From NCBI RefSeq assembly GCF_006345805.1, contig NW_021836152.1:124001-188000 (forward strand): a DNA stretch of 64,000 bases. Reading direction: 5' to 3'. The notes under the pieces were generated by a model, which searched no databases, was not told the origin of the DNA, and saw only the letters and a list, made by a program, of their open reading frames with translations. Positions 1 through 64,000 of this stretch are shown here, in pieces. The translations under genes and the position numbers were made by a program. Origin of the DNA: Octopus sinensis. Lineage: Eukaryota. The number at the start of each line of letters is the position of its first letter. Within the stretch, counting starts at the first letter, position 1.

Positions 1-1012
1 ACTATTTCAAAGGCCGGGTGATCACAGGAGAATCAACAGCCCTCCAATGGCTGGGAGTGCGATATAACTGCTTTTGTTGTGACATCTCTCTTTTGTAATA
101 CTTATGATGTAGAATAGTTGTTTGTTTGGCAGGAATGTATTGGCTGTTTGGGGAGGGAGTCGGAATTGCCATGTGCAAAGGTTCTCTCCTTCTATTTTTC
201 CTCAGACGCAGCCAAAACGCACAGCCTTCGAACGACAAGGCACATAGCCTGCGATCGGCAAAACACAAAGTTGAAAATTTCATGAGAGAACAAAGGTATG
301 AGTCAGGGAAGATGGTAAGTCTCTCAAAAACTGCAGCAGGAAGTCTCCTTCGTTAGTATGTCTTTGATTGCGCAAAAGTGTTTAGATCCCTAACAGGACT
401 AAAAGATACACGTCCCTGCTTCGTTGAGTAAACAAATGTGGCATATTTCGGAATCAAGTTGCAACCATAACATGTGTGTGTTTGTTTATGTGTCATTGTA
501 TGCCTTTCTGTTTGGGTGTATGTGTGTGTTTTTAGAGGACATGAATTACGTATTTCATTTTAATAAGCTCACTGCAGTTTCTAGTAGTTACAGTGCATGC
601 AGAGATGGGTGCTTGGGAATAAGCTTATAGTTTCTTCGAAGCTTCTAAAACGATATATAAATATGCATATATGTGTTTGCTTAAGATTGTTTGAATGCGT
701 CTGTGTGTATGCAGTGGGGACCGAAGATCTTTTTTGTTTCCAAAAAATTACTATGTTAGTCGGGAATCGCAATTTGTAACAAATGGACACATTTTCATGT
801 ATTCTATGTTGTAGCAGACCAGAAACATATAAAACAGTTATGCTCTGAAAAATCTTGGTCCCGGCAATTTTTTTGGGTCGGATGTGCCAGAAAGGGTGTT
901 ACCCGGGCAACTAGGGCAACACCCCTGCCTCAACCACTGGTATCTATGTAGACATGTAAGCTTGTTGCATTTATATGTGGATGGATGGACGTATGTATGC
1001 AGGTAAGCTTGA

Positions 1013-1131
1013 TGTATGTATGTATGTATGTATGTATGTATGTATGTATGTATGTATGTATGTATGTATGTATGTATGTATGTATGTATGTATGTATGTA
1101 TGTGTGTATGTATGTATGCATGTATGTATGT
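1013..1131. repeat. (TATG)n microsatellite
   Basis: Direct reading. The paralog near 22627-22722 is 24 nt shorter. Confidence 0.95.
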
Positions 1132-1392
1132 AAGTATTATGAATGTGTACGCGTGTGTGATTTATTGTGTCACCACTATACAAAAAGGTAAACAATGCTA
1201 ATTTCTTACAGAGAGAAAGTTGTGTGAAATATTTTGAGAAGAGGATTGTTGTCTATTTTAGGACCAAAGCTTTGTTGTTTACTTCACTTGACTTAACATT
1301 TAGAACATACTTAAACAACCAGCCACTGTCTTGTGTGTCCCGACTACTACTCCTAGAGCCCATAGAAGATTGTTTTTAGTCAACCATCCATC

Positions 1393-2853
1393 ATGTCAGC
1401 TACCTACGCATCGAAACTGAGATCTGCAAGTAGGGCTTCTCATCAAGATGATGGTCCTACCAATAGTCAGCTCAACGAACAGTTGCTGTTGCTCAAACAA
1501 GAGGTTGAGCACTTAAAGTCTGTTGTTGCTCTCTTACTGAATAAACAGTCTCCTGTTGACGCAGAGTCACCCTTGATTTCTTCCCTGGAGACGTCCAAAC
1601 CGAAGGGAACAAAATCGAGGCGGCCAAAGAAGGCGAAGGAACCGGCGGTCGTTTCTGCACATGATCGTTCCCGTGCGGATTCTTCCTCATCTGCCTTTTC
1701 GGTCCCGGAGGTTCCCCAACCTAATTTGAGGAGCGTAGACTCAAACCCACCTGAAGACCGTTGTTCTCCCCAAAAGAAGAAACGTAGTCAAAACTCCAGT
1801 GGGGCGGATTTAGCTATGAAACCTGACCACGATAAACGGTCTCCTGTTGACGCAGGGTCACCCTTGATTTCTTCCCTGGAGACGTCCAAACCGAAGGGAA
1901 CAAAATCGAAGCGGCCAAAGAAGGCGAAGGAACCGGCGGTCGTTCCTGCACATGATCGTTCCTGTGCGGATTCTTCCTCATCTGCCTTTTCGGTCCCGGA
2001 GGTTCCCCAACCTAGTTCGAGGAGCGTAGACTCAAACCCACCTGAAGACCGTTGTTCTCCCCAAAAGAAGAAACGTAGTCAAAACTCCAGAGGGGCAGAT
2101 TTGGCTATGAAACCTGATCACGATAAAATCTGTTTGGATTCTCCTTCACTTGTCCTTCCCATTAATGCCATTGCTCAACCAATTCTGAACGATCTCGATG
2201 TGGGTTCATCTGGGGAGTGGTGCTCCCCCAAACCGAAGAAGAGGCAGTGCAGTTCCAAACCAGGCGGGAAAATTATGACCACTAAATCCATTCCGATCGA
2301 CCCCACAGGCCGACATAAGTCCGATGGCTATGAAACCACCCTTTCGAAATCCTCCAATGAAGAATCGAATACCGCAGCTCATAGTAGAGAACTTTTTGCC
2401 CACTCAAGATCGGCAATAATATATGGCAAGGCTGAATCCACCTGTGAAACAGGCATAAACCGCCTAAAAGATGACATTAATTTTGTTTCCGTTTTGGTTG
2501 GAAAATTGTTCTCTGTGAACGAAAATGTCAGTGTTCTTAAGGTCGCTCGGCTAGGAAGATTCCAAGCGAACCCAACCGCAGATACTAGACCACGCCCAAT
2601 AAGGGTAATCTTTTCTTCTGATCGGGAGGCTTCAGTCTTTCTGAACAGAGCTCAGACGCATGCCTGGGAGGACCCCAATATGGGTTTTCGCGAGGAATAC
2701 TCACTAAGAGAGAGAATTCGCCGGAGGAACCTGATATCCGAGCTAAAGATGAGGAAACAAATGGGAGAGAAGGGTTTACGAATCCAAGATGGACAGATAA
2801 TCAAGTCCTACCTCTGGTCCCATGCTGTAGTGCTGACAGGGAAAGTGATGTGA
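1393..2853 (+). CDS. LINE ORF1 protein, 486 aa (N-terminal coiled coil, Ser/Pro/Lys-rich repeat, C-terminal RRM-like region)
   Basis: Intact ATG ORF directly upstream of ORF2. Motifs AIIYG..E, V.RLGR...RPRPIRV.F and SLRER..RRNL are typical of CR1/Jockey-group ORF1. Confidence 0.85.
   Translation: MSATYASKLRSASRASHQDDGPTNSQLNEQLLLLKQEVEHLKSVVALLLNKQSPVDAESPLISSLETSKPKGTKSRRPKKAKEPAVVSAHDRSRADSSSSAFSVPEVPQPNLRSVDSNPPEDRCSPQKKKRSQNSSGADLAMKPDHDKRSPVDAGSPLISSLETSKPKGTKSKRPKKAKEPAVVPAHDRSCADSSSSAFSVPEVPQPSSRSVDSNPPEDRCSPQKKKRSQNSRGADLAMKPDHDKICLDSPSLVLPINAIAQPILNDLDVGSSGEWCSPKPKKRQCSSKPGGKIMTTKSIPIDPTGRHKSDGYETTLSKSSNEESNTAAHSRELFAHSRSAIIYGKAESTCETGINRLKDDINFVSVLVGKLFSVNENVSVLKVARLGRFQANPTADTRPRPIRVIFSSDREASVFLNRAQTHAWEDPNMGFREEYSLRERIRRRNLISELKMRKQMGEKGLRIQDGQIIKSYLWSHAVVLTGKVM
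1540..2127 (+). repeat. Two tandem 291-bp (97-aa) in-frame repeats inside ORF1
   Basis: TAAAC(A/G)GTCTCCTGTTGAC at 1542 and 1833; GATAAA at 1831 and 2122. Confidence 0.95.
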
Positions 2854-4583
2854 GGGCAAATCGAAGTGAAGTTGATACCCCCGTCAACGATGCTATCTCT
2901 GATGCCCTTTATTCTGCTTGTTCCCCAACTCCCGCCCCTCAGACTTCACAGCTCAGCATCGTCTACACCAACTCGTGCTCCTTATTCCCAAAGTTCAGTG
3001 AACTATTTACACTGGCCCTACGCGACTCCCCTGATGTGATAGCTATCACCGAGACTTGGCTGACTCCAGCAGTAAAGGACTCAGAGATCCACCTGCAGGG
3101 CTACGTCCTTTTCAGATGTGACAGAGGAAAAAGGCGAGGTGGAGGTGTTGCTGTGTATGTTAAGTCGGAGCACAAACCGTCCTGCGGTATTCTACCCACA
3201 AATGCTCAACCTACAACCAAATTCGATGCCGTCTATTGCAAGCTGAGCCTATCTGAGTTTTGCCTGCCCGTGTTGGCTGTCTACAGGCCGCCTCTAGCCG
3301 ACCCCCAGGACGATGCTCATCTACTCGAAGCGATAAGATTCGTTTCAGCTTCGCATGACTGCTTGGTACTAGGCGACTTCAACGCTCCCACGATCGTTTG
3401 GCCCGCATCAATTTGTACAACATCTTCCCGGTTCGGCCAGGCCCTTCTTGACGTGGCTGAAGATTGTTTTCTATCGCAACATGTTGAATATCCGACAAGG
3501 CATCGGTCTGGGCAGCAGCCATCTATGCTAGATCTGGTATTCTCCCGCTATCCAAGATCAGTGTCAGACGTATCTGTGTGCGCCCCTCTTGCCAAGAGTG
3601 ATCATGCGGTCCTGAAGTTCGTCATGCACACAACTTTTTCCACGCCCACGATTACTTCGCTGCCACGTAGAGTCTTCTCTGCAATTAATCTTGAAATTCT
3701 AACCGAGGCTTCCGCGCTTCTGGACTGGCGTTCCCTGATGACGTTGTCCTCAGTTGACGAACTATGGTCATCCCTCAAAGCATATGTAATCTGTTTGACT
3801 GACCAGGCAGTTCCCGTTGGACTTCCCAAGAGGAAGAAACACAAGCCCTGGGTGACGAAGAAGGTTAAACGAGAACGTCGACTCAGAGATATTGCTTGGG
3901 CTGAATTCAAAAATCTGGATTCGACTGCAGCTTTTGAGGTGTACAAAACTCAACGAGACCGAGCCGTGAAAATTGAAAAGAAAGAACGCTTCAGTTATGA
4001 ATACAAAATCGCGGCAAATGCCAGTAGCAATCCAAAAACCTTCTTTGCCCATGTCCAGCGGAATTCCCGCTTGAACAACCAGATTGCAACGTTGGTAGAC
4101 TCAACAGGCGTATCGATTGAGGACCCTTATCAACAGAGTCAATTATTTGCCGAGGCTTTTTCAACTATTTTCAAACAAGATGATGGTCGTGAACCCCCTC
4201 CATTTGATAGATCGGTACCTCCAATGCTTCGATTGATCATCACGCGGGACCAAGTCAAACGTGTTATTCAAGGCCTCGATGTCAACAAGGGTCACGGCCC
4301 TGACGGCATACACCCACGGGTTATCAAAGCGTTGGCTCCGGTCATCTGCGAGCCCTTAACACGACTATTCAATATGTCATTGGCGACGGGTGTTATACCT
4401 GCAGACTGGAGAACAGCGATAATCTGCCCAATTTTCAAGAAAGGGAGCCGCGAAGACCCGCTTAACTACCGACCGGTTTCCCTTACATCAATAATCATCA
4501 AGATGTTCGAAACCATCCTTAAGAAAAGTATGATGCTCCACCTCCTAAACACAGCCTCGATCACTGATTCCCAACACGGCTTC
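2850..4583 (+). CDS. LINE ORF2 (APE endonuclease plus N-terminal RT), 3'-truncated
   Basis: EN motifs YTN, DVIAITETWL, GGGVAVY, AVYRPP, GDFN, LDLV, SDH. RT motifs GPDGI, YRPVSLTS, QHGF. After 4583 it reads into foreign DNA. Confidence 0.92.
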
Positions 4584-4634
4584 CATCTGCTAAGATGGAG
4601 CAATCATCTTATGTGTATGTATATGTATATATAT

Positions 4635-4726
<92 letters not shown>

Positions 4727-4844
4727 TATATATAATATTTCATAACTTTAAAGTTTATGAAAGCTCACCGTGTTTTGTCAATTATAAATAATCCATATAA
4801 ATATATGCCCTCGACGGAAAAGTAGTGTTTGCAGTACAAATATA

Positions 4845-4897
<53 letters not shown>

Positions 4898-5881
4898 ACG
4901 GGCGGACCCCCCGTCGAACGAAAGCTGTTACGGAATCCCTCACACAGGCCCGTTCGATGCAGCGAATGTTCGCCACGAAGACTCGGAGAGGAGAGAGAGA
5001 CAACAACAACAGCACCAGGAAGAAGAGACACAGAGGCAATTGGCTCACATTTAACGCTAGTTTATGACAATCATTACAACATCAAATACAATGTTAAATA
5101 CATCAGACATATCAAAGAAAATACATGCAAGAAACAGGTATACAACAGGTAAATACAAGCAAGTAACAGAATCAACACATCACAGCATTTAATCTGTCCG
5201 GGTAACAACACATCAAATGCAATAACAACAGCATTTCAAGAGTTCACGTCCGGAGACAACAGTTATGTTTCAAATCACATTAAAGTTACAGTTCAAAGGG
5301 CATTAAAGGCCTATACAGTTCAATGTTCATTACACAGTTCTCTTTCCAACAACTCTGTACACAATGTCTTTACACAGTTCACATTGCTCTTTTCACTGTC
5401 TCATTTCTTTTCAACAGTCTCTTTACATCGATTCTTTTTCCTTCTTTTTCTTCACATATCAATACACAATTCACGTACCTTAGTTCCTACTAGAATAGCC
5501 AGTATCTCATATTGCACCTCATCTCTCTCAGTACTGCTAACTCCAACTTGCTAAACACTTGCCCTGAATTCCAAATCCTCGCTCCTAAATCCAACCGCTC
5601 GCCTTGACGACCAAATACCGACTGCCCAAAACCTCCTGCTCTGTCACTACCTTCAATCTCTCTCTTAGCTCTAATACTCTCTCTATCGCCGCTCAGATTC
5701 CTTAATCTGTCTTCCTCACTACTTTCTTCTTCCTCTTCTTCACTGTCTCTAACACACTGAACTGCTTACTTAAGGAGGCAGCCCTCCAAATGAACCCTAA
5801 TTCACCCGAAGGTGTCGGGGAGTCTCCCCAGAGCTAATTAATCAACCCGCATCCGGCAGAACAATGGATTCATTGCCAAAT
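4583..5881 (+). repeat. Segment B, reverse complement of 34072-35387
   Basis: CCATCTGC(T/C)AAGATGGAGCAATCATC at 4583 matches RC of 35387. The match ends at CATTGCCAAAT (5881/34072). Confidence 0.93.
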
Positions 5882-5920
5882 GTAGGTCGCCGGCTCTGTC
5901 CTTAAGTTGAACTCACAACA
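4894..5920 (+). mobile_element. Solo LTR (Gypsy-like), about 1027 bp
   Basis: Starts TGTTAC and ends CAACA (TGTT..AACA inverted ends), flanked by ATAT on both sides, non-coding, inserted in (TA)n. Confidence 0.7.
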
Positions 5921-6578
5921 ATATTTATATATTTATATATATATAACAACCCTTTCCAGAAAATAAGAAAACCAAAACAACACCCAAACACCGATACACA
6001 CCTGTCTAAAAATCGGAACCTTCACTACTTTCAAAAAAGAATACAGGACCTAACCCTATCTCTGTAAGCAGCCAGCGATACAATATCAGGAATACCCCCA
6101 CTTCAAGCAGAGAAAGGATAAATCAACACCCACAGCATAGACACTGCAACCTTATCCCCACCCAAAAGAGTTACCAACGAAATCTCCGTCCCATCAACCG
6201 GTTAAACAACCATGCACAACAAACCCACACCACTTACAATGATTACCAACGAAGGCCTCCTAGAACACCACACCCGAATATGGGATATCGGGATGCTCTC
6301 CTCAATACTGCCCCAAGAACACACACCATAAATCACAACAGGAGACCCCACATCAACAAAGAACAACTATATAATAGCTACCGTCCCAACCACCGCATTC
6401 ATTTTTTAGACCCAATACGCAAACACAGAGACACAAGATAGCACCAAACAAGCAGGAGGAACCAAAAGTAATAAAAATTATCAATCTAACTCACAAGGAA
6501 CTAACAGCAAACCAAATAAACATACTTTCCAAAGGACTCAAGTTTGAACCCACCCCACAACACCCCAACTACAACGAA

Positions 6579-8732
6579 ATGAAAGAAGACATCGCAGAAT
6601 TCTGCAGAAAATTAAGACTTACTGAGGAGCTATACGATAAATACAACGAGGACGAATCGTTAGCCAGAAATAGGAGTAACTACACCCCCTCGAAAGGTAA
6701 GAACAAAACACTTGATGATTTCTGTGACCACATATCTAATTACCCATATCAACATATGCACAAACAAAAACACAAACCAAACTTCAGCAAAAAAGAATGG
6801 GCTGAGTTGAACAAATTAAAACAAGATAAAACAATAACAATCAAAGAGGCCGATAAAGGGAGTGCTGTTGTCTTAATGGATACGACATTTTACATAACTT
6901 TGGTACTTTCTATGCTGGAAGACACAACATACTATGAAAAGGCACAAAACTACAGTCAACAAAAAATAATGAGGGAACTAAAATCCATATTAAACCCATA
7001 CAAAGCAGGGCTCACCGACAAAGAATATGATTGTATGACCAATTTCACAAGTAAAACCAGCCAATTCTACGGTATACCTAAGATCCACAAAAGTGAAAAA
7101 AATAACCAACGCATGCAAGATAGCTACAGACAAAATAATTAAAGTCCCTAATCCTAATGACCTCAAATTGAGACCCATAATAGCAGGTCCCGCATGCGAA
7201 GCCCACCGCCTCAGTAACTTTTTAGACACCCTGTTAAAACCACTCCTCAAACATATCAAAAGCTATATAAGGGACGACTTAGATATGCTCAATCACTTAC
7301 CGAATACTATAAACAAAAACACCATACTGGTATCCTTCGATGTAGTCAACCTCTACTCCAATATCCCCCACAACCTAGGACTAGAGGCAATCCAATTCTG
7401 GCTAGAGAATCACGCCAACGAACTACCACACCGCATCAAAAACGAATTCGTGATAGAAGGGGTTAAATTCATCCTGGAAAATAACTTCTTCGCCTTCAAT
7501 GACAACTTCTACCGACAAAAATCGGGGACTGCGATGGGTACACGAATGGCCCCCTCCTTTGCCAACCTAGTCATAGGATATCTAGAGATCAGTCTGTATC
7601 GTAAGGTTCTAAAAAGATATGGCAGCCCTTTCTCCATCTACATAGAAAACAACTGGAAGAGATATCTAGATGACTGTTTCATTCTTTGGCATAAAAATAT
7701 AGAAAAACTCATAGAATTCCAGGAAATTTTAAACGGACTGGACGTAAACATCCAATTCACGATGGAATATAGCCAGCAACAACTCCCCTTCCTCGATATC
7801 CTCATTAAGAAAGCTAATAATATAATAGAAACAGACATATACTATAAGCCTACAGACTCTAAGCAATATCTTCCATTCAATTCATGCCACCCCAGACACA
7901 CCAGGATGAATATCCCCTTCAATCTAGCAAAAAGGATATGCACTATAGTCTCTAACGCAAACACCAGAGACACACGACTACAAGAACTAAAAGATACCCT
8001 TATCACCAGGAACTATCCACCTTCACTTATTGACAAGTGCATTCAACGTGCCCTTCAACTTAACATCAAGGAACTGAGACATCCCAAATCAAAGAAAAAC
8101 TTACAACCAAAAGCCGTACCATACATCTCCACACACAACCCTCTCAATAACGAAGCCTTCGGCACCATCCTCCACAACATACCCCTCCTAAAAAAGACCA
8201 CAGAATGAACACAATCCTCCAAACACACACGATCATAAAAAGCAAAAGACAGCCTAGATCCATGAAAAGTCTCCTAACACAAGCCCGAAGTCACTCTTCA
8301 ACACAGAAGCCGACAGTAAAAAAATGTGGAAGACCCAATTGCGGGATATGCGACTATCTAATTGAGGGATCAGAGTTCTCCTTCAAACAGGGACAACGGT
8401 TTACAGTGAAAAGCAACTTCACATGTGCTTCGGAGAACCTAATATACTCACTAACCTGCTCCGGGTGTCAAGAGCAGTACATAGGCCAAACAAAAAATAG
8501 TTTGCGTAAACGAATGGCCCTGCACAGATCCCAGATAAAAATTCCCCAAAACAGAAAAATAGCTTTTAGCCAACACATAGATACTTGCGCCAACAAAAAA
8601 ACACCAAGCTTCAGGATTTTCCCCCTCTACCAATTTAGGGACGATACAACCTCGAGACAACGAATAAGTAAAGAAAATCTCTTTATTACAAAATACAGGC
8701 CACTTCTTAACGGGTCTACGACAAACAATTAA
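6579..8732 (+). pseudogene. Penelope RT + GIY-YIG endonuclease, two frameshifts
   Basis: IKEADKGSAVV, FYGIPKIHK, LRPII, SFDVVNLYSNI, GTAMGT, RYLDD, LPFLD, YYKPTD, then CGRPNCGIC and NLIYSLTC..YIGQT. Confidence 0.9.
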
Positions 8733-8861
8733 TATACCTCAACTTTAGAATAAAAGAAATATATACACACACAAATATTACATTCCATAGAATCCATTAC
8801 TAATCAGCCCCATCGCAGCTATACTTTCACCCATTCATATTCTCCCTTCTCTGTTTTTTTT

Positions 8862-9040
8862 TCTTCTTCTTCCTCTTCTTCTTCATCATCATCATTATCA
8901 TCATCATCGTCGTCATCATCATCACCACCATCATCATCATCATCATCTTCTCCTTCTCCTTCTTCTTCTTCTTCTTCTTCTTCTTCTTCTTCATCATCAT
9001 CATCATCATCAACATCGTCATCTTCTTCTTCTTCTTCTAC
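8862..9040. repeat. Compound (TCT)n/(TCA)n microsatellite
   Basis: Direct reading. Confidence 0.9.
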
Positions 9041-9385
9041 TTCTCCACCTTCTACCCCTTAACCTTGTCACTAATGTCTTTTAGTATAACGCCTACACAA
9101 ATTCCATAAACAATTCCTGAATTGGACTGCGACTGCTGGCCGCCACTGACCATTCAAAATACGACCATCAGGGCACTCCCAGATTTTCCCACTCCCACCC
9201 CCTCTCCACATCAGCATTCTTCTTCTCCTACCCTACCAAGAACTCACAACGACCTCGAACACACAAGTGCAAACAAGGGAGTCAGAGAAAGGCAGAATGC
9301 CACTTATATCTGAACACTACTATAGAAATATTCCTTTAAAAAAACTTTTCTTCTAATTTTTCTAAATTTAATTATTTAATCGTTA

Positions 9386-9423
9386 CAGTTGAAAAGGTCT
9401 CAAAATGACCGAAACCGGTACTG
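9386..9423 (+). ncRNA. Minimal type I hammerhead ribozyme motif (U3-A8 core variant)
   Basis: CAG-UUGAAAA-GGUC(UCAAAAU)GACC-GAAA-CCGG-UA-CUG, downstream of a Penelope ORF in sense orientation. Confidence 0.75.
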
Positions 9424-9496
9424 AAAGATTCACTATAAAATTATTTTAGCATTTTCTATTTTTGACTTGTTTTTTCATATATATATATATATATAC

Positions 9497-9540
<44 letters not shown>

Positions 9541-9543
<3 letters not shown>

Positions 9544-10282
9544 ATATTTTGGAATGGTCATATTGCCAGTTTAGCCAATAAAAACACACGCACTATATAT
9601 TTGGTGTTATTTTGCTTCGGTGTTATTTATTTTTTACATTAATCTTAATCTTATTTCGGCCAGAGTTCTTTCGTCACATTCCTGTGACCGCATCAGTGGT
9701 CCTTTGTTTTCTTCTTTCTTATTTGTGTCTCTCCTTACTAACCGTCAGCCATTTTGTATTTGTATTGTATGTTGTCATTTGCGTATGCTTATATCTCTAT
9801 GTGCGTCTATGTTTATTTAATGTGTGTATGTGCGGGGATGCCTGTAATATTTGTGTCTTCTGTTTATATACGTTCATGTATATAAATACAACCTCATATC
9901 GCCAATACAAGAATAACAACTGTACAGGCGCATGAGGAGAGAGAAAAGTTCCTCAACTCCCACATGATGATGTGGACAATTGTTCTGGGACCCCAGAAAC
10001 GTACAGCAAATAATTTCAAAGCCTGGAACAGTGATATCCCGGCACTGTATGGACTTCGCAAGGACCATAAAGTAATTACTGACCCTATAGCAGGACCACC
10101 AACAAGACCAGTCTGTAGAGCGAATATCGCTAGCAATTACAGAATCTCCTACTTCCTCTCAATGATCATACGCCCTATAATCCGGATGTCACCTGATGTT
10201 TGTGACAGCACAGCAGATCTCCTCAGCAGGATCAATGACTGTAACAACACTTGTGACCTGGCAGGATGTATGGTGGGTAGCA
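9541..10282 (+). repeat. Segment C, reverse complement of about 33306-34050, including a Penelope RT fragment from about 9915
   Basis: ORF 9964..10356 matches 33175..33624 (LYGLRKDHK, TRPVC) up to GGTAGCA at 10282. Confidence 0.93.
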
Positions 10283-10284
10283 TA

Positions 10285-10354
<70 letters not shown>

Positions 10355-10355
<1 letters not shown>

Positions 10356-10396
10356 GAGCGGCGAAATCGATTTTATATTTGATCCTTTCGGGGTTG

Positions 10397-10451
<55 letters not shown>

Positions 10452-10925
10452 GAGCGGCGAAATCGATTTTATATTTGATCCTTTCGGGGTTGATAAATTA
10501 CATCGGGGTCGATGTAATCATCTAGTCCCCACCACCAAAATTAGGAAAAAAACAGCCCATTTTATTTACAAGTAAGAATTATTATTTCCTCTACGCACAA
10601 CAGATTAGACTGGAACAAGAAAAGTTCTTAACATCGGGCTACAGCAAGTAACCTTATATGCGAAAAACCTTCCTAAGTTTCCTAGCTGTCCCTAATAACA
10701 CGGTTTCCTGGAGCTGCACTAAAGTAGGTTTTGCGCCTAGTTTTTCTATTTCTTTGTGAAACCCTTAGGGATAATTCGTAATGCACTTTTAGCTACAGGG
10801 ATACATTTTATCCACACATTTTCTAGCCTCTATAACTGAATGGCTAGACCCTGGTACTTTGCTATTTTCTGTATAGTTTCCATATTGATTTTCTCATCAT
10901 TTGGGATTGTAAAGTCAATTACCTG
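10355..10925 (+). repeat. Segment D (SINE remnant plus Dong 3' end); direct copies at 36731-37137 and 45527-46013
   Basis: GCGGCGAAATCGATTTTA...ATGGCTAGA(C/T)CCTGGTA is present three times. Confidence 0.92.
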
Positions 10926-11500
10926 ACACTTTCCTTTCTCTTAGGCTACTACTTCTAAATGAGGCTTTGTAGCTTCTATTAATCTCTCGGCCTGAATAAT
11001 AAAATCCCACTATGTCTTATATTTTTTCTTATTTTCTAGCACTTTACTAGATTCATATTTATAACACTTATCTGTATGGTCAATTTCTAGCTATCTACAT
11101 AATTTCCTCTGGATTATTCTACACAACTTATCATGAGTAGTTCTTTACCCTTTGATTTACTTAACCTGCTTTGTTAATCTGCCTGATTTTCTTCTATCCT
11201 GGATTTTATCCAAATAGTCCTCAATATCAAACCTTGTGTTATTACTAGCAACAGTTTTGTTTCCCTTTTCAGCATTGCTTTGTGAATCCACAGCTGTCTC
11301 ATTATTATTTTCTCCTGAGATTATCTTTGGAGATCTACCGTGCAAAGCCTTCTCTTGCCAGTCAGATAATCTTACTTCATTTTTTTTAAAGGTCTTCAAC
11401 CCCTTTGGACTTTTGGTTTCCCTATCTCCTACTGTTACACTTGAGGCTCTTTATGAAATTTCATCATTGTTACCTGCATATGAGGCTATATTTACTATAG
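10620..11500 (-). pseudogene. Degenerate R4/Dong-type LINE C-terminus (REL endonuclease region)
   Basis: Minus-strand translation: WQEKALHG; THDKLCRII; WDFIIQAERLIEATKPHL; CQVIDFTIPND; KIAKYQDLAI; LLGTARILRKV. It parallels ORF 58843..60432. Confidence 0.75.
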
Positions 11501-11569
11501 CTAACTTTGCAGAGTCGTGTTGTTGTTGTTCTCCTTCTTGTGGCCACCCAAGATTTCTTATGTCCGCCC

Positions 11570-11960
11570 GATAGATTTTATCTTCCTCCATTACTATTAT
11601 ATATTCGAGGAGCCTTAAATTTTAAAGATTTACCGACTGGGAATCGAAAAGCTGAAGTATTTGAAACATTATCGAAGACAGCAGAAAAATATACTTTACG
11701 GAGTTATGATGGTAAGTGAATGAGATGTCTAGAAGAATCTGCAGGTATTGATGTTTCGCCAATCTTAACCGAGGCGAAGCTATGCATAGCTATATGCAGT
11801 TGACGCGCTTAAATACCCTGTAGAACTGTATCAGCTGATTGAAAGTACATTCATTGAAGACTTTTAACGAAGCTACTTTAAAATTTCCTTTAACAATTCA
11901 TACAGGGAATAGATTTGATATTGTGATTGCATGGTGTTAGTTGTACCACATTAGGCTTAC
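11570..11960 (+). pseudogene. Degenerate Helitron Rep-Hel internal fragment
   Basis: FYLPPLLLYIRGALNFKDLPTGN...RCLEE...LGLPDP resembles the conserved YLRLLLLHVRG.TSF.DLRTVNG...CL.EA...FGLP.P region (recalled consensus). Confidence 0.6.
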
Positions 11961-12109
11961 CAGACCCAGTTCTTAATTTTCATTCTAATGTTCAAACGGA
12001 TATTTTGGAGGACCGAACTTAATTTGAGGAGGGAATCAAAAGACTTCATTTCAGACAAATAGTTGTTTGAGAGAATAGTTGATGCCATTTAGAGTGAGGA
12101 AGCATTCTT

Positions 12110-12430
12110 TTCGTTTCACTTGCATCTGGTAGGTCTGGGAGAAAACTATGTTTACAATAACAAAGAATAGTATCAAGGGGAACTGGCTGTGATTATGCTG
12201 AAAAAGTAGATTTGTCTCGCCATGTGAGAAATAAATTCGTGAAATGAAAACCCATTCTTCTTAACTGTTGCCAGTAAATATTTCTGCACTCTTCTATAAT
12301 TATTGCTCATGTTCTATTTAGTAAACTCTTCAGGGGTCTGAGGTTTCGTTCTCACATTATAATACTCCAAACGTTCATCACCAGAATATGAGGTGGAATT
12401 CACGTGGATTTTGTTCATTTAACAACTCCA
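12110..12430 (-). pseudogene. Degenerate Helitron Pif1 helicase C-terminal fragment
   Basis: PPHIL...RNL...AEIFTGN...VFISRI...RRQFPL...SQT. Copies on the + strand at about 41650-41950 and 46860-47110. Confidence 0.6.
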
Positions 12431-12616
12431 CTGGAAAATTTATAGCTCATCTTCCTCATTCAAATGATCATCATCTTGATTATGATAATCTTCACAATCC
12501 CCCTCCAGCTCATCATATTCGTTACGATCGTCATCAATATCTTTTTCTCAGCATATAGCTAGCAAATTTATTTCTAAGCCCTTATTATAATTACACGGAC
12601 ACACACATATATTATA

Positions 12617-12669
12617 TCTATCTGTCTATCACTCTATCTATCTATCTATCTATGTAAGCCTCTATCTAC

Positions 12670-12766
<97 letters not shown>

Positions 12767-12777
12767 GATCCATATAG

Positions 12778-12832
<55 letters not shown>
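12617..12832. repeat. (TATC)n followed by (TA)n
   Basis: Direct reading. Confidence 0.95.
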
Positions 12833-12837
<5 letters not shown>

Positions 12838-13405
12838 AAATTGAGGTAATCAGATCGGATGGTTCATATTTATAGATATTTATTTATATATTACATTTTT
12901 TACATATATATCATATCATTCAGATCATATCATTCGGATTAGCGCTTTCTCCCAATCGAGTGGGCTTTTCAAATCAATTCCTTGTGGGTAATTTGAACAT
13001 TTTATAGTTTCGTAGTAGTGGTGGGGAGGAATAAAACAGTATAAAAGGGTGAGGAGGAAGTGAGACAGAGAAAACATGTGTGTATGTGTATGTGTGTGTG
13101 TGTGTATGTGTGTGTGTGTGCGTGTGTGCGTTTGTATCTGATAGGGAAGAAGAATTATTGTTATTCCGTTGGTTTACTGGACCCCCTGTGGTTTTCTAAG
13201 AATTTGGCTCTGTTCTCTGTCCAGTCTCGTGTCACTGAGTGTGTGCTGTGCGTAGGCTGGCCAGACAAATGTCATTTTATATATATATATACACTTATCT
13301 TTATATATACCTATCTTATCTACCTATGTATCTTATCAATCTATCTATCTTATCTATCTATTTATCTATCTATCTGTATGTCTATATGTATATATGTATA
13401 AATAA

Positions 13406-13612
<207 letters not shown>

Positions 13613-13812
13613 CCATGCAGTTGGCGAGTGGTACCCGCGCGAGCGGAAAGACCACCCGGAAGACCTCCACGACGGTGAAGTTACGATTTCAGGATGACGA
13701 TTGGGATCACGTGGATGAGAAAGGCGCGATCCAGAGAGGAATTAACAGCGTGCTGTGACCAGCGATGTCAAGTGGACGCCTGGCGGACTGGTCGGTCAAG
13801 TGATCAACTGAA

Positions 13813-13867
<55 letters not shown>

Positions 13868-14077
13868 CCGCTTGTAGCGGAGAATTTTTTCTAGAATTTT
13901 TGCTACCCTTATATTTAATAATATATATATATACGCCCACATATACATATGTATGTATAATATACTTATACGTATATATAATATAAAGCTGAGGTTGATG
14001 ATGATGATGATGATGATTGTTTACCACCACATTGCAGTACTGCGTCGATGTCATTGCATTAAAATTCTGATTCATTG

Positions 14078-15183
14078 TTAGTTATTTAGTTAATTTGGCT
14101 CAAAAGCAAATAGCAAGGCCATGTAGGGGGACATGGAGTTAAGTACAGGGTGGTGTTCATGTAAAGAGTTCAGGCCACTTGAGGTCCAGGGAGGCTTTGA
14201 ACAAAGCGGTCGTCGGCATCTTCACCATCTCGTCTGGCAGCTTGTTCCACGGATCCGCAACCCGGACGGAGAAAGCTCCTCTCCTTCGATTGAGATGAAA
14301 TCGTCGCAGGTAGAGCTTTTCGGAATGACCCCGCAGCCGACGCTCCGGAGCAGGAGTGAAGAACAGCTCTTTCGAGAGGTTACACTTCCCGCTTATGATG
14401 TTGTGGGCGAGAATGAGATCACCACGGCGGCGGCGTTTTTCAAGAGAACAAAGGTCGAGCGTCCTCAGCCTTTCTTCGTAGGACAAATTTTTGAGACCAT
14501 GAACCATGCGGGTAGCCAGCCTCTGGACTCTTTCGAGGTGCTTTATGTATTTGAGGAGATAAGGAGAAGAGGCTTGAATCCCATACTCCAATATAGGTCT
14601 CACCAGCGTGACATAGAGTGGTAGGAATATGGCTGATGTGAGCATTCCGAATGACCGTCGAATCAAAAACAGAATTCCGCGCGCTTTGTTGGCAGCATGG
14701 ACGCACTGGGCCGAAGGCGAAAAGGTGGAATCCACCAAGATACCCAGGTCCTTTACCTGATCGGTCCTCTCCAGCAGCAGACGACCCGGCTCGAAATCAA
14801 GTTGAGTTGCAGGAGTAGAGCCGACAGGCAGATGACAGCACTTTGACACGTTCAGACACAGGTCCCAATTGTTAGACCACTTCCAAATTTGGTGGAGGCA
14901 TCGACGAAGATCCTCTATACTACCGCGAGGAGCGACCAGTTTGATATCGTCGGCAAATAGAAGGGTGTGTTGCGTGAGGTCGTCGGGCAAGTCATTTATG
15001 AAGACTAAGAACAACAAGGGCCCAAGCACTGAACCTTGAGGCACGCCACTGCTCGCACTGGAGACGTCGGACCGCGAACCATTAACTTGGACTTGGAAGG
15101 AGCGATCTGAGAGGAAGGCACCAACCCATCGTACAATATCCGGATGGAAACTATATGCTTGAAGCTTGACAAGTAGTAGGCGG
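14078..15183 (-). mobile_element. CR1-group LINE, 5'-truncated 3' copy (same family as copies 1 and 2)
   Basis: Matches 18338-19028 until GTAGGCGG. It carries the ORF2 end (LKWPELFT*), a short 3' UTR and a TAACTAAATAACTAA tail. Confidence 0.9.
14157..15044 (-). CDS. CR1 ORF2 C-terminal RT fragment
   Basis: PQGSVLGP, FINDLP, FADD, KDLG, RPILEY, RRRRGDL, LRGH, WNKLP. Confidence 0.9.
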   Translation of the reverse strand: MPQGSVLGPLLFLVFINDLPDDLTQHTLLFADDIKLVAPRGSIEDLRRCLHQIWKWSNNWDLCLNVSKCCHLPVGSTPATQLDFEPGRLLLERTDQVKDLGILVDSTFSPSAQCVHAANKARGILFLIRRSFGMLTSAIFLPLYVTLVRPILEYGIQASSPYLLKYIKHLERVQRLATRMVHGLKNLSYEERLRTLDLCSLEKRRRRGDLILAHNIISGKCNLSKELFFTPAPERRLRGHSEKLYLRRFHLNRRRGAFSVRVADPWNKLPDEMVKMPTTALFKASLDLKWPELFT

Positions 15184-15730
15184 AGCTATATGGTACTATA
15201 ATCACTTTAATGTGAATTGATAAGTGTGCTAAACCATCATATCCAAGGATTCCAAAACGCTTGTGTAACAGAAATGTGTTGGCATTTTATATGTTGTAAA
15301 CTATCAATTAAAGATGTGTAATTATTCATTCTTCTTTGTGACTTTTTAATATACTCTGTAATTTTATGTGAAATTCTTCAAAGCAAACTTCAAATTGACT
15401 AACTGACATAGTGCTTATAAAGTATTTGCCCTGATTTTGAAATCCTTATTCCAATATATTGTGTGTGTATATCAACCAGACCATCAGATGTAGTTAAAAA
15501 CTGCTGATCACAATGCACTTCCCTGAATTGCAGCTTTCTAATGATGCTACCTCACTGGTTAGGTAGGAAGACCAACACTCCCATTGAATGGAACGCCAGA
15601 CCATTGCAGGGACGGGAGCAATGTGAAATGAATTGTTCTGCTCAAGAACACAGTGTACCACCAGTCTGGAAATTGAAGCCACTATCTTGCGATTGTCAGT
15701 ACAAACCCTATCTACTAGGACACATACCTT

Positions 15731-15781
<51 letters not shown>

Positions 15782-15845
15782 CCATATTTCTCTCCCCCAT
15801 CCTATCTCTCTCTCTCATGCTTCTCTCCTTGTTTTTTCTGTGTAC

Positions 15846-15881
15846 CTTTCTGTAGAAGAGCGTAAGCTCGAAACGTAAAAG
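15846..15881 (+). ncRNA. Hammerhead-like motif in an orphan Penelope-type tail (atypical 8-nt core)
   Basis: CUUU-CUGUAGAA-GAGC(GUAA)GCUC-GAAA-CG-UA-AAAG. Confidence 0.5.
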
Positions 15882-16554
15882 ACTTTTTCTATTCCTGAGC
15901 GCTATACTAATACATCTGTTTGTTTTGTACACCACCTGTCTTCGTCTTTTGTTTTTTTTCGTAAACTTTCCCTATATATATATATATATATCCAAATCTA
16001 CCTGCATATATACATAGATATCCATATAGACAGATAGATACATGCATATAAATATGTATATATATGATATTTATACAGCTTCCATTAATGAATTTTTACC
16101 CAACACACCAGCTATTTGCAACACTGGTGACTGATTAATCACTGTTTTTTTTAATGTATCAAGCAAAGAAGAAATTTGTCTAAGCATGCAGTTGATAGTG
16201 GATACTCAAATAAGCAGAGATCATGCGATCTAGCAATTCCATCACCAGTGCTGGAGACTTTTCATCTGTTATTGATACTTCTGTGCTTTTTAACATAAGT
16301 ACTAGTAGCAGACAAAATATGTGAATATATACATATCTGTCTCTCATATTCACCTTGTACTTTGATTTCTTTCGCTTCCTCTCTTTCTAGGTGGTCAAGC
16401 TATACATTCACCTCTTCAGCAAGATACCTACTCCTGACCTTCTATCCTAGTTTCTTATTCCTCCATTATATACTCCCACTTTTGTTTTGCCTTATAGGTA
16501 CTTGGTAACATCAATGGTATTAGTGGCATGTAATAAGCATCCATTACACTTTCT

Positions 16555-17320
16555 GAAATGGTTGGCGTTATGGAGGGGCATCCAGCCGTAGAAATCATGC
16601 CAAAGCAGACACAGAACCTGGCGCAGCTCTCTGGCTTGTCTGTTCTTGTCAAACGGTCCAACATACACTAGCATGGAAAAGGGGACACCAAATGATGATG
16701 ATGGTGATACATAAGTGTATATATATGTGTGTGTGTGTGTGTGAATGTGTATATATAAATATCATCATCATCATCGTCGTTTAGCGTCCGCCTTCTACGC
16801 TAGCATGGGTTGGACGGTTCAACTGGGGTCTGGGAAGCCAATCTGATCTGGCATTGTTTCTACAGCTGGACGCCCCTCCAAACGCCAACCACTCCGTGAG
16901 TGTAGTGGTTGCTTTTTACGTGCCAGACGAGGCTGGCAAACGGCCACGAATGGGTGGTGCTTTTTACGTGCCACCAGCACAGGGACCAGGCAAGGCTGGC
17001 AACGGTCACGATCGGATAGTGCTTTTTACGTGCCACCGGCACGAGGCCATTGGGGCAGCGCTGGCAACAGCCACGTTCAGATGGTTCTCTTACGTACCAC
17101 CGGTACTGGTATGTATGTATTATGTATAGTGAGTTGGAGGACCATCCTCTTTGCACCAAGGTCACAGTTTGGGTATGGTTTCTACAGCTGGGAGTTAGGA
17201 AGGGCATCAATTCATAGGAGCCATGCCAAAAATGAGTTATTTGAGCAAAGATATAGTTCTCTGCCTCACTGAATCCCACTAAACCATCCTACCCATGCAT
17301 GGAAAACAGATGCAAAATGA
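16555..17320. mobile_element. SINE-family body and tail fragments in both orientations
   Basis: Recurrent GGGCATCCAGC(C/T)GTAGAAA.CATGCC motif at about 16578, 16845 (RC) and 17183 (RC), ending in (GAT)n/(CAT)n tails, plus an internal GCTTTTTACGTGCCA repeat x3. Confidence 0.6.
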
Positions 17321-17355
17321 TGATAGTATTTTGTGTGTGTATGTGCATTATAATG

Positions 17356-17407
<52 letters not shown>

Positions 17408-17779
17408 TAAATTACATGTGTGTGATACGGGGTGTACTTATGTATGTATAACAAGAAGATATATATACCAAATATTTGCAAAATATTAATAATTTCAGAT
17501 AATAATTCAGAATTCTCTAACATTTACATCTTCAATGGATCAGATCAGTAGCTTCAATTAGCATATTCAAAGGAGGGAGGGGGGGAAGATAAACCAAAAT
17601 TTTAAGATATTAAGTATTTCTGATATTCTAGTTTCAATGTTCAATAATTTCAATAGAACTTTATTTGATTTTTCCCTTCTCATTTCTATGGAACATATTG
17701 CTTATTACAGAAGTTGAATAGTTAATGTGTTTTATTGGGTAGTTTTTTTCAATAATTTCAAACAAAAACATTTTCATTA

Positions 17780-17888
17780 CCATATCACGTTGAAAGCATT
17801 GGTTCTTGTGCAATCACCGAAGTTAAGTAATGTCGAGCCTAGTTAGTACTTAGATGGGTGACCGCTTGAGAAACATAGGTGCTGTAAG
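17780..17888 (+). pseudogene. 5S rRNA pseudogene
   Basis: CCATATCACGTTGAAA..GGTTCT.GT.C.ATCACCGAAGTTAAG.AA.GTCGAGCC.GTTAGTACTT.GATGGGTGACCGC.TG.GAA..C.GGTGCTGTA aligns with invertebrate 5S (recalled). The first about 8 nt are missing and many changes are CpG transitions. Confidence 0.85.
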
Positions 17889-17902
17889 TGTCACACACTA
17901 CA

Positions 17903-18023
17903 GGTGTAGAAGTGGCTGTGTGGTAAGTAGCTTGCTTACCAACCACATGGTTCTGGGTTCAGTCCCACTGCGTGGCACATTGGGGAAGTGTCTTCTACAA
18001 TAGCCTTGGGCCGACCAAAGCCT
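17903..18023 (+). mobile_element. tRNA-derived SINE 5' portion
   Basis: A box TGGCTGTGTGG and B box GGTTCAGTCCC. A full reverse copy is at 51630-52024. Confidence 0.8.
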
Positions 18024-18024
18024 T

Positions 18025-18333
18025 ATAATATTAATAATAGTAACAACAACAACAACAATAATAATAATATAATAACAAAATAACAATAATATATTATAAT
18101 ATTAATATAATAATAATAATAATAATAATAAAATAATAAAAAATAATAATATAATATAATGTTAATAATAATGATAATAATAATAATAATAATAATATTA
18201 ATGATAATAATAATAATGATAATAATAATGATAATGATAATAATAAGAATACTAATAAGAATAATAAAAATAATAATAATAATAATAGTAATATTAATAT
18301 TAATAATAATAATATTAATAATAATGATATTAA
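18025..18333. repeat. Degenerate (AAT)n microsatellite
   Basis: Direct reading. Confidence 0.95.
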
Positions 18334-18342
18334 TTTGTCTTC

Positions 18343-20910
18343 CTAGGACAAATTTTTGAGACCATGAACCATGCGGGTAGCCAGCTTCTGGACTCTTTCG
18401 AGATGCTGTATGTCTTTGAGGAGATAAGGAGAAGAGGCTTGAATCCCGTATTCCAATATGGGTCTCACCAGCGTGACATAGAGTGGTAGGAATATGGCTG
18501 CTGTGAGCATTCCGAATGACCGTCGAATCAAGAACAGAATTCCGCGTGCTTTGTTGGCAGCATGGACGCACTGGGCTGAAGGCGAAAAGGAGGAATCCAC
18601 CAAGATACCCAGGTCCTTTACCTGATCGGTCCTCTCTAGCAGCAGACGACCCAGCTCGAAATCAAGTTGAGTTGCAGGAGGAGAGCCAACAGGCAGATGA
18701 CAGCACTTTGACACGTTCAGACACAGGTCCCATTCGTTAGACCACCTCCAAATTTGGTGGAGGCATCGACGAAGATCCTCTATATCACTGCGAGGAGCGA
18801 CCAGTTTGACATCGTCGGCAAATAGAAGGGTGTGTTGCGTGAGGTCGTCGGGCAAGTCATTTATGAAGACTAAGAACAACAAGGGCCCAAGCACTGAACC
18901 TTGAGGCACGCCACTGCTCGCACTGGAGACGTCGGACCGCGAACCATTAACTTGGACTTGGAAGGAGCGATCTGAGAGGAAGGCACCAACCCATCGTACA
19001 ATATACGGATGGAAACTATATGCTTGAAGCTTGACAAGTAGTAGGCGGTGGTTTACCGAGTCAAAAGCTTTGGCAAAGTCCAATAAAACGATGTCAACAG
19101 CATCACTATCATCGAGGATGCGCGTCACCAATTCTTCCATTACTAGTAAGTTGGTCAAGCATGATCTCTTCGGCACGAAGCCGTGTTGGGAATCAGTGAT
19201 CGAGGCTGTGTTTAGGAGGTGGAGCATCATACTTTTCTTAAGGATGGTTTCGAACATCTTGATGATTATTGATGTAAGGGAAACCGGTCGGTAGTTAAGC
19301 GGGTCTTCGCGGCTCATTTTCTTGAAAATTGGGCAGATTATCGCTGTTCTCCAGTCTGCAGGTATAACACCCGTCGCCAATGACATATTGAATAGTCTTG
19401 TTAAGGGCTCGCAGATGACCGGAGCCAACGCTTTGATAACCCGTGGGTGTATGCCGTCAGGGCCGTGACCCTTGTTGACATCGAGGCCTTGAATAACACG
19501 TTTGACTTGGTCCTGCGTGATGATCAATCGAAGCATTGGAGGTACCGATCTATCAAATGGAGGGGGTTCACGACCATCATCTTGTTTGAAAATAGTTGAA
19601 AAAGCCTCGGCAAATAATTGACTCTGTTGATAAGGGTCCTCAATCGATACGCCTGTTGAGTCTACCAACGTTGCAATCTGGTTGTTCAAGCGGGAATTCC
19701 GCTGGACATGGGCAAAGAAGGTTTTTGGATTGCTACTGGCATTTGCCGCGATTTTGTATTCATAACTGAAGCGTTCTTTCTTTTCAATTTTCACGGCTCG
19801 GTCTCGTTGAGTTTTGTACACCTCAAAAGCTGCAGTCGAATCCAGATTTTTGAATTCAGCCCAAGCAATATCTCTGAGTCGACGTTCTCGTTTAACCTTC
19901 TTCGTCACCCAGGGCTTGTGTTTCTTCCTCTTGGGAAGTCCAACGGGAACTGCCTGGTCAGTCAAACAGATTACATATGCTTTGAGGGATGACCATAGTT
20001 CGTCAACTGAGGACAACGTCATCAGGGAACGCCAGTCCAGAAGCGCGGAAGCCTCGGTTAGAATTTCAAGATTAATTGCAGAGAAGACTCTACGTGGCAG
20101 CGAAGTAATCGTGGGCGTGGAAAAAGTTGTGTGCATGACGAACTTCAGGACCGCATGATCACTCTTGGCAAGAGGGGCGCACACAGATACGTCTGACACT
20201 GATCTTGGATAGCGGGAGAATACCAGATCTAGCATGGATGGCTGCTGCCCAGACCGATGCCTTGTCGGATATTCAACATGTTGCGATAGAAAACAATCTT
20301 CAGCCACGTCAAGAAGGGCCTGGCCGAACCGGGAAGATGTTGTACAAATTGATGCGGGCCAATCGATCGTGGGAGCGTTGAAGTCGCCTAGTACCAAGCA
20401 GTCATGCGAAGCTGAAACGAATCTTATCGCTTCGAGTAGATGAGCATCGTCCTGGGGGTCGGCTAGAGGCGGCCTGTAGACAGCCAACACGGGCAGGCAA
20501 AACTCAGATAGGCTCAGCTTGCAATAGACGGCATCGAATTTGGTTGTAGGTTGAGCATTTGTGGGTAGAATACCGCAGGACGGTTTGTGCTCCGACTTAA
20601 CATACACAGCAACACCTCCACCTCGCCTTTTTCCTCTGTCACATCTGAAAAGGACGTAGCCCTGCAGGTGGATCTCTGAGTCCTTTACTGCTGGAGTCAG
20701 CCAAGTCTCGGTGATAGCTATCACATCAGGGGAGTCGCGTAGGGCCAGTGTAAATAGTTCACTGAACTTTGGGAATAAGGAGCACGAGTTGGTGTAGACG
20801 ATGCTGAGCTGTGAAGTCTGAGGGGCGGGAGTTGGGGAACAAGCAGAATAAAGGGCATCAGAGATAGCATCGTTGACGGGGGTATCAACTTCACTTCGAT
20901 TTGCCCTCAC
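18343..20910 (-). CDS. CR1 ORF2 (APE + RT), 855 aa, lacking the C-terminus
   Basis: Complete EN plus RT motifs QHGF, DFAKAFDSV, GVPQGSVLGP, FADD. Confidence 0.92.
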   Translation of the reverse strand: MRANRSEVDTPVNDAISDALYSACSPTPAPQTSQLSIVYTNSCSLFPKFSELFTLALRDSPDVIAITETWLTPAVKDSEIHLQGYVLFRCDRGKRRGGGVAVYVKSEHKPSCGILPTNAQPTTKFDAVYCKLSLSEFCLPVLAVYRPPLADPQDDAHLLEAIRFVSASHDCLVLGDFNAPTIDWPASICTTSSRFGQALLDVAEDCFLSQHVEYPTRHRSGQQPSMLDLVFSRYPRSVSDVSVCAPLAKSDHAVLKFVMHTTFSTPTITSLPRRVFSAINLEILTEASALLDWRSLMTLSSVDELWSSLKAYVICLTDQAVPVGLPKRKKHKPWVTKKVKRERRLRDIAWAEFKNLDSTAAFEVYKTQRDRAVKIEKKERFSYEYKIAANASSNPKTFFAHVQRNSRLNNQIATLVDSTGVSIEDPYQQSQLFAEAFSTIFKQDDGREPPPFDRSVPPMLRLIITQDQVKRVIQGLDVNKGHGPDGIHPRVIKALAPVICEPLTRLFNMSLATGVIPADWRTAIICPIFKKMSREDPLNYRPVSLTSIIIKMFETILKKSMMLHLLNTASITDSQHGFVPKRSCLTNLLVMEELVTRILDDSDAVDIVLLDFAKAFDSVNHRLLLVKLQAYSFHPYIVRWVGAFLSDRSFQVQVNGSRSDVSSASSGVPQGSVLGPLLFLVFINDLPDDLTQHTLLFADDVKLVAPRSDIEDLRRCLHQIWRWSNEWDLCLNVSKCCHLPVGSPPATQLDFELGRLLLERTDQVKDLGILVDSSFSPSAQCVHAANKARGILFLIRRSFGMLTAAIFLPLYVTLVRPILEYGIQASSPYLLKDIQHLERVQKLATRMVHGLKNLS

Positions 20911-23733
20911 ATCACTTTCCCTGTCAGCACTACAGCATGGGACCAGAGGTAGGACTTGATTATCTGTCCATCTTGGATTCGTAAACCCTTCTCTCCCATT
21001 TGTTTCCTCATCTTTAGCTCGGATATCAGGTTCCTCCGGCGAATTCTCTCTCTTAGTGAGTATTCCTCGCGAAAACCCATATTGGGGTCCTCCCAGGCAT
21101 GCGTCTGAGCTCTGTTCAGAAAGACTGAAGCCTCCCGATCAGAAGAAAAGATTACCCTTATTGGGCGTGGTCTAGTATCTGCGGTTGGATTCGCTTGGAA
21201 TCTTCCTAGCCGAGCGACCTTAAGAACACTGACATTTTCGTTCACAGAGAACAATTTTCCAACCAAAACGGAAACAAAATTAATGTCATCTTTTAGGCGG
21301 TTTATGCCTGTATCACAGGTGGATTCAGCCTTGCCATATATTATTGCCGATCTTGAGTGGGCAAAAAGTTCTCTACTATGAGCTGCGGTATTCGATTCTT
21401 CATTGGAGGATTTCGAAAGGGTGGTTTCATAGCCATCGGACTTATGTCGGCCTGTGGGGTCGATCGGAATGGATTTAGTGGTCATAATTTTCCCGCCTGG
21501 TTTGGAACTGCACTGCCTCTTCTTCGGTTTGGGGGAGCACCACTCCCCAGATGAACCCACATCGAGATCGTTCAGAATTGGTTGAGCAATGGCATTAATG
21601 GGAAGGACAGGTGAGGGAGAATCCATACGGATTTTATCGTGATCAGGTTTCATAGCCAAATCTGCCCCTCTGGAGTTTTGACTACGTTTCTTCTTTTGGG
21701 GAGAACAACGGTCTTCAGGTGGGTTTGAGTCTACGCTCCTCGAACTAGGTTGGGGAACCTCCGGGACCGAAAAGGCAGATGAGGAAGAATCTGCACAGGA
21801 ACGATCATGTGCAGGAACGACCGCCGGTTCCTTCGCCTTCTTTGGCCGCTTCGATTTTGTTCCCTTCGGTTTGGACGTCTCCAGGGAAGAAATCAAGGGT
21901 GACCCTGCGTCAACAGGAGACCGTTTATCGTGGTCAGGTTTCATAGCTAAATCCGCCCCACTGGAGTTTTGACTACGTTTCTTCTTTTGGGGAGAACAAC
22001 GGTCTTCAGGTGGGTTTGAGTCTACGCTCCTCAAATTAGGTTGGGGAACCTCCGGGATCGAAAAGGCAGATGAGGAAGAATCCGCACGGGAACGATCATG
22101 TGCAGAAACGACCGCCGGTTCCTTCGCCTTATTTGGCCGCCTCGATTTTGTTCCCTTCGGTTTGGACGTCTCCATGGAAGAAATCAAGGGTGACTCTGCG
22201 TCAACAGGAGACTGTTTATTCAGTAAGAGAGCAACAACAGACTTTAAGTGCTCAACCTCTTGTTTGAGCAACAGCAACTGTTCGTTGAGCTGACTATTGG
22301 TAGGACCATCATCTTGATGAGAAGCCCTACTTGCAGATCTCAGTTTCGATGCGTAGGTAGCTGACATGATGGATGGTTGACTAAAAACAATCTTCTATGG
22401 GCTCTAGGAGTAGTAGTCGGGACACACAAGACAGTGGCTGGTTGTTTAAGTATGTTCTAAATGTTAAGTCAAGTGAAGTAAACAACAAAGCTTTGGTCCT
22501 AAAATAGACAACAATCCTCTTCTCAAAATATTTCACACAACTTTCTCTGTAAGAAATTAGCATTGTTTACCTTTTTGTATAGTGGTGACACAATAAATCA
22601 CACACGCGTACACATTCATAATACTTACATACATACATGCATACATACATACACACATACATACATACATACATACATACATACATACATACATACATAC
22701 ATACATACATACATACATACATCAAGCTTACCTGCATACATACGTCCATCCATCCACATATAAATGCAACAAGCTTACATGTCTACATAGATACCAGTGG
22801 TTGAGGCAGGGGTGCTGCCCTAGTTGCCCGGGTAACACCCTTTCTGGCACATCCGACCCAAAAAAATTGCCGGGACCAAGATTTTTCAGAGCATAACTGT
22901 TTTATATGTTTCTGGTCTGCTACAACATAGAATACATGAAAATGTGTCCATTTCTTACAAATTGCGATTCCCGACTAACATAGTAATTTTTTGGAAACAA
23001 AAAAGATCTTGGGTCCCCACTGCATACACACAGACGCATTCAAACAATCTTAAGCAAACACATATATGCATATTTATATATCGTTTTAGAAGCTTCGAAG
23101 AAACTATAAGCTTATTCCCAAGCACCCATCTCTGCATGCACTGTAACTACTAGAAACTGCAGTGAGCTTATTAAAATGAAATACGTAATTCATGTCCTCT
23201 AAAAACACACACATACACCCAAACAGAAAGGCACACAATGACACATAGACAAAGACACACATGTTATGGTTGCAACTTGATTCCGAAATATGCCACATTT
23301 GTTTACTCAACGAAGCAGGGACGTGTATCTTTTAGTCCTGTTAGGGATCTAAACACTTTTGCGCAATCAAAGACATACTAACGAAGGAGACTTCCTGCTG
23401 CAGTTTTTGAGAGACTTACCATCCTCCCTGACTCATACCTTTGTTCTCTCATGAAATTTTCAACTTTGTGTTTTGCCGATCGCAGGCTATGTGCCTTGTC
23501 GTTCGAAGGCTGTGCGTTTTGGCTGCGTCTGAGGAAAAATAGAAGGAGAGAACCTTTGCACATGGCAATTCCGACTCCCTCCCCAAACAGCCAATACATT
23601 CCTGCCAAACAAACAACTATTCTACATCATAAGTATTACAAAAGAGAGATGTCACAACAAAAGCAGTTATATCGCACTCCCAGCCATTGGAGGGCTGTTG
23701 ATTCTCCTGTGATCACCCGGCCTTTGAAATAGT
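19177..23733 (-). repeat. Arm A' of the inverted duplication (mirror of 1-4583)
   Basis: See arm A. Confidence 0.97.
20907..22367 (-). CDS. CR1 ORF1 protein, 486 aa (7 aa differences from copy 1)
   Basis: Comparison of the two translations in the ORF track. Confidence 0.88.
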   Translation of the reverse strand: MSATYASKLRSASRASHQDDGPTNSQLNEQLLLLKQEVEHLKSVVALLLNKQSPVDAESPLISSMETSKPKGTKSRRPNKAKEPAVVSAHDRSRADSSSSAFSIPEVPQPNLRSVDSNPPEDRCSPQKKKRSQNSSGADLAMKPDHDKRSPVDAGSPLISSLETSKPKGTKSKRPKKAKEPAVVPAHDRSCADSSSSAFSVPEVPQPSSRSVDSNPPEDRCSPQKKKRSQNSRGADLAMKPDHDKIRMDSPSPVLPINAIAQPILNDLDVGSSGEWCSPKPKKRQCSSKPGGKIMTTKSIPIDPTGRHKSDGYETTLSKSSNEESNTAAHSRELFAHSRSAIIYGKAESTCDTGINRLKDDINFVSVLVGKLFSVNENVSVLKVARLGRFQANPTADTRPRPIRVIFSSDREASVFLNRAQTHAWEDPNMGFREEYSLRERIRRRNLISELKMRKQMGEKGLRIQDGQIIKSYLWSHAVVLTGKVM

Positions 23734-23794
23734 TTGCATTTCGACCTGCAGGGAGTTAAACGAAGGGTGTCCACCTTACCAAGTACATACATAA

Positions 23795-23857
<63 letters not shown>

Positions 23858-24045
23858 CATACATACATACATACATACATACATACATACATACATACAT
23901 ACATACATACATACATACATACATACATACATACATACATACATACATACATGCATACATATCTTATATAAAATTTCTGAGAGACATATAAACAGTAGCA
24001 GTACGGAATTGTAAACTATATTTGCCAACTGAATGTTGCGTGCTA

Positions 24046-24537
24046 TACAGGACAGTGCTACTGTTCTTTATAGCCCCAGGAAGACATCTCCTTCAGCTGA
24101 ATAACGACACACATTATGTGCCCGATTAGAATTTGCGAAGGAGGCCATCACTACCATCTGAAGCCAAATCACTATATACTTTTCTAGCAACTCACTGTCG
24201 CTGATCTCGTAAAAGAGAGAGATATGTTATATTAAATCTGTATATGTTATATTAAATTTAAAATAACATATCTCTCTCTTTTACGAGATTAGCGACTGTG
24301 AGTCGCTAGAAAGGTATATAATAATTTGCGAGTGGAATGAACTTTCATCACTTGCTAGTGATTAACACATGCTCGGTGGGAGGGGAGGTAATCACCCAGA
24401 AACTTGCATCCGTGTGTATGACGTATGGTTAGACATGGGAGCGATGAACCCCCTTGCAAATACTAATCGGACACAGACTGTGTGTCATTAGCCAACTGGA
24501 GCAGATGTCTTCCAGGTGCTATAAGCACTGTCCTGTA
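24046..24537. mobile_element. Tc1/mariner-type MITE with TA target duplication
   Basis: TATACAGGACAGTGCT (24044-59) is the perfect RC of 24524-39. Imperfect TIRs extend about 85 bp. Confidence 0.75.
24173..24320. repeat. Nested foldback: about 58-bp inverted arms around a duplicated 16-mer
   Basis: 24173-24230 is the RC of 24263-24320 with few mismatches; ATATGTTATATTAAAT occurs twice. Confidence 0.85.
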
Positions 24538-24899
24538 TATATGTGTATATATATGTATACAAACACGCACAAACACATATACATATGTAATTTGTATATG
24601 TAGAGGAATAGCTGCATAGAAAGGGTCACGTAAGTTAGGGACGGGCTTGGAAAGATTGGCAAAAGGGGACCACAAAAAGCAACACCAAGTTGCAAGAAAA
24701 TAAACAACGCAACATTTATATCAAAGAAAGGAAGATGAGCAGAGTAAGAAGTTTATCATTGTTTTAAGACATCAGAAGTGTGGCATATTCTGAATAGCAA
24801 GATTGTTTGGGAGAGAAATGAAAGACATTATTGATGAAGATTCTGTACGGAATAATAATCATACTCTTGTTATTCATGAAATGTAAAGAAAGAAAAGCA

Positions 24900-25400
24900 G
24901 ACGTGTTATAATGAGAATTTGTTGGATGAAAAGAATAGAAGGGGGATAAAGAGTGGAGAATGCGATTAAAGATATGAAGGTAGGGAAGGTATCTGATACG
25001 AAATACTCATGAGAGTGGGATGCGGGTTAGTCAGCCCCTAAGTAATTCAACTTGAATAGGAGATTCTTATACCCAGTGACTGATGTGGTAATACCATTTT
25101 CAACTGCTATAAAAGGCAAAGGTAATGTATTAAAGTAAGAATGCTTGAGGTGTTAAACTGTTGGGGCCAGTTATGAAGGTTACAAAAAGAATTACATCTC
25201 ATTTGCTTAGAAAAAGAAAATTAATGTAGACGTGATTTTTGTTTTTATGGTGAGAATAAATACAACTGATGCTGTCTTCTCAGTGAGACAAGAGCAGAAA
25301 TATTCTGCCCTATTCCTTGTTTATTTAGAGAAGATACATGTTGTTTCTCAGCTCTGTGATCCGTCTGGTTCAAGAATAAGGGTCACAAGAACTAGAGAGT
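24900..25400 (+). pseudogene. Decayed RTE-clade LINE RT fragment
   Basis: GVKLLGPVMKVTKRI (25149) and TTDAVFSVRQEQK (25262) resemble the RTE motifs YRGIKLL..MKV.ER and TTDAIF..RQ. Confidence 0.55.
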
Positions 25401-25881
25401 GACAGGAATACTAGCCTCACTCGAACCCGTACATACATTACATCACAGCTAGAAAGCTATGTATTTGAAATCCTACAAAAAGAGATACATCATTCCTCCT
25501 TTTCTCCCCAATATTCTAAGTCTCTGTCATAACACTACGCTCTGGGTCACACTCACCTAGGAGACATGTGTATGTGTGCCTGAGGGTACATATGTATATC
25601 TTTGTGTGATCTACTGAATTCAAAGTTTCTAACACAAACCAGAAAACTGGTTGTATACATACATACATACACATAGTCATATATGTATACATATGTACGT
25701 GTGTATATATATATATGTGTGTGTGTGTATGGGTTCGTGTATGTGTGTGTGTTTGTGTATGTGCGTGTGTATTGTATGTATGCATATACAAAAATTCATT
25801 GCATACGTATATATTTATTTATATATTTATATATATATGCATACATACATATATAATACACACAAACACACACACACACAC

Positions 25882-25963
<82 letters not shown>

Positions 25964-26139
25964 ATGTAAGTTTACGTATAATATAGCAAATAGCAAAACA
26001 GTAAAAAAAAAAGGGTATCGGGTCATATTATTACATGAGAGGCCAACATGGGGTGGGTTTAAGTGCCTTCGAAACAAAACTGGATATCCTCCTGTCAAAA
26101 TACCAGGTCCTTGCCACTGAAGTACAGACGCTTGGGAGA

Positions 26140-26498
26140 GGGCAGATATAGATAGGTAGCTCGACCCCAGTACGCAACTGGTGCTTAATATATCGACCCT
26201 GAAAGGATGAAAGGCAAAGTCAACCTCGGCGTAATTTGAACTCAGAACGCAAAGACATAAGAAATACCTTTTTCTTTACTACCCACACGGGGCTAAACAC
26301 AGTGGAGACAAACATGGACAGAGAGAAGGATCAAATCGATTACATCGACCCCAGTGCGCAACTTGTACTTATATAAACTACCTCGAAAGGGTTAAAGCAA
26401 AGTCGTCCTCGGCGAAATTTGAACTCAGAACGCAAAGACAGACGAAATAACGCTAAGCATTTAGCACGGCGTGTTAACGTTTCTGCCAGCACACCGCC
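26140..26498 (-). mobile_element. tRNA-derived SINE with internal duplication
   Basis: Head GGCGGTGTGCTGGCAGAA..GAGTTCAAAT. The GACCCCAGT.CGCAACT..GAACTCAGAACGCAAAGAC unit occurs twice. Confidence 0.7.
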
Positions 26499-26829
26499 TT
26501 TGGAGCTTCAATAAATTAAATGACAAATGTGTTCATCTTAATGAGATATCTGTGCGTCATTGGAATGTAGTGATAGACAGTTGTACAACACGAGTACTAC
26601 TCTGAGTCTCTGTGACTAGAACCTAGTGGCAGACCGAATGTAGATGAACAATGATTATGTGAAATAGCAGGTTTTACATCAGAACGCACTTCTCCTAAAA
26701 GGTACTGTAACAACAGCGAGCGTTGCGTCCTTGAGCAAGACACTTTATTTCACGTTGCTTCAGTCCATTAAAATGGCAAACATACATACATACATACACA
26801 CATACATACATACATACATATATACATAT

Positions 26830-26882
<53 letters not shown>

Positions 26883-27141
26883 AGTTCTGGTCAAACCAGG
26901 GAGTTCTGAGCTGATGATAGAAATGTCGACTTTGACTAATCTTGAAACGTACTTTCTCAAATAACCTTTGCACTTGATTTTTTAATGTCTCTACCCTCAT
27001 ATTTGCGTGAGTTGAATTGAGCAAACACTATATGAGAGAGGTTTTCTTTAAGTATTAGAAATAGTTTTAAAAAAGTTTTTTTAGCTGCTATTTCTAATGA
27101 GTTCAGTATGCGGCAAAGTAATTTATTTTACTAAGCCCTTT

Positions 27142-27206
<65 letters not shown>

Positions 27207-27950
27207 AAGACATACATATATGTATCTGAATATAATACATGCATACATACTAAGAGCCAACGTTACGGCAGAAAACGTCGCCACTGATAAGAGGAAGAAT
27301 TAGTTGTGGAATGTCCCAGTGATAATAATTGTGGTCATCAGATGACCATCGGGTGTTAACATAAACCTTAAGATCAGCGAAAAACAAAATACCTTCACTG
27401 AACATTTAAGAAACCTAGTCATGCATACGTATATAATACATACATATATAATACACACACGTACATACATATATATGATCTAAGTTTACGTACAATATAT
27501 CAAAGAACGAGACAGACATAGAACAGGTATCGGCTCAAATTACTACAAAGGACTACAAAGTACCACAAAGGACTGAAAGACCAATTTGGGTTGCGTTTAG
27601 GTGGATTTGAAACAAAACTAGATCTCTTATCCATGTACAAGGATGTAGCGATTGTTACAGAGGTTAGCGAAAGGACAGGGATAAACAGATAGTTAGTTAG
27701 TTAGTTAAGTTAGTTAGTTAGTTTAGCTAGTCAGTTAGATAGATAGATAGACATATACACACACACACACATACAAAAAGACGCGAGCCCGCGCGCAAGC
27801 ATAAGTATATATTGACGAATACAACAGCCTTCTTGTGATATTGCCAGGGTAACATAAATATACGTATCTATCTATCTCTCCTCTCTCTCTCAAATTATAT
27901 ATGTATATATATATATAATGTATGTATATATGTATGACTCTATGTATATA

Positions 27951-28032
<82 letters not shown>

Positions 28033-28474
28033 ATAATAAATATTTAGGGAATAAATCCAAATTTACAGGGAAAAAATCAGATTTAGGATTACATCCAATT
28101 TTATAGTAAAATATTATATAATATTATTAGAGACAAAACCACTATTTTGCAAAACAAACAAGGAAAGACTTAATCAATACATAAAATTTTAATAAAAAGT
28201 CAAAAATATATATAATGTATGTATATATGTATGTATATATATATTATGTTTAAATATTTGTTGTGCAAGAATTTTTATGTGAAGTCGTGTGTTGAAACAG
28301 ATATTGTTATATTTCGGAATGGTCATATTGCCAGTTTAGCCAATAAAAACACACGCACTATATATTTGGTGTTATTTTGTTCATGTGTTTACATCCACTT
28401 ATTATTATCATTACGTATGCTTGTATGTATGTATGTATAACAACAATACTAGTAATAATAATTATAAATCGAAT

Positions 28475-28519
<45 letters not shown>

Positions 28520-28522
<3 letters not shown>

Positions 28523-30353
28523 TAACGACTCGAATAAGATCTTCGTTAATTCTGACAAGACAAGGAACTTATATGCACTTGATAAGGACGTTTATAAGCG
28601 CCTGATTTCGAATAGTGTCACGGACACATACAAAAAAGACAACACGAATATTTACAAAGAGGTGAACTTAGAAGCAAGAGGAATAGCTAACGATCTTAAG
28701 ATTAGCGATAGGATTGAATATCTTTCACCACGACCAGCTTTTATTACTTTGAAAGACCATAAAGCTAATTTTAGTAGAAACCCCAAATGTAGATTGATAA
28801 ATCCGGCTAAAACTGAGATAGGAATTATTAGCAAAAATATTTTGGACCGTATTTTAGTTAAGTTAGATAGTGAAGTAGACTTGAGAATTTGGAAGAATAG
28901 TAAGTCAGTTATAGAGTGGTTTAAAGGTATTAGCTATAAGAATAATTGTAGTTTCACGCAATTCGACATTATTGACTTTTACCCGTCAATATCTAGGACG
29001 TTGCTCCTAAGGGCATTGGACTTCGCCAAGCAGTATGTCAACATCGATAGCTTGGAAATTGATATTATTATGCATGCGAGGAAATCGCTTCTTTTTTTCG
29101 AGGATTCCACCTGGATTAAGAAGACTGAGGATTCTCTTTTCGATGTACCGATGGGGGAATACGACGGGGCTGAGTTATGTATGCTCATAGGAGCCTTTAT
29201 TCTCCATAATCTAAAAATAGAATTCCCATTTATAGATGCAGGTTTATATAGGGATGACGGCCTTATAGCCACGCATAATCTAAACGGCCATGAATCAGAT
29301 AGACTTAGGAAGGACCTCATAGCTTTCTTTCAAAGGATGGGCTTACGGGTTACGATAGATGCTAACCTGAATAGTGTAGATTTTTTAGACGTAAATTTTA
29401 ATGTAAGATCGGATAGATTTAAACCTTTCCGTAAGCCCAATGAAAAGCTATCGTATATTAGCAAAGATTCGAACCATCCACTAGTTATCCTTAGGAACTT
29501 AGTCAGCAATGTAGGTAGAAGAATATCTTCAATTTCTTCGGACGAGGCAGCATTCCATAATGCTGCACCTTATTACGATAGCGCATTAGAGAATAGTGGT
29601 TTCTCTGAGAAGATCCAGTTCAACCAGCTTAATGCTGATAATAATGCTGCACGAAGAACTAGGACCAGGAAAGTTTTGTGGTTCAACCCGGCTTTCAATT
29701 TGGCCGTAAAGACTAATATAGGTAAGGAATTTTTGAGATTAGTCTCTAAGCATTTTAAGCAGGGTCATAAATTCTATAGGATATTTAACAGAAGAACCCT
29801 GAAGGTTAGCTATTCTTGTTGCAGAAATTTCGCCTCTTACATTAGCCAACATAATAGGAAGCTAATTGAGATTAGACATGGTGCCGAGACCATTAAGAAA
29901 TGTAATTGCAAAAACGAAAGCTCCTGTCCGTTAGAAGGGAAATGTCTGGTGAAAGGAGTAGTTTATAGAGCCAAGGTGCAAGTGGAAGGCTCATCGGAAT
30001 ACAAGACATACACAGGGGCTTCAGAAAATTCATTTAAAACAAGATTTTATTCTCATAGAAATTCATTTAAATACCCAGAGAATAGGAAGAAAACCAGCCT
30101 AGCAAAATATGTCTGGGAACTAAAAGAAAAGGAAGCCCCACCTTTCAACGTGACATGGAGCATTCTGGACAGGGCGGCACCATACAGGCATGGAGCATAC
30201 AAAAATAATTTCAAGTGCAAGCTTTGTCTATTAGAAAAAATGTACATCTTATTCAAAGACAATAATTCTTTGAATCAAAGAAGTGAGCTAATGAACTTAT
30301 GTAGGCACGCGGCTAAATTTAAAATGTCGAATATAAATATACCATATGGATAG
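28520..30353 (+). CDS. Penelope-like element 2: RT + GIY-YIG, 5'-truncated by (TA)n
   Basis: AFITLKDHK, RLINPAK, FDIIDFYPSI, LYRDDG, FLDV, CNC..CPL.G.C, VVY..TYTG, CKLCLLEK. The ORF's N-terminal about 50 aa are microsatellite read-through. Confidence 0.9.
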
Positions 30354-31432
30354 AGTATATATTTTGTATTTTTGATTTTGATTTTGACTCTTGAACGATG
30401 AGCGCTACGATGGATTTTGTTTCCAAGCTATGCGGATCTTAATCCGTATAGCAAAGTCTTATGTTTCTACATATATATTAGGAAAAACCTCCAACTTTGT
30501 TTTCATGTTATTGTATTGTATAGGATTACCTTGATTATTTATATTACCTTGATTATTTATAAATGACCCAAAAAAGGATGTTATATTTTATTTTATATGT
30601 TTTTCGTATATATTTTTATTAATGCACCCATTTTTTTTTAAAAAAGCAATGTTTTTTTTTAAAAAAAGCAATGTTGTCAAAATTAGAATGTTGATATAAG
30701 TATGTGTATAGCAAAGCATATGTATTTGTAAGCATGCGTATCTGTGTATGTGTAAGTGAAAGTATGTTTGTGCTTAAGCACACATATACACGACTGTATG
30801 TATATGTATCCATTCAAACTTGTGTATGTATACTTGTCTCCATATATGCCATAATGCCGTTACACTGCTTGTATACATAATTTTTTCTTATTTCGTTTTT
30901 TTCCCCACACCTCCTTCGTTCCTTTTTCTCTCTCTCCCTTTCTTTCGTTCCCCCCCTTACTCAGTATATGAGAATCGCTACATAGATCATTTTTAACTTG
31001 CGTGCGAGATGGTTTTGCGTGAATATATGTACACATGCTTTTATGTGTATATTTAGATTTATATTCATACGTCTGTATATGTATGGCGTTTGCGCGCATA
31101 ATTTTGTGTATGTTGATATATATATGTAGATTTTAATATAAATATGTATTGCAGTGTAATATTTATAACAGGTTTAATTTCTATGCATTAATTTGCACTT
31201 TCTTCATTAACGTCAATATGTATTTTATTCAATGTAAGGTTTTTTCCTCGGATTTTATAATTTTTATAAGTTTTTTTTATATATATACATATATTTTTGA
31301 CCTTTTGTTTATCGCTCGAAGATTGACCGTTTTTTTCTAAAGGGCCAATCAAACAAGTCCATTTCTTTTTAAAGATGTAGCGTTTGTAAGAGTATAGATT
31401 GAATTGATATATCGGTTCCATTCTAGCAAAAA

Positions 31433-31470
31433 CTGTCTGATGAACGGCAACGAGAAACTCAGAGTAACAG
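31433..31470 (+). ncRNA. Type I hammerhead ribozyme motif, canonical CUGAUGA core
   Basis: CUGU-CUGAUGA-ACG(GCAA)CGA-GAAA-CUC(A)GAG-UA-ACAG, about 1.1 kb downstream of Penelope 2 in sense orientation. Confidence 0.75.
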
Positions 31471-31499
31471 ATTTTGTTGAATTTTCTGCTGCTTAAAAT

Positions 31500-31682
<183 letters not shown>

Positions 31683-32099
31683 ATGTATGTATGTATAGTT
31701 ATTTATTTCTATTTGTTTTTTATCTGTGTATTTATTATGTTTTCGGAATCCTCTATCGTGATATGTTTGGGTGTGTGTTAGTGCTCCATTCTAGTTTTCT
31801 ATTCAGGCTAGGTTTATTTTCTATTATGTTTGTAGCTTCTGTAATTGGTTTAATTGTTGTATCTGTTCTATGTGTGGACAATATTTTAATTTCTATGTTA
31901 TTGATTGATCCCCCGTGTTCCTGTTCGGCGTGTTGGTACAGAATCGATGAGCTTTTACCTTCCTTGAGTTGTCTCCAATGGCCATTTACCCGCTCTCCTA
32001 TGCTTCTTGCCGTTTCCCTTACTATGTCGTTGTCTTGTTACTGCATCGTCCCTCTATACATCTTATACTATAGACTACATTTCTGGCTTTACAGTTTGT

Positions 32100-33660
32100 T
32101 TTTGGGCTAAATCTACATACAGTACAGTTTGTCTAGGGTCCTTCTAAAGCGGTACGCCAGTTCACCTCCAGGGGTGGTGTCAACGAACATGACACTCTGG
32201 TATTTATGGCTATCATATCAAGAGTTGGCCTTCTCTATTTTCTTTTTTGTCCTTTCTATAGTGTTCCATGGCTTGTTTCTATAGAGTGGGCAAGTCCCAT
32301 TCCTATCATTACATAATATATTATCAAATTTCTTCATGGCTCCTTTGTATACTCTGATCCTTTCTTTATGGCTGCAACCTGAGAACTGCATGCGGTGAAT
32401 GAAATATTGTATGTGTCTCTTTAACTCTGTGGTCTCGCACATGCGTGACACATTTCTCATTATTCTGACGAGGTCTGCCATCAAAATATTAAATTTGGCA
32501 TTGTCCGCAATGGCTGAGTTCCGGTGGATCAAGTATTTTGAGGCCATAGGTTTGGCATAGTATGAATGAAGGATTTGGGTTTATTAGTCACAATTTTAGC
32601 CAGAGTTCAGTGTCTATTACTGGTAGTCTATGGTTGGGGTGTTTATTGGGGTAGTCTATTGTGACCTTAATACTCTGGTGGATGGAGTTAGCTATTTGCT
32701 GGATGATCTCCATAGTATTAGTTTCTAATACTATATCAACATTACTTTCTTGTGGGGGTGCCCTTGCCACTATGTTGATATCATCAACATAGCGAGAGTA
32801 CACGTTTACGAGTATGGAGTTCTGTGTTGGGCGTTCTTTAAGCCTTCTGTCTCACTATACCATGAAAAGGTTAGCCACATCACCAGCGATACTAACGCCG
32901 ATGGCTGCCCCCTCGACCTGGGCATATATTTTATTATTAAACTGAAACGTGTGGCCTTTTAGGGTAACTCTTATACTAGCTCCTGGTGCATGTGCGATCA
33001 TTTTCTTTACCTGATGGACATTTGCGGGGCTCCGTATGGCTCTGGTCCATCCGCGCCATCTTTCTATACGTGTCTTCCTAGCCATAGAAGTAATTGTGGG
33101 CGGTCTACCTCTTAAACATCTACTGGGGCAGAAACTACTAAGATTATGTTTATCTAAGTATTCATTATTACATGTCAGTCTAAGTAGGAGGCCCAGTTCT
33201 TCTGTGTTGACATTACGGAACTCCACCTGGCTCTCGTTGACATCTCCACGCACTTCTCTACCGAAAAATCTACGTCGATCGATGAGTATAGGGATACCAC
33301 ATCCGTGCTACCCACCATACATCCTGTCAGGTCACAAGTGTTGTTACAGTCGTTGATCCTGCTGAGGAGATCTGCTGTGCTGTCACAAACATCAGGTGAC
33401 ATCCGGATTATAGGGCGTATGATCATTGAGAGGAAGTAGGAGATTCTGTAATTGCTAGCGATATTCGCTCCACAGACTGGTCTTGTTGGTGGTCCTGCTA
33501 TAGGGTCAGTAATTACTTTATGGTCCTTGCGAAGTCCATACAGTGCCGGGATATCATTGTTCCAGGCTTTGAAATTATTTGCTGTACGTTTCTGGGGTCC
33601 CAGAACAATTGTCCACATCATCATGTGGGAGTTGAGGAACTTTTCTCTCTCCTCATGCGC
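32100..33660 (-). pseudogene. Penelope-like element 3, decayed RT
   Basis: LYGLRKDHK, DVVSLY.SI, Q..G.AIG, YSRYVDD, LPVIDT, HFLIH..SA, with stops and frameshifts. Confidence 0.8.
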
Positions 33661-34071
33661 CTGTACAGTTGTTATTCTTGTATTGGCGATATGAGGTTGT
33701 ATTTATATACATGAACGTATATAAACAGAAGACACAAATATTACAGGCATCCCCGCACATACACACATTAAATAAACATAGACGCACATAGAGATATAAG
33801 CATACGCAAATGACAACATACAATACAAATACAAAATGGCTGACGGTTAGTAAGGAGAGACACAAATAAGAAAGAAGAAAACAAAGGACCACTGATGCAG
33901 TCACAGGAATGTGACGAAAGAACTCTGGCCGAAATAAGATTAAGATTAATGTAAAAAATAAATAACACTGAAGAAAATAACACCACATATATAGTGCGTG
34001 TGTTTTTATTGGCTAAACTGGCAATATGACCATTCCGAAATATAACAATATATATATATATATCTATATAT

Positions 34072-35157
<1,086 letters not shown>

Positions 35158-35266
35158 ATATTATGTGTACCGCAAACACTACTCTTTCTGTCGAGGGCAT
35201 ATATTTATAGGGATTATTTATAATTGACAAAACACGGTGAGCTTTCATAAACTTTAAACTTATGAA

Positions 35267-35336
<70 letters not shown>

Positions 35337-35339
35337 TGT

Positions 35340-35779
35340 ATATGCATATACATACACATAAGATGATTGCTCCATCTTGGCAGATGGTTTCCGTTTTCTT
35401 TTGCTTCCTGTTTGTCAAAGACATTTCTGTGTTTCCATTCATGACCTCTCAGTTGAAATTTAGTCTCTCTGCCGATGTGCCTTCTTTGAAGAGTAGGTGA
35501 GAGACGAAAGTTGTTGTAGCCTACCGTGCGCGTCCATTCTTCCACCACCGTAGGAACTTCAGCAGATGAAATGCCGAATGTGGTCATCTTAAAGACATAA
35601 CTGTGCATCATTTGATTATAGTGAGAGGCACCTATAGAATACCAGTACTACTCTGAGTCTCTGTGACTAGAACCTAGTGGCAGACCGAACAGAGAGGACT
35701 TTTAATCAGGTCAAACAGCAGGTTTTCCATCAGTAGGCACCTCTGATGCAACCAAGGGATCTAGATATATGGTCATACA

Positions 35780-35812
<33 letters not shown>

Positions 35813-35857
35813 TTATACATGTATATATATATATGTGTGTGTGCGTGTCTGCATATA

Positions 35858-35906
<49 letters not shown>

Positions 35907-36117
35907 TGCATGTCTGTATGTATGTATGCATGAAAAGAAGCATATAAGGCGTTGTGTCAAAAGAGATGTGGTGAGAGGTGAAATCGATTGAGAAAAGCAA
36001 TTAAAAATGTATACGACTCATAAAAATGATTCATAAGTTGGTTGACAGAAGTTAGATCCTGGCTGACTGCTTTAACTTGAATGCATGACTTACATTTTTT
36101 AATTTTCATTAAAAGTA
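35340..36117 (+). repeat. Direct paralog of 44030-45102
   Basis: ORFs 34886..35611 and 44002..44295 share the same sequence. The match continues to ATTAAAAGTA. Confidence 0.88.
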
Positions 36118-36179
36118 TTATTATTATTATTATTATTAACATTATTATTATCATTATAATAATAATAATAATAATAATA

Positions 36180-36217
<38 letters not shown>

Positions 36218-36330
36218 CATCATTATCATTATTATTATCATCATTATTATTATTATTATTATCATCATTATTATTATTATTATTATCATCATTATTATTA
36301 TTATTATATTATTATTATTATTATTATTAT

Positions 36331-36639
36331 TCTATGTTTGACTTTTGCTTTATATTTGTACAAGTTGGCTCCAAGTCTCACCCAGAGACCTCAAGAGACA
36401 ACAGGCTGGAAGTTCATGTTGTTGTTATGTCTAGTGTGCCATATATTTGGGGGAAAATTTTTGCTGTTGTACTAATGAATGTCTAAAAAAAAAAATTTTT
36501 TTTCTTTTTTTTTTCTTTTTAAAACCGGAAATTATGTTTGTTTTAAACCTTGAGATTACATAGAAAGTATTTTGCGTAGGATATAAGCAGTTCCCATGAG
36601 CAATATCTTTTGAATTTCTGCCATTTTTGGGTTTTCTGG

Positions 36640-36640
<1 letters not shown>
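36331..36640 (-). mobile_element. Dong-type LINE 3' end in (TAA)n
   Basis: Nearly identical to 58613-58930, flanked by (TAT)n on both sides. Confidence 0.85.
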
Positions 36641-36716
<76 letters not shown>

Positions 36717-36730
36717 TTTATTTTATTATT

Positions 36731-37137
36731 AGAGCGGCGAAATCGATTTTATATTTGATCCTTTCGGGGTTGATAAATTACATCGGGGTCGATGTAATCA
36801 TCTAGTCCCCACCACCAAAATTAGGAAAAAAACAGCCCATTTGTATTTACAAGTAAGGATTATTATTTCCTCTACGCACAACAGATTAGACAGGAACAAG
36901 AAAAGTTCCTAACATCGGGCTACAGCAAGTAACCTTTTATGCGATAAACCTTCCTAAGTATCCTAGCTGTCCCTAATAACACGGTTTCCTGGAGCTGCAC
37001 TAAAGTAGGTTTTACGCCTAGTTTTTCTATTTCTTTGTGAAACCCTTAGGGATAATTCGTAATGCACTTATAGCTACAGGGATACATTTTATCCACACAT
37101 TTCCTAGCCTCTATAACTGAATGGCTAGACCCTGGTA
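36731..37137 (+). repeat. Segment D copy 2, cut at 37137
   Basis: Matches 10451-10857 and then switches to the Tx1-type element. Confidence 0.9.
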
Positions 37138-38933
37138 AAGGCTTTCGATTGATCCAAGTTGATCAGGGCCCCACCCATGCCAGGTTCGTTAACTACCCTG
37201 TCTATGATGTAGCGCATCAGATGGAGGTTGTCATGGATGCTCCGGCCCGGCACGGCGCACGTTTGTGCGTTGTCGACCAGTTTCTCGATGACAAGCGCCA
37301 ACCTCTTGGCTAACACCTTTGTCAAAATTTTCAGGTCTGCATTGAGCAGCGTGATTGGTCTAAAGTTATCTATAATGTTTCCCTTGTTTGGATCTTTCTT
37401 CAGCAGAGTTACAGCTCCTCGACTCACAAAACCGGGTATGCTCCCGTTTTGCTGCCAGTTGCAGTATACCGCTGCCAAGACGTCTCCAAACAAGTCTGGC
37501 ATACAATTGTAAAACTCGTAGGGTAGACCATCCAAACCCGGTGATTTGTCCCTCGAGCATTCTGCTATCGCTTCCTGCACTTCCGCCGCCGTGATGGCAC
37601 CTTCGCAGCACCCTGCCTTTCTTGTCGAGAGTCGTGGCAGGCTATGTAGGTAGGCACTGAAGTCCACCCTACGTTCTTGCCCTCCACTCGTTCCGAACAG
37701 TCGGGCAAAATGCTGCTGAAAGGCCTCACACATTTTACTTGGCTCGAGCAATTCGCGCCCCTGTTCATCTACCAGTGACCGAATGGTGGCTTTGTTGCCC
37801 TGTTGCGCCTCTGCCACCCGGGCCTCTCTCGCGGCTCCAACACCTTCGTTCCTTAGAGCACGCATCCTAGCTCTGACAGCACATCCTTCGTGTTTGGCGT
37901 TGAAGTTTTGGTCGAGGGCCAACCTCGCCGCCAAAACGTCGGATGCGATGCCGCTTCTAATTGCCTCTTCTAGCTTCTTAACTAGCTCACCCTCTACTCT
38001 ATTTCTATCTATGGCTAGTGCTTTGCTGTACCTAATTGCTTCTGCTTTTACTGCTCTCTTGAGGGCAAACCACCATTTGTTATTGATGATGGCTCCCGTC
38101 AAAGCCCTCTTTACTAGTGTGCTAATCCGGTCTCTGAAAACTTGTCTGGACGGGAATGAGGCGTTCAGTTTCCAGTACCCAGGACCCTGTCTATGTGCCT
38201 TATCTAAGTCTAGCGTACACGTCACCAATTTGTGATCCGTGTAGCTGACTGTGTGGAATTGTGGACATCCTAAGTTATCCTTGTCTACTGTCCTACACAG
38301 TATCCTATCTAGATACGATCTCGACGACCCACTGCGGTTGCTCCATGTCCACGTTGGTGCATTTGGGTGGTCGAGTCGGTACCTGTCAGACAGTTGGAAT
38401 CGTCTGAGCAGGTCTCTGAGGCATTTGCATCCCCTTCTGTTTCTGTCTCTACCCACGTAGTCTACATGCGTGTCCATGGTAGCATTCCAATCCCCCACTA
38501 AGAGTAAAGGACGAGACGTTCCCAAGAATACTTCTAGACGTCGAAAGAAATCCGCCCGACCTGTTAAGGGCGGTGCGTAGACTGATACGAGTCGAAAAGC
38601 GCACACATTGCTGCCGTCAACATCCAGAACGATCAGTCTACCCTCCGGGTCTACGAATATCGTCTTGACTTCGAGATCCAGGCTCTTGTGAAAAAGTACC
38701 GCGGTGCCACTACCGCCCATCCTCGGCAGACAGGGAGCGAAATAAATGTTAAACTGTCCGCCAAACATGGACTTTAGGGCCCGTGGCTCGTGGAGTCTGG
38801 TCTCACTTATGGCTATGATTCCCAGATCATGTGACTTATGGCTATGATTCCCAGATCATGTGTCATTTAGGAGGTATCCTTGTTTCCAAGGAGACCCCAA
38901 GCCACGCGCATTCACACAACCAATCTTGACCAT
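37138..38933 (-). pseudogene. Tx1/L1 ORF2 (APE + partial RT), frameshifted by a 29-bp tandem duplication
   Basis: ATG at 38933 (MVKIGCVNARGL). ACTTATGGCTATGATTCCCAGATCATGTG is duplicated at 38805/38834. Motifs VYAP, GDWN, SYLD, TDH, GYWKLN, KSPGLDG, FRPITLLN, QTCAVPGR. Confidence 0.88.
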
Positions 38934-39044
38934 GATTCTATTGGGGTGTGTGCTTTAAAACACACAAATGAAAGTACAGAGAGTTACTTACTTGTGTCGA
39001 AAGTTTTGGCTTCCTCGTTCTTTGATGTGTCTTCGAGGAGGTTT

Positions 39045-41129
39045 TTATATAGTTTTTGGGAGATATTTCTGGAAACCCCCTACAGCATTTGGGAAGAGGG
39101 CTTTGAGTTTGTGGTGTTGTGTTTGTGTGATGTGTAGTATTTTGATGTGTTTGGGTGGTGTAGTGCGTGGATGATTGCTATTTTTAAAGTCATCTTCACA
39201 AATGTTTGTGTATCCTGTGATGTACTCCATTAGTTTGGAGTCTTTTGTGTCTATCGCTGATAGCATTGTTTTTGTGGTGTTGGTGCTTGTTTTGTTGTGT
39301 ATGGAGTTTTCAGGGTTCAGGTATCTCCCTGCTTTGGTTGCGATTTCTTGTTTGGTTTTTCTTGATCTTTTTCTTTTACCCCCTGTGGCTATTTGCCATT
39401 CTGTCGAACTTTCATCGTTAGATGAAAAGTCTGACGAATCAGCAGGGGGCAAGGGTAAAGCGTCTGGGTGTGTTTGTGCGGTTGTAGATATTGTTGTGGT
39501 GCGCGGGGAGGGTGTTGCTGGGGGGTTTGTTGTGGTTATTGTCTCTCCTACATCCTTGGTGCTTGTCTTCTTCGTTGTTATTCTTGGTGTTGGAATTGGT
39601 TTATTTGTTGTTGGTGGTGATGATTCTGTTCTTGGCGCTGGTGTTGGTGTTGTTTGGTTGGGTTGGCTTGTTCTTTGTTGTTTTTCCTGCATTTCCGCAT
39701 ACAGCTTCTTGACTAGCTGTCCATATTGTGGTGTGGGCAATAATCCTGGCTTTTGTGATTTTTCCTGTGGCTGTTGTTGTTGTTGTAATTTTGCGGCAGA
39801 TTTGCACTCCTTTTTGAGGTGTGCCTCACTGCCACATGTATAGCATCGTGGCCTTCTGCGCTCGACTACTACGTATAACTTCCGGCCATCCTCAAGATGT
39901 ACGTGGGTGGGGATTTTATTTATGTCCTCTTGACTTATGTGGAAGAGGAACTCTATTCTCTTTCCCAGCCAGTCCTTGTTTTCCGAAACACCGATATCTA
40001 GGATGTTTAAGTCCTCCATTTCGGATGTTAAGGCGGATGTTATCCACAGTGTTGTAGTCACTTGGGGGACACCACTGATAATGACTTTCGTCACCTTCTG
40101 GCCGAGGTAACTCGGTGTCAACGTTAGTTCATCAGAATGAAGGGTTATCGTTGAGAATTTCTTCGCCAACTCTTCACTCTGAAAAACCACCTGTATGTGT
40201 GCGAACTTGTTCGCCCAAGTCACACAATCCTTGTATCCCCAGATGGGGCGTAAGCACTTTTCGACTTTGTCTGTGCTTGCCTTTTCTGGACTTTTAGTTT
40301 TTTTATTTGTGATTTTATCTACAATTGTCTTTTTTTTCTCCTCATTCAGTATTTGTTGAGGTATGTGTAAGAGTATTTTTCCGTTTTCATTTGTAATAAG
40401 GTTTCTGCAATCTTTAATCTGTTGTGTAGTAAACGAAACTTTTGTTACCTTTTCTTTTATCGCCTCGGCGAAGTTTGTTGTTGTTTTGTTATTGTTGTTA
40501 CTGCCGGTGGTGTTGGTGTTGATGGCAGGGGTGTGGGTTGTAGGTTTGTGGTTGCTGATTATGCAACTAGCAAGGGGTGGAAAATTGCCTGCGTAATTTA
40601 GTCCTGCATTAGCGCAAATTTCGACATTTCGTTTGCTTGTCGTCGTTATTTTTTCACTTGTTGGTGATGGAGTGAGCAGTGGTTGAAGGGAATTGTTGTT
40701 GTCGTCGTCGTCGTTGTTGTTGTTGTTGTTGTTGTTGTTATTGTCGTTCTTGGTGACGGCGGTGGTGTTAGTAGTATTAGTAGCATTGACGGCACGGTCT
40801 TTGGTGGCGGTGATGGTGATGTTGGTATTGTTATTGGTGGCGATGTCTTTAGTAGGGATAGCAGTTTTAGTAGCAGATTCTGCCATGGTGTTGTTGTCGG
40901 TGTTGGTGGTGGTTGACTCACTGATGGTGTTGACGGTGCTTGGCCTTGCGACCTTTGTTTTGTATTTGTTGCTGTTGTCGATGTTGATGGTGGTGGAGGT
41001 GGTGTTGTCAGGTTCAGCGTATGCTAACAGAGCATCCTGTTTTTCTGTCTCTGCGTCACGCTTGACTTGCACCTCAGCCTCGTGGTGACCAGTGGCCATT
41101 TTGGAAATAAAATGGCTAAATGAAACCAC
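39045..41129 (-). CDS. Tx1-type ORF1 (Thr/Asn-rich N-terminus, RRM-like middle, CCHC knuckle)
   Basis: 694-aa ORF with CYTCGSEAHLKKEC. The likely ATG is at 41099. Confidence 0.8.
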   Translation of the reverse strand: MVSFSHFISKMATGHHEAEVQVKRDAETEKQDALLAYAEPDNTTSTTINIDNSNKYKTKVARPSTVNTISESTTTNTDNNTMAESATKTAIPTKDIATNNNTNITITATKDRAVNATNTTNTTAVTKNDNNNNNNNNNNDDDDNNNSLQPLLTPSPTSEKITTTSKRNVEICANAGLNYAGNFPPLASCIISNHKPTTHTPAINTNTTGSNNNNKTTTNFAEAIKEKVTKVSFTTQQIKDCRNLITNENGKILLHIPQQILNEEKKKTIVDKITNKKTKSPEKASTDKVEKCLRPIWGYKDCVTWANKFAHIQVVFQSEELAKKFSTITLHSDELTLTPSYLGQKVTKVIISGVPQVTTTLWITSALTSEMEDLNILDIGVSENKDWLGKRIEFLFHISQEDINKIPTHVHLEDGRKLYVVVERRRPRCYTCGSEAHLKKECKSAAKLQQQQQPQEKSQKPGLLPTPQYGQLVKKLYAEMQEKQQRTSQPNQTTPTPAPRTESSPPTTNKPIPTPRITTKKTSTKDVGETITTTNPPATPSPRTTTISTTAQTHPDALPLPPADSSDFSSNDESSTEWQIATGGKRKRSRKTKQEIATKAGRYLNPENSIHNKTSTNTTKTMLSAIDTKDSKLMEYITGYTNICEDDFKNSNHPRTTPPKHIKILHITQTQHHKLKALFPNAVGGFQKYLPKTI

Positions 41130-41323
41130 GAAGGCTATGAGAATTTTTTCTTTTAAATTTTGCCCACAAGGGGCAAAATTTTGTGTAGATATTTATCAAA
41201 GGTTTACAGTGGATGTTGTTGCACAACTTTTAAACACAAAATATTTGTCAATATACACTTTTGAACGTACAAAAATACCAACTTACGTGGAGCCCATTTG
41301 ACTTGCGTCTGTCTGTCCAGAGA

Positions 41324-41342
41324 GATAGATAGATAGATAGAC

Positions 41343-41429
<87 letters not shown>

Positions 41430-41447
41430 GTGATAGATAGATAGATA
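41324..41447. repeat. (GATA)n microsatellite
   Basis: Direct reading. Confidence 0.95.
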
Positions 41448-42918
41448 TAATATATGTGTGTGTCCGTGTAATTATAATAAGGGCTTAGAAATAAATTTGC
41501 TAGCTATATGCTGAGAAAAAAATATTGATGACGATCGTAACGAATATGATGAGCTGGAGGGGGATTGTGAAGATTATCATAATCAAGATGATGATCATTT
41601 GAATGAGGAAGATGAGCTATAAATTTTCCAGTGGAGTTGTTAAATGAACAAAATCCACGTGAATTCCACCTCATATTCTGGTGATGAACGTTTGGAGTAT
41701 TATAATGTGAGAACGAAACCTCAGACCCCTGAAGAGTTTACTAAATAGAACATGAGCAATAATTATAGAAGAGTGCAACCATCTTCTTTATACAGCAGAA
41801 ATATTTACTGGCAACAGTTAAGAAGAATGGGTTTTCATTTCACGAATTTATTTCTCACATGGCGAGACAAATCTACTTTTTCAACATAATCGCAGACAGT
41901 TCCCCTTGATACTATTCTTTGTTATTGTAAACATAGTTTTCTCCCAGACCTACCAGATGCAAGTGAAACGAAAAGAATGCTTCCTCACTCTAAATGGCAT
42001 CAACTATTCTCTCAAACAACTATTTGTCTGAAATGAAGTCTTTTGATTCCCTCCTCAAATTAAGTTCGGTCCTCCAAAATATCCGTTTGAACATTAGAAT
42101 GAAAATTAAGAACTGGGTCTGGTAAGCCTAATGTGGTACAACTAACACCATGCAATCACAATATCAAATCTATTCCCTGTATGAATTGTTAAAGGAAATT
42201 TTAAAGTAGCTTCGTTAAAAGTCTTCAATGAATGTACTTTCAATCAGCTGATACAGTTCTACAGGGTATTTAAGCGCGTCAACTGCATATAGCTATGCAT
42301 AGCTTCGCCTCGGTTAAGATTGGCGAAACATCAATACCTGCAGATTCTTCTAGACATCTCATTCACTTACCATCATAACTACGTAAAGTATATTTTTCTG
42401 CTGTCTTCGATAATGTTTCAAATACTTCACCTTTTCGATTCCCAGTTGGTAAATCTTTAAAATTTAAGGCTCCTCGAATATATAATAGTAATGGAGGAAG
42501 ATAAAATCTATCGGGCGGACATAAGAAATCTTGGGTGGCCACAAGAAGGAGAACAACAACAACACGACTCTGCAAAGTTAGCTATAGTAAATATAGCCTC
42601 ATATGCAGGTAACAATGATGAAATTTCATAAAGAGCCTCTAGTGTAACAGTAGGAGATAGGGAAACCAAAAGACCAAAGGGGTTAAAGACTTTTAAAACA
42701 AATGAAGTAAGATTATCTGACTGGCAAGAGAAGGCTTTGCACGGTAGATCTCCAAAGATAATCTCAGAAGAAAATAATAATGAGACAGCTGTGGATTCAC
42801 AAAGCAAGACTGAAAAGGGAAACAAAACTGTTGCTAGTAATAACACAAGGTTTGATATTGAGGGCTATTTGGATAAAAGCCAGGATAGAAAATCAGGCAG
42901 ATTAACAAAGCAGGTTAA
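41448..42918 (-). repeat. Segment F' (inverted paralog of 11161-12620)
   Basis: See segment F. It retains a 20-bp stretch (41777-41796) that the 12-kb copy lacks. Confidence 0.92.
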
Positions 42919-42987
42919 ATCTATCGGGCGGACATAAGAAATCTTGGGTGGCCACAAGAAGGAGAACAACAACAACACGACTCTGCA

Positions 42988-44002
42988 TGATTTTATCGAT
43001 TGTTTCTGATGGTAAGGTATTGCATGGAAAACTAACGTCAGAATTGAGTTTCTTAGGGTAACATTAAGCTTCCCCATGAGTTTTATGAAAATCGATTGCA
43101 AGTTGCGAAAACTACCATAGAAAATGTGTTGCATATAAAAAGCTTAGATTCTCGACCCCATACCGAGTTTATCGATTTTGTAGGTTGCAATGTCTTCTCT
43201 CCACTCGAATACTTCTGTATATACGATGTTCCTAGATGTCCCTTTGGGCGAAAACATGAAAACATCATTGCGCCTCCCAACGCGTGAACAGCCCACGTAG
43301 AGTTGACCGTGGGCGAAGCACTGTTCGCCCAACTGTAACCCAGCGACTTGTAGCGTTTGGCCTTGGGATTTATTGATGGACATTGCGAAGCAGAGTTTAA
43401 CAGGAAACTGAGAACGCCTGAAGTGGATTGAAGGTGCATCCGTGGAATGAAGACGTCCTCTCCATTCCCACAACCGGTAAGTATTGTGGCCGTTATTAAA
43501 TGTGGTGGCAAATGTTTCACAACCAAACGTGTGCCGTTGCACTGTTTAGGTGGAACCAAATTCCTGATGAGCATAATGGGCGCACCGACTTTTAACTTCA
43601 GGATGTGTGGTGGCAGGCCTGGCGGTTCAAGTGAATTCAGGAATTGAACAGGATAATCGGCAAGCTGGGCGGGGTCTGCTGTCCTATCTATAGATTTGTA
43701 GACGTGGACATCACCAGGAATAGCTTCAAGTAGCTGGACATTGATGTAGTTGAGAGTTAAAAAGGTCGAGTTGCGTCCCCTAGACAGTATGTGGTTTGTG
43801 TTTCTGATTGTCGACCCCATGTCGAATTTATCGATTTTTTTCAGAACTGAGGGAACTTTTCAAAATTTTCGCTGCGTTAGTTTTGAATTATGACATTGGA
43901 CTATGTGTGTGTCAAGTTTAATCAGAATCGGTTGAAAGCCGTGGTCAGGGTGAGGGTACAACCAAACAGACACACAGACACACAGACAGACAAACTGCCG
44001 TT

Positions 44003-44005
<3 letters not shown>
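42988..44005 (-). mobile_element. Internally deleted Helitron with a Pif1 helicase C-terminal fragment
   Basis: PPGLPPHILKLKVGAPIMLIRNL, CNGTRL, QFPVKLCFAMSINKSQGQT, HGQLYVGCSRV, NIVYTEVF. Helitron-like 5' end TATATAAACGGCAGTTTGTCTGTC; no 3' CTAG visible. Confidence 0.88.
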
Positions 44006-44034
<29 letters not shown>

Positions 44035-44762
44035 CATACACATAAGATGATTGCTCCACCTTGGCAGATGTTTGCCGTTTTCTTTTGCTTCCTGTCTGTC
44101 AAAGGCATTTCTGTGTTTCCATTCATGACCTCTCAGTTGAAATTTAGTCTCTCTGCCGATCTGCCTTCTTTGAAGCGTAGGTGAGAGACGAAAGTTGTTG
44201 TAGCCTACCGTGCGCGTCCATTCTTCCACCACCGTAGGAACTTCAGCAGATGAAATGCCGAATGTGGTCATCTTAAAGACATAACTGTGCATCATTTGAT
44301 TATAGTGAGAGGCACCTGTAGAATACCAGTATCACTCTGAGTTTCTGTGACTAGAACCTAGTGGCAGACCGAACAGAGAGGACTTTTAATCAGGTCAAAC
44401 AGCAGGTTTCCATCTGTAGGCACCTCTGATGCAACCAAGTGATCCGTCCTTTTTAGTGGTTTTACTGCATGCCGTGACATCAACCAAGGTTATTTCTGCA
44501 TTTCCGCGCTCCGATACAATGTCATTACTTATATTAGTTAACTTATATTTGGACCTTGACCTTTGCTACAACTCCGTCCGGATCAGAGTAGCGCGGGGGA
44601 CTATAGTGGCTCCGAGGTGATTCCAGATTCCACAAACTCTGGAACTCCCGAACAAAACACCCCACTACTGGATGCAGTTTGAGTTATACCCAGCACATAG
44701 ATCTAGATATATGATCATACATACATATATTTATACATGTATATATATATATGTGTGTGTGC

Positions 44763-44849
<87 letters not shown>

Positions 44850-45314
44850 ATATATATATATATATATATGTATGCATGTATGTATGTCTGTATGTATGTA
44901 TGTATGCATGAAAAGAAGCATATAAGGCGTTGTGTCAAAAGAGATGTGGTGAGAGGTGAAACCGATTGAGAAAAGCAATTAAAAATGTATACGACTCATA
45001 AAAATGATTCGTAAATTTCATTGGTTGACAGAAGTTAGATTCTGCTTGACTGTGCTATAAAATTGAATGCATTACCTTAATTTCTCAATTTTTATTAAAA
45101 GTAGCGAACGCAAACCATCAGAGTAAATATTTTTTGTTTTAAATGACCAACCGAATATTGCCTTTTTTCTTAGGTAAGTCTCTAATTTTTTCTCACTCCG
45201 TTCTTTTCATATGTCACAATTTTGAAGTAGCAATGAAAATAGATGCCTTGCATTACGATTGATATATTAATATATCCTCAGCCCCGAAATTTCAGGCTTT
45301 GTACCTTTAGTTCA

Positions 45315-45387
<73 letters not shown>

Positions 45388-45526
45388 GAGTGAGAGAGCA
45401 GTTCATGCCATCAAAGTGACACTGGGGTAAAATATACGAAGCCCAATATACCCATCATGACTACCCGTCTGATAAAGGTACACCAGGCACATGCATCACA
45501 ATTATTATTATTATTATTATTTTAAG

Positions 45527-46013
45527 ACCGGCGAAATCGATTTTACATTTGATCCTTTCGGGGTTGATAAATTATGTACCAGTTAAACACTGGGGTCGAT
45601 GTAATCATCTAGTCCCCACCACCAAAATTAGGAAAAAAACAGCCCATTTGTATTTAGAAGTAAGGATTATTATTTTCTCTACGCGCAACAGATTAAACTG
45701 GAACAAGAAAAGTACCTAACATCGGGCTACAGCAAGTAACCTTATATGCGAAAAACCTTCCTAAGTATCCTAGCTGTCCCTAATAACACGGTTTCCTGGA
45801 ACTGCACTAAAGTAGTTTTTACGCCTAGTTTTTCTATTACTTTGTGAAACCCTTAGGGATAATTCGTAATGCACTTATAGCTACAGGGATACATTTTATC
45901 CACACATTTCCTAGCCTCTATAACTGAATGGCTAGATCCTGGTACTTTGCTATTTTCTGTATAGTTTCCATATTGATTTTCTCATCATTTGGGATTGTAA
46001 AGTCAATTACCTG
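45527..46013 (+). repeat. Segment D copy 3
   Basis: Matches 10451-10925 and keeps the undeleted SINE core. Confidence 0.88.
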
Positions 46014-46129
46014 CTTAAGGTAAGACCAACTTTGCACCGAGGATAAAATACTAACCCACCATTCATTGTTGATAAATCCTCTACCTTATCAAGTAACACA
46101 TTTCGTATTAACGATGAAACTTCTAAAAG

Positions 46130-47110
46130 AAATTATGTAAAATGGTCATCTATTTAATGAAAAGCTTTTGATATTTGGAGATGACTTTCACAAGACAGCT
46201 AATGCAATTCGAAGATTCAGCAATGTTAATATAAAAATACTGCACGAAGAGTTGGCCATTATAGAGATATGTGAAAATTCTTCATCTTCCAGTAAAAATG
46301 GGAAATGCGAGCAAGAAGGATTTCATATTTGTATCTTGAATATTAGAAATGTTATTTTCACTTACAATGCTGGGCTTAATGATTGTATGCTTGCCATACC
46401 ATAAGCAATGATTGTCGGTGATGTAGTCCACTTTATTTATTGTAAATTCAGTTAACATCATCAATGATGAACAAACTGCCTCTTTTGATTTATATAACTT
46501 ACATTGGGAATCTACCTGATTGTGCTGACTTCGAAAGTTTGTGAAACATTGAAACTTAACAATGATATTCTGCAGCTCATATACCGGGTCTATCAAGAAA
46601 ATATATAAAATCAATGATTCGATAATTGTTGATGACGATGACGACAACTAGGAAAAAGACTACGACGACGATGACAACAGTGAAGATGACTACGATGAAG
46701 ATGTTGATGCAGCGACGAGGATGCAGATATTGATGACGATGATAACGAAGTTGATGAGGTGGAGGGGATTGTGAGGATTTTCATGATCAAGATGATGATC
46801 ATTATAATGATGAAGATGAGCTATAGATTTTCCAGTGGAGTTGTTAAATGAACAAAATCCACGTGGAATTCCACCTCATATTCTGGTGATGAACGTTTGG
46901 AGTATTATAATGTGAGAACGAAACCTCAGACCCCTGAAGAGTTTACTAAATAGAACATGAGCAACAATTATAGAAGAGTGCAACCATCTTCTTTATACAG
47001 CAGTTAAGAAGAATGGGTTTTCATTTCACGAATTTATTTGTCACATAGCGAGACAAATCTACTTTTTCAACATAATCGCAGGCATGGCCCCTTGATAACA
47101 TTCTTTGTTA
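46130..47110 (+). pseudogene. Decayed Helitron helicase region
   Basis: LFNEKLLIFGDDFHKT resembles PFGGK.ILLGGDFRQ; PPHIL and downstream sequence are shared with segment F. Confidence 0.5.
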
Positions 47111-47810
47111 TTACCATAAATATATTTCAGGGTTAGTCTTTTATCAGAGTGGGAGTATATCTACGAGAGCGCGTATTTAGCACTGGATAGTTATTTGTAG
47201 TTCTAAATAGGATAAAAAATCAGGAGCACCATAAAAGACAGATTTCCATCTCATAAAATAAGGGCATCTCCTACTTAAGGACCATATATTCACTAAATGT
47301 GTAGTCATGAATTGCCTTTTGAGGCTAAATAATGATGTTTACGACGAAACTACTGGCGTTTATTGAGCTAACTATTGTATTGAACATGAACTTCTGTAAT
47401 TTAATTTAGACATTTATTATGCAAATATTCATCGTAGACCAAAATATAAATACGGCGCAGTTCGGATGTAAAACAAATGTCGTTGATTGGAAAACAATAA
47501 TATTTCTATAAATATAATCAGTATTTTGTGTGTATAATCATGGGTTAGTGCACATATTTTGTTTCAGTCTATGTCATTATGTGGCTTTTCTGTGCATACA
47601 CACGCATCCACATACGTATACATGCATACAAAAAAACACACACACAAACACACACACACACATGTGTATAGACGTATGTGTATACACTTGTAAAAAAATG
47701 TACACATTTTTGTGTGTACATTCTGGTCGTATAAACCTGATTCTGGAGTCTCATGTATTCAACACATATTTTGTATTATCCGCATTTGTGGAATTTTACA
47801 TATCTTGCAT

Positions 47811-47881
<71 letters not shown>

Positions 47882-48439
47882 CATGTTTATTACATATTCT
47901 TACTCGTATTCAAATTTGTAAGGTTTGGGGATTGCTCAGTGATAAACTGCAAAATTTTGACGTCAAAGCTAATAAGAAATGCTTGTCAACAAGGTGCACG
48001 TACATGTAAATATAAAGTTTTAAGAGCATAAACTTTAAAATTGTAGAATTTCGTGTAGTTTAAACATTAATGCCGGTATGCGTATGCAAATACCATTAGT
48101 TGTTCAATGTTTCCGAGAGTCGAATCCAACGGAAATAATTATATACGAGTCGTGCATATATAGTCTATCGGTGGTCTCTCCCTGGACAGGTCTTGTGACT
48201 GTGAACCTTCTTCAGTAGTGTCTGCCACTGTTATATTGATTACTACTGAAGCAGATTGTTCCAGTTCTAATGACGAAACTGGCATCAGCTGGTCCCGAGA
48301 TTTTCCCGATACATATCATCTATTAACTTTGGGGCATTCGGTGGGCAATATGTATTGCATATGACTATATTATGTTGTCTTATGTATACAATTAAACTGT
48401 CACATACCGAATTTGAGTATGTCATTAAGACCTGGGGTG

Positions 48440-49420
48440 TGAGGTCATCTCGGATTTATACAGCAACTCCACCATGGCTCCTTTCCCTTCTGTTTGTTCG
48501 CAGTATGGCATAGTTTGGTATGTGTACTTCTGCGTCCTCTATATCAGGGTTGAGGTGAGTTTCCACAAGTGCTATGCATAGGGCTTGATTGCATGCAGTA
48601 AGATCTCTCAGGAAAGAAATTTTGTTTCTATTTTGATGCAACAGGCCCGCAATATTTAGTAAAAGTATTGGGGTGGCGGCTGTGCAGGCGTTAGGGGAAG
48701 CCATCCCGTGTCTGTTGACTTTGGTGGTCTTGCATAGTGGTGGGCAGGGTTCCTTCTCTGTGCTTGGTGTAGCCAGGTTAGCTGCCGGACAATTCTTTGC
48801 GCCATGCATAATTCTTTGCGCCATGCATAATTCTTTGCGCCATGCATAAAAAAGACTCTTGCTCAGCTGCTGCCTTGCGCAGAACATCTGAGGAGTGCAC
48901 TTCGTTTTTGAAAGTTTTCCTGGGAGACATTTTTTGTGTTCCCTCGGTAAAGCTTTTCTCTTTGAGTCCCCTGAAGTTCTGGTGGGGTGTCGGGTTGGGC
49001 GAACCGGCAGTTTTTGCCGTCCTCACCATGCCAACATTTGCCCCGCAGGTAGAACTTACAGGTTCTTCGGTGCCTTCCATATTTCTTCTTTCCTGAAGTG
49101 TACTGGGTGGCATTGGATCCTCCAGGGGGTTCTCTGCTGTTTGTGTCGGGGGTCGGGGTTTCAGCTTTGGTTGTTTTGCCTTTTCCTCCTTTTCCCTCCT
49201 TATTTTTGTTTTCGGTCCTTCCTTTTTTCTTCTGTTTTTCTAATTGTTCATTTCTTTGTAGGACCACTAGTACAGGGGGGGGGGGCACCTTTTTTATGTA
49301 AATTAATTTTTGGTGTTAACATGGTCCGAGCAAGCCTTCTTCTATCATACTCTCAATTTTGGTCAACTTGCGCCGCAGGGTCTCGGAGGAGATAGTGTTA
49401 GTTGAAGTCTACTAAACCTG
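48440..49420 (-). mobile_element. LINE 5' fragment: CCCH zinc-finger ORF1 plus start of APE endonuclease
   Basis: CKFYLRGKCWHGEDGKNCRF; LLNIAGL, IALVETHL, RSHGGVAV. Frameshifts include a 3x19-bp repeat at 48791-48847. Confidence 0.7.
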
Positions 49421-49659
49421 GCATATACACAGGCAACTTCAGCTTTATATATATAGATATTTAACGGTCATTCTCATAGCTCTTTTGTTTGTCTTAATAA
49501 CGGTCGTCTTTATAGTAATTTCCCTTTATTCAATGGTCATTTTCATAGCATTTTTGTTCGTTTTAATTACTGACGAGATGCCGGAGCAGACTTCCGCCTC
49601 GACATCCAAATCTCTGAGTTTTATTATAACGACAGAATAATTGTCACATATTATGTTAT

Positions 49660-49724
<65 letters not shown>

Positions 49725-49946
49725 CTTTGTATATATATATAATCATATCAAAGAGAAATGGAATTTAATTAAAATTAAAAGCATTTATTTAAATTTTACA
49801 TTTCCAGTAGTCTAACGTCTAAAAAAATTTAGTCAAAATGACTATATATTAGTCACACGATATAGTGTATATTTAAACACATAAGGAATCTACTTATAGG
49901 GATTCTACATGCTAGAAAGAACAGCTAGGTTCTATAACCACAAAAA

Positions 49947-50248
49947 TCTTTATATATAAAACTGAAGTTGTGTGAGAGTCTGTCTCCTCCGAATTAGATT
50001 CCTAACTACTCCCACATTTTGCGGTGCAGTTTAACCAAGAGCGGGTATCTTATAGTCGTGATTCATATCGAGCCCTTCTGGGTATTAGCGCTCGTCTACG
50101 ATGAGTCTACGATGGTAAAAAATTACCATCATTTTTTCGTTTTTTTAATGCATTTTTTGCTCGGTTTATATAAGGGAAGTAACTCTCTAAAAATGCTTAT
50201 ATAGTTATTTTCCTTACAAACCCGAGCAACGCCGGGCGATACTGCTAG
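49947..50248 (+). mobile_element. Complete non-autonomous Helitron, 302 bp
   Basis: A|TCTTTATATATAAAA 5' end; CCCGAGCAACGCCGGG hairpin then CTAG|T 3' end; inserted between A and T. Confidence 0.85.
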
Positions 50249-50250
50249 TC

Positions 50251-51252
<1,002 letters not shown>

Positions 51253-51332
51253 GATAGGTCTATGTACGTGTGCATGAGTGTATAAGCTTATGTATTTATA
51301 AAGAAATATATGTCCTATTTTTCTCCTTTCAG

Positions 51333-51413
51333 AAAATGTCCATGGGGGTGTTTTAAAACCGTGAGCTACAAAAAACGGTCGTGTGGGTGGCTTAGATCGC
51401 GTTCAAGATACGT
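51333..51413 (+). CDS. Putative 81-bp phase 2-2 host exon ([26 protein letters not shown]), EMI-like
   Basis: TTTTTCTCCTTTCAG acceptor and GTAAGT donor. Only one frame is open. Cys/Trp pattern. Confidence 0.5.
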
Positions 51414-51558
51414 GTAAGTACGAAGCCGAACCTTCTGGTATTTATTCATTTTTATACAAAGTAAATTATTGAATAACGCCATCCACAATTCCTTAGATAC
51501 TACGGTAACATTATTTTCGTCCTCTTCTACTATGATATGTGTGCGAGTGTGTGTGTGT

Positions 51559-51595
<37 letters not shown>

Positions 51596-51629
51596 TGAGG
51601 TTAAGTATTACTCTTTATTCTCTTTTACT

Positions 51630-52024
51630 TTTTTACTTGTTTCAGTCATTTGGCTGCGGTCATGCTGGAGCACCGCCTTTAATCGAGCAAATCGACCCCA
51701 GGACTTATTCTTTGTAAGCCTAGTAATTATTCTATCGGTCTCTTTGGCCGAACCGCTAAGTGACCGGGACGTAAACACACTAGCATCGGTTGTCAAGCGA
51801 TGTTGGGGGGGACAAACACAGACACACAAACACACATATATATATACATATACATATATACGACGGGATTCTTTCAGTTTCCATCTTCCAGATCCACTCA
51901 CAAGGCTTTGGTCGGCCCGAGTCTATCGCAGAAGACACTAGCCCAAGGTGCCAAGCAGTGGAACTGAACCTGAAACCATGTGGTTGGTAAGCAAGCTACT
52001 TACCACACAGCCACTTCTGCGCCT
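51630..52024 (-). mobile_element. tRNA-derived SINE, near full length
   Basis: RC of the 17903-18023 head plus body and tail. Confidence 0.8.
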
Positions 52025-52241
52025 GATTTACTATTTTGCATGGTCATGCTGGAGTGCCATCTTATAGGCTTTTTAGTCTCAGAAATCGATCCCAGCATTT
52101 TATAAGCCAAGTATTTATTCACCCCACCATTTTTGCAGAACTTTTAAGTTAAGGAGACAAAAATAAAAAGCAGCAGCCTCGCATGTGGAACGATAGCAGA
52201 TGCACAAACATTGCCAGAATGATACACACGTAATATAGGTG

Positions 52242-52316
<75 letters not shown>

Positions 52317-52754
52317 ACGCGCGCGTATGTGTGTGTGTGCAAAAATTTATATAGATAGTCAAGCTTATGAGGCCCCCTAACGAGACTCCCTCTCCTAGGG
52401 TCTTCTGGAATGCCCAAGGAGAGATCCAGGGTGTCCGAGATGGCTACCGGAAGATGGTTTGCTATTCGTCAAGGAGGGCCTTAATGGTTTTGTAGCGAAT
52501 AGTCTTAAGCCAGTAGTGACACCATTTCTATCGAAACGGATAGTCAGTATGTATGTATGAATGTATGTACATATATGTTTGTATGCATAAATGTGTAAAA
52601 CTGAGTATGTATGTATATATATAAGTTCAGCAAAAATTTAGATTCAAATGAATATGGTACTTAATTTAGATGCACCAGAATTCTATATGGCGTTATCCAT
52701 AAAATCCGTGGGGTGATTATAATCAAAATAAGCAACAAGAATGACTCCGGTAAT

Positions 52755-52840
52755 TTGGTACGATCGTTTCGTACTACATCATTTTATTAAATGTTGTAAG
52801 TATTACAACAGAATTAAAATGCCGAGTACTCATTAGCCAA
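52755..52840 (-). ncRNA. Type I hammerhead motif with extended stem II and G5A core change
   Basis: UUGG-CUAAUGA-GUACU(about 49 nt hairpin)AGUAC-GAAA-CGAUCG-UA-CCAA, sense-downstream of Penelope 4. Confidence 0.7.
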
Positions 52841-53599
52841 TTTTAGAGGTTTTACATTAATACAAAAATTTTCATATCAAGTGGCAATATTATAGAGAAG
52901 GTAGATACATAAACAAAGATGTGGATTTAAATTTTAAGAACATTTGAGGTAGTGGAGCTCATCAACTGACTGACTAAGATTCAATTACTCCAGACTACTG
53001 CGAATGAAAAACAAGTGAGAGGAGACAATAAAGGTTTTCTAATTATAGAAATGGGATAAAGGGGATGTCATAGCTCCATACAAGGAATTTGTGTGGAAGA
53101 CAGCATTGTCACAACTAAATGCCAATTACTACTATTTGATGAACAGATTCGGCGTTTGGAGAACTAAGCCAATGTCAAATGGTCACAATAACATTCCCAG
53201 AGAATGCAGAGACCTTACAAACCCTATGCATATCATCACAACAGTATTGGAGAACATTATAAATCAAAGGATAATTTAATTCTAAGTTTGCAATGAAGTT
53301 TTTTAATCATTTATGGGTGTTAAACTAAAACCAGTATAGTATATTCTTTCCTATTTGGTTAAATATATTTTGTAAAGATATCTTAGACTAATTATATATT
53401 AAGAAATGGAAGTGAGATAATCAAGGTGAACTGAGTAGTTTCTTTAGGGACATAGGATTCATACTATTTAGTATTCCTACTATTTGGGATTCATGCTATT
53501 TAGGATTCCAACTATTTAGATTCATACAGTTTAATTTTAGAAAAAAGAAGAATTTAATTTTAAGTTTCCAGTGAAGTTATTTTAGTTCTCTATAAATAT

Positions 53600-54333
53600 T
53601 AAATTGAAAGCTAGTATAGTATATTCCTACTTATTTGGTTGTAAAGAATTAAAATTTGAAAAATATAGGAATATTTACAAAATTATTATTTAAAGTATTT
53701 AAACGTTCGGGTCGTACGATGTATACAAGATACTCCCAGCTCCAAACGGTTATTCAACAGATTTGTATTACTCTGATGTTCCAACATTTCATAAGTTTCC
53801 ATAGAACAAAGTTGACAACCATCCCTACTATTCCTATAAGGTTGCGCTCTTCTAACTATATCCCATTTTAGGTTGAATTCTATATTATTTGTTTTTAGTT
53901 TCCAAATTTTACTAGATAATGTTGTGCAACCTGCCTTATGTTTGAGCCTAAAAGAGTAAAAATGATTGTTAAGACGTTTTTTAAATCTACCGAACAACCG
54001 AAATACAGAAAGCTATTGTTTGACGTTATTATCGTGCATTTATAAATCACGTTTTGGACCGAACGACGGCCAGACACCGGACATTTTGATCTAATCCTAC
54101 AACTACGACTGGGCGGATAGTGTCCGGTACTGGAATTATTGAAGGACAGTTCACTTCCATTAATGTTATTTAAATTATTGTTAGTATTAGTATTATTTTC
54201 ACTATTAGTAATTACGTTGTTATGCAAAGTAGGGTTACTAATTATTAATCCATCCTCATTATTATCACCTACCATACTTTTATCTATACCACCTATATTA
54301 TTGATATTGCTATTATCACTATTTACACCAATG

Positions 54334-54386
<53 letters not shown>

Positions 54387-54480
54387 ATTATTATTATTAT
54401 TATTATTATTGCTATTTTTACTATTATTATTACTATCATTGTTGTTACTATTCATTCTACTCTTGGCTAACTTAATGTTT
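53600..54480 (-). pseudogene. Penelope-like element 4, GIY-YIG 3' fragment with (AAT)n expansion
   Basis: CPVSG..VIYKCTI..LYFG; FKKRLNNHFYSF; TLSSKIWKLK; CQLCSME. Similar to the end of ORF 28377..30353. Confidence 0.8.
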
Positions 54481-55180
54481 TTACTATTATGGTAGCCATA
54501 TTTGGGAGAGTGGAATATGAAATTCTCACTGATTTTTTGGAAATTATTTTATGATATTTATGAGAGGTTGGAAAATTTTTTCTACTATAGACATGAATTT
54601 ACTGTACACATTCGTCGAGATCGCACAATTAAAGGGGATATTTAGCCAGATGACATTTTCTCTTTCAATGGCTTGAAAGTCATAAACACGCCGACGGGAA
54701 ATAAAATCATTAGGTGGGACAAGCTGACTGAATCAGCTTCGCTGACTGACAGATGACGGTCGTTTAGAAAAAGTGCGGGCTGAAGCTACGCGCCTTCACT
54801 AGTCAGTTAAGGTGAGACAGTGTCACGTGAGAACTTGCTGGGGCTGCCTGCTGGAGCCTAGCGGCAGGTATTTATAGGGATAAATTTGACAAGACAGTCA
54901 GTCGACGGCTGACACTCGCTGACAATACATCGAAGATGCCAGGGAACAGAAGAAAGAAGAAAAGAGACATGCACCCAACACCAGGGCTGAAGACACCTCC
55001 GAAAGGTGGGGCCGCCACGTCAAAACGGTAGAGGAGTAGGGGCCGGAACCGGACGTGGTTCCTCCTGATGACGTCCTGAGCTAACTGGATCCTATAAAGG
55101 AGCTGTTGTGGTAGCAGACCACGAAACACGGTTGTAATTCCCCCACGTGGAGTTTCTATTTTCTTTTTCTAACATATTTC

Positions 55181-55848
<668 letters not shown>

Positions 55849-56056
55849 CACACATACGTATAAATAATCTTCCCAAAGCCGTGGTCTTGGGTTCAGTCTC
55901 AAGTGTATTCTAGTAAAGCCCTGTAACAACCAAAGGCGTGTCAGTGGGTGGTGTAGAGGGAAACTGAATACTGCCATTTCGTGTGTGTGTGTGTGTGTTA
56001 CTCTAAAATTAGAATCACTGCGTTCTGTTTATACGTTTAATCATTCTCTCTCTGAA

Positions 56057-56136
56057 CACTATTGCTTATAAACAAATCCGTACACACTGTCACAATTGCT
56101 GTAAAGGATGGTCTAGCAAGCACGGAAAATGTACAG
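56057..56136 (+). CDS. Putative host exon (TIAYKQIRTHCHNCCKGWSSKHGKCT), EMI C-terminal half; acceptor uncertain
   Basis: CCxGW..C motif and a phase-1 GTAAGA donor at 56137. The pyrimidine tract is followed by AA rather than AG. Confidence 0.45.
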
Positions 56137-56289
56137 GTAAGAATACGTATTCAAGGCTATCCCGATGTTATGTTACACATAGCATTTGGCCAGCTTTTAT
56201 TTAACGTTTTATGTTCTAGATTATAATTCATGAACAATATTATCATGAAATTTTTCCTTTCATTTTCTATCACTATATATGAACAATGT

Positions 56290-56450
56290 GGAGGCGCAAT
56301 GGCCCAGTGGTTAGGGCAGCGGACTCGCGGTCGTAGGATCGCGGTTTCGATTCCCAGACCGGGGGTTGTGAGTGTTTATTGAAAATTCTCCACGACCTCT
56401 GGGAGAGGGTGGTGGCGATCCCTGCTATACTCTTTCGCCACACCTTTCTT
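56290..56450 (+). mobile_element. tRNA(Arg)-like SINE
   Basis: GGCGCAATGGCCCAGTGGTTAGGGC..CTCGC..GGTTTCGATTCCC with A and B boxes, followed by non-tRNA body. Confidence 0.8.
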
Positions 56451-56662
56451 TTTATGTTGGCTGCATAGAAGAATTCCAAAAGATCAATGAAAAATGTATA
56501 GGTAAGTACTAAACAATAATAACAGCAACAACAATAGCAACACGAACTATATTTCAGTCGTACTGTGAGGTCTCTTATCCTTCACTCACCCTAGGACGCT
56601 GGGTTTATCTCGATGAGTGATAGTAAGAATCATATAGATTAAATGTAAACAATGACAATAAT

Positions 56663-56770
56663 AATGTGAGGTATATTTGCCATCTCAATATGGCTTACTG
56701 TAGCTATAAGCTACAGTAACACCCACCCTTAGTGCTTAGCCATATTGAGATGGCAAATATACCTCACATT
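56663..56770. repeat. Foldback MITE remnant: perfect 33-bp inverted arms and an inner 11-bp hairpin
   Basis: 56663-56695 is the RC of 56738-56770; TTACTGTAGCT-ATA-AGCTACAGTAA. Confidence 0.9.
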
Positions 56771-56894
56771 GTCGTGCAGTTACTGTTTATACCTCGTTCA
56801 GAGATTTATTATTGATAATAATAATAATAATAGTAATAATAATAACGATTATTATTATTATTATTATTATTATTAATATTATTATTATTATTAT

Positions 56895-57060
56895 TCTATG
56901 TTTCACTTTTGCTTTATATTTGTACAAGTTGGCTCCAAGTCTCACCCAGAGACCTCAAGAGAAAACAGGTTGGAAGTTCACGTTGTTGTTATGCCTAGTG
57001 TGCCATATTTTTGGTTGTTTTTTTTTGGTGTTGTACTAGTGGATATCTAAAAAAAAAATT
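56895..57060 (-). mobile_element. Dong-type 3' UTR fragment in (TAA)n
   Basis: Matches 58613-58770. Confidence 0.8.
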
Positions 57061-57106
57061 GTTTGTTTTCAACCTATGCACGTGATGTCTATTCTGCTTT
57101 ACTTAC

Positions 57107-57223
57107 CAAAGCAAATTCTACCGTTCAACTCGAACCCTGGACTGCAGGCACATGTGAAGGATCCTGGTGTGTTGGTGCAATCCTCATTTACCCCGCATGG
57201 CCAACCAGTGCACTCGTCTATGT
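57107..57223 (-). CDS. Ca-binding EGF exon, 117 bp, phase 1-1 ([39 protein letters not shown])
   Basis: TTTCCAG/GTAAGT sites, six cysteines and the D-I-D-E-C..C.N..GS(F/Y).C consensus. Confidence 0.88.
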
Positions 57224-57327
57224 CTGGAAAGTAAAAAAATTTTATTGCGTGAATATAATACTTATGTTTCATCATCAATCATCCTCATCAAACTTCCTCA
57301 TCAATCATCTTATGTTTCATCATCATG

Positions 57328-57360
<33 letters not shown>

Positions 57361-57520
57361 AATCATCAATCATCATCATCATCGTCATAATCATCTTCAT
57401 CATCATCATCATCATTCATCATCAATCATCAATCTTCAGTAATTATCATCATCATCATCATCATCCCCATCATCAACATCATCATCATTATTATCTTTAT
57501 TATTTTTATTATTATCATCA

Positions 57521-57584
<64 letters not shown>

Positions 57585-57653
57585 CATTATTATTATTATC
57601 TATTATTATTATAATAATAATAATAATAATTATTATTATTATTATTATTATTA

Positions 57654-57689
<36 letters not shown>

Positions 57690-57740
57690 ACACGAAACCA
57701 GTTACACATACACACGTGATGTCTATTCTGCTTTACTTAC

Positions 57741-57857
57741 CAACGCAAATTCTACCGTTCAAATCGAACCCTGGACTGCAGGCACATGTGTAGGATCCTG
57801 GTGTATTGGTGCATGTCCCCTGTGCCCCGCATGGGTCTGCTGTGCACTCGTCTATGT
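57741..57857 (-). CDS. Ca-binding EGF exon, 117 bp, phase 1-1 ([39 protein letters not shown])
   Basis: TTTCCAG/GTAAGT sites, six cysteines and the cbEGF consensus. Confidence 0.88.
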
Positions 57858-58046
57858 CTGGAAAGTAAAGCAATTTTATGGCATGGATATAATACTTGTT
57901 TCATCATCAATCATCCTCATCAATCTTCCTCATCAATCATCTTCATCAATTATCACCAATCATCATCATCATAATCATAATCAACCATCATCATCAATCA
58001 TCAATCATCATTAATCATCATCATCATTATTCATCATCTTCATCAA

Positions 58047-58085
<39 letters not shown>

Positions 58086-58299
58086 GATCCTCATCATCAT
58101 CAACATCATCGACATCATTATCATCATTATTATTATTATTATTATTATTATTACTTTTTTTTTCTTCTTTCAAATTTGCTTCCATTTCTTGCCGAGTGTC
58201 TTCCCGACTCCTAGGGCAAAGAAACTCATAGTATACATTGGTAGGCCATTAAACCAAACTCAATAGTTCGTTCATTTTTTTTTTTTTTTAAGTTAAATT

Positions 58300-58550
58300 G
58301 AAATACATGAGCAGCAACAGTTCTCATATCGACAATGCTCTTCTCAATATGTGTGATGTACCAGTTAAGACAATCTTTTGCACTTCTTGCAGGGATGGTA
58401 AGCCAGGGATCATTCTCATATAATTTTCGGTTCCCTTCTTGATCATTCCTAGTGCTCCTACGATCACTGGTATTGTAACCGCCTTGAGATGCCACATTTT
58501 CTCAATTTCAATGAGTAGGTCTTTACATTTTCTGAGCTTGTCAAACTCTT
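58300..58550 (-). pseudogene. Older Dong-type C-terminal fragment
   Basis: KDLLIEIEKMWHLKAVTIPVIVGALGMI..LTGTSHILRRALSI*. Confidence 0.75.
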
Positions 58551-58576
58551 TATTATTATTATTATTATTATTATTA

Positions 58577-58612
<36 letters not shown>

Positions 58613-58614
<2 letters not shown>

Positions 58615-60599
58615 TATGTTTGACTTTTGCTTTATATTTGTACAAGTTGGCTCCAAGTCTCACCCAGAGACCTCAAGAGACAACAGGGTTGGAAGTTCAT
58701 GTTGTTGTTATGCCTAGTGTGCCATATATTTGGGGGGTGGGGATGTTGTACTAATGAATGTCTAAAAAAAAAAAAAGGTTTTTTTTTTCCTTTTTTTTTT
58801 TTTTCTTTAAACCGAAAATTATGGTTGTTTTAAACCTTGAGGTTACATAGAGAGTATTTTGCGTAGGATATGAGCAGTTCCCATGAGCACTATCTTTTGA
58901 ACTTCTGCCATTTTGGGGTTTCCTGGTATCTGAGTTAGGTAGCTATCAGCCCCTTTTGCTATCATTCCCAGGGCACCTATGACAACAGGTATTGTTTTAG
59001 TCTTCAGCTTCCACATTTTGCTGATTTCTATTTCAAGATCTTTATATTTGCTCAGTTTTTGGTAGGTCCTGACAGATACGTTTATATCGATTGGGACAGT
59101 CATATCAATGAGGAGGCATGTTCTTTGTTTGAAGTCTTTCAATATGATGTCTGGCCTATTTGCATCTATCTTCCTGTCAGTTTGAATGGTGAAGTTCCAG
59201 AGGAGTGAGATGTGGTCATTTTCAAGCACTGGGGGTGGTTTGTGTTCCCACCAGTTTTTTTCATGGGGCAAATCCAGGTTTTTACAGATTACCCAGTGAA
59301 TATATTGTGCAGCTCTATCGTGCCTGTTGAGATACTCTGTAGGCGCTAGAAGACTGCACTTGGAGACCACATGGTCAATGGTTTCTTTTTGTTGCTTGCA
59401 TACACGACACGTTGGACTGCTTCTGATCTTTAATATGTTGGCCTGGTAGTTTCTTGTTGGTAGGCATTGATCTTGAGCTGCTATGATAAACCCCTCTGTT
59501 TCAGATTTTAAGCCAGAGGCCATTAGCCATTGATGGGTCAGGGCTTTGTCGATATCTGCATTATTTGCTCTCTTTGGGTATTTGCCATAGAGAGGTTTTT
59601 CTTGCCATTTATTATTCAGAATATCTAAGGCCGCAGTTTTGGCACGGGTTTTCATGCGCCTAGCTTTTTCTGTGCTTGTTTCTTGTATGTCTATCTCTAA
59701 TTCCGAAATTGGTTGTATTCGGAATTCACTTAGATATTCCTTTGCCTGTTTTGTGACTGAGTATGATGCTTTCTTGTTTTCATGTTTTGAGACAAGTTTT
59801 AACATCCAGTCCTCAGAGTTTTTCAGGTAGGTGTCTAGGCCAATTGTAGCAATCTTCATTGTTATTGCCAGTTGCAAAAGACCACGGCCTCCCTCTTTTC
59901 TTGGCAGATAGAGTCGTTCTGTATCTGCCTTAGGGTGGTGCATTCTATGCATTGTCAACAGTTTCCTTATTTTTCTGTCGAGCTGACATATTTCAGTAAT
60001 TGACCAGTTAACAATATTGAAACTGTAAGTCACGACTGGTATAGCTAATGCATTGATTGCTTCGATCCTGTTTCTTGCATTCAACTCTGTCTTGAGTATT
60101 GCTCTCACTCTTCGATAGCATTCTCTCCTGATCCTTTCCTTCATCTCTGAATGCCTTATTCCGTTCCCTTCAATTACCCCTAGGTACTTGTAGCTCTCCG
60201 CTGGGTCTAGTTCTTTTATGACATTCTGTTGGTCAAGGTTAACGTTAGATGTTTCTGTCATTTTTCCTTTGATAAAGGTAGCCTTTGCACATTTATCGAG
60301 GCCGAATTGCATTCTGATGTCGTCACTGAATTGTTTGACTATCGCTAGTAAGCCCTTGAGTTGTTGATCATATTTTGCAAAAAGCTTTAAATCATCCATG
60401 TAAACGAGATGATTTATATTTTTATCAAACATTTTATACCCGTACTGCGCGTCATTGAGCAGCTTTGAGAGAGGTATTAAGGATAAACAAAAGAGGAGTG
60501 GTGACAGTGAGTCACCCTGGAAAATGCCACACGAAATTTTTACATCACCAGCATTTAGGGATTCACTGTCACTGTTCAGAGTTAGTGTGGTTCTCCATG

Positions 60600-60600
<1 letters not shown>
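58613..60600 (-). mobile_element. R4/Dong-clade LINE, 5'-truncated, both ends in (TAA)n
   Basis: Open frame from about 60600 (GIFQGDSLSPLLF). Motifs YMDD, CRVC..ETIDHVVSKC, RHD, RPDI..D (REL), KYKDL. (AAT)n tail. Confidence 0.92.
58843..60432 (-). CDS. Dong RT C-terminus + CCHC finger + restriction-like endonuclease
   Basis: 529-aa ORF in the track; the frame stays open a further about 56 codons upstream. Confidence 0.9.
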   Translation of the reverse strand: MFDKNINHLVYMDDLKLFAKYDQQLKGLLAIVKQFSDDIRMQFGLDKCAKATFIKGKMTETSNVNLDQQNVIKELDPAESYKYLGVIEGNGIRHSEMKERIRRECYRRVRAILKTELNARNRIEAINALAIPVVTYSFNIVNWSITEICQLDRKIRKLLTMHRMHHPKADTERLYLPRKEGGRGLLQLAITMKIATIGLDTYLKNSEDWMLKLVSKHENKKASYSVTKQAKEYLSEFRIQPISELEIDIQETSTEKARRMKTRAKTAALDILNNKWQEKPLYGKYPKRANNADIDKALTHQWLMASGLKSETEGFIIAAQDQCLPTRNYQANILKIRSSPTCRVCKQQKETIDHVVSKCSLLAPTEYLNRHDRAAQYIHWVICKNLDLPHEKNWWEHKPPPVLENDHISLLWNFTIQTDRKIDANRPDIILKDFKQRTCLLIDMTVPIDINVSVRTYQKLSKYKDLEIEISKMWKLKTKTIPVVIGALGMIAKGADSYLTQIPGNPKMAEVQKIVLMGTAHILRKILSM

Positions 60601-60631
<31 letters not shown>

Positions 60632-62067
60632 CATTATTATTATTATTATTATTATTATCATTATTATTATTATAAGAACTGCCCACATCCTACACAAAAA
60701 CTATCAATTGAATAAATTACGTAAACAAAGCAACCCATAGACACAAGATTCACTTTATACAGCAATTACCCATGGAAATAAAAAAAAACTTCCAGCAGTA
60801 ACCCATTTAACCAACACATTACATAGACAATGCACAATACAAGCAGTAATGCAAAAAACACTGCACCACATCTTAAGAGAAAAAATAACTGGCGCAATAC
60901 AATATCGGGAAGTTTCCACACTCCCAACAACAGAAAGGAACACACGATGTTGCACATACCCACCCCAGCAACACGGTGGTGTAGCAAGAAATGCAGTAGA
61001 AATCTGCCTTAAGCTACCAATAATAATCATTAAAGTAATAATCGTTATATCTGAATCCTTAACACTCACACTATCAAAAGAAAAAAACAGCCATTTTAGG
61101 AACGGCCCATAAGACACGATTAATTCAATACTACAACCTAAACAACTATCCAATGAAATAAACTACCACAAGCAAGCTGGATAACCTAGGTATTACACAA
61201 TCAACACACAATACAAATACTAATTCGACAAAACACTGCATTACAATCCAACAATATGGAGATGTAGCCGTTGCTACAGTAGAAATTTGCCTCAAGCTAC
61301 CAAATGTTGAACAAGAACAATAAGAACAAGACTAGTAATCATTTCTCCTATAATCACAAGGCCTGGCATTATGAAGTGCGGCTTAAGTCGATTAGATCGA
61401 CCCCGGTACTCAACTCGTACTTAATTTATCGAACTCGAAAGGTTATAAATCAAAGACAATTTCTGCGAATAAAACATTTATTTTATATACATATATAGAT
61501 AAGGCCTAATATTTTCTTAATATTTTCTATTTTATATCCAAATATAACAACCAATGGTCTCGTTTAAAATTTCCTTTTTCTTTCGTATCACAATCCTTTG
61601 AAGAAAAGCATCGCTATTTCTTCCATTTTCTTTTTCCTGTTTTATATTCTAATATATGCAAATGAGCGTCGTGTCGTCTCGTTTTCTTTCCACAATATTT
61701 GATCAGTTTGTGTCCATTTTGATGTTGTATATAATCCCTTTGCCACAGCAACTGAGCTGAGAAAGGTCTGACTTCTGTTAAAAGAACATGGTGCATCTAC
61801 CTTATTCTACAATAGGCACAAGGCCTGATATTTTGGTGGGTAGGTCGGGGTCAGTCGATTACATCGACACTAATACTTGAATAGTGCCCATTTCATCGAC
61901 TCTGCCAACTCATCACCTTAATAATAACAACAACCACAACAGCGACGAGGACGGGGAGGAGGACGAGGACGAGGACTACGACGATGATGACGTTAATGAT
62001 GATGATGATGATGATGATGAAACACAAGTGTTATATCCATGCAATAAAATTGTTTTACACAGAAAGT

Positions 62068-62138
<71 letters not shown>

Positions 62139-62139
62139 G

Positions 62140-62660
62140 GATCTACATACAATGGAAGCTATGCACACACTATAGAATAACACCAGAAAAAAGATGGTAT
62201 AAGTACACGCCAGAAAAGGTCACAAAAATGAGAAGGCAACAATACACAGATAGAGAAATTAAGGCCAATTAGGCCAGATATAGTTGTCAAAGATCATGAA
62301 GGGAAAAAATGCATTCTGATTGATGTATCAATACCAACAGATGACAACGTTTCTCTAAAAGAAATGGAGAAACTTTCAAAATACAAAGACCTGGAAACAG
62401 AGGTATCTCGAAAGTGGAGTCTAAAAGCAGAACCAATTCCTCTGATAGTAGGCGAATTAGGTATGATAAAAAATATTCAGACAAATACATAGCAAAAATG
62501 CCAGGACTAAATAATATATATGACATACAGAAAATAGCAGTCGTAGGCACCGCACACATCCTACGCAAAACACTTTCAATACAGTAAAAGTAAGAGCGTC
62601 ACAGCAAACCAGAGCACATACCCAAGGCACACAGAGCTGTACTTGGTAGTACAGAAAAAG
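62140..62660 (+). pseudogene. Dong-type 3' fragment
   Basis: RPDIVVKD..CILIDVSIP..SKYKDLE..GTAHILRKTLSIQ*. Confidence 0.8.
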
Positions 62661-62780
62661 CACGTGATAACAATAACACTATGATGATGATAATAATAAT
62701 GATGATGACGATGATGATGATGATGATGATGATGAAACATAGGTGTTATATTCACGCAATAAAATTGTTTTACTTTCCAG

Positions 62781-62897
62781 ACATAGACGAGTGCACAGCA
62801 GACCCATGCGGGGCACAGAGGAAATGCACCAACACACCAGGATCCTACACATGTGTCTGTAATCCAGGGTTCGAGTTCAGCGGAACAACATGCATTG
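62781..62897 (+). CDS. Ca-binding EGF exon, 117 bp, phase 1-1 ([39 protein letters not shown])
   Basis: TTTCCAG at 62774-80, GTAAGT at 62898 and six cysteines. Confidence 0.9.
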
Positions 62898-62978
62898 GTA
62901 AGTAAAACAATAGACAACATCACGCGTATAGGTGTAACTGGTTTCAAGTTATAATAACAAAAAATAATTATAGTAATA

Positions 62979-63027
<49 letters not shown>

Positions 63028-63103
63028 TAATAACCATAATAATAACAAAAATAATAATAATAATAATAATAATAAAAATAATAACCATAATAATAATAAC
63101 AAA

Positions 63104-63141
<38 letters not shown>

Positions 63142-63196
63142 TAATAACCATAATAATAACAAAAATAATAATAAATAATAATAATAATAATAATAT

Positions 63197-63288
<92 letters not shown>

Positions 63289-63314
63289 AAGAAGAAGAAG
63301 AAGAAGAAGAAGAA

Positions 63315-64000
63315 TAACAATCAGGGAGGTACGTACTTTAAACTTACAACTCAAAATGTACGAAAACCTACACGTGCAAAACAATGTGACAACAGAAATG
63401 AACGGACCGGTACCCTACGAAAATGACGACCGTCAAAATAATGGGCCGGACGTTGTTCCTCATGTCCCGCAAGTAAAACCCAAAAGACATAAATGGACAC
63501 GTGAGGAATACATTTCTATCCTACACGCATACTTCACAGCTCTACACAAAAAATGAAAACACAACAACGCATACATATAAAATATGGAAAAAAAATAACA
63601 TAAATATAAACTTGGATACAGCAATGAACCCTAATAAATTAGCTAACGTACGAAGATACATTCTCAACGCAAAAAAGTATCAGAAATAGAAATAGAACAC
63701 CTAAAAGAAAAAATACACCAGGAAAATGTAGATAGAAGCCACACAACAATGCCCAATAATATAAACACTGAAACAGTAAAACACGAAGACAAACGTAACA
63801 TTCCCAACAAACACGATGTAAACAAAAAAACAACAAACCCAGACCGTAGGATGCATAATAATACACGACGAACAGCAAGCCAAAACACGGCAAATAATCA
63901 TATAAATAAGAAAGAAAGCGACACAAATCTAAAACCTGGAAACAACGAAGGGGAGCCTAATGATTATGATAATATAAAAAGTAAAATAATCAAAGAACTG
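63315..64000 (+). mobile_element. 5' part of an R4/Dong-type LINE after (TAA)n/(GAA)n
   Basis: N-terminal motif KRHKWTREEY..HAYF and NKLANVRRYIL, with stops and frameshifts. Confidence 0.65.

What the first reader, a model, noticed from the sequence alone, without database searches (positions are those of the whole stretch)
1..12765. The first 12.8 kb is a shuffled mosaic of four downstream loci, with derived breakpoints on both sides
Seen in sequence: 1-4583 = RC 19177-23733; 4583-5881 = RC 34072-35387; about 9541-10282 = RC 33306-34050; 10451-10857 = direct 36731-37137; 11161-12765 = RC 41330-42918. Broken elements give polarity. The left region is derived where it cuts the CR1 RT (4583) and the Penelope RT (10282). 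The right region is derived where it lost the LTR end plus Penelope 1 and split a Dong frame. Inference: a recent segmental duplication followed by several template-switch or end-joining events in both copies, resembling FoSTeS/MMBIR. An assembly or haplotype artefact remains possible.
Basis: partly seen in the sequence, partly recalled or inferred. Interest (0 to 1): 0.7.

Follow-up and report, generated by a model that had tools for sequence, protein, structure and literature searches.

The report
Transposon nest with locally repeated pieces
The first 12.8 kb really does repeat four stretches found further along the window, but every stretch is a piece of a mobile element in what looks like an octopus-type genome, so this is most likely an ordinary, stepwise-built transposon nest and not one exotic replication accident.

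Summary

- **What the blocks are.** Each is a fragment of a repeat family: a CR1-like LINE (A), a Penelope-like element with its upstream region (B+C), the 3' end of a Dong/R4-like LINE with a (TAA)n tail (D), and an unclassified 1.6-kb repeat ending in (TATC)n (E).
- **Other copies.** Each family has further, older copies in the window.
- **Junctions.** No junction between two different blocks is shared by left and right.
- **Breakpoint 5884/9515.** This is a 3.6-kb Penelope insertion into an (AT)n tract. The right side is the empty site, not a loss.
- **Block D.** Its three copies share the 3' tail but have three different 5' ends, as expected from retrotransposition.
- **Age.** Divergence is uneven: A is 0.5% and B-E about 1.5% (p = 4e-6), so there was no single event.
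- **Junction signatures.** The left junctions show 0-1 bp of microhomology, which is not an MMBIR signature.
- **What still needs DNA-level events.** The left LINE and Penelope copies are cut internally, and four families recur within 45 kb.

Genome-wide copy numbers, the sequence left of the window and spanning reads would settle it. Interest is low.

The parts
1..4583 (+). LINE-A, left copy (block A). CR1-like LINE with a 5' region, intact ORF1 (1393-2853) and ORF2 with an APE domain (2850-). It is cut inside ORF2 at 4583, and the match runs off the window edge at position 1.
   Evidence: The substitution identity to 19177-23733 is 99.5%. Homologues of ORF2 align only up to nt 4583.
4584..5884 (+). 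Block B: non-coding region upstream of the Penelope-like element. It carries (TA)n tracts at 4620-4738 and 4840-4893.
   Evidence: It equals RC 35387-34069. The junction at 4583 has 1 bp (C) of microhomology.
5885..9514 (+). Pen1: a private Penelope-like insertion with RT at 7039-8205 and GIY-YIG at 8151-8729. Its four overlapping open frames sit in two alternating reading frames, which implies at least three frameshifts. It ends in (AT)n at 9477-9540. The right copy is the empty site.
9515..10282 (+). Block C: the 5' part and RT N-terminus of the Penelope-like element (ORF 9886-10353). It is cut in the RT at 10282.
   Evidence: It equals RC 34073-33306, and the right copy continues into the RT.
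10283..11160 (-). D, left copy. This is a 5'-truncated 3' end of a Dong/R4-like LINE. Its (TAA)n tail reads as (ATT)n on the + strand at 10286-10494 and includes a perfect 96-bp tandem duplication. The degenerate ORF remnant reaches nt 11135.
11161..12766 (+). E, left copy. An unclassified 1.6-kb repeat that starts AACCTGC... and ends in (TATC)n at 12615-12766. It contains a weak antisense Pif1-like remnant.
14160..15183 (-). Third LINE-A copy. An ordinary 5'-truncated fragment that carries the natural C-terminus of ORF2. It is 96.5% identical to 18338-19048.
17772..18325 (+). SINE with a 5S-rRNA head (5S at 17772-17890) and a (TAA)n tail at 18025-18325. The tail abuts the cut 3' end of the right LINE-A copy.
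18338..23733 (-). LINE-A, right copy, with ORF1 at 20907-22367 and ORF2 (APE + RT) at 18343-20910. It is also 3'-truncated: about 100 aa of ORF2 and the 3' UTR are missing.
33306..35387 (-). Right counterpart of blocks C+B. It is contiguous here, and the (AT)n tract at about 34050-34075 is the empty Pen1 site. It continues downstream into the Penelope RT (about 32600-33305) and upstream into Xup (35388-35761).
36643..37137 (-). D, right copy, with its (TAA)n tail at 36643-36731. It is stacked on another Dong-like 3' end (36332-36640) that has its own tail (36116-36331). Its 5' side stops at 37137, 69 bp short of the third copy.
37138..41318 (-). LINE2: an APE-type LINE found only on the right, with ORF1 at 39048-41192 and ORF2 at 37128-38855. 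It is cut inside the RT at 37137 and is unrelated to D.
41319..42918 (-). E, right copy. Its microsatellite, (AGAT)n on the + strand, lies at 41323-41447.
42919..42987 (.). A 69-bp, 100% identical direct copy of E-internal 42506-42574, placed immediately outside the end of E. It looks like a templated insertion or template jump and is private to the right side.
44003..47112 (-). Third locus, collinear with the right one: Xup 44003-44444 (96%), D' 45501-46013 (92-93%) and E' 46727-47112 (90%). This is an older tandem duplicate or a composite repeat.

Best explanation
The first 12.8 kb is a nest of transposable-element fragments built in several steps in a microsatellite-rich, cephalopod-type genome. 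It is not the product of one replicative template-switching event.

**What the sequence shows**
- Block A is the 5' 4.6 kb of a CR1-like LINE.
- Blocks B+C are one contiguous piece, the upstream region and RT start of a degenerate Penelope-like element. On the left it is interrupted by a separate Penelope-like insertion (Pen1) in an (AT)n tract.
- Block D is a 5'-truncated 3' end of a Dong/R4-like LINE that targets (TAA)n.
- Block E is a discrete 1.6-kb repeat with a (TATC)n end.

**What I infer**
- D (at least two of its three copies) and Pen1 arrived by ordinary retrotransposition.
- The two non-canonical left junctions are end-joining scars. These are the LINE ORF2 cut at 4583 and the Penelope RT cut at 10282, next to D's tail. 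They could come from a deletion, or from insertion of one element into another followed by target loss.
- The same kind of scar is seen at 18338 and 37137 on the right.
- The close left-right resemblance of the Penelope/upstream block, and perhaps of the LINE pair, probably reflects one or more local DNA-level duplications. The region is visibly prone to them, as the right/third collinear units show.
- These events happened at different times: A is 0.5% diverged and the rest about 1.5%.
For: - **Every block is TE sequence.** APE/RT, RT + GIY-YIG, a restriction-like endonuclease (RLE) motif and (TAA)n flanks were found.
- **Empty-site proof for Pen1**.
- **D copies.** All three share the tail end, but their 5' ends differ: about 11160, 46013 and 37137.
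- **Dong-like 3' ends are frequent.** They recur at seven or more places and stack in each other's tails. Dong sits in TAA repeats (PMC3774820).
- **Published background.** Dong-R4 and CR1 are the most numerous young LINEs in Octopus vulgaris (PMC13282606).
- **The ends of E look like element ends.** One is a microsatellite. The other is a fixed start, next to which only the right copy carries a 69-bp template-jump-like extra.
- **No inter-block junction is shared** between left and right.
- **Uneven age.** Heterogeneity across all five blocks gives chi-square p = 2e-13. A against the pooled rest gives p = 4e-6.
- **Junction microhomology is 0-1 bp**.
- **Internal cuts are common here.** Every long LINE copy (about 4 kb or more) in the window is 3'-cut, whatever its left-right relation.
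- **Older copies of each family exist in the window**.
- **An older DNA-level duplication is visible.** The right and third loci are collinear.
Against: - **Clustering.** Four families each have their closest relative within 45 kb. The left region is far more covered by high-identity matches than the rest of the window (about 69% against about 12%). This is hard to get from independent insertions unless the families are very abundant.
- **Order.** The blocks occur in the same order (A, B/C, D, E) on both sides.
- **Age of B-E.** Divergence of B, C, D and E is statistically compatible with one age (p = 0.11).
- **Non-canonical cuts.** The left LINE and Penelope copies are cut in ways retrotransposition does not produce, so DNA-level events are needed in any case.
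- **The Penelope block looks inactive.** It is degenerate and carries more than 1.3 kb of non-coding upstream sequence with three (TA)n tracts. It does not look like an active element.
- **Missing data.** The true 5' end of the LINE, the extent of block A left of the window and genome-wide copy numbers are all unknown.
Confidence: 0.5

Rival explanations
1. One recent complex rearrangement of the FoSTeS/MMBIR type, or chained end-joining, copied four nearby templates into the left locus. Later changes then occurred in both copies.
For: - The segments come from four loci within 45 kb, in both orientations but in the same order.
- The left breakpoints at 4583 and 10282 are internal to elements, and the right side is continuous there.
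- B, C, D and E have compatible divergence.
- A 69-bp templated insertion at 42919-42987 shows that template jumping has happened at this locus.
- The right and third loci show that the region duplicates at the DNA level.
Against: - A is significantly younger than the rest (p = 4e-6).
- Junction microhomology is only 0-1 bp.
- The boundaries of D and E coincide with a LINE tail and a microsatellite, not with arbitrary points.
- The left D copy carries about 300 bp of genuine Dong-like 5' sequence that the right copy lacks. About 235 bp of it is also absent from the third copy.
- One supposed rearrangement is a plain Penelope insertion with an empty site on the right.
- The 69-bp templated insert is on the right, not at a left junction.
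Confidence: 0.2
2. Purely TE-level origin. All left and right pairs are independent insertions of currently or recently active families into a permissive, TE-dense region. A couple of later deletions followed, and no DNA-level duplication took place.
For: - Same-family older copies exist for every block in the window.
- D behaves as expected for independent 5'-truncated insertions.
- Both LINE-A copies keep intact ORF1s, so they are young.
- Octopus genomes carry thousands of young LINE, SINE and Penelope-like insertions (PMC13282606).
Against: - Two 5'-complete copies of one CR1-like family lie 15 kb apart, and both are 3'-cut.
- The Penelope block is degenerate, carries a long non-coding upstream region and is truncated at both ends.
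- Four sibling pairs all link the left region with 19-43 kb. My rough estimate puts the chance of that pattern at a few percent at best.
Confidence: 0.15
3. Assembly artefact. Repeat-induced mis-joins or partly collapsed or uncollapsed haplotypes in a TE-rich, heterozygous genome produced the left mosaic.
For: - The match starts exactly at the window edge, so its extent is unknown.
- The region is about 12% microsatellite and full of near-identical repeats. Assemblers fail in such places.
- Identities of 97-99.5% lie in the range of allelic or paralogous confusion.
Against: - The copies are not identical.
- The blocks are not collinear, as a haplotig would be.
- Private features look biological: the Pen1 insertion, the 96-bp tandem duplication and the different D 5' ends.
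- There are no N gaps.
Confidence: 0.1
4. Chimeras made by reverse transcriptase. The same-strand junctions, LINE-A to the Penelope block at 4583 and LINE2 to D at 37137, arose when the RT jumped from one RNA template to another during target-primed reverse transcription.
For: - Both junctions join a 3'-truncated upstream element to a 5'-truncated downstream element on the same strand. That is the geometry expected from a template switch.
- The 69-bp extra at the 5' end of E on the right looks like an RT template jump.
Against: - The downstream partner at 4583 does not run to its own 3' end. It is cut at 10282 and followed by an element on the opposite strand.
- No target-site duplications could be found.
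- A simple deletion between two neighbouring same-strand elements gives the same picture.
Confidence: 0.05

Closest known systems
Nested transposable-element clusters (TE nests) with local duplications, as described for repeat-rich genomes including Octopus vulgaris (PMC13282606)
   Same: The region is almost wholly LINE, SINE, Penelope-like and Helitron fragments. Elements are inserted into one another and into microsatellites. Young and old copies of the same families lie side by side.
   Different: An unusually large share (about 69%) of one 12.8-kb stretch has a partner at 97% identity or more within 45 kb. Several elements are cut at their 3' side, which transposition alone does not do.
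FoSTeS/MMBIR complex genomic rearrangements
   Same: There are several segments from nearby loci, in mixed orientation and joined head to tail. One nearby junction (42918) carries a templated 69-bp insertion.
   Different: - Junctions have 0-1 bp of microhomology.
- Segment ends coincide with element termini.
- The segments differ in age.
- One supposed junction pair is a retroelement insertion.
Dong / R4-clade LINEs that insert into (TAA)n repeats (Bombyx mori Dong; PMC3774820)
   Same: - The C-terminal CCHC and PD...D restriction-like endonuclease motif follow the RT.
- (TAA)n lies on both sides of the 58.8-60.6 kb copy.
- 3' ends are stacked in each other's tails.
   Different: - No full-length copy is present here, so absence of an APE domain and the single-ORF layout are unverified.
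- The left D copy does not sit in a (TAA)n target on both sides.
Penelope-like elements (RT + GIY-YIG)
   Same: Pen1 has RVT_1 and GIY-YIG in that order and lies in a (TA)n tract.
   Different: - No pseudo-LTRs and no hammerhead ribozyme were detected.
- The shared B+C element is degenerate and truncated at both ends on the left.

Membership tests
FoSTeS/MMBIR complex rearrangement | Several segments copied from nearby templates and joined in mixed orientation | tested here: met
   Five matches to four loci within 45 kb. Three blocks are inverted and one is direct.
FoSTeS/MMBIR complex rearrangement | Microhomology of about 2 bp or more, or templated insertions, at the new junctions | tested here: not met
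   The junction at 4583 has 1 bp (C). The junction at 10282 has none, with a TAC filler before the (ATT)n tract. The only templated insertion (69 bp) lies on the right at 42919-42987.
FoSTeS/MMBIR complex rearrangement | A single event, so all copied segments have the same age | tested here: not met
   A is 0.50% diverged against 1.53% for pooled B-E, Fisher p = 4e-6. B-E alone are homogeneous, p = 0.11.
FoSTeS/MMBIR complex rearrangement | Junctions confirmed by spanning reads and polymorphic or absent in relatives | not testable with these tools
   No reads and no other assemblies of this species were available. The protein searches found nothing above 69% identity.
Segmental duplication (DNA-level) | At least 1 kb at 90% identity or more | tested here: met
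   A is 4.58 kb at 99.5%. B+C is 2.07 kb. E is 1.6 kb.
Segmental duplication (DNA-level) | The copy spans unique DNA or a junction between unrelated elements | tested here: inconclusive
   No junction between blocks is shared. Block B+C contains three (TA)n-separated segments. Its outermost 44-68 bp belongs to 'Xup', which also occurs on its own at 44003-44444 and 26492-26880. Whether these segments form one element is unknown.
CR1-clade LINE (block A) | ORF2 with an N-terminal APE endonuclease and RT, preceded by ORF1 | tested here: met
   Pfam Exo_endo_phos and RVT_1 in 18343-20910. ORF1 is 486 aa and intact in both copies.
CR1-clade LINE (block A) | Phylogenetic placement of the RT within CR1, and a CR1-type 3' end | not tested
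   The only support is that many of the named homologues are bird RT proteins. No tree was built and no 3'-end analysis was done.
Penelope-like element (Pen1, 5885-9514) | RT followed by a C-terminal GIY-YIG endonuclease | tested here: met
   RVT_1 in 7093-8208 and GIY-YIG in 8205-8732.
Penelope-like element (blocks B+C and the right copy) | RT followed by GIY-YIG | tested here: inconclusive
   The RT is 27% identical to the Pen1 RT and a YVDD-containing frame is visible. Pfam found nothing in the two N-terminal frames. GIY-YIG is not confirmed.
Dong / R4-clade LINE (block D and the 58.8-kb copy) | Restriction-like endonuclease (CCHC + PD...D) C-terminal to the RT | tested here: met
   The motifs CRVC...H...C and RPDIILKD...LIDMT were read in 58846-60600. 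D aligns to this region at 32-43%. The motif assignment rests on my knowledge of R2/R4 endonucleases, not on a profile search.
Dong / R4-clade LINE (block D and the 58.8-kb copy) | Insertion into (TAA)n repeats | tested here: met
   (TAA)n lies on both sides of the 58.8-kb copy, and tails are stacked at 36.1-36.7 kb and 45.3-45.5 kb. This is not met for the left D copy, which has the Penelope RT on one side and E on the other.
Dong / R4-clade LINE (block D and the 58.8-kb copy) | Single ORF without an APE domain | not testable with these tools
   There is no full-length copy in the window.

The most novel reading that the evidence does not exclude
The left 12.8 kb records a genuine multi-template DNA-level rearrangement fixed in a cephalopod genome. 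It may be part of a much larger inverted duplication that continues left of the window, because block A is cut off by the window edge. Microsatellites and LINE tails would have served as the switch points.
Probability: 0.15. Interest if true: 0.5.

Novelty: already known. Interest (0 to 1): 0.2.

Why it matters
As it stands, this is a routine picture of how repeat-rich genomes are built. It mainly serves as a caution: high-identity shuffled matches inside a transposon nest should not be read as replication-based rearrangements until element termini, empty sites and copy numbers have been checked.

If the DNA-level reading were confirmed, the locus would give a small, datable example of local duplication and end-joining in a cephalopod genome. 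It might also show a link between microsatellite-targeting LINEs and loss of neighbouring DNA.

Tried and rejected
1. **LINE2 (37138-41318) and D as one Dong element with an internal deletion.** Rejected. A 912-aa relative of LINE2 (P0004, 69% identity) has a 550-aa C-terminal part with no similarity to D or to the 58.8-kb Dong-like ORF.
2. **The left Penelope/upstream block and the third-locus Xup as two halves of one copy, split by an inversion with a 68-bp staggered overlap.** Rejected. The overlap is no more alike between left and third than between left and right.
3. **The fragment 14160-15183 as the missing 3' half of the left LINE.** The positions almost fit, with a gap of about 128 bp. 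However, the fragment is 3.5% diverged from the right copy, against 0.5% for the left copy. Treated as an older separate copy.
4. **An LTR next to Pen1.** No long direct repeats were found.
5. **Hammerhead ribozymes or tRNA-derived heads to define element ends.** Rfam gave only a 5S hit and microsatellite noise, and there are no tRNAs.
6. **Other copies from the same genome, to define termini and copy number.** The best protein matches were 51-69% identical: an Octopus sinensis protein, an Argonauta hians protein and unnamed contigs. A relative's contig (L001) shares no 5' UTR similarity.
7. **Pfam on short frames in 1-900, 15.5-17.3 kb and E.** Nothing was found.

Full report
**1. Observation**

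| Block | Left | Partner | Identity |
|---|---|---|---|
| A | 1-4583 | RC 23733-19177 | 23 mismatches in 4557 bases, 2 gaps |
| B | 4583-5884 | RC 35387-34069 | 93-97%, three HSPs broken by (TA)n length changes |
| C | 9515-10282 | RC 34073-33306 | 98.6% |
| D | 10397-10856 | direct 36678-37137 | 97.4% |
| E | 11161-12747 | RC 42918-41319 | 97.0% |

Block A is cut off by the window edge, so its true extent is unknown. About 69% of 1-12765 lies in such matches. By my tally of the table, only about 12% of the rest of the window has high-identity partners outside the left region. The left region therefore really does stand out.

**2. What the blocks are**

The organism is probably a cephalopod. 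The only relative found for the LINE ORF1 is an Octopus sinensis protein, and a close named relative of a second LINE is from Argonauta hians. The window is 12% microsatellite.

- **Block A** is the 5' part of an APE+RT LINE with an intact 486-aa ORF1 in both copies.
- **Blocks B and C** are contiguous on the right (33306-35387). C holds the N-terminal RT frame of a degenerate Penelope-like element, which continues on the right into a YVDD-containing frame.
- **Block D** is the 3' end of a LINE on the minus strand.
  - It aligns at 32-43% to the C-terminal part of the ORF at 58846-60600.
  - That ORF carries YMDD, a CCHC motif and an RPD...IDMT restriction-like endonuclease motif.
  - That ORF is flanked on both sides by (TAA)n.
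  - The (ATT)n tract at 10286-10494 is D's tail.
- **Block E** is an unclassified 1.6-kb repeat. It has a fixed start (AACCTGC...), a (TATC)n end and a weak antisense Pif1-like remnant.

**3. Junction by junction**

- **4583.** LINE ORF2 interior is joined to the interior of the Penelope upstream region, with 1 bp of microhomology. The right LINE, the right upstream region and a third copy (44003-44444) are all continuous across these points.
- **5884/9515.** The left side carries a 3.6-kb insertion, Pen1.
  - It has RT and GIY-YIG domains, and its four overlapping open frames sit in two alternating reading frames, which implies at least three frameshifts.
  - It sits at the edge of an (AT)n tract.
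  - The right side reads ...CCAAAT^ATATAT..., a clean empty site.
  - There are no LTR-like repeats.
  - This is a gain on the left, not a loss on the right.
- **10282.** The Penelope RT is cut and followed by TAC and then D's tail. The right side continues the RT.
- **About 11160.** D's truncated 5' end meets the start of E.
- **12747.** The homology ends inside the (TATC)n tract.

None of these junctions is shared with the right side.

**4. The right side has scars of its own**

- External homologues align to the right LINE-A only as far as nt 18334. They align to the fragment 15200-14184 up to their own C-termini. The right copy therefore also lacks about 100 aa and its 3' UTR.
- The cut abuts the (TAA)n tail of a plus-strand SINE with a 5S-rRNA head (Rfam 69 bits).
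- At 37137, D is joined to LINE2, an unrelated APE-type LINE that is itself cut in its RT.
- Just outside the right E lies a 69-bp perfect copy of E-internal sequence, which looks like a template jump.
- Internal 3' cuts are thus common in this region, whatever the left-right relation.

**5. Evidence for element-level origin**

- The three D copies share the tail end but stop at about 11160, 46013 and 37137.
- The left copy carries about 300 bp of genuine Dong-like coding remnant that the right copy lacks. About 235 bp of it is also absent from the third copy.
- Dong-like 3' ends are frequent and stack in each other's tails.
- Older copies exist for every family:
  - LINE-A at 14160-15183 (96.5%).
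  - Xup at 44003-44444 (96%) and 26492-26880 (70-79%).
  - An 89-bp module at 28301-28389 (96.6%).
  - E' at 46727-47112 (90%).
- Octopus vulgaris is reported as 66% repeats, with Dong-R4 and CR1 the most numerous young LINEs (PMC13282606).

**6. Evidence for DNA-level events**

- Retrotransposition does not make 3'-cut LINEs or a Penelope copy truncated at both ends.
- The Penelope block is degenerate and carries more than 1.3 kb of non-coding upstream sequence with three (TA)n tracts.
- Four families have their closest relatives within 45 kb, and in the same order.
- The right and third loci are collinear over Xup, a microsatellite stretch, D and E. Local duplication therefore does occur here.
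- B, C, D and E are compatible with one age (p = 0.11). A is clearly younger, at 0.50% against 1.53% (p = 4e-6), and E is internally patchy.

**7. Verdict**

The best reading is a stepwise history. It combines ordinary insertions (Pen1, D, probably E), a few end-joining deletions or insertion-associated losses, and one or more local duplications at different times.

A single FoSTeS/MMBIR event is not supported. The ages differ, microhomology is absent, two blocks end at element termini, and one "breakpoint pair" is an insertion.

I cannot exclude that event, nor an assembly artefact, without three things: genome-wide copy numbers, the sequence left of the window, and reads. This kind of structure is well known, and interest is low.

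Noticed in passing
window 17772-18325: A full-length 5S rRNA match (Rfam 69 bits, gathering score 38) is followed by a SINE body and a 300-bp (TAA)n-like tail, so this is a SINE with a 5S head. The body alone recurs at 51902-52025 (89%, opposite strand) behind a different head.
   Followed up: partly
window 35319-37137 vs 44003-45944, and 41522-41926 vs 46727-47112: The right and third loci are collinear in the same order and orientation (Xup, microsatellites, D, E) at 90-96%, about 8.7 kb apart. LINE2 is present only in the right unit. An older Xup-like copy at 26492-26880 lies about 9 kb further upstream, which hints at an old tandem array.
   Followed up: partly
window 42919-42987: A 69-bp, 100% identical direct copy of 42506-42574 sits immediately outside the end of repeat E. 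It looks like a templated insertion or a reverse-transcriptase template jump.
   Followed up: partly
window 1541-2127 and 21633-22219: There is a 291-bp tandem duplication (two units, 95-96% alike) inside ORF1 of the CR1-like LINE. It is present in both copies and the frame stays open.
   Followed up: no
window 10301-10494: A perfect (100%) 96-bp tandem duplication comprises the (ATT)n tail plus the last 45 bp of the Dong-like element. It must be very recent.
   Followed up: no
window 58846-60673: A 5'-truncated Dong/R4-like LINE has an open 585-aa frame with YMDD, CCHC and PD...D endonuclease motifs. (TAA)n flanks it on both sides. Short relatives of its 3' end lie at 36265-36640, 56848-57070, 58327-58551 and 62256-62581.
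   Followed up: partly
window 28347-30350: An open 668-aa frame has no Pfam hit but a GIY-YIG-like C-terminus (27% to Pen1). It is probably another Penelope-like element. It shares only an 89-bp, 96.6% identical module at its 5' end with the B/C element, and it has a distant relative at 53719-54654.
   Followed up: no
window 37128-41192: LINE2 has an intact 715-aa ORF1 (a weak zinc-knuckle hit) and an ORF2 with APE and the start of the RT. Its relatives are 55-69% identical, among them an Argonauta hians protein. The RT is cut at 37137.
   Followed up: partly
window 43086-43859: A Pif1 helicase 2B-domain fragment (a Helitron-like remnant) lies on the minus strand. Weaker Pif1-like remnants lie inside repeat E at 41663-41854 and 46826-46939.
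   Followed up: no
window 50361-51161: This is a small local mosaic. 50361-50519 equals RC 50887-51045 (96%) and 50529-50684 equals direct 51006-51161 (99.4%). Both pairs lie next to long (TA)n tracts.
   Followed up: no
whole window: About 12% of the window is microsatellite, mainly (TA)n, (TAA)n and (ATAG)n, with a 535-bp (ATAG)n tract at 55306-55840. Most element boundaries fall at such tracts.
   Followed up: partly

Follow-up and report, generated by a model that had tools for sequence, protein, structure and literature searches.

EGF modules encoded by phase 1-1 exons have undergone tandem duplication and shuffling in multi-EGF genes of the fibrillin, Notch and LDL-receptor type, following the class 1-1 module rule, and exons of this kind preserve the reading frame when a unit is gained or lost. 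Intronic inverted repeats that come in pairs, such as inverted Alus, cause exons to be skipped, RNAs to circularise and transcripts to be edited by ADAR. At docking and selector sites of the Dscam type, competing RNA pairing picks among tandem alternative exons. Tracts of (TAA)n are a known target of Dong elements, as seen in Bombyx, Anopheles and the snail Biomphalaria (PMC3812793), and the repeat library of Octopus bimaculoides includes a Dong element (PMC9115989).

The locus described here was analysed within a window of 64 kb, the whole stretch of DNA under study. It is best read, with a probability of about 0.7, as a small section of an array in which cbEGF exons and their introns are repeated in tandem and which belongs to a multi-EGF gene or the remnant of one in a microsatellite- and LINE-rich invertebrate genome. 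It looks like the outcome of ordinary exon duplication and rearrangement and not like a dedicated exon copy-number machine. The 64-kb window contains exactly three intact cbEGF exons, all within 5.8 kb, a count that applies to the window since the array may extend past its end at 64000. The exons and their surroundings are given below, where m and p denote the minus and plus strand and P and Q two types of acceptor flank:

57066-57106, minus strand: mQ donor flank; in the unit alignments its first ~35 nt match the other units, followed by a LINE 3' fragment
57107-57223, minus strand: cbEGF exon mQ, 117 bp, phase 1-1, Pfam EGF_CA 38.6 bits
57224-57690, minus strand: mP-to-mQ intron without the mP donor flank, in sense order (AAT)n, degenerate (GAT)n, acceptor flank
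57691-57740, minus strand: mP donor flank, GTAAGTAAAGCAG...GTGTTA, running into (AAT)n
57741-57857, minus strand: cbEGF exon mP, 117 bp, phase 1-1, Pfam EGF_CA 39.3 bits
57858-58152, minus strand: region upstream of mP, with acceptor flank (57858-57905), degenerate (GAT)n (57906-58120) and (AAT)n (58120-58152)
61905-62020, plus strand: (AAC)/(GAC/GAG)/(GAT)n tract ahead of the plus P remnant
62021-62074, plus strand: exon-less plus P remnant, from the acceptor flank to ...TTGTTTTAC (62058), then 'acaga', AAGTTA and (TAA)n (62075-62137)
62681-62780, plus strand: (GAT)n and acceptor flank of pQ, from flank alignments
62781-62897, plus strand: cbEGF exon pQ, 117 bp, phase 1-1, Pfam EGF_CA 40.5 bits
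62898-63316, plus strand: region downstream of pQ, with donor flank (62898-62950), a (TAA)n-rich tract and (GAA)n (63270-63316)

All three exon translations exceed the curated gathering threshold of Pfam EGF_CA (PF07645), which is set at 27 bits. The motif D[IV]DEC occurs three times where 0.03 occurrences are expected by chance, and each exon combines DIDEC, six cysteines and CTNTPGS[YF]TC, the signature of a calcium-binding EGF domain. The exons share AG/GT borders of the form cag/AC ATA GAC ... TGC NTT G/gtaagt, 117 nt apart in every copy, which are canonical splice sites as read from the sequence only. The 117-bp phase 1-1 cbEGF exons that the initial annotation had recognised are therefore real, and the border it had placed at 57223 is right to within 1 nt. 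For 28 random changes, the chance that no stop codon arises and all 18 cysteines are retained is 0.008, and it falls to 0.0004 if D, D, E and N are retained too. Because this outcome is improbable under random change, the variation among the exons has evidently passed through selection. No host gene was identified. The remaining 57 kb of the window contain no further exon matching any of 253 multi-EGF proteins, and database searches returned no protein of the same species.

Upstream of each exon there is a (GAT)n tract followed by an acceptor flank of ~46 bp, and downstream a donor flank of ~53 bp leads into (TAA)n, so that the order of the unit and the lengths of its flanks are as first described. 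The acceptor flank occurs four times, against an expectation of zero. The earlier view that the cassettes are bounded by (AAT)n describes the general layout but fails for mQ, where the LINE 3' fragment at 56891-57065 intervenes: the donor flank is cut after ~35-41 nt, with the junction between about 57065 and 57072, and the LINE fragment is followed by (AAT)n/(ATT)n over positions 56800-56890. The mP-mQ intron is made up of (AAT)n (57470-57690), degenerate (GAT)n (57272-57470) and an acceptor flank of 46 nt (57224-57271). An interrupted stretch of (GAT)n has been duplicated along with the exons, as 57265-57311 and 57897-57943 are 98% identical and have specific interruptions in common. Four cassettes had been proposed, of which three do contain an exon; the plus P cassette at 62019 retains the acceptor flank only. 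There, position 62058 is joined straight to the end of the donor flank ('acaga' and AAGTTA), an internal deletion of about 175-190 bp has removed the exon together with most of the donor flank, and no EGF signal is present at the remnant. The repeat match between 61963-62058 and 62678-62773 amounts to 81%. The (TAA)n-rich tract downstream of pQ has a higher-order period of ~57 bp. Intron flanks are about as conserved as exons, and a complementarity of 14-15 bp that brackets the exon and includes one compensatory change could hint at a function beyond simple descent.

The minus-strand units mP and mQ are tandem duplicates (446 bp at 85%, with a period of 634 bp), and inverted alignments of 467 bp (85%) and 260 bp (83%) connect the plus unit with the minus units, which confirms the claim that exon-plus-intron units have been duplicated both in tandem and inverted. 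Tandem and inverted alignments alike extend through the flanks into the microsatellites. Because they do, the layout common to the cassettes goes back to the duplication of one unit, and the three or four cassettes are evidently copies of one ancestor and not independent instances of a design. The initial annotation had seen in them an exon copy-number system; descent from a single duplicated unit explains the common architecture instead.

Identities between the exons are 88.0% for mP and pQ, 85.5% for mP and mQ and 79.5% for mQ and pQ, and they are unevenly distributed: across nucleotides 1-58 pQ is nearer to mP (3 differences against 13), across nucleotides 59-117 mP is nearer to mQ (3 differences against 11), and changes specific to one lineage occur in clusters (P = 5e-6 and 0.001). 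The acceptor flank of pQ is closest to that of mQ (3 differences in 46 nt), and the P and Q types are two transitions apart, one of them CpG/TpG. In the (GAT)n-proximal sequence the copies group by strand. Judged from these patterns, the copies are mosaics with conversion-like patches. The mirrored block of two cassettes that had been proposed therefore stands as an inverted alignment only; clean mirroring of P and Q is not supported, because so few changes separate the two types, the pQ exon is 88% identical to mP against 79.5% to mQ, and the (GAT)n-proximal grouping follows the strand.

The cassettes are interspersed with remnants of LINEs:

56891-57065, minus strand: LINE 3' end fragment, 88-96% identical to 58567-58790 and 36285-36504
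58153-58546, minus strand: LINE fragment A, 5'-truncated and Dong/R2-like, C-terminal end of the ORF and 3' UTR, between two (AAT)n tracts
58613-60600, minus strand: 5'-truncated 2-kb LINE with a 585-aa ORF (58846-60600) and 3' UTR (58613-58845)
60673-61045 and 61046-61335, plus strand: two short LINE 3' fragments, each starting in a '..GTAHIL..' ORF end according to the translations
62138-62680, plus strand: LINE fragment B, 5'-truncated, frameshifted and Dong/R2-like, from the RLE region to the 3' UTR

In the 585-aa ORF the distal RT motifs are accompanied by a CCHC finger and by RPD..D..K, a restriction-like endonuclease (RLE) motif. Its RT assignment is based on a Pfam RVT_1 match, and CRVC..H....C and RPDIILKD...LIDMTVP...K were read in the translation. 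R2 proteins are the closest solved relatives (E 4e-16), in an alignment that spans RT, finger and RLE. In tblastn searches, 58318-58551 in fragment A matches the C-terminus of P0259 at 73% and 62150-62584 in fragment B matches P0265 at 56%, while the fragments at 60673-61335 show weak DNA matches to other LINE fragments. The 64-kb window contains seven Dong-like fragments; those checked against the repeat table adjoin (TAA)n-type tracts, and all local copies are 5'-truncated. On either side of the 2-kb copy there is (AAT)n (58547-58612 and 60601-60672), fragment B lies between (TAA)n and (TAA)3(GAT)n, and (TAA)n is likewise found at the insertion junctions of 58153-58546, 62138-62680 and 56891-57065. 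At least five LINE insertions lie at (TAA)n tracts, and their orientation follows the tract. These features point to a (TAA)n-targeting LINE of the R2/R4/Dong-like, restriction-like endonuclease type, and the proposal that the (TAA)n edges serve as Dong targets is borne out by its repeated insertion there. The accompanying proposal of retroelement-assisted copying did not hold. Fragments A and B, which adjoin mP and pQ, have no DNA similarity and 53% amino-acid identity, whereas the cassettes are 85-88% identical; because the LINE fragments beside one cassette and another show no relationship in their DNA, the LINEs did not carry or copy the exons but arrived later and independently.

Exons, LINE fragments and AT skew all change strand near 60.6 kb (the sign of the AT skew changes at ~60.5 kb), and this common switch points to an exon array that was either inverted in part or duplicated in inverted form. 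Of the spacer between the two P units, LINEs make up 3045 bp, microsatellites 501 bp and other sequence 569 bp. The arms of the inverted repeat measure 170-460 bp at 85-88% identity and are 4.8-5.4 kb apart. It had been suggested that an inversion could switch which exons are used. However, exchange between the inverted arms would flip only the 4.8-kb LINE-filled spacer and leave the orientation of the exons unchanged, so that the arms are unable to act as an exon switch. An invertible DNA switch was considered and rejected on these grounds, the cassettes themselves being the only long inverted repeats; no recombinase was found among the ORFs scanned.

These observations can be arranged into a history of the array. 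An ancestral unit of ~634 bp was evidently copied several times. Its exon was 117 bp long and in phase 1-1, and its intron ran from a short donor flank through (AAT)n and degenerate (GAT)n to an acceptor flank that was likewise short; every copy looks packaged alike because the microsatellites belong to the copied intron. Patches were then exchanged among the copies, as their mosaic structure shows, probably by gene conversion or by unequal crossing-over with other members of the array. One portion of the array is reversed. A segment may have been inverted, or the portion may have arisen by inverted duplication, for which template switching within a repeat is one conceivable route; the arms originally faced each other head to head, no more than about 1 kb apart. 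The RLE-type LINE subsequently inserted independently at least five times in (TAA)n, expanding the spacer to 4.1 kb, and one plus-strand unit lost its exon through the deletion of ~180 bp. Any given transcript would splice at most one orientation, with the other arm as a passenger. On this evidence, nothing appears to indicate a mechanism that evolved to regulate exon number.

Four other explanations were weighed against this history. The first, which takes up the regulatory idea of the initial annotation, is a functional sense-antisense design, in which both arms are part of one primary transcript and the antisense cassette pairs with the sense exon and its splice sites, controlling exon inclusion, back-splicing or A-to-I editing. 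Such pairing is physically possible according to the predicted duplexes of antisense pQ with mP or mQ, at -266 and -265 kcal/mol compared with -67 kcal/mol for shuffled partners, although energies of this size arise from any inverted repeat of 85-88% identity. The 4-kb spacer contains no obvious 5' exons, so a transcript of either arm would probably cross the other, and each exon lies within a stem of 14-15 bp that spans both splice sites. The arms form a single pair, which gives the design no independent replication, and the loss of the exon from one of the two plus units, together with the LINE debris in the spacer, resembles decay and not maintenance. A functional design of this kind is consequently considered unlikely.

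It is quite unlikely that the strand switch is an assembly artefact in which the plus arm, or a segment between long (TAA)n tracts, has been mis-oriented or mis-joined and all units really lie on one strand. Mis-joins typically occur where an assembly meets young LINE copies or long, near-pure tracts of (TAA)n and (GAT)n. However, the window contains no N, copies that differ by 12-20% represent distinct loci and not a folded-back read, and the coherent switch of exons, five LINE fragments and AT skew fits an old rearrangement followed by oriented insertions.

The P-before-Q order on both strands, reading away from ~60 kb, would also be expected of two separate, ordinary genes arranged head to head, each with P-then-Q EGF exons and transcribed outward from a shared centre. 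Phase 1-1 exons need upstream exons, however, and the 4.1 kb between the arms are accounted for by 3.0 kb of LINE, 0.5 kb of microsatellite and 0.57 kb of non-coding-looking sequence; the plus P unit, moreover, has no exon, which makes this arrangement very unlikely. Least probable is the cassette as mobile cargo, moved by LINE 3' transduction (LINE, (TAA)n, cargo, new (TAA)n) or dispersed as a transposon-borne repeat family: the succession of LINE 3' end, (TAA)n, (GAT)n, exon and (TAA)n at mP and pQ is the trace expected of 3' transduction, but the same LINE 3' end would then be joined to each cargo, whereas fragments A and B differ as described, mQ has no LINE ahead of it, no cassette or flank recurs in 58 kb of TE-rich sequence in which real TEs do, and the metagenome collection yields no match to a 28-mer that bridges flank and exon.

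The preferred reading, a partly inverted tandem array of cbEGF exons, can be set against the systems introduced above. As in Dscam-type clusters, the exons are similar and in tandem, and their conserved intronic flanks are able to base-pair, the 3' end of the preceding intron being complementary over 14-15 bp to the 5' end of the following one. Unlike there, a single docking site is absent, nothing points to mutual exclusivity, and the copies are only three and related by descent. A mutually exclusive cluster of the Dscam type was rejected, since each unit holds both halves of the complementarity and the 117-nt phase 1-1 exons can be joined in series with the frame kept.

The inverted repeat would form a long, imperfect duplex if co-transcribed, as inverted Alu pairs do, but its arms contain an exon with both splice sites and not just intronic TEs. 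The LINE copies resemble Dong/R4-clade and R2-type elements in the succession of RT, CCHC finger and PD..D..K-type motif, with R2 proteins as the best solved relatives, and also in being 5'-truncated, oriented by their tract and bordered by (TAA)n on both sides; the database relatives of the ORF are unnamed proteins at most 64% identical, and the name Dong denotes likeness and not phylogenetic placement. The array differs from known multi-EGF genes in that its introns consist almost entirely of (AAT)n and (GAT)n, part of it is inverted and one unit is exon-less. It resembles them in encoding one cbEGF domain per 117-bp exon, with phase 1 at both ends and AG/GT borders, and in the 85% identity of neighbouring units, introns included, with mosaic, conversion-like patches.

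Three cbEGF exons lie in the window, two on the minus strand (mP and mQ) and one on the plus strand (pQ), with P and Q denoting the type of acceptor flank:

57741-57857, minus strand: exon mP, 117 nt
57107-57223, minus strand: exon mQ, 117 nt
62781-62897, plus strand: exon pQ, 117 nt

Each of these exons is preceded by ...TTTCCAG, is directly followed by GTAAGT, has phase 1 at either end, translates into one complete cbEGF domain and exceeds the Pfam EGF_CA gathering score. A window-wide scan for the D[IV]DEC-coding motif found three occurrences against 0.03 expected, and no further cbEGF exon was detected in the 64 kb with a six-cysteine pattern, an HMM derived from the exons or tblastn searches using 253 multi-EGF proteins. 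The window has a G+C content of 37.6%, contains no N, and carries at least 197 tandem-repeat rows and numerous LINE ORFs. Word-indexed and exhaustive representative database searches for the host gene with mP and mQ as queries returned only generic multi-EGF proteins of at most 60% identity and no matching protein from the same species; the top four by identity (P0112, P0208, P0132, and P0145) appear to be unrelated. A 28-mer over the acceptor-exon junction had no match in the metagenome contigs scanned.

Random placement of the 28 inferred changes on the ancestral exon left no stop codon and retained 18 of 18 cysteines in 0.8% of trials, a fraction that fell to 0.04% if retention of the calcium-binding D, D, E and N was required as well. 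The rarity of this outcome shows that exon variation has been filtered by selection for the EGF fold, acting on the exons where they now stand or on the donors of converted patches. Outside the cysteines and calcium-binding residues, exon changes are mainly non-synonymous (9:2, 10:3, and 14:3 codons), and the intron flanks show roughly the same degree of conservation as the exons.

The initial annotation described the exons as cassettes bounded by microsatellites, and this description is largely accurate. In sense order, degenerate (GAT)n is followed by an acceptor flank of about 46 nt (model sequence TTATATYCAYGCMATAAAATTNYTTTAC), the exon, a donor flank of about 53 nt and (TAA)n. Correction was needed for the plus-strand P exon, the mQ donor flank and the independence of the units. 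The plus-strand P cassette, taken to be an exon unit, consists of an acceptor flank only (62021-62058; one of four flank matches) and lacks the exon. Its flank stops at 62058 and is followed by “acaga” and then by AAGTTA(TAA)n, in which AAGTTA corresponds to the final six bases of the pQ donor flank, exactly abutting the repeat junction. This unit has thus lost its exon by deletion, together with the greater part of its donor flank. The donor flank of mQ is interrupted after approximately 35-41 nt by a 175-bp LINE 3' fragment. Independence of the units is contradicted by alignments that run into the microsatellites and include specific interruptions common to the copies (family D7, 98% over 47 nt): the two minus units, spaced at a period of 634 bp, match each other for 446 bp at 85%, and the plus unit aligns with them over 467 bp at 85% and 260 bp at 83%. 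The repeated object is consequently an exon plus its intron, the latter composed nearly entirely of (AAT)n and (GAT)n. A literature search for microsatellite-flanked exon duplication gave no relevant match.

The repeats bordering the units have features of their own. At 62951-63316, the (TAA)n tract 3' of pQ exhibits a higher-order period of about 57 bp, with TAA runs punctuated by AAAAATAATAACCATAATAATAACAAAAATAA, and it terminates in about 47 bp of pure (GAA)n. From 63320 onward follows A-rich sequence with short ORFs, which possibly represents the 5' portion of a further element on the plus strand. Shortly past the final EGF unit, downstream when read in the minus sense, a perfect inverted repeat of 33 nt encloses a 42-nt loop (56663-56770); it might be the remnant of a MITE or an element that forms a hairpin.

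A two-cassette block was initially proposed to have been duplicated in mirror image. The order P then Q is indeed present on both strands; a clean block duplication is not borne out, as the exons group differently from the flanks. The P and Q labels reduce to ATATCCATGC vs. ATATTCACGC, which differ by two transitions, including one at a CpG. Overall exon identity is 88.0% for mP-pQ, 85.5% for mP-mQ, and 79.5% for mQ-pQ. Along the unit, the acceptor flank of pQ groups with that of mQ (three differences in 46 nt), whereas in exon nucleotides 1-58 pQ groups with mP (three differences vs. 13); mP and mQ group together, with pQ as the outlier, in nucleotides 59-117 and also in the proximal part of the donor flank. 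Strand-wise grouping is seen at the sequence adjoining (GAT)n and at one flank site. Compared site by site, the copies are therefore mosaics. The copy-specific changes are strongly clustered: 12 of 14 mQ-specific changes fall within exon nucleotides 17-44 (57180-57207; P = 5e-6) and 10 of 11 pQ-specific changes within nucleotides 76-114 (62856-62894; P = 0.001), with the cysteines kept in both patches. These patches look like conversion tracts from EGF exons outside the window, which would imply further members of the family beyond its borders.

All exons and LINE pieces left of about 60.6 kb are on the minus strand and all those to the right are on the plus strand, and a sign change in AT skew coincides with this switch. 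The two P units are separated by a 4115-bp spacer, of which LINE accounts for 3045 bp, microsatellite for 501 bp and other sequence for 569 bp. Since this spacer is mostly LINE, the two arms (the minus units and the plus units) stood head to head within about 1 kb before the insertions. Both an inverted duplication across a short spacer and the inversion of part of a P-Q-P-Q array would account for the arrangement. A mis-join within one of the long repeats is a possible cause of the inverted arm. A simple assembly fold-back is unlikely because the copies differ by 12-20% and the sequence has no gaps. Two independent head-to-head genes are unlikely as well, given that the spacer is devoid of plausible 5' exons. 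A transcript using one of the arms would probably carry the other as antisense intronic sequence.

The spacer LINE contains a minus-strand ORF (58846-60600) with distal RT motifs, a C-x2-C...H-x4-C finger and the restriction-like endonuclease signature RPDIILKD...LIDMTVP...K. Its closest solved relatives are R2 retrotransposon proteins, with an alignment running from RT through finger to endonuclease. A database search with the ORF yielded a top match of 64% identity and no match from the same species. Truncated at its 5' end, this copy is bordered on either side by (AAT)n. Seven related LINE fragments were identified in the window by tblastn with database relatives, five or six of them within 56.9-62.7 kb, and each fragment checked against the tandem-repeat table has a (TAA)n-type tract next to it where a 3' tail would be expected. 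Insects and a snail carry Dong elements that target (TAA)n (PMC3812793), and a Dong element is listed for Octopus bimaculoides (PMC9115989); the local LINE would fit the Dong type. Between the fragment upstream of mP (58153-58546) and the one upstream of pQ (62138-62680), no DNA similarity was detected, and their amino-acid identity is only 53%. The two fragments were thus inserted independently, once the cassettes were already separate, with homologous (TAA)n tracts as their targets, which rules out LINE 3' transduction, or carriage of the exons as TE cargo. The LINE is a colonist of the EGF introns and not the copier of the exons.

Other elements were observed elsewhere in the window. Two inverted copies of an APE-plus-RT LINE (1-4583 and 19177-23733) are 98.9% identical, both with a 291-bp tandem duplication within ORF1 (1541-2127 and 21633-22219), and a third fragment (14473-15183) is 96% identical; this family is probably young and recently active. 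Exact look-ups of the ORF1 products of the two copies found no record. A repeat of about 2 kb is present in two inverted copies of 97-99% identity (4647-5884 plus 9515-10282 vs. 33306-35354), one of which is split by a 3.6-kb insertion with RT ORFs (6010-8729). A full-length 5S rRNA match on the plus strand (17772-17890; Rfam RF00001, 69 bits, E 1.5e-12), isolated amid repeats, may represent a 5S gene, a pseudogene or the head of a SINE derived from 5S. Short SINE-like pieces are located at 56300-56400, 61340-61440, 61810-61900, and 10301-10494; one includes a tRNA-like stretch without an ARAGORN call, and their motifs may resemble those of cephalopod SINEs.

The symmetric phase of EGF modules renders gain or loss of a unit frame-neutral, and the mosaic exons are evidence that units recombine. 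Nothing, however, distinguishes the suggested copy-number system from the concerted evolution that is usual for tandem exon arrays. An inversion switch, also suggested initially, fails on geometry: exchange between the inverted arms flips the spacer only and yields hybrid arms, leaving the exon strands unchanged. Pairing at the RNA level, both bracketing an exon and between sense and antisense copies, is the only aspect of potentially greater weight. The predicted duplex of antisense pQ with mP or mQ has an energy of about -266 kcal/mol vs. -67 for shuffled partners, a value comparable to that expected of any inverted repeat of 85-88% identity. In addition, the last ~15 nt of the upstream intron (TGCTTTACTTTCCAG) are complementary to the exon end plus the first ~12 nt of the downstream intron (TTGGTAAGTAAAGCA), forming a predicted stem in each unit:

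57858-57873 with 57729-57744: mP stem, 14-15 bp, spanning both splice sites
57224-57239 with 57095-57110: mQ stem, 14-15 bp, spanning both splice sites
62765-62780 with 62894-62909: pQ stem, 14-15 bp, spanning both splice sites

RNAalifold includes the terminal stem in its consensus for the three units, and one of the pairs varies among them as CG, UG and UA. Compared to shuffles retaining GTAAGT and CCAG, its stability was unusually high for mP (P = 0.018) and pQ (P < 0.0005) and less so for mQ (P = 0.07), values to be read with the shared descent of the units, which are not independent, and with the part of the match accounted for by the splice-site consensus. The whole-cassette fold showed no stability excess over shuffles (z = 0.12), and the terminal stem alone stands out; the predicted exon-bracketing stem is a lead only. 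It is very improbable that this stem, together with a co-transcribed inverted unit, sets the number of EGF modules in the mRNA or makes the exon a substrate for A-to-I editing. If true, in a cephalopod genome, the inverted exon copy would constitute a ready-made complement for editing.

The structure at this locus is real and non-random, and its explanation is ordinary. It combines tandem duplication of a symmetric-phase EGF exon together with its intron, sequence exchange among the duplicated units, a single inverted rearrangement, the loss of one exon by deletion and repeated insertion of the (TAA)n-targeting LINE. The locus provides a local example of near-pure microsatellite introns turning into landing pads for site-specific LINEs, as well as of array decay, with one exon deleted and one donor flank truncated. 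Taken at face value, it would suggest a device in the genome for adding, dropping or flipping protein modules, whereas the evidence favors a combination of familiar processes.
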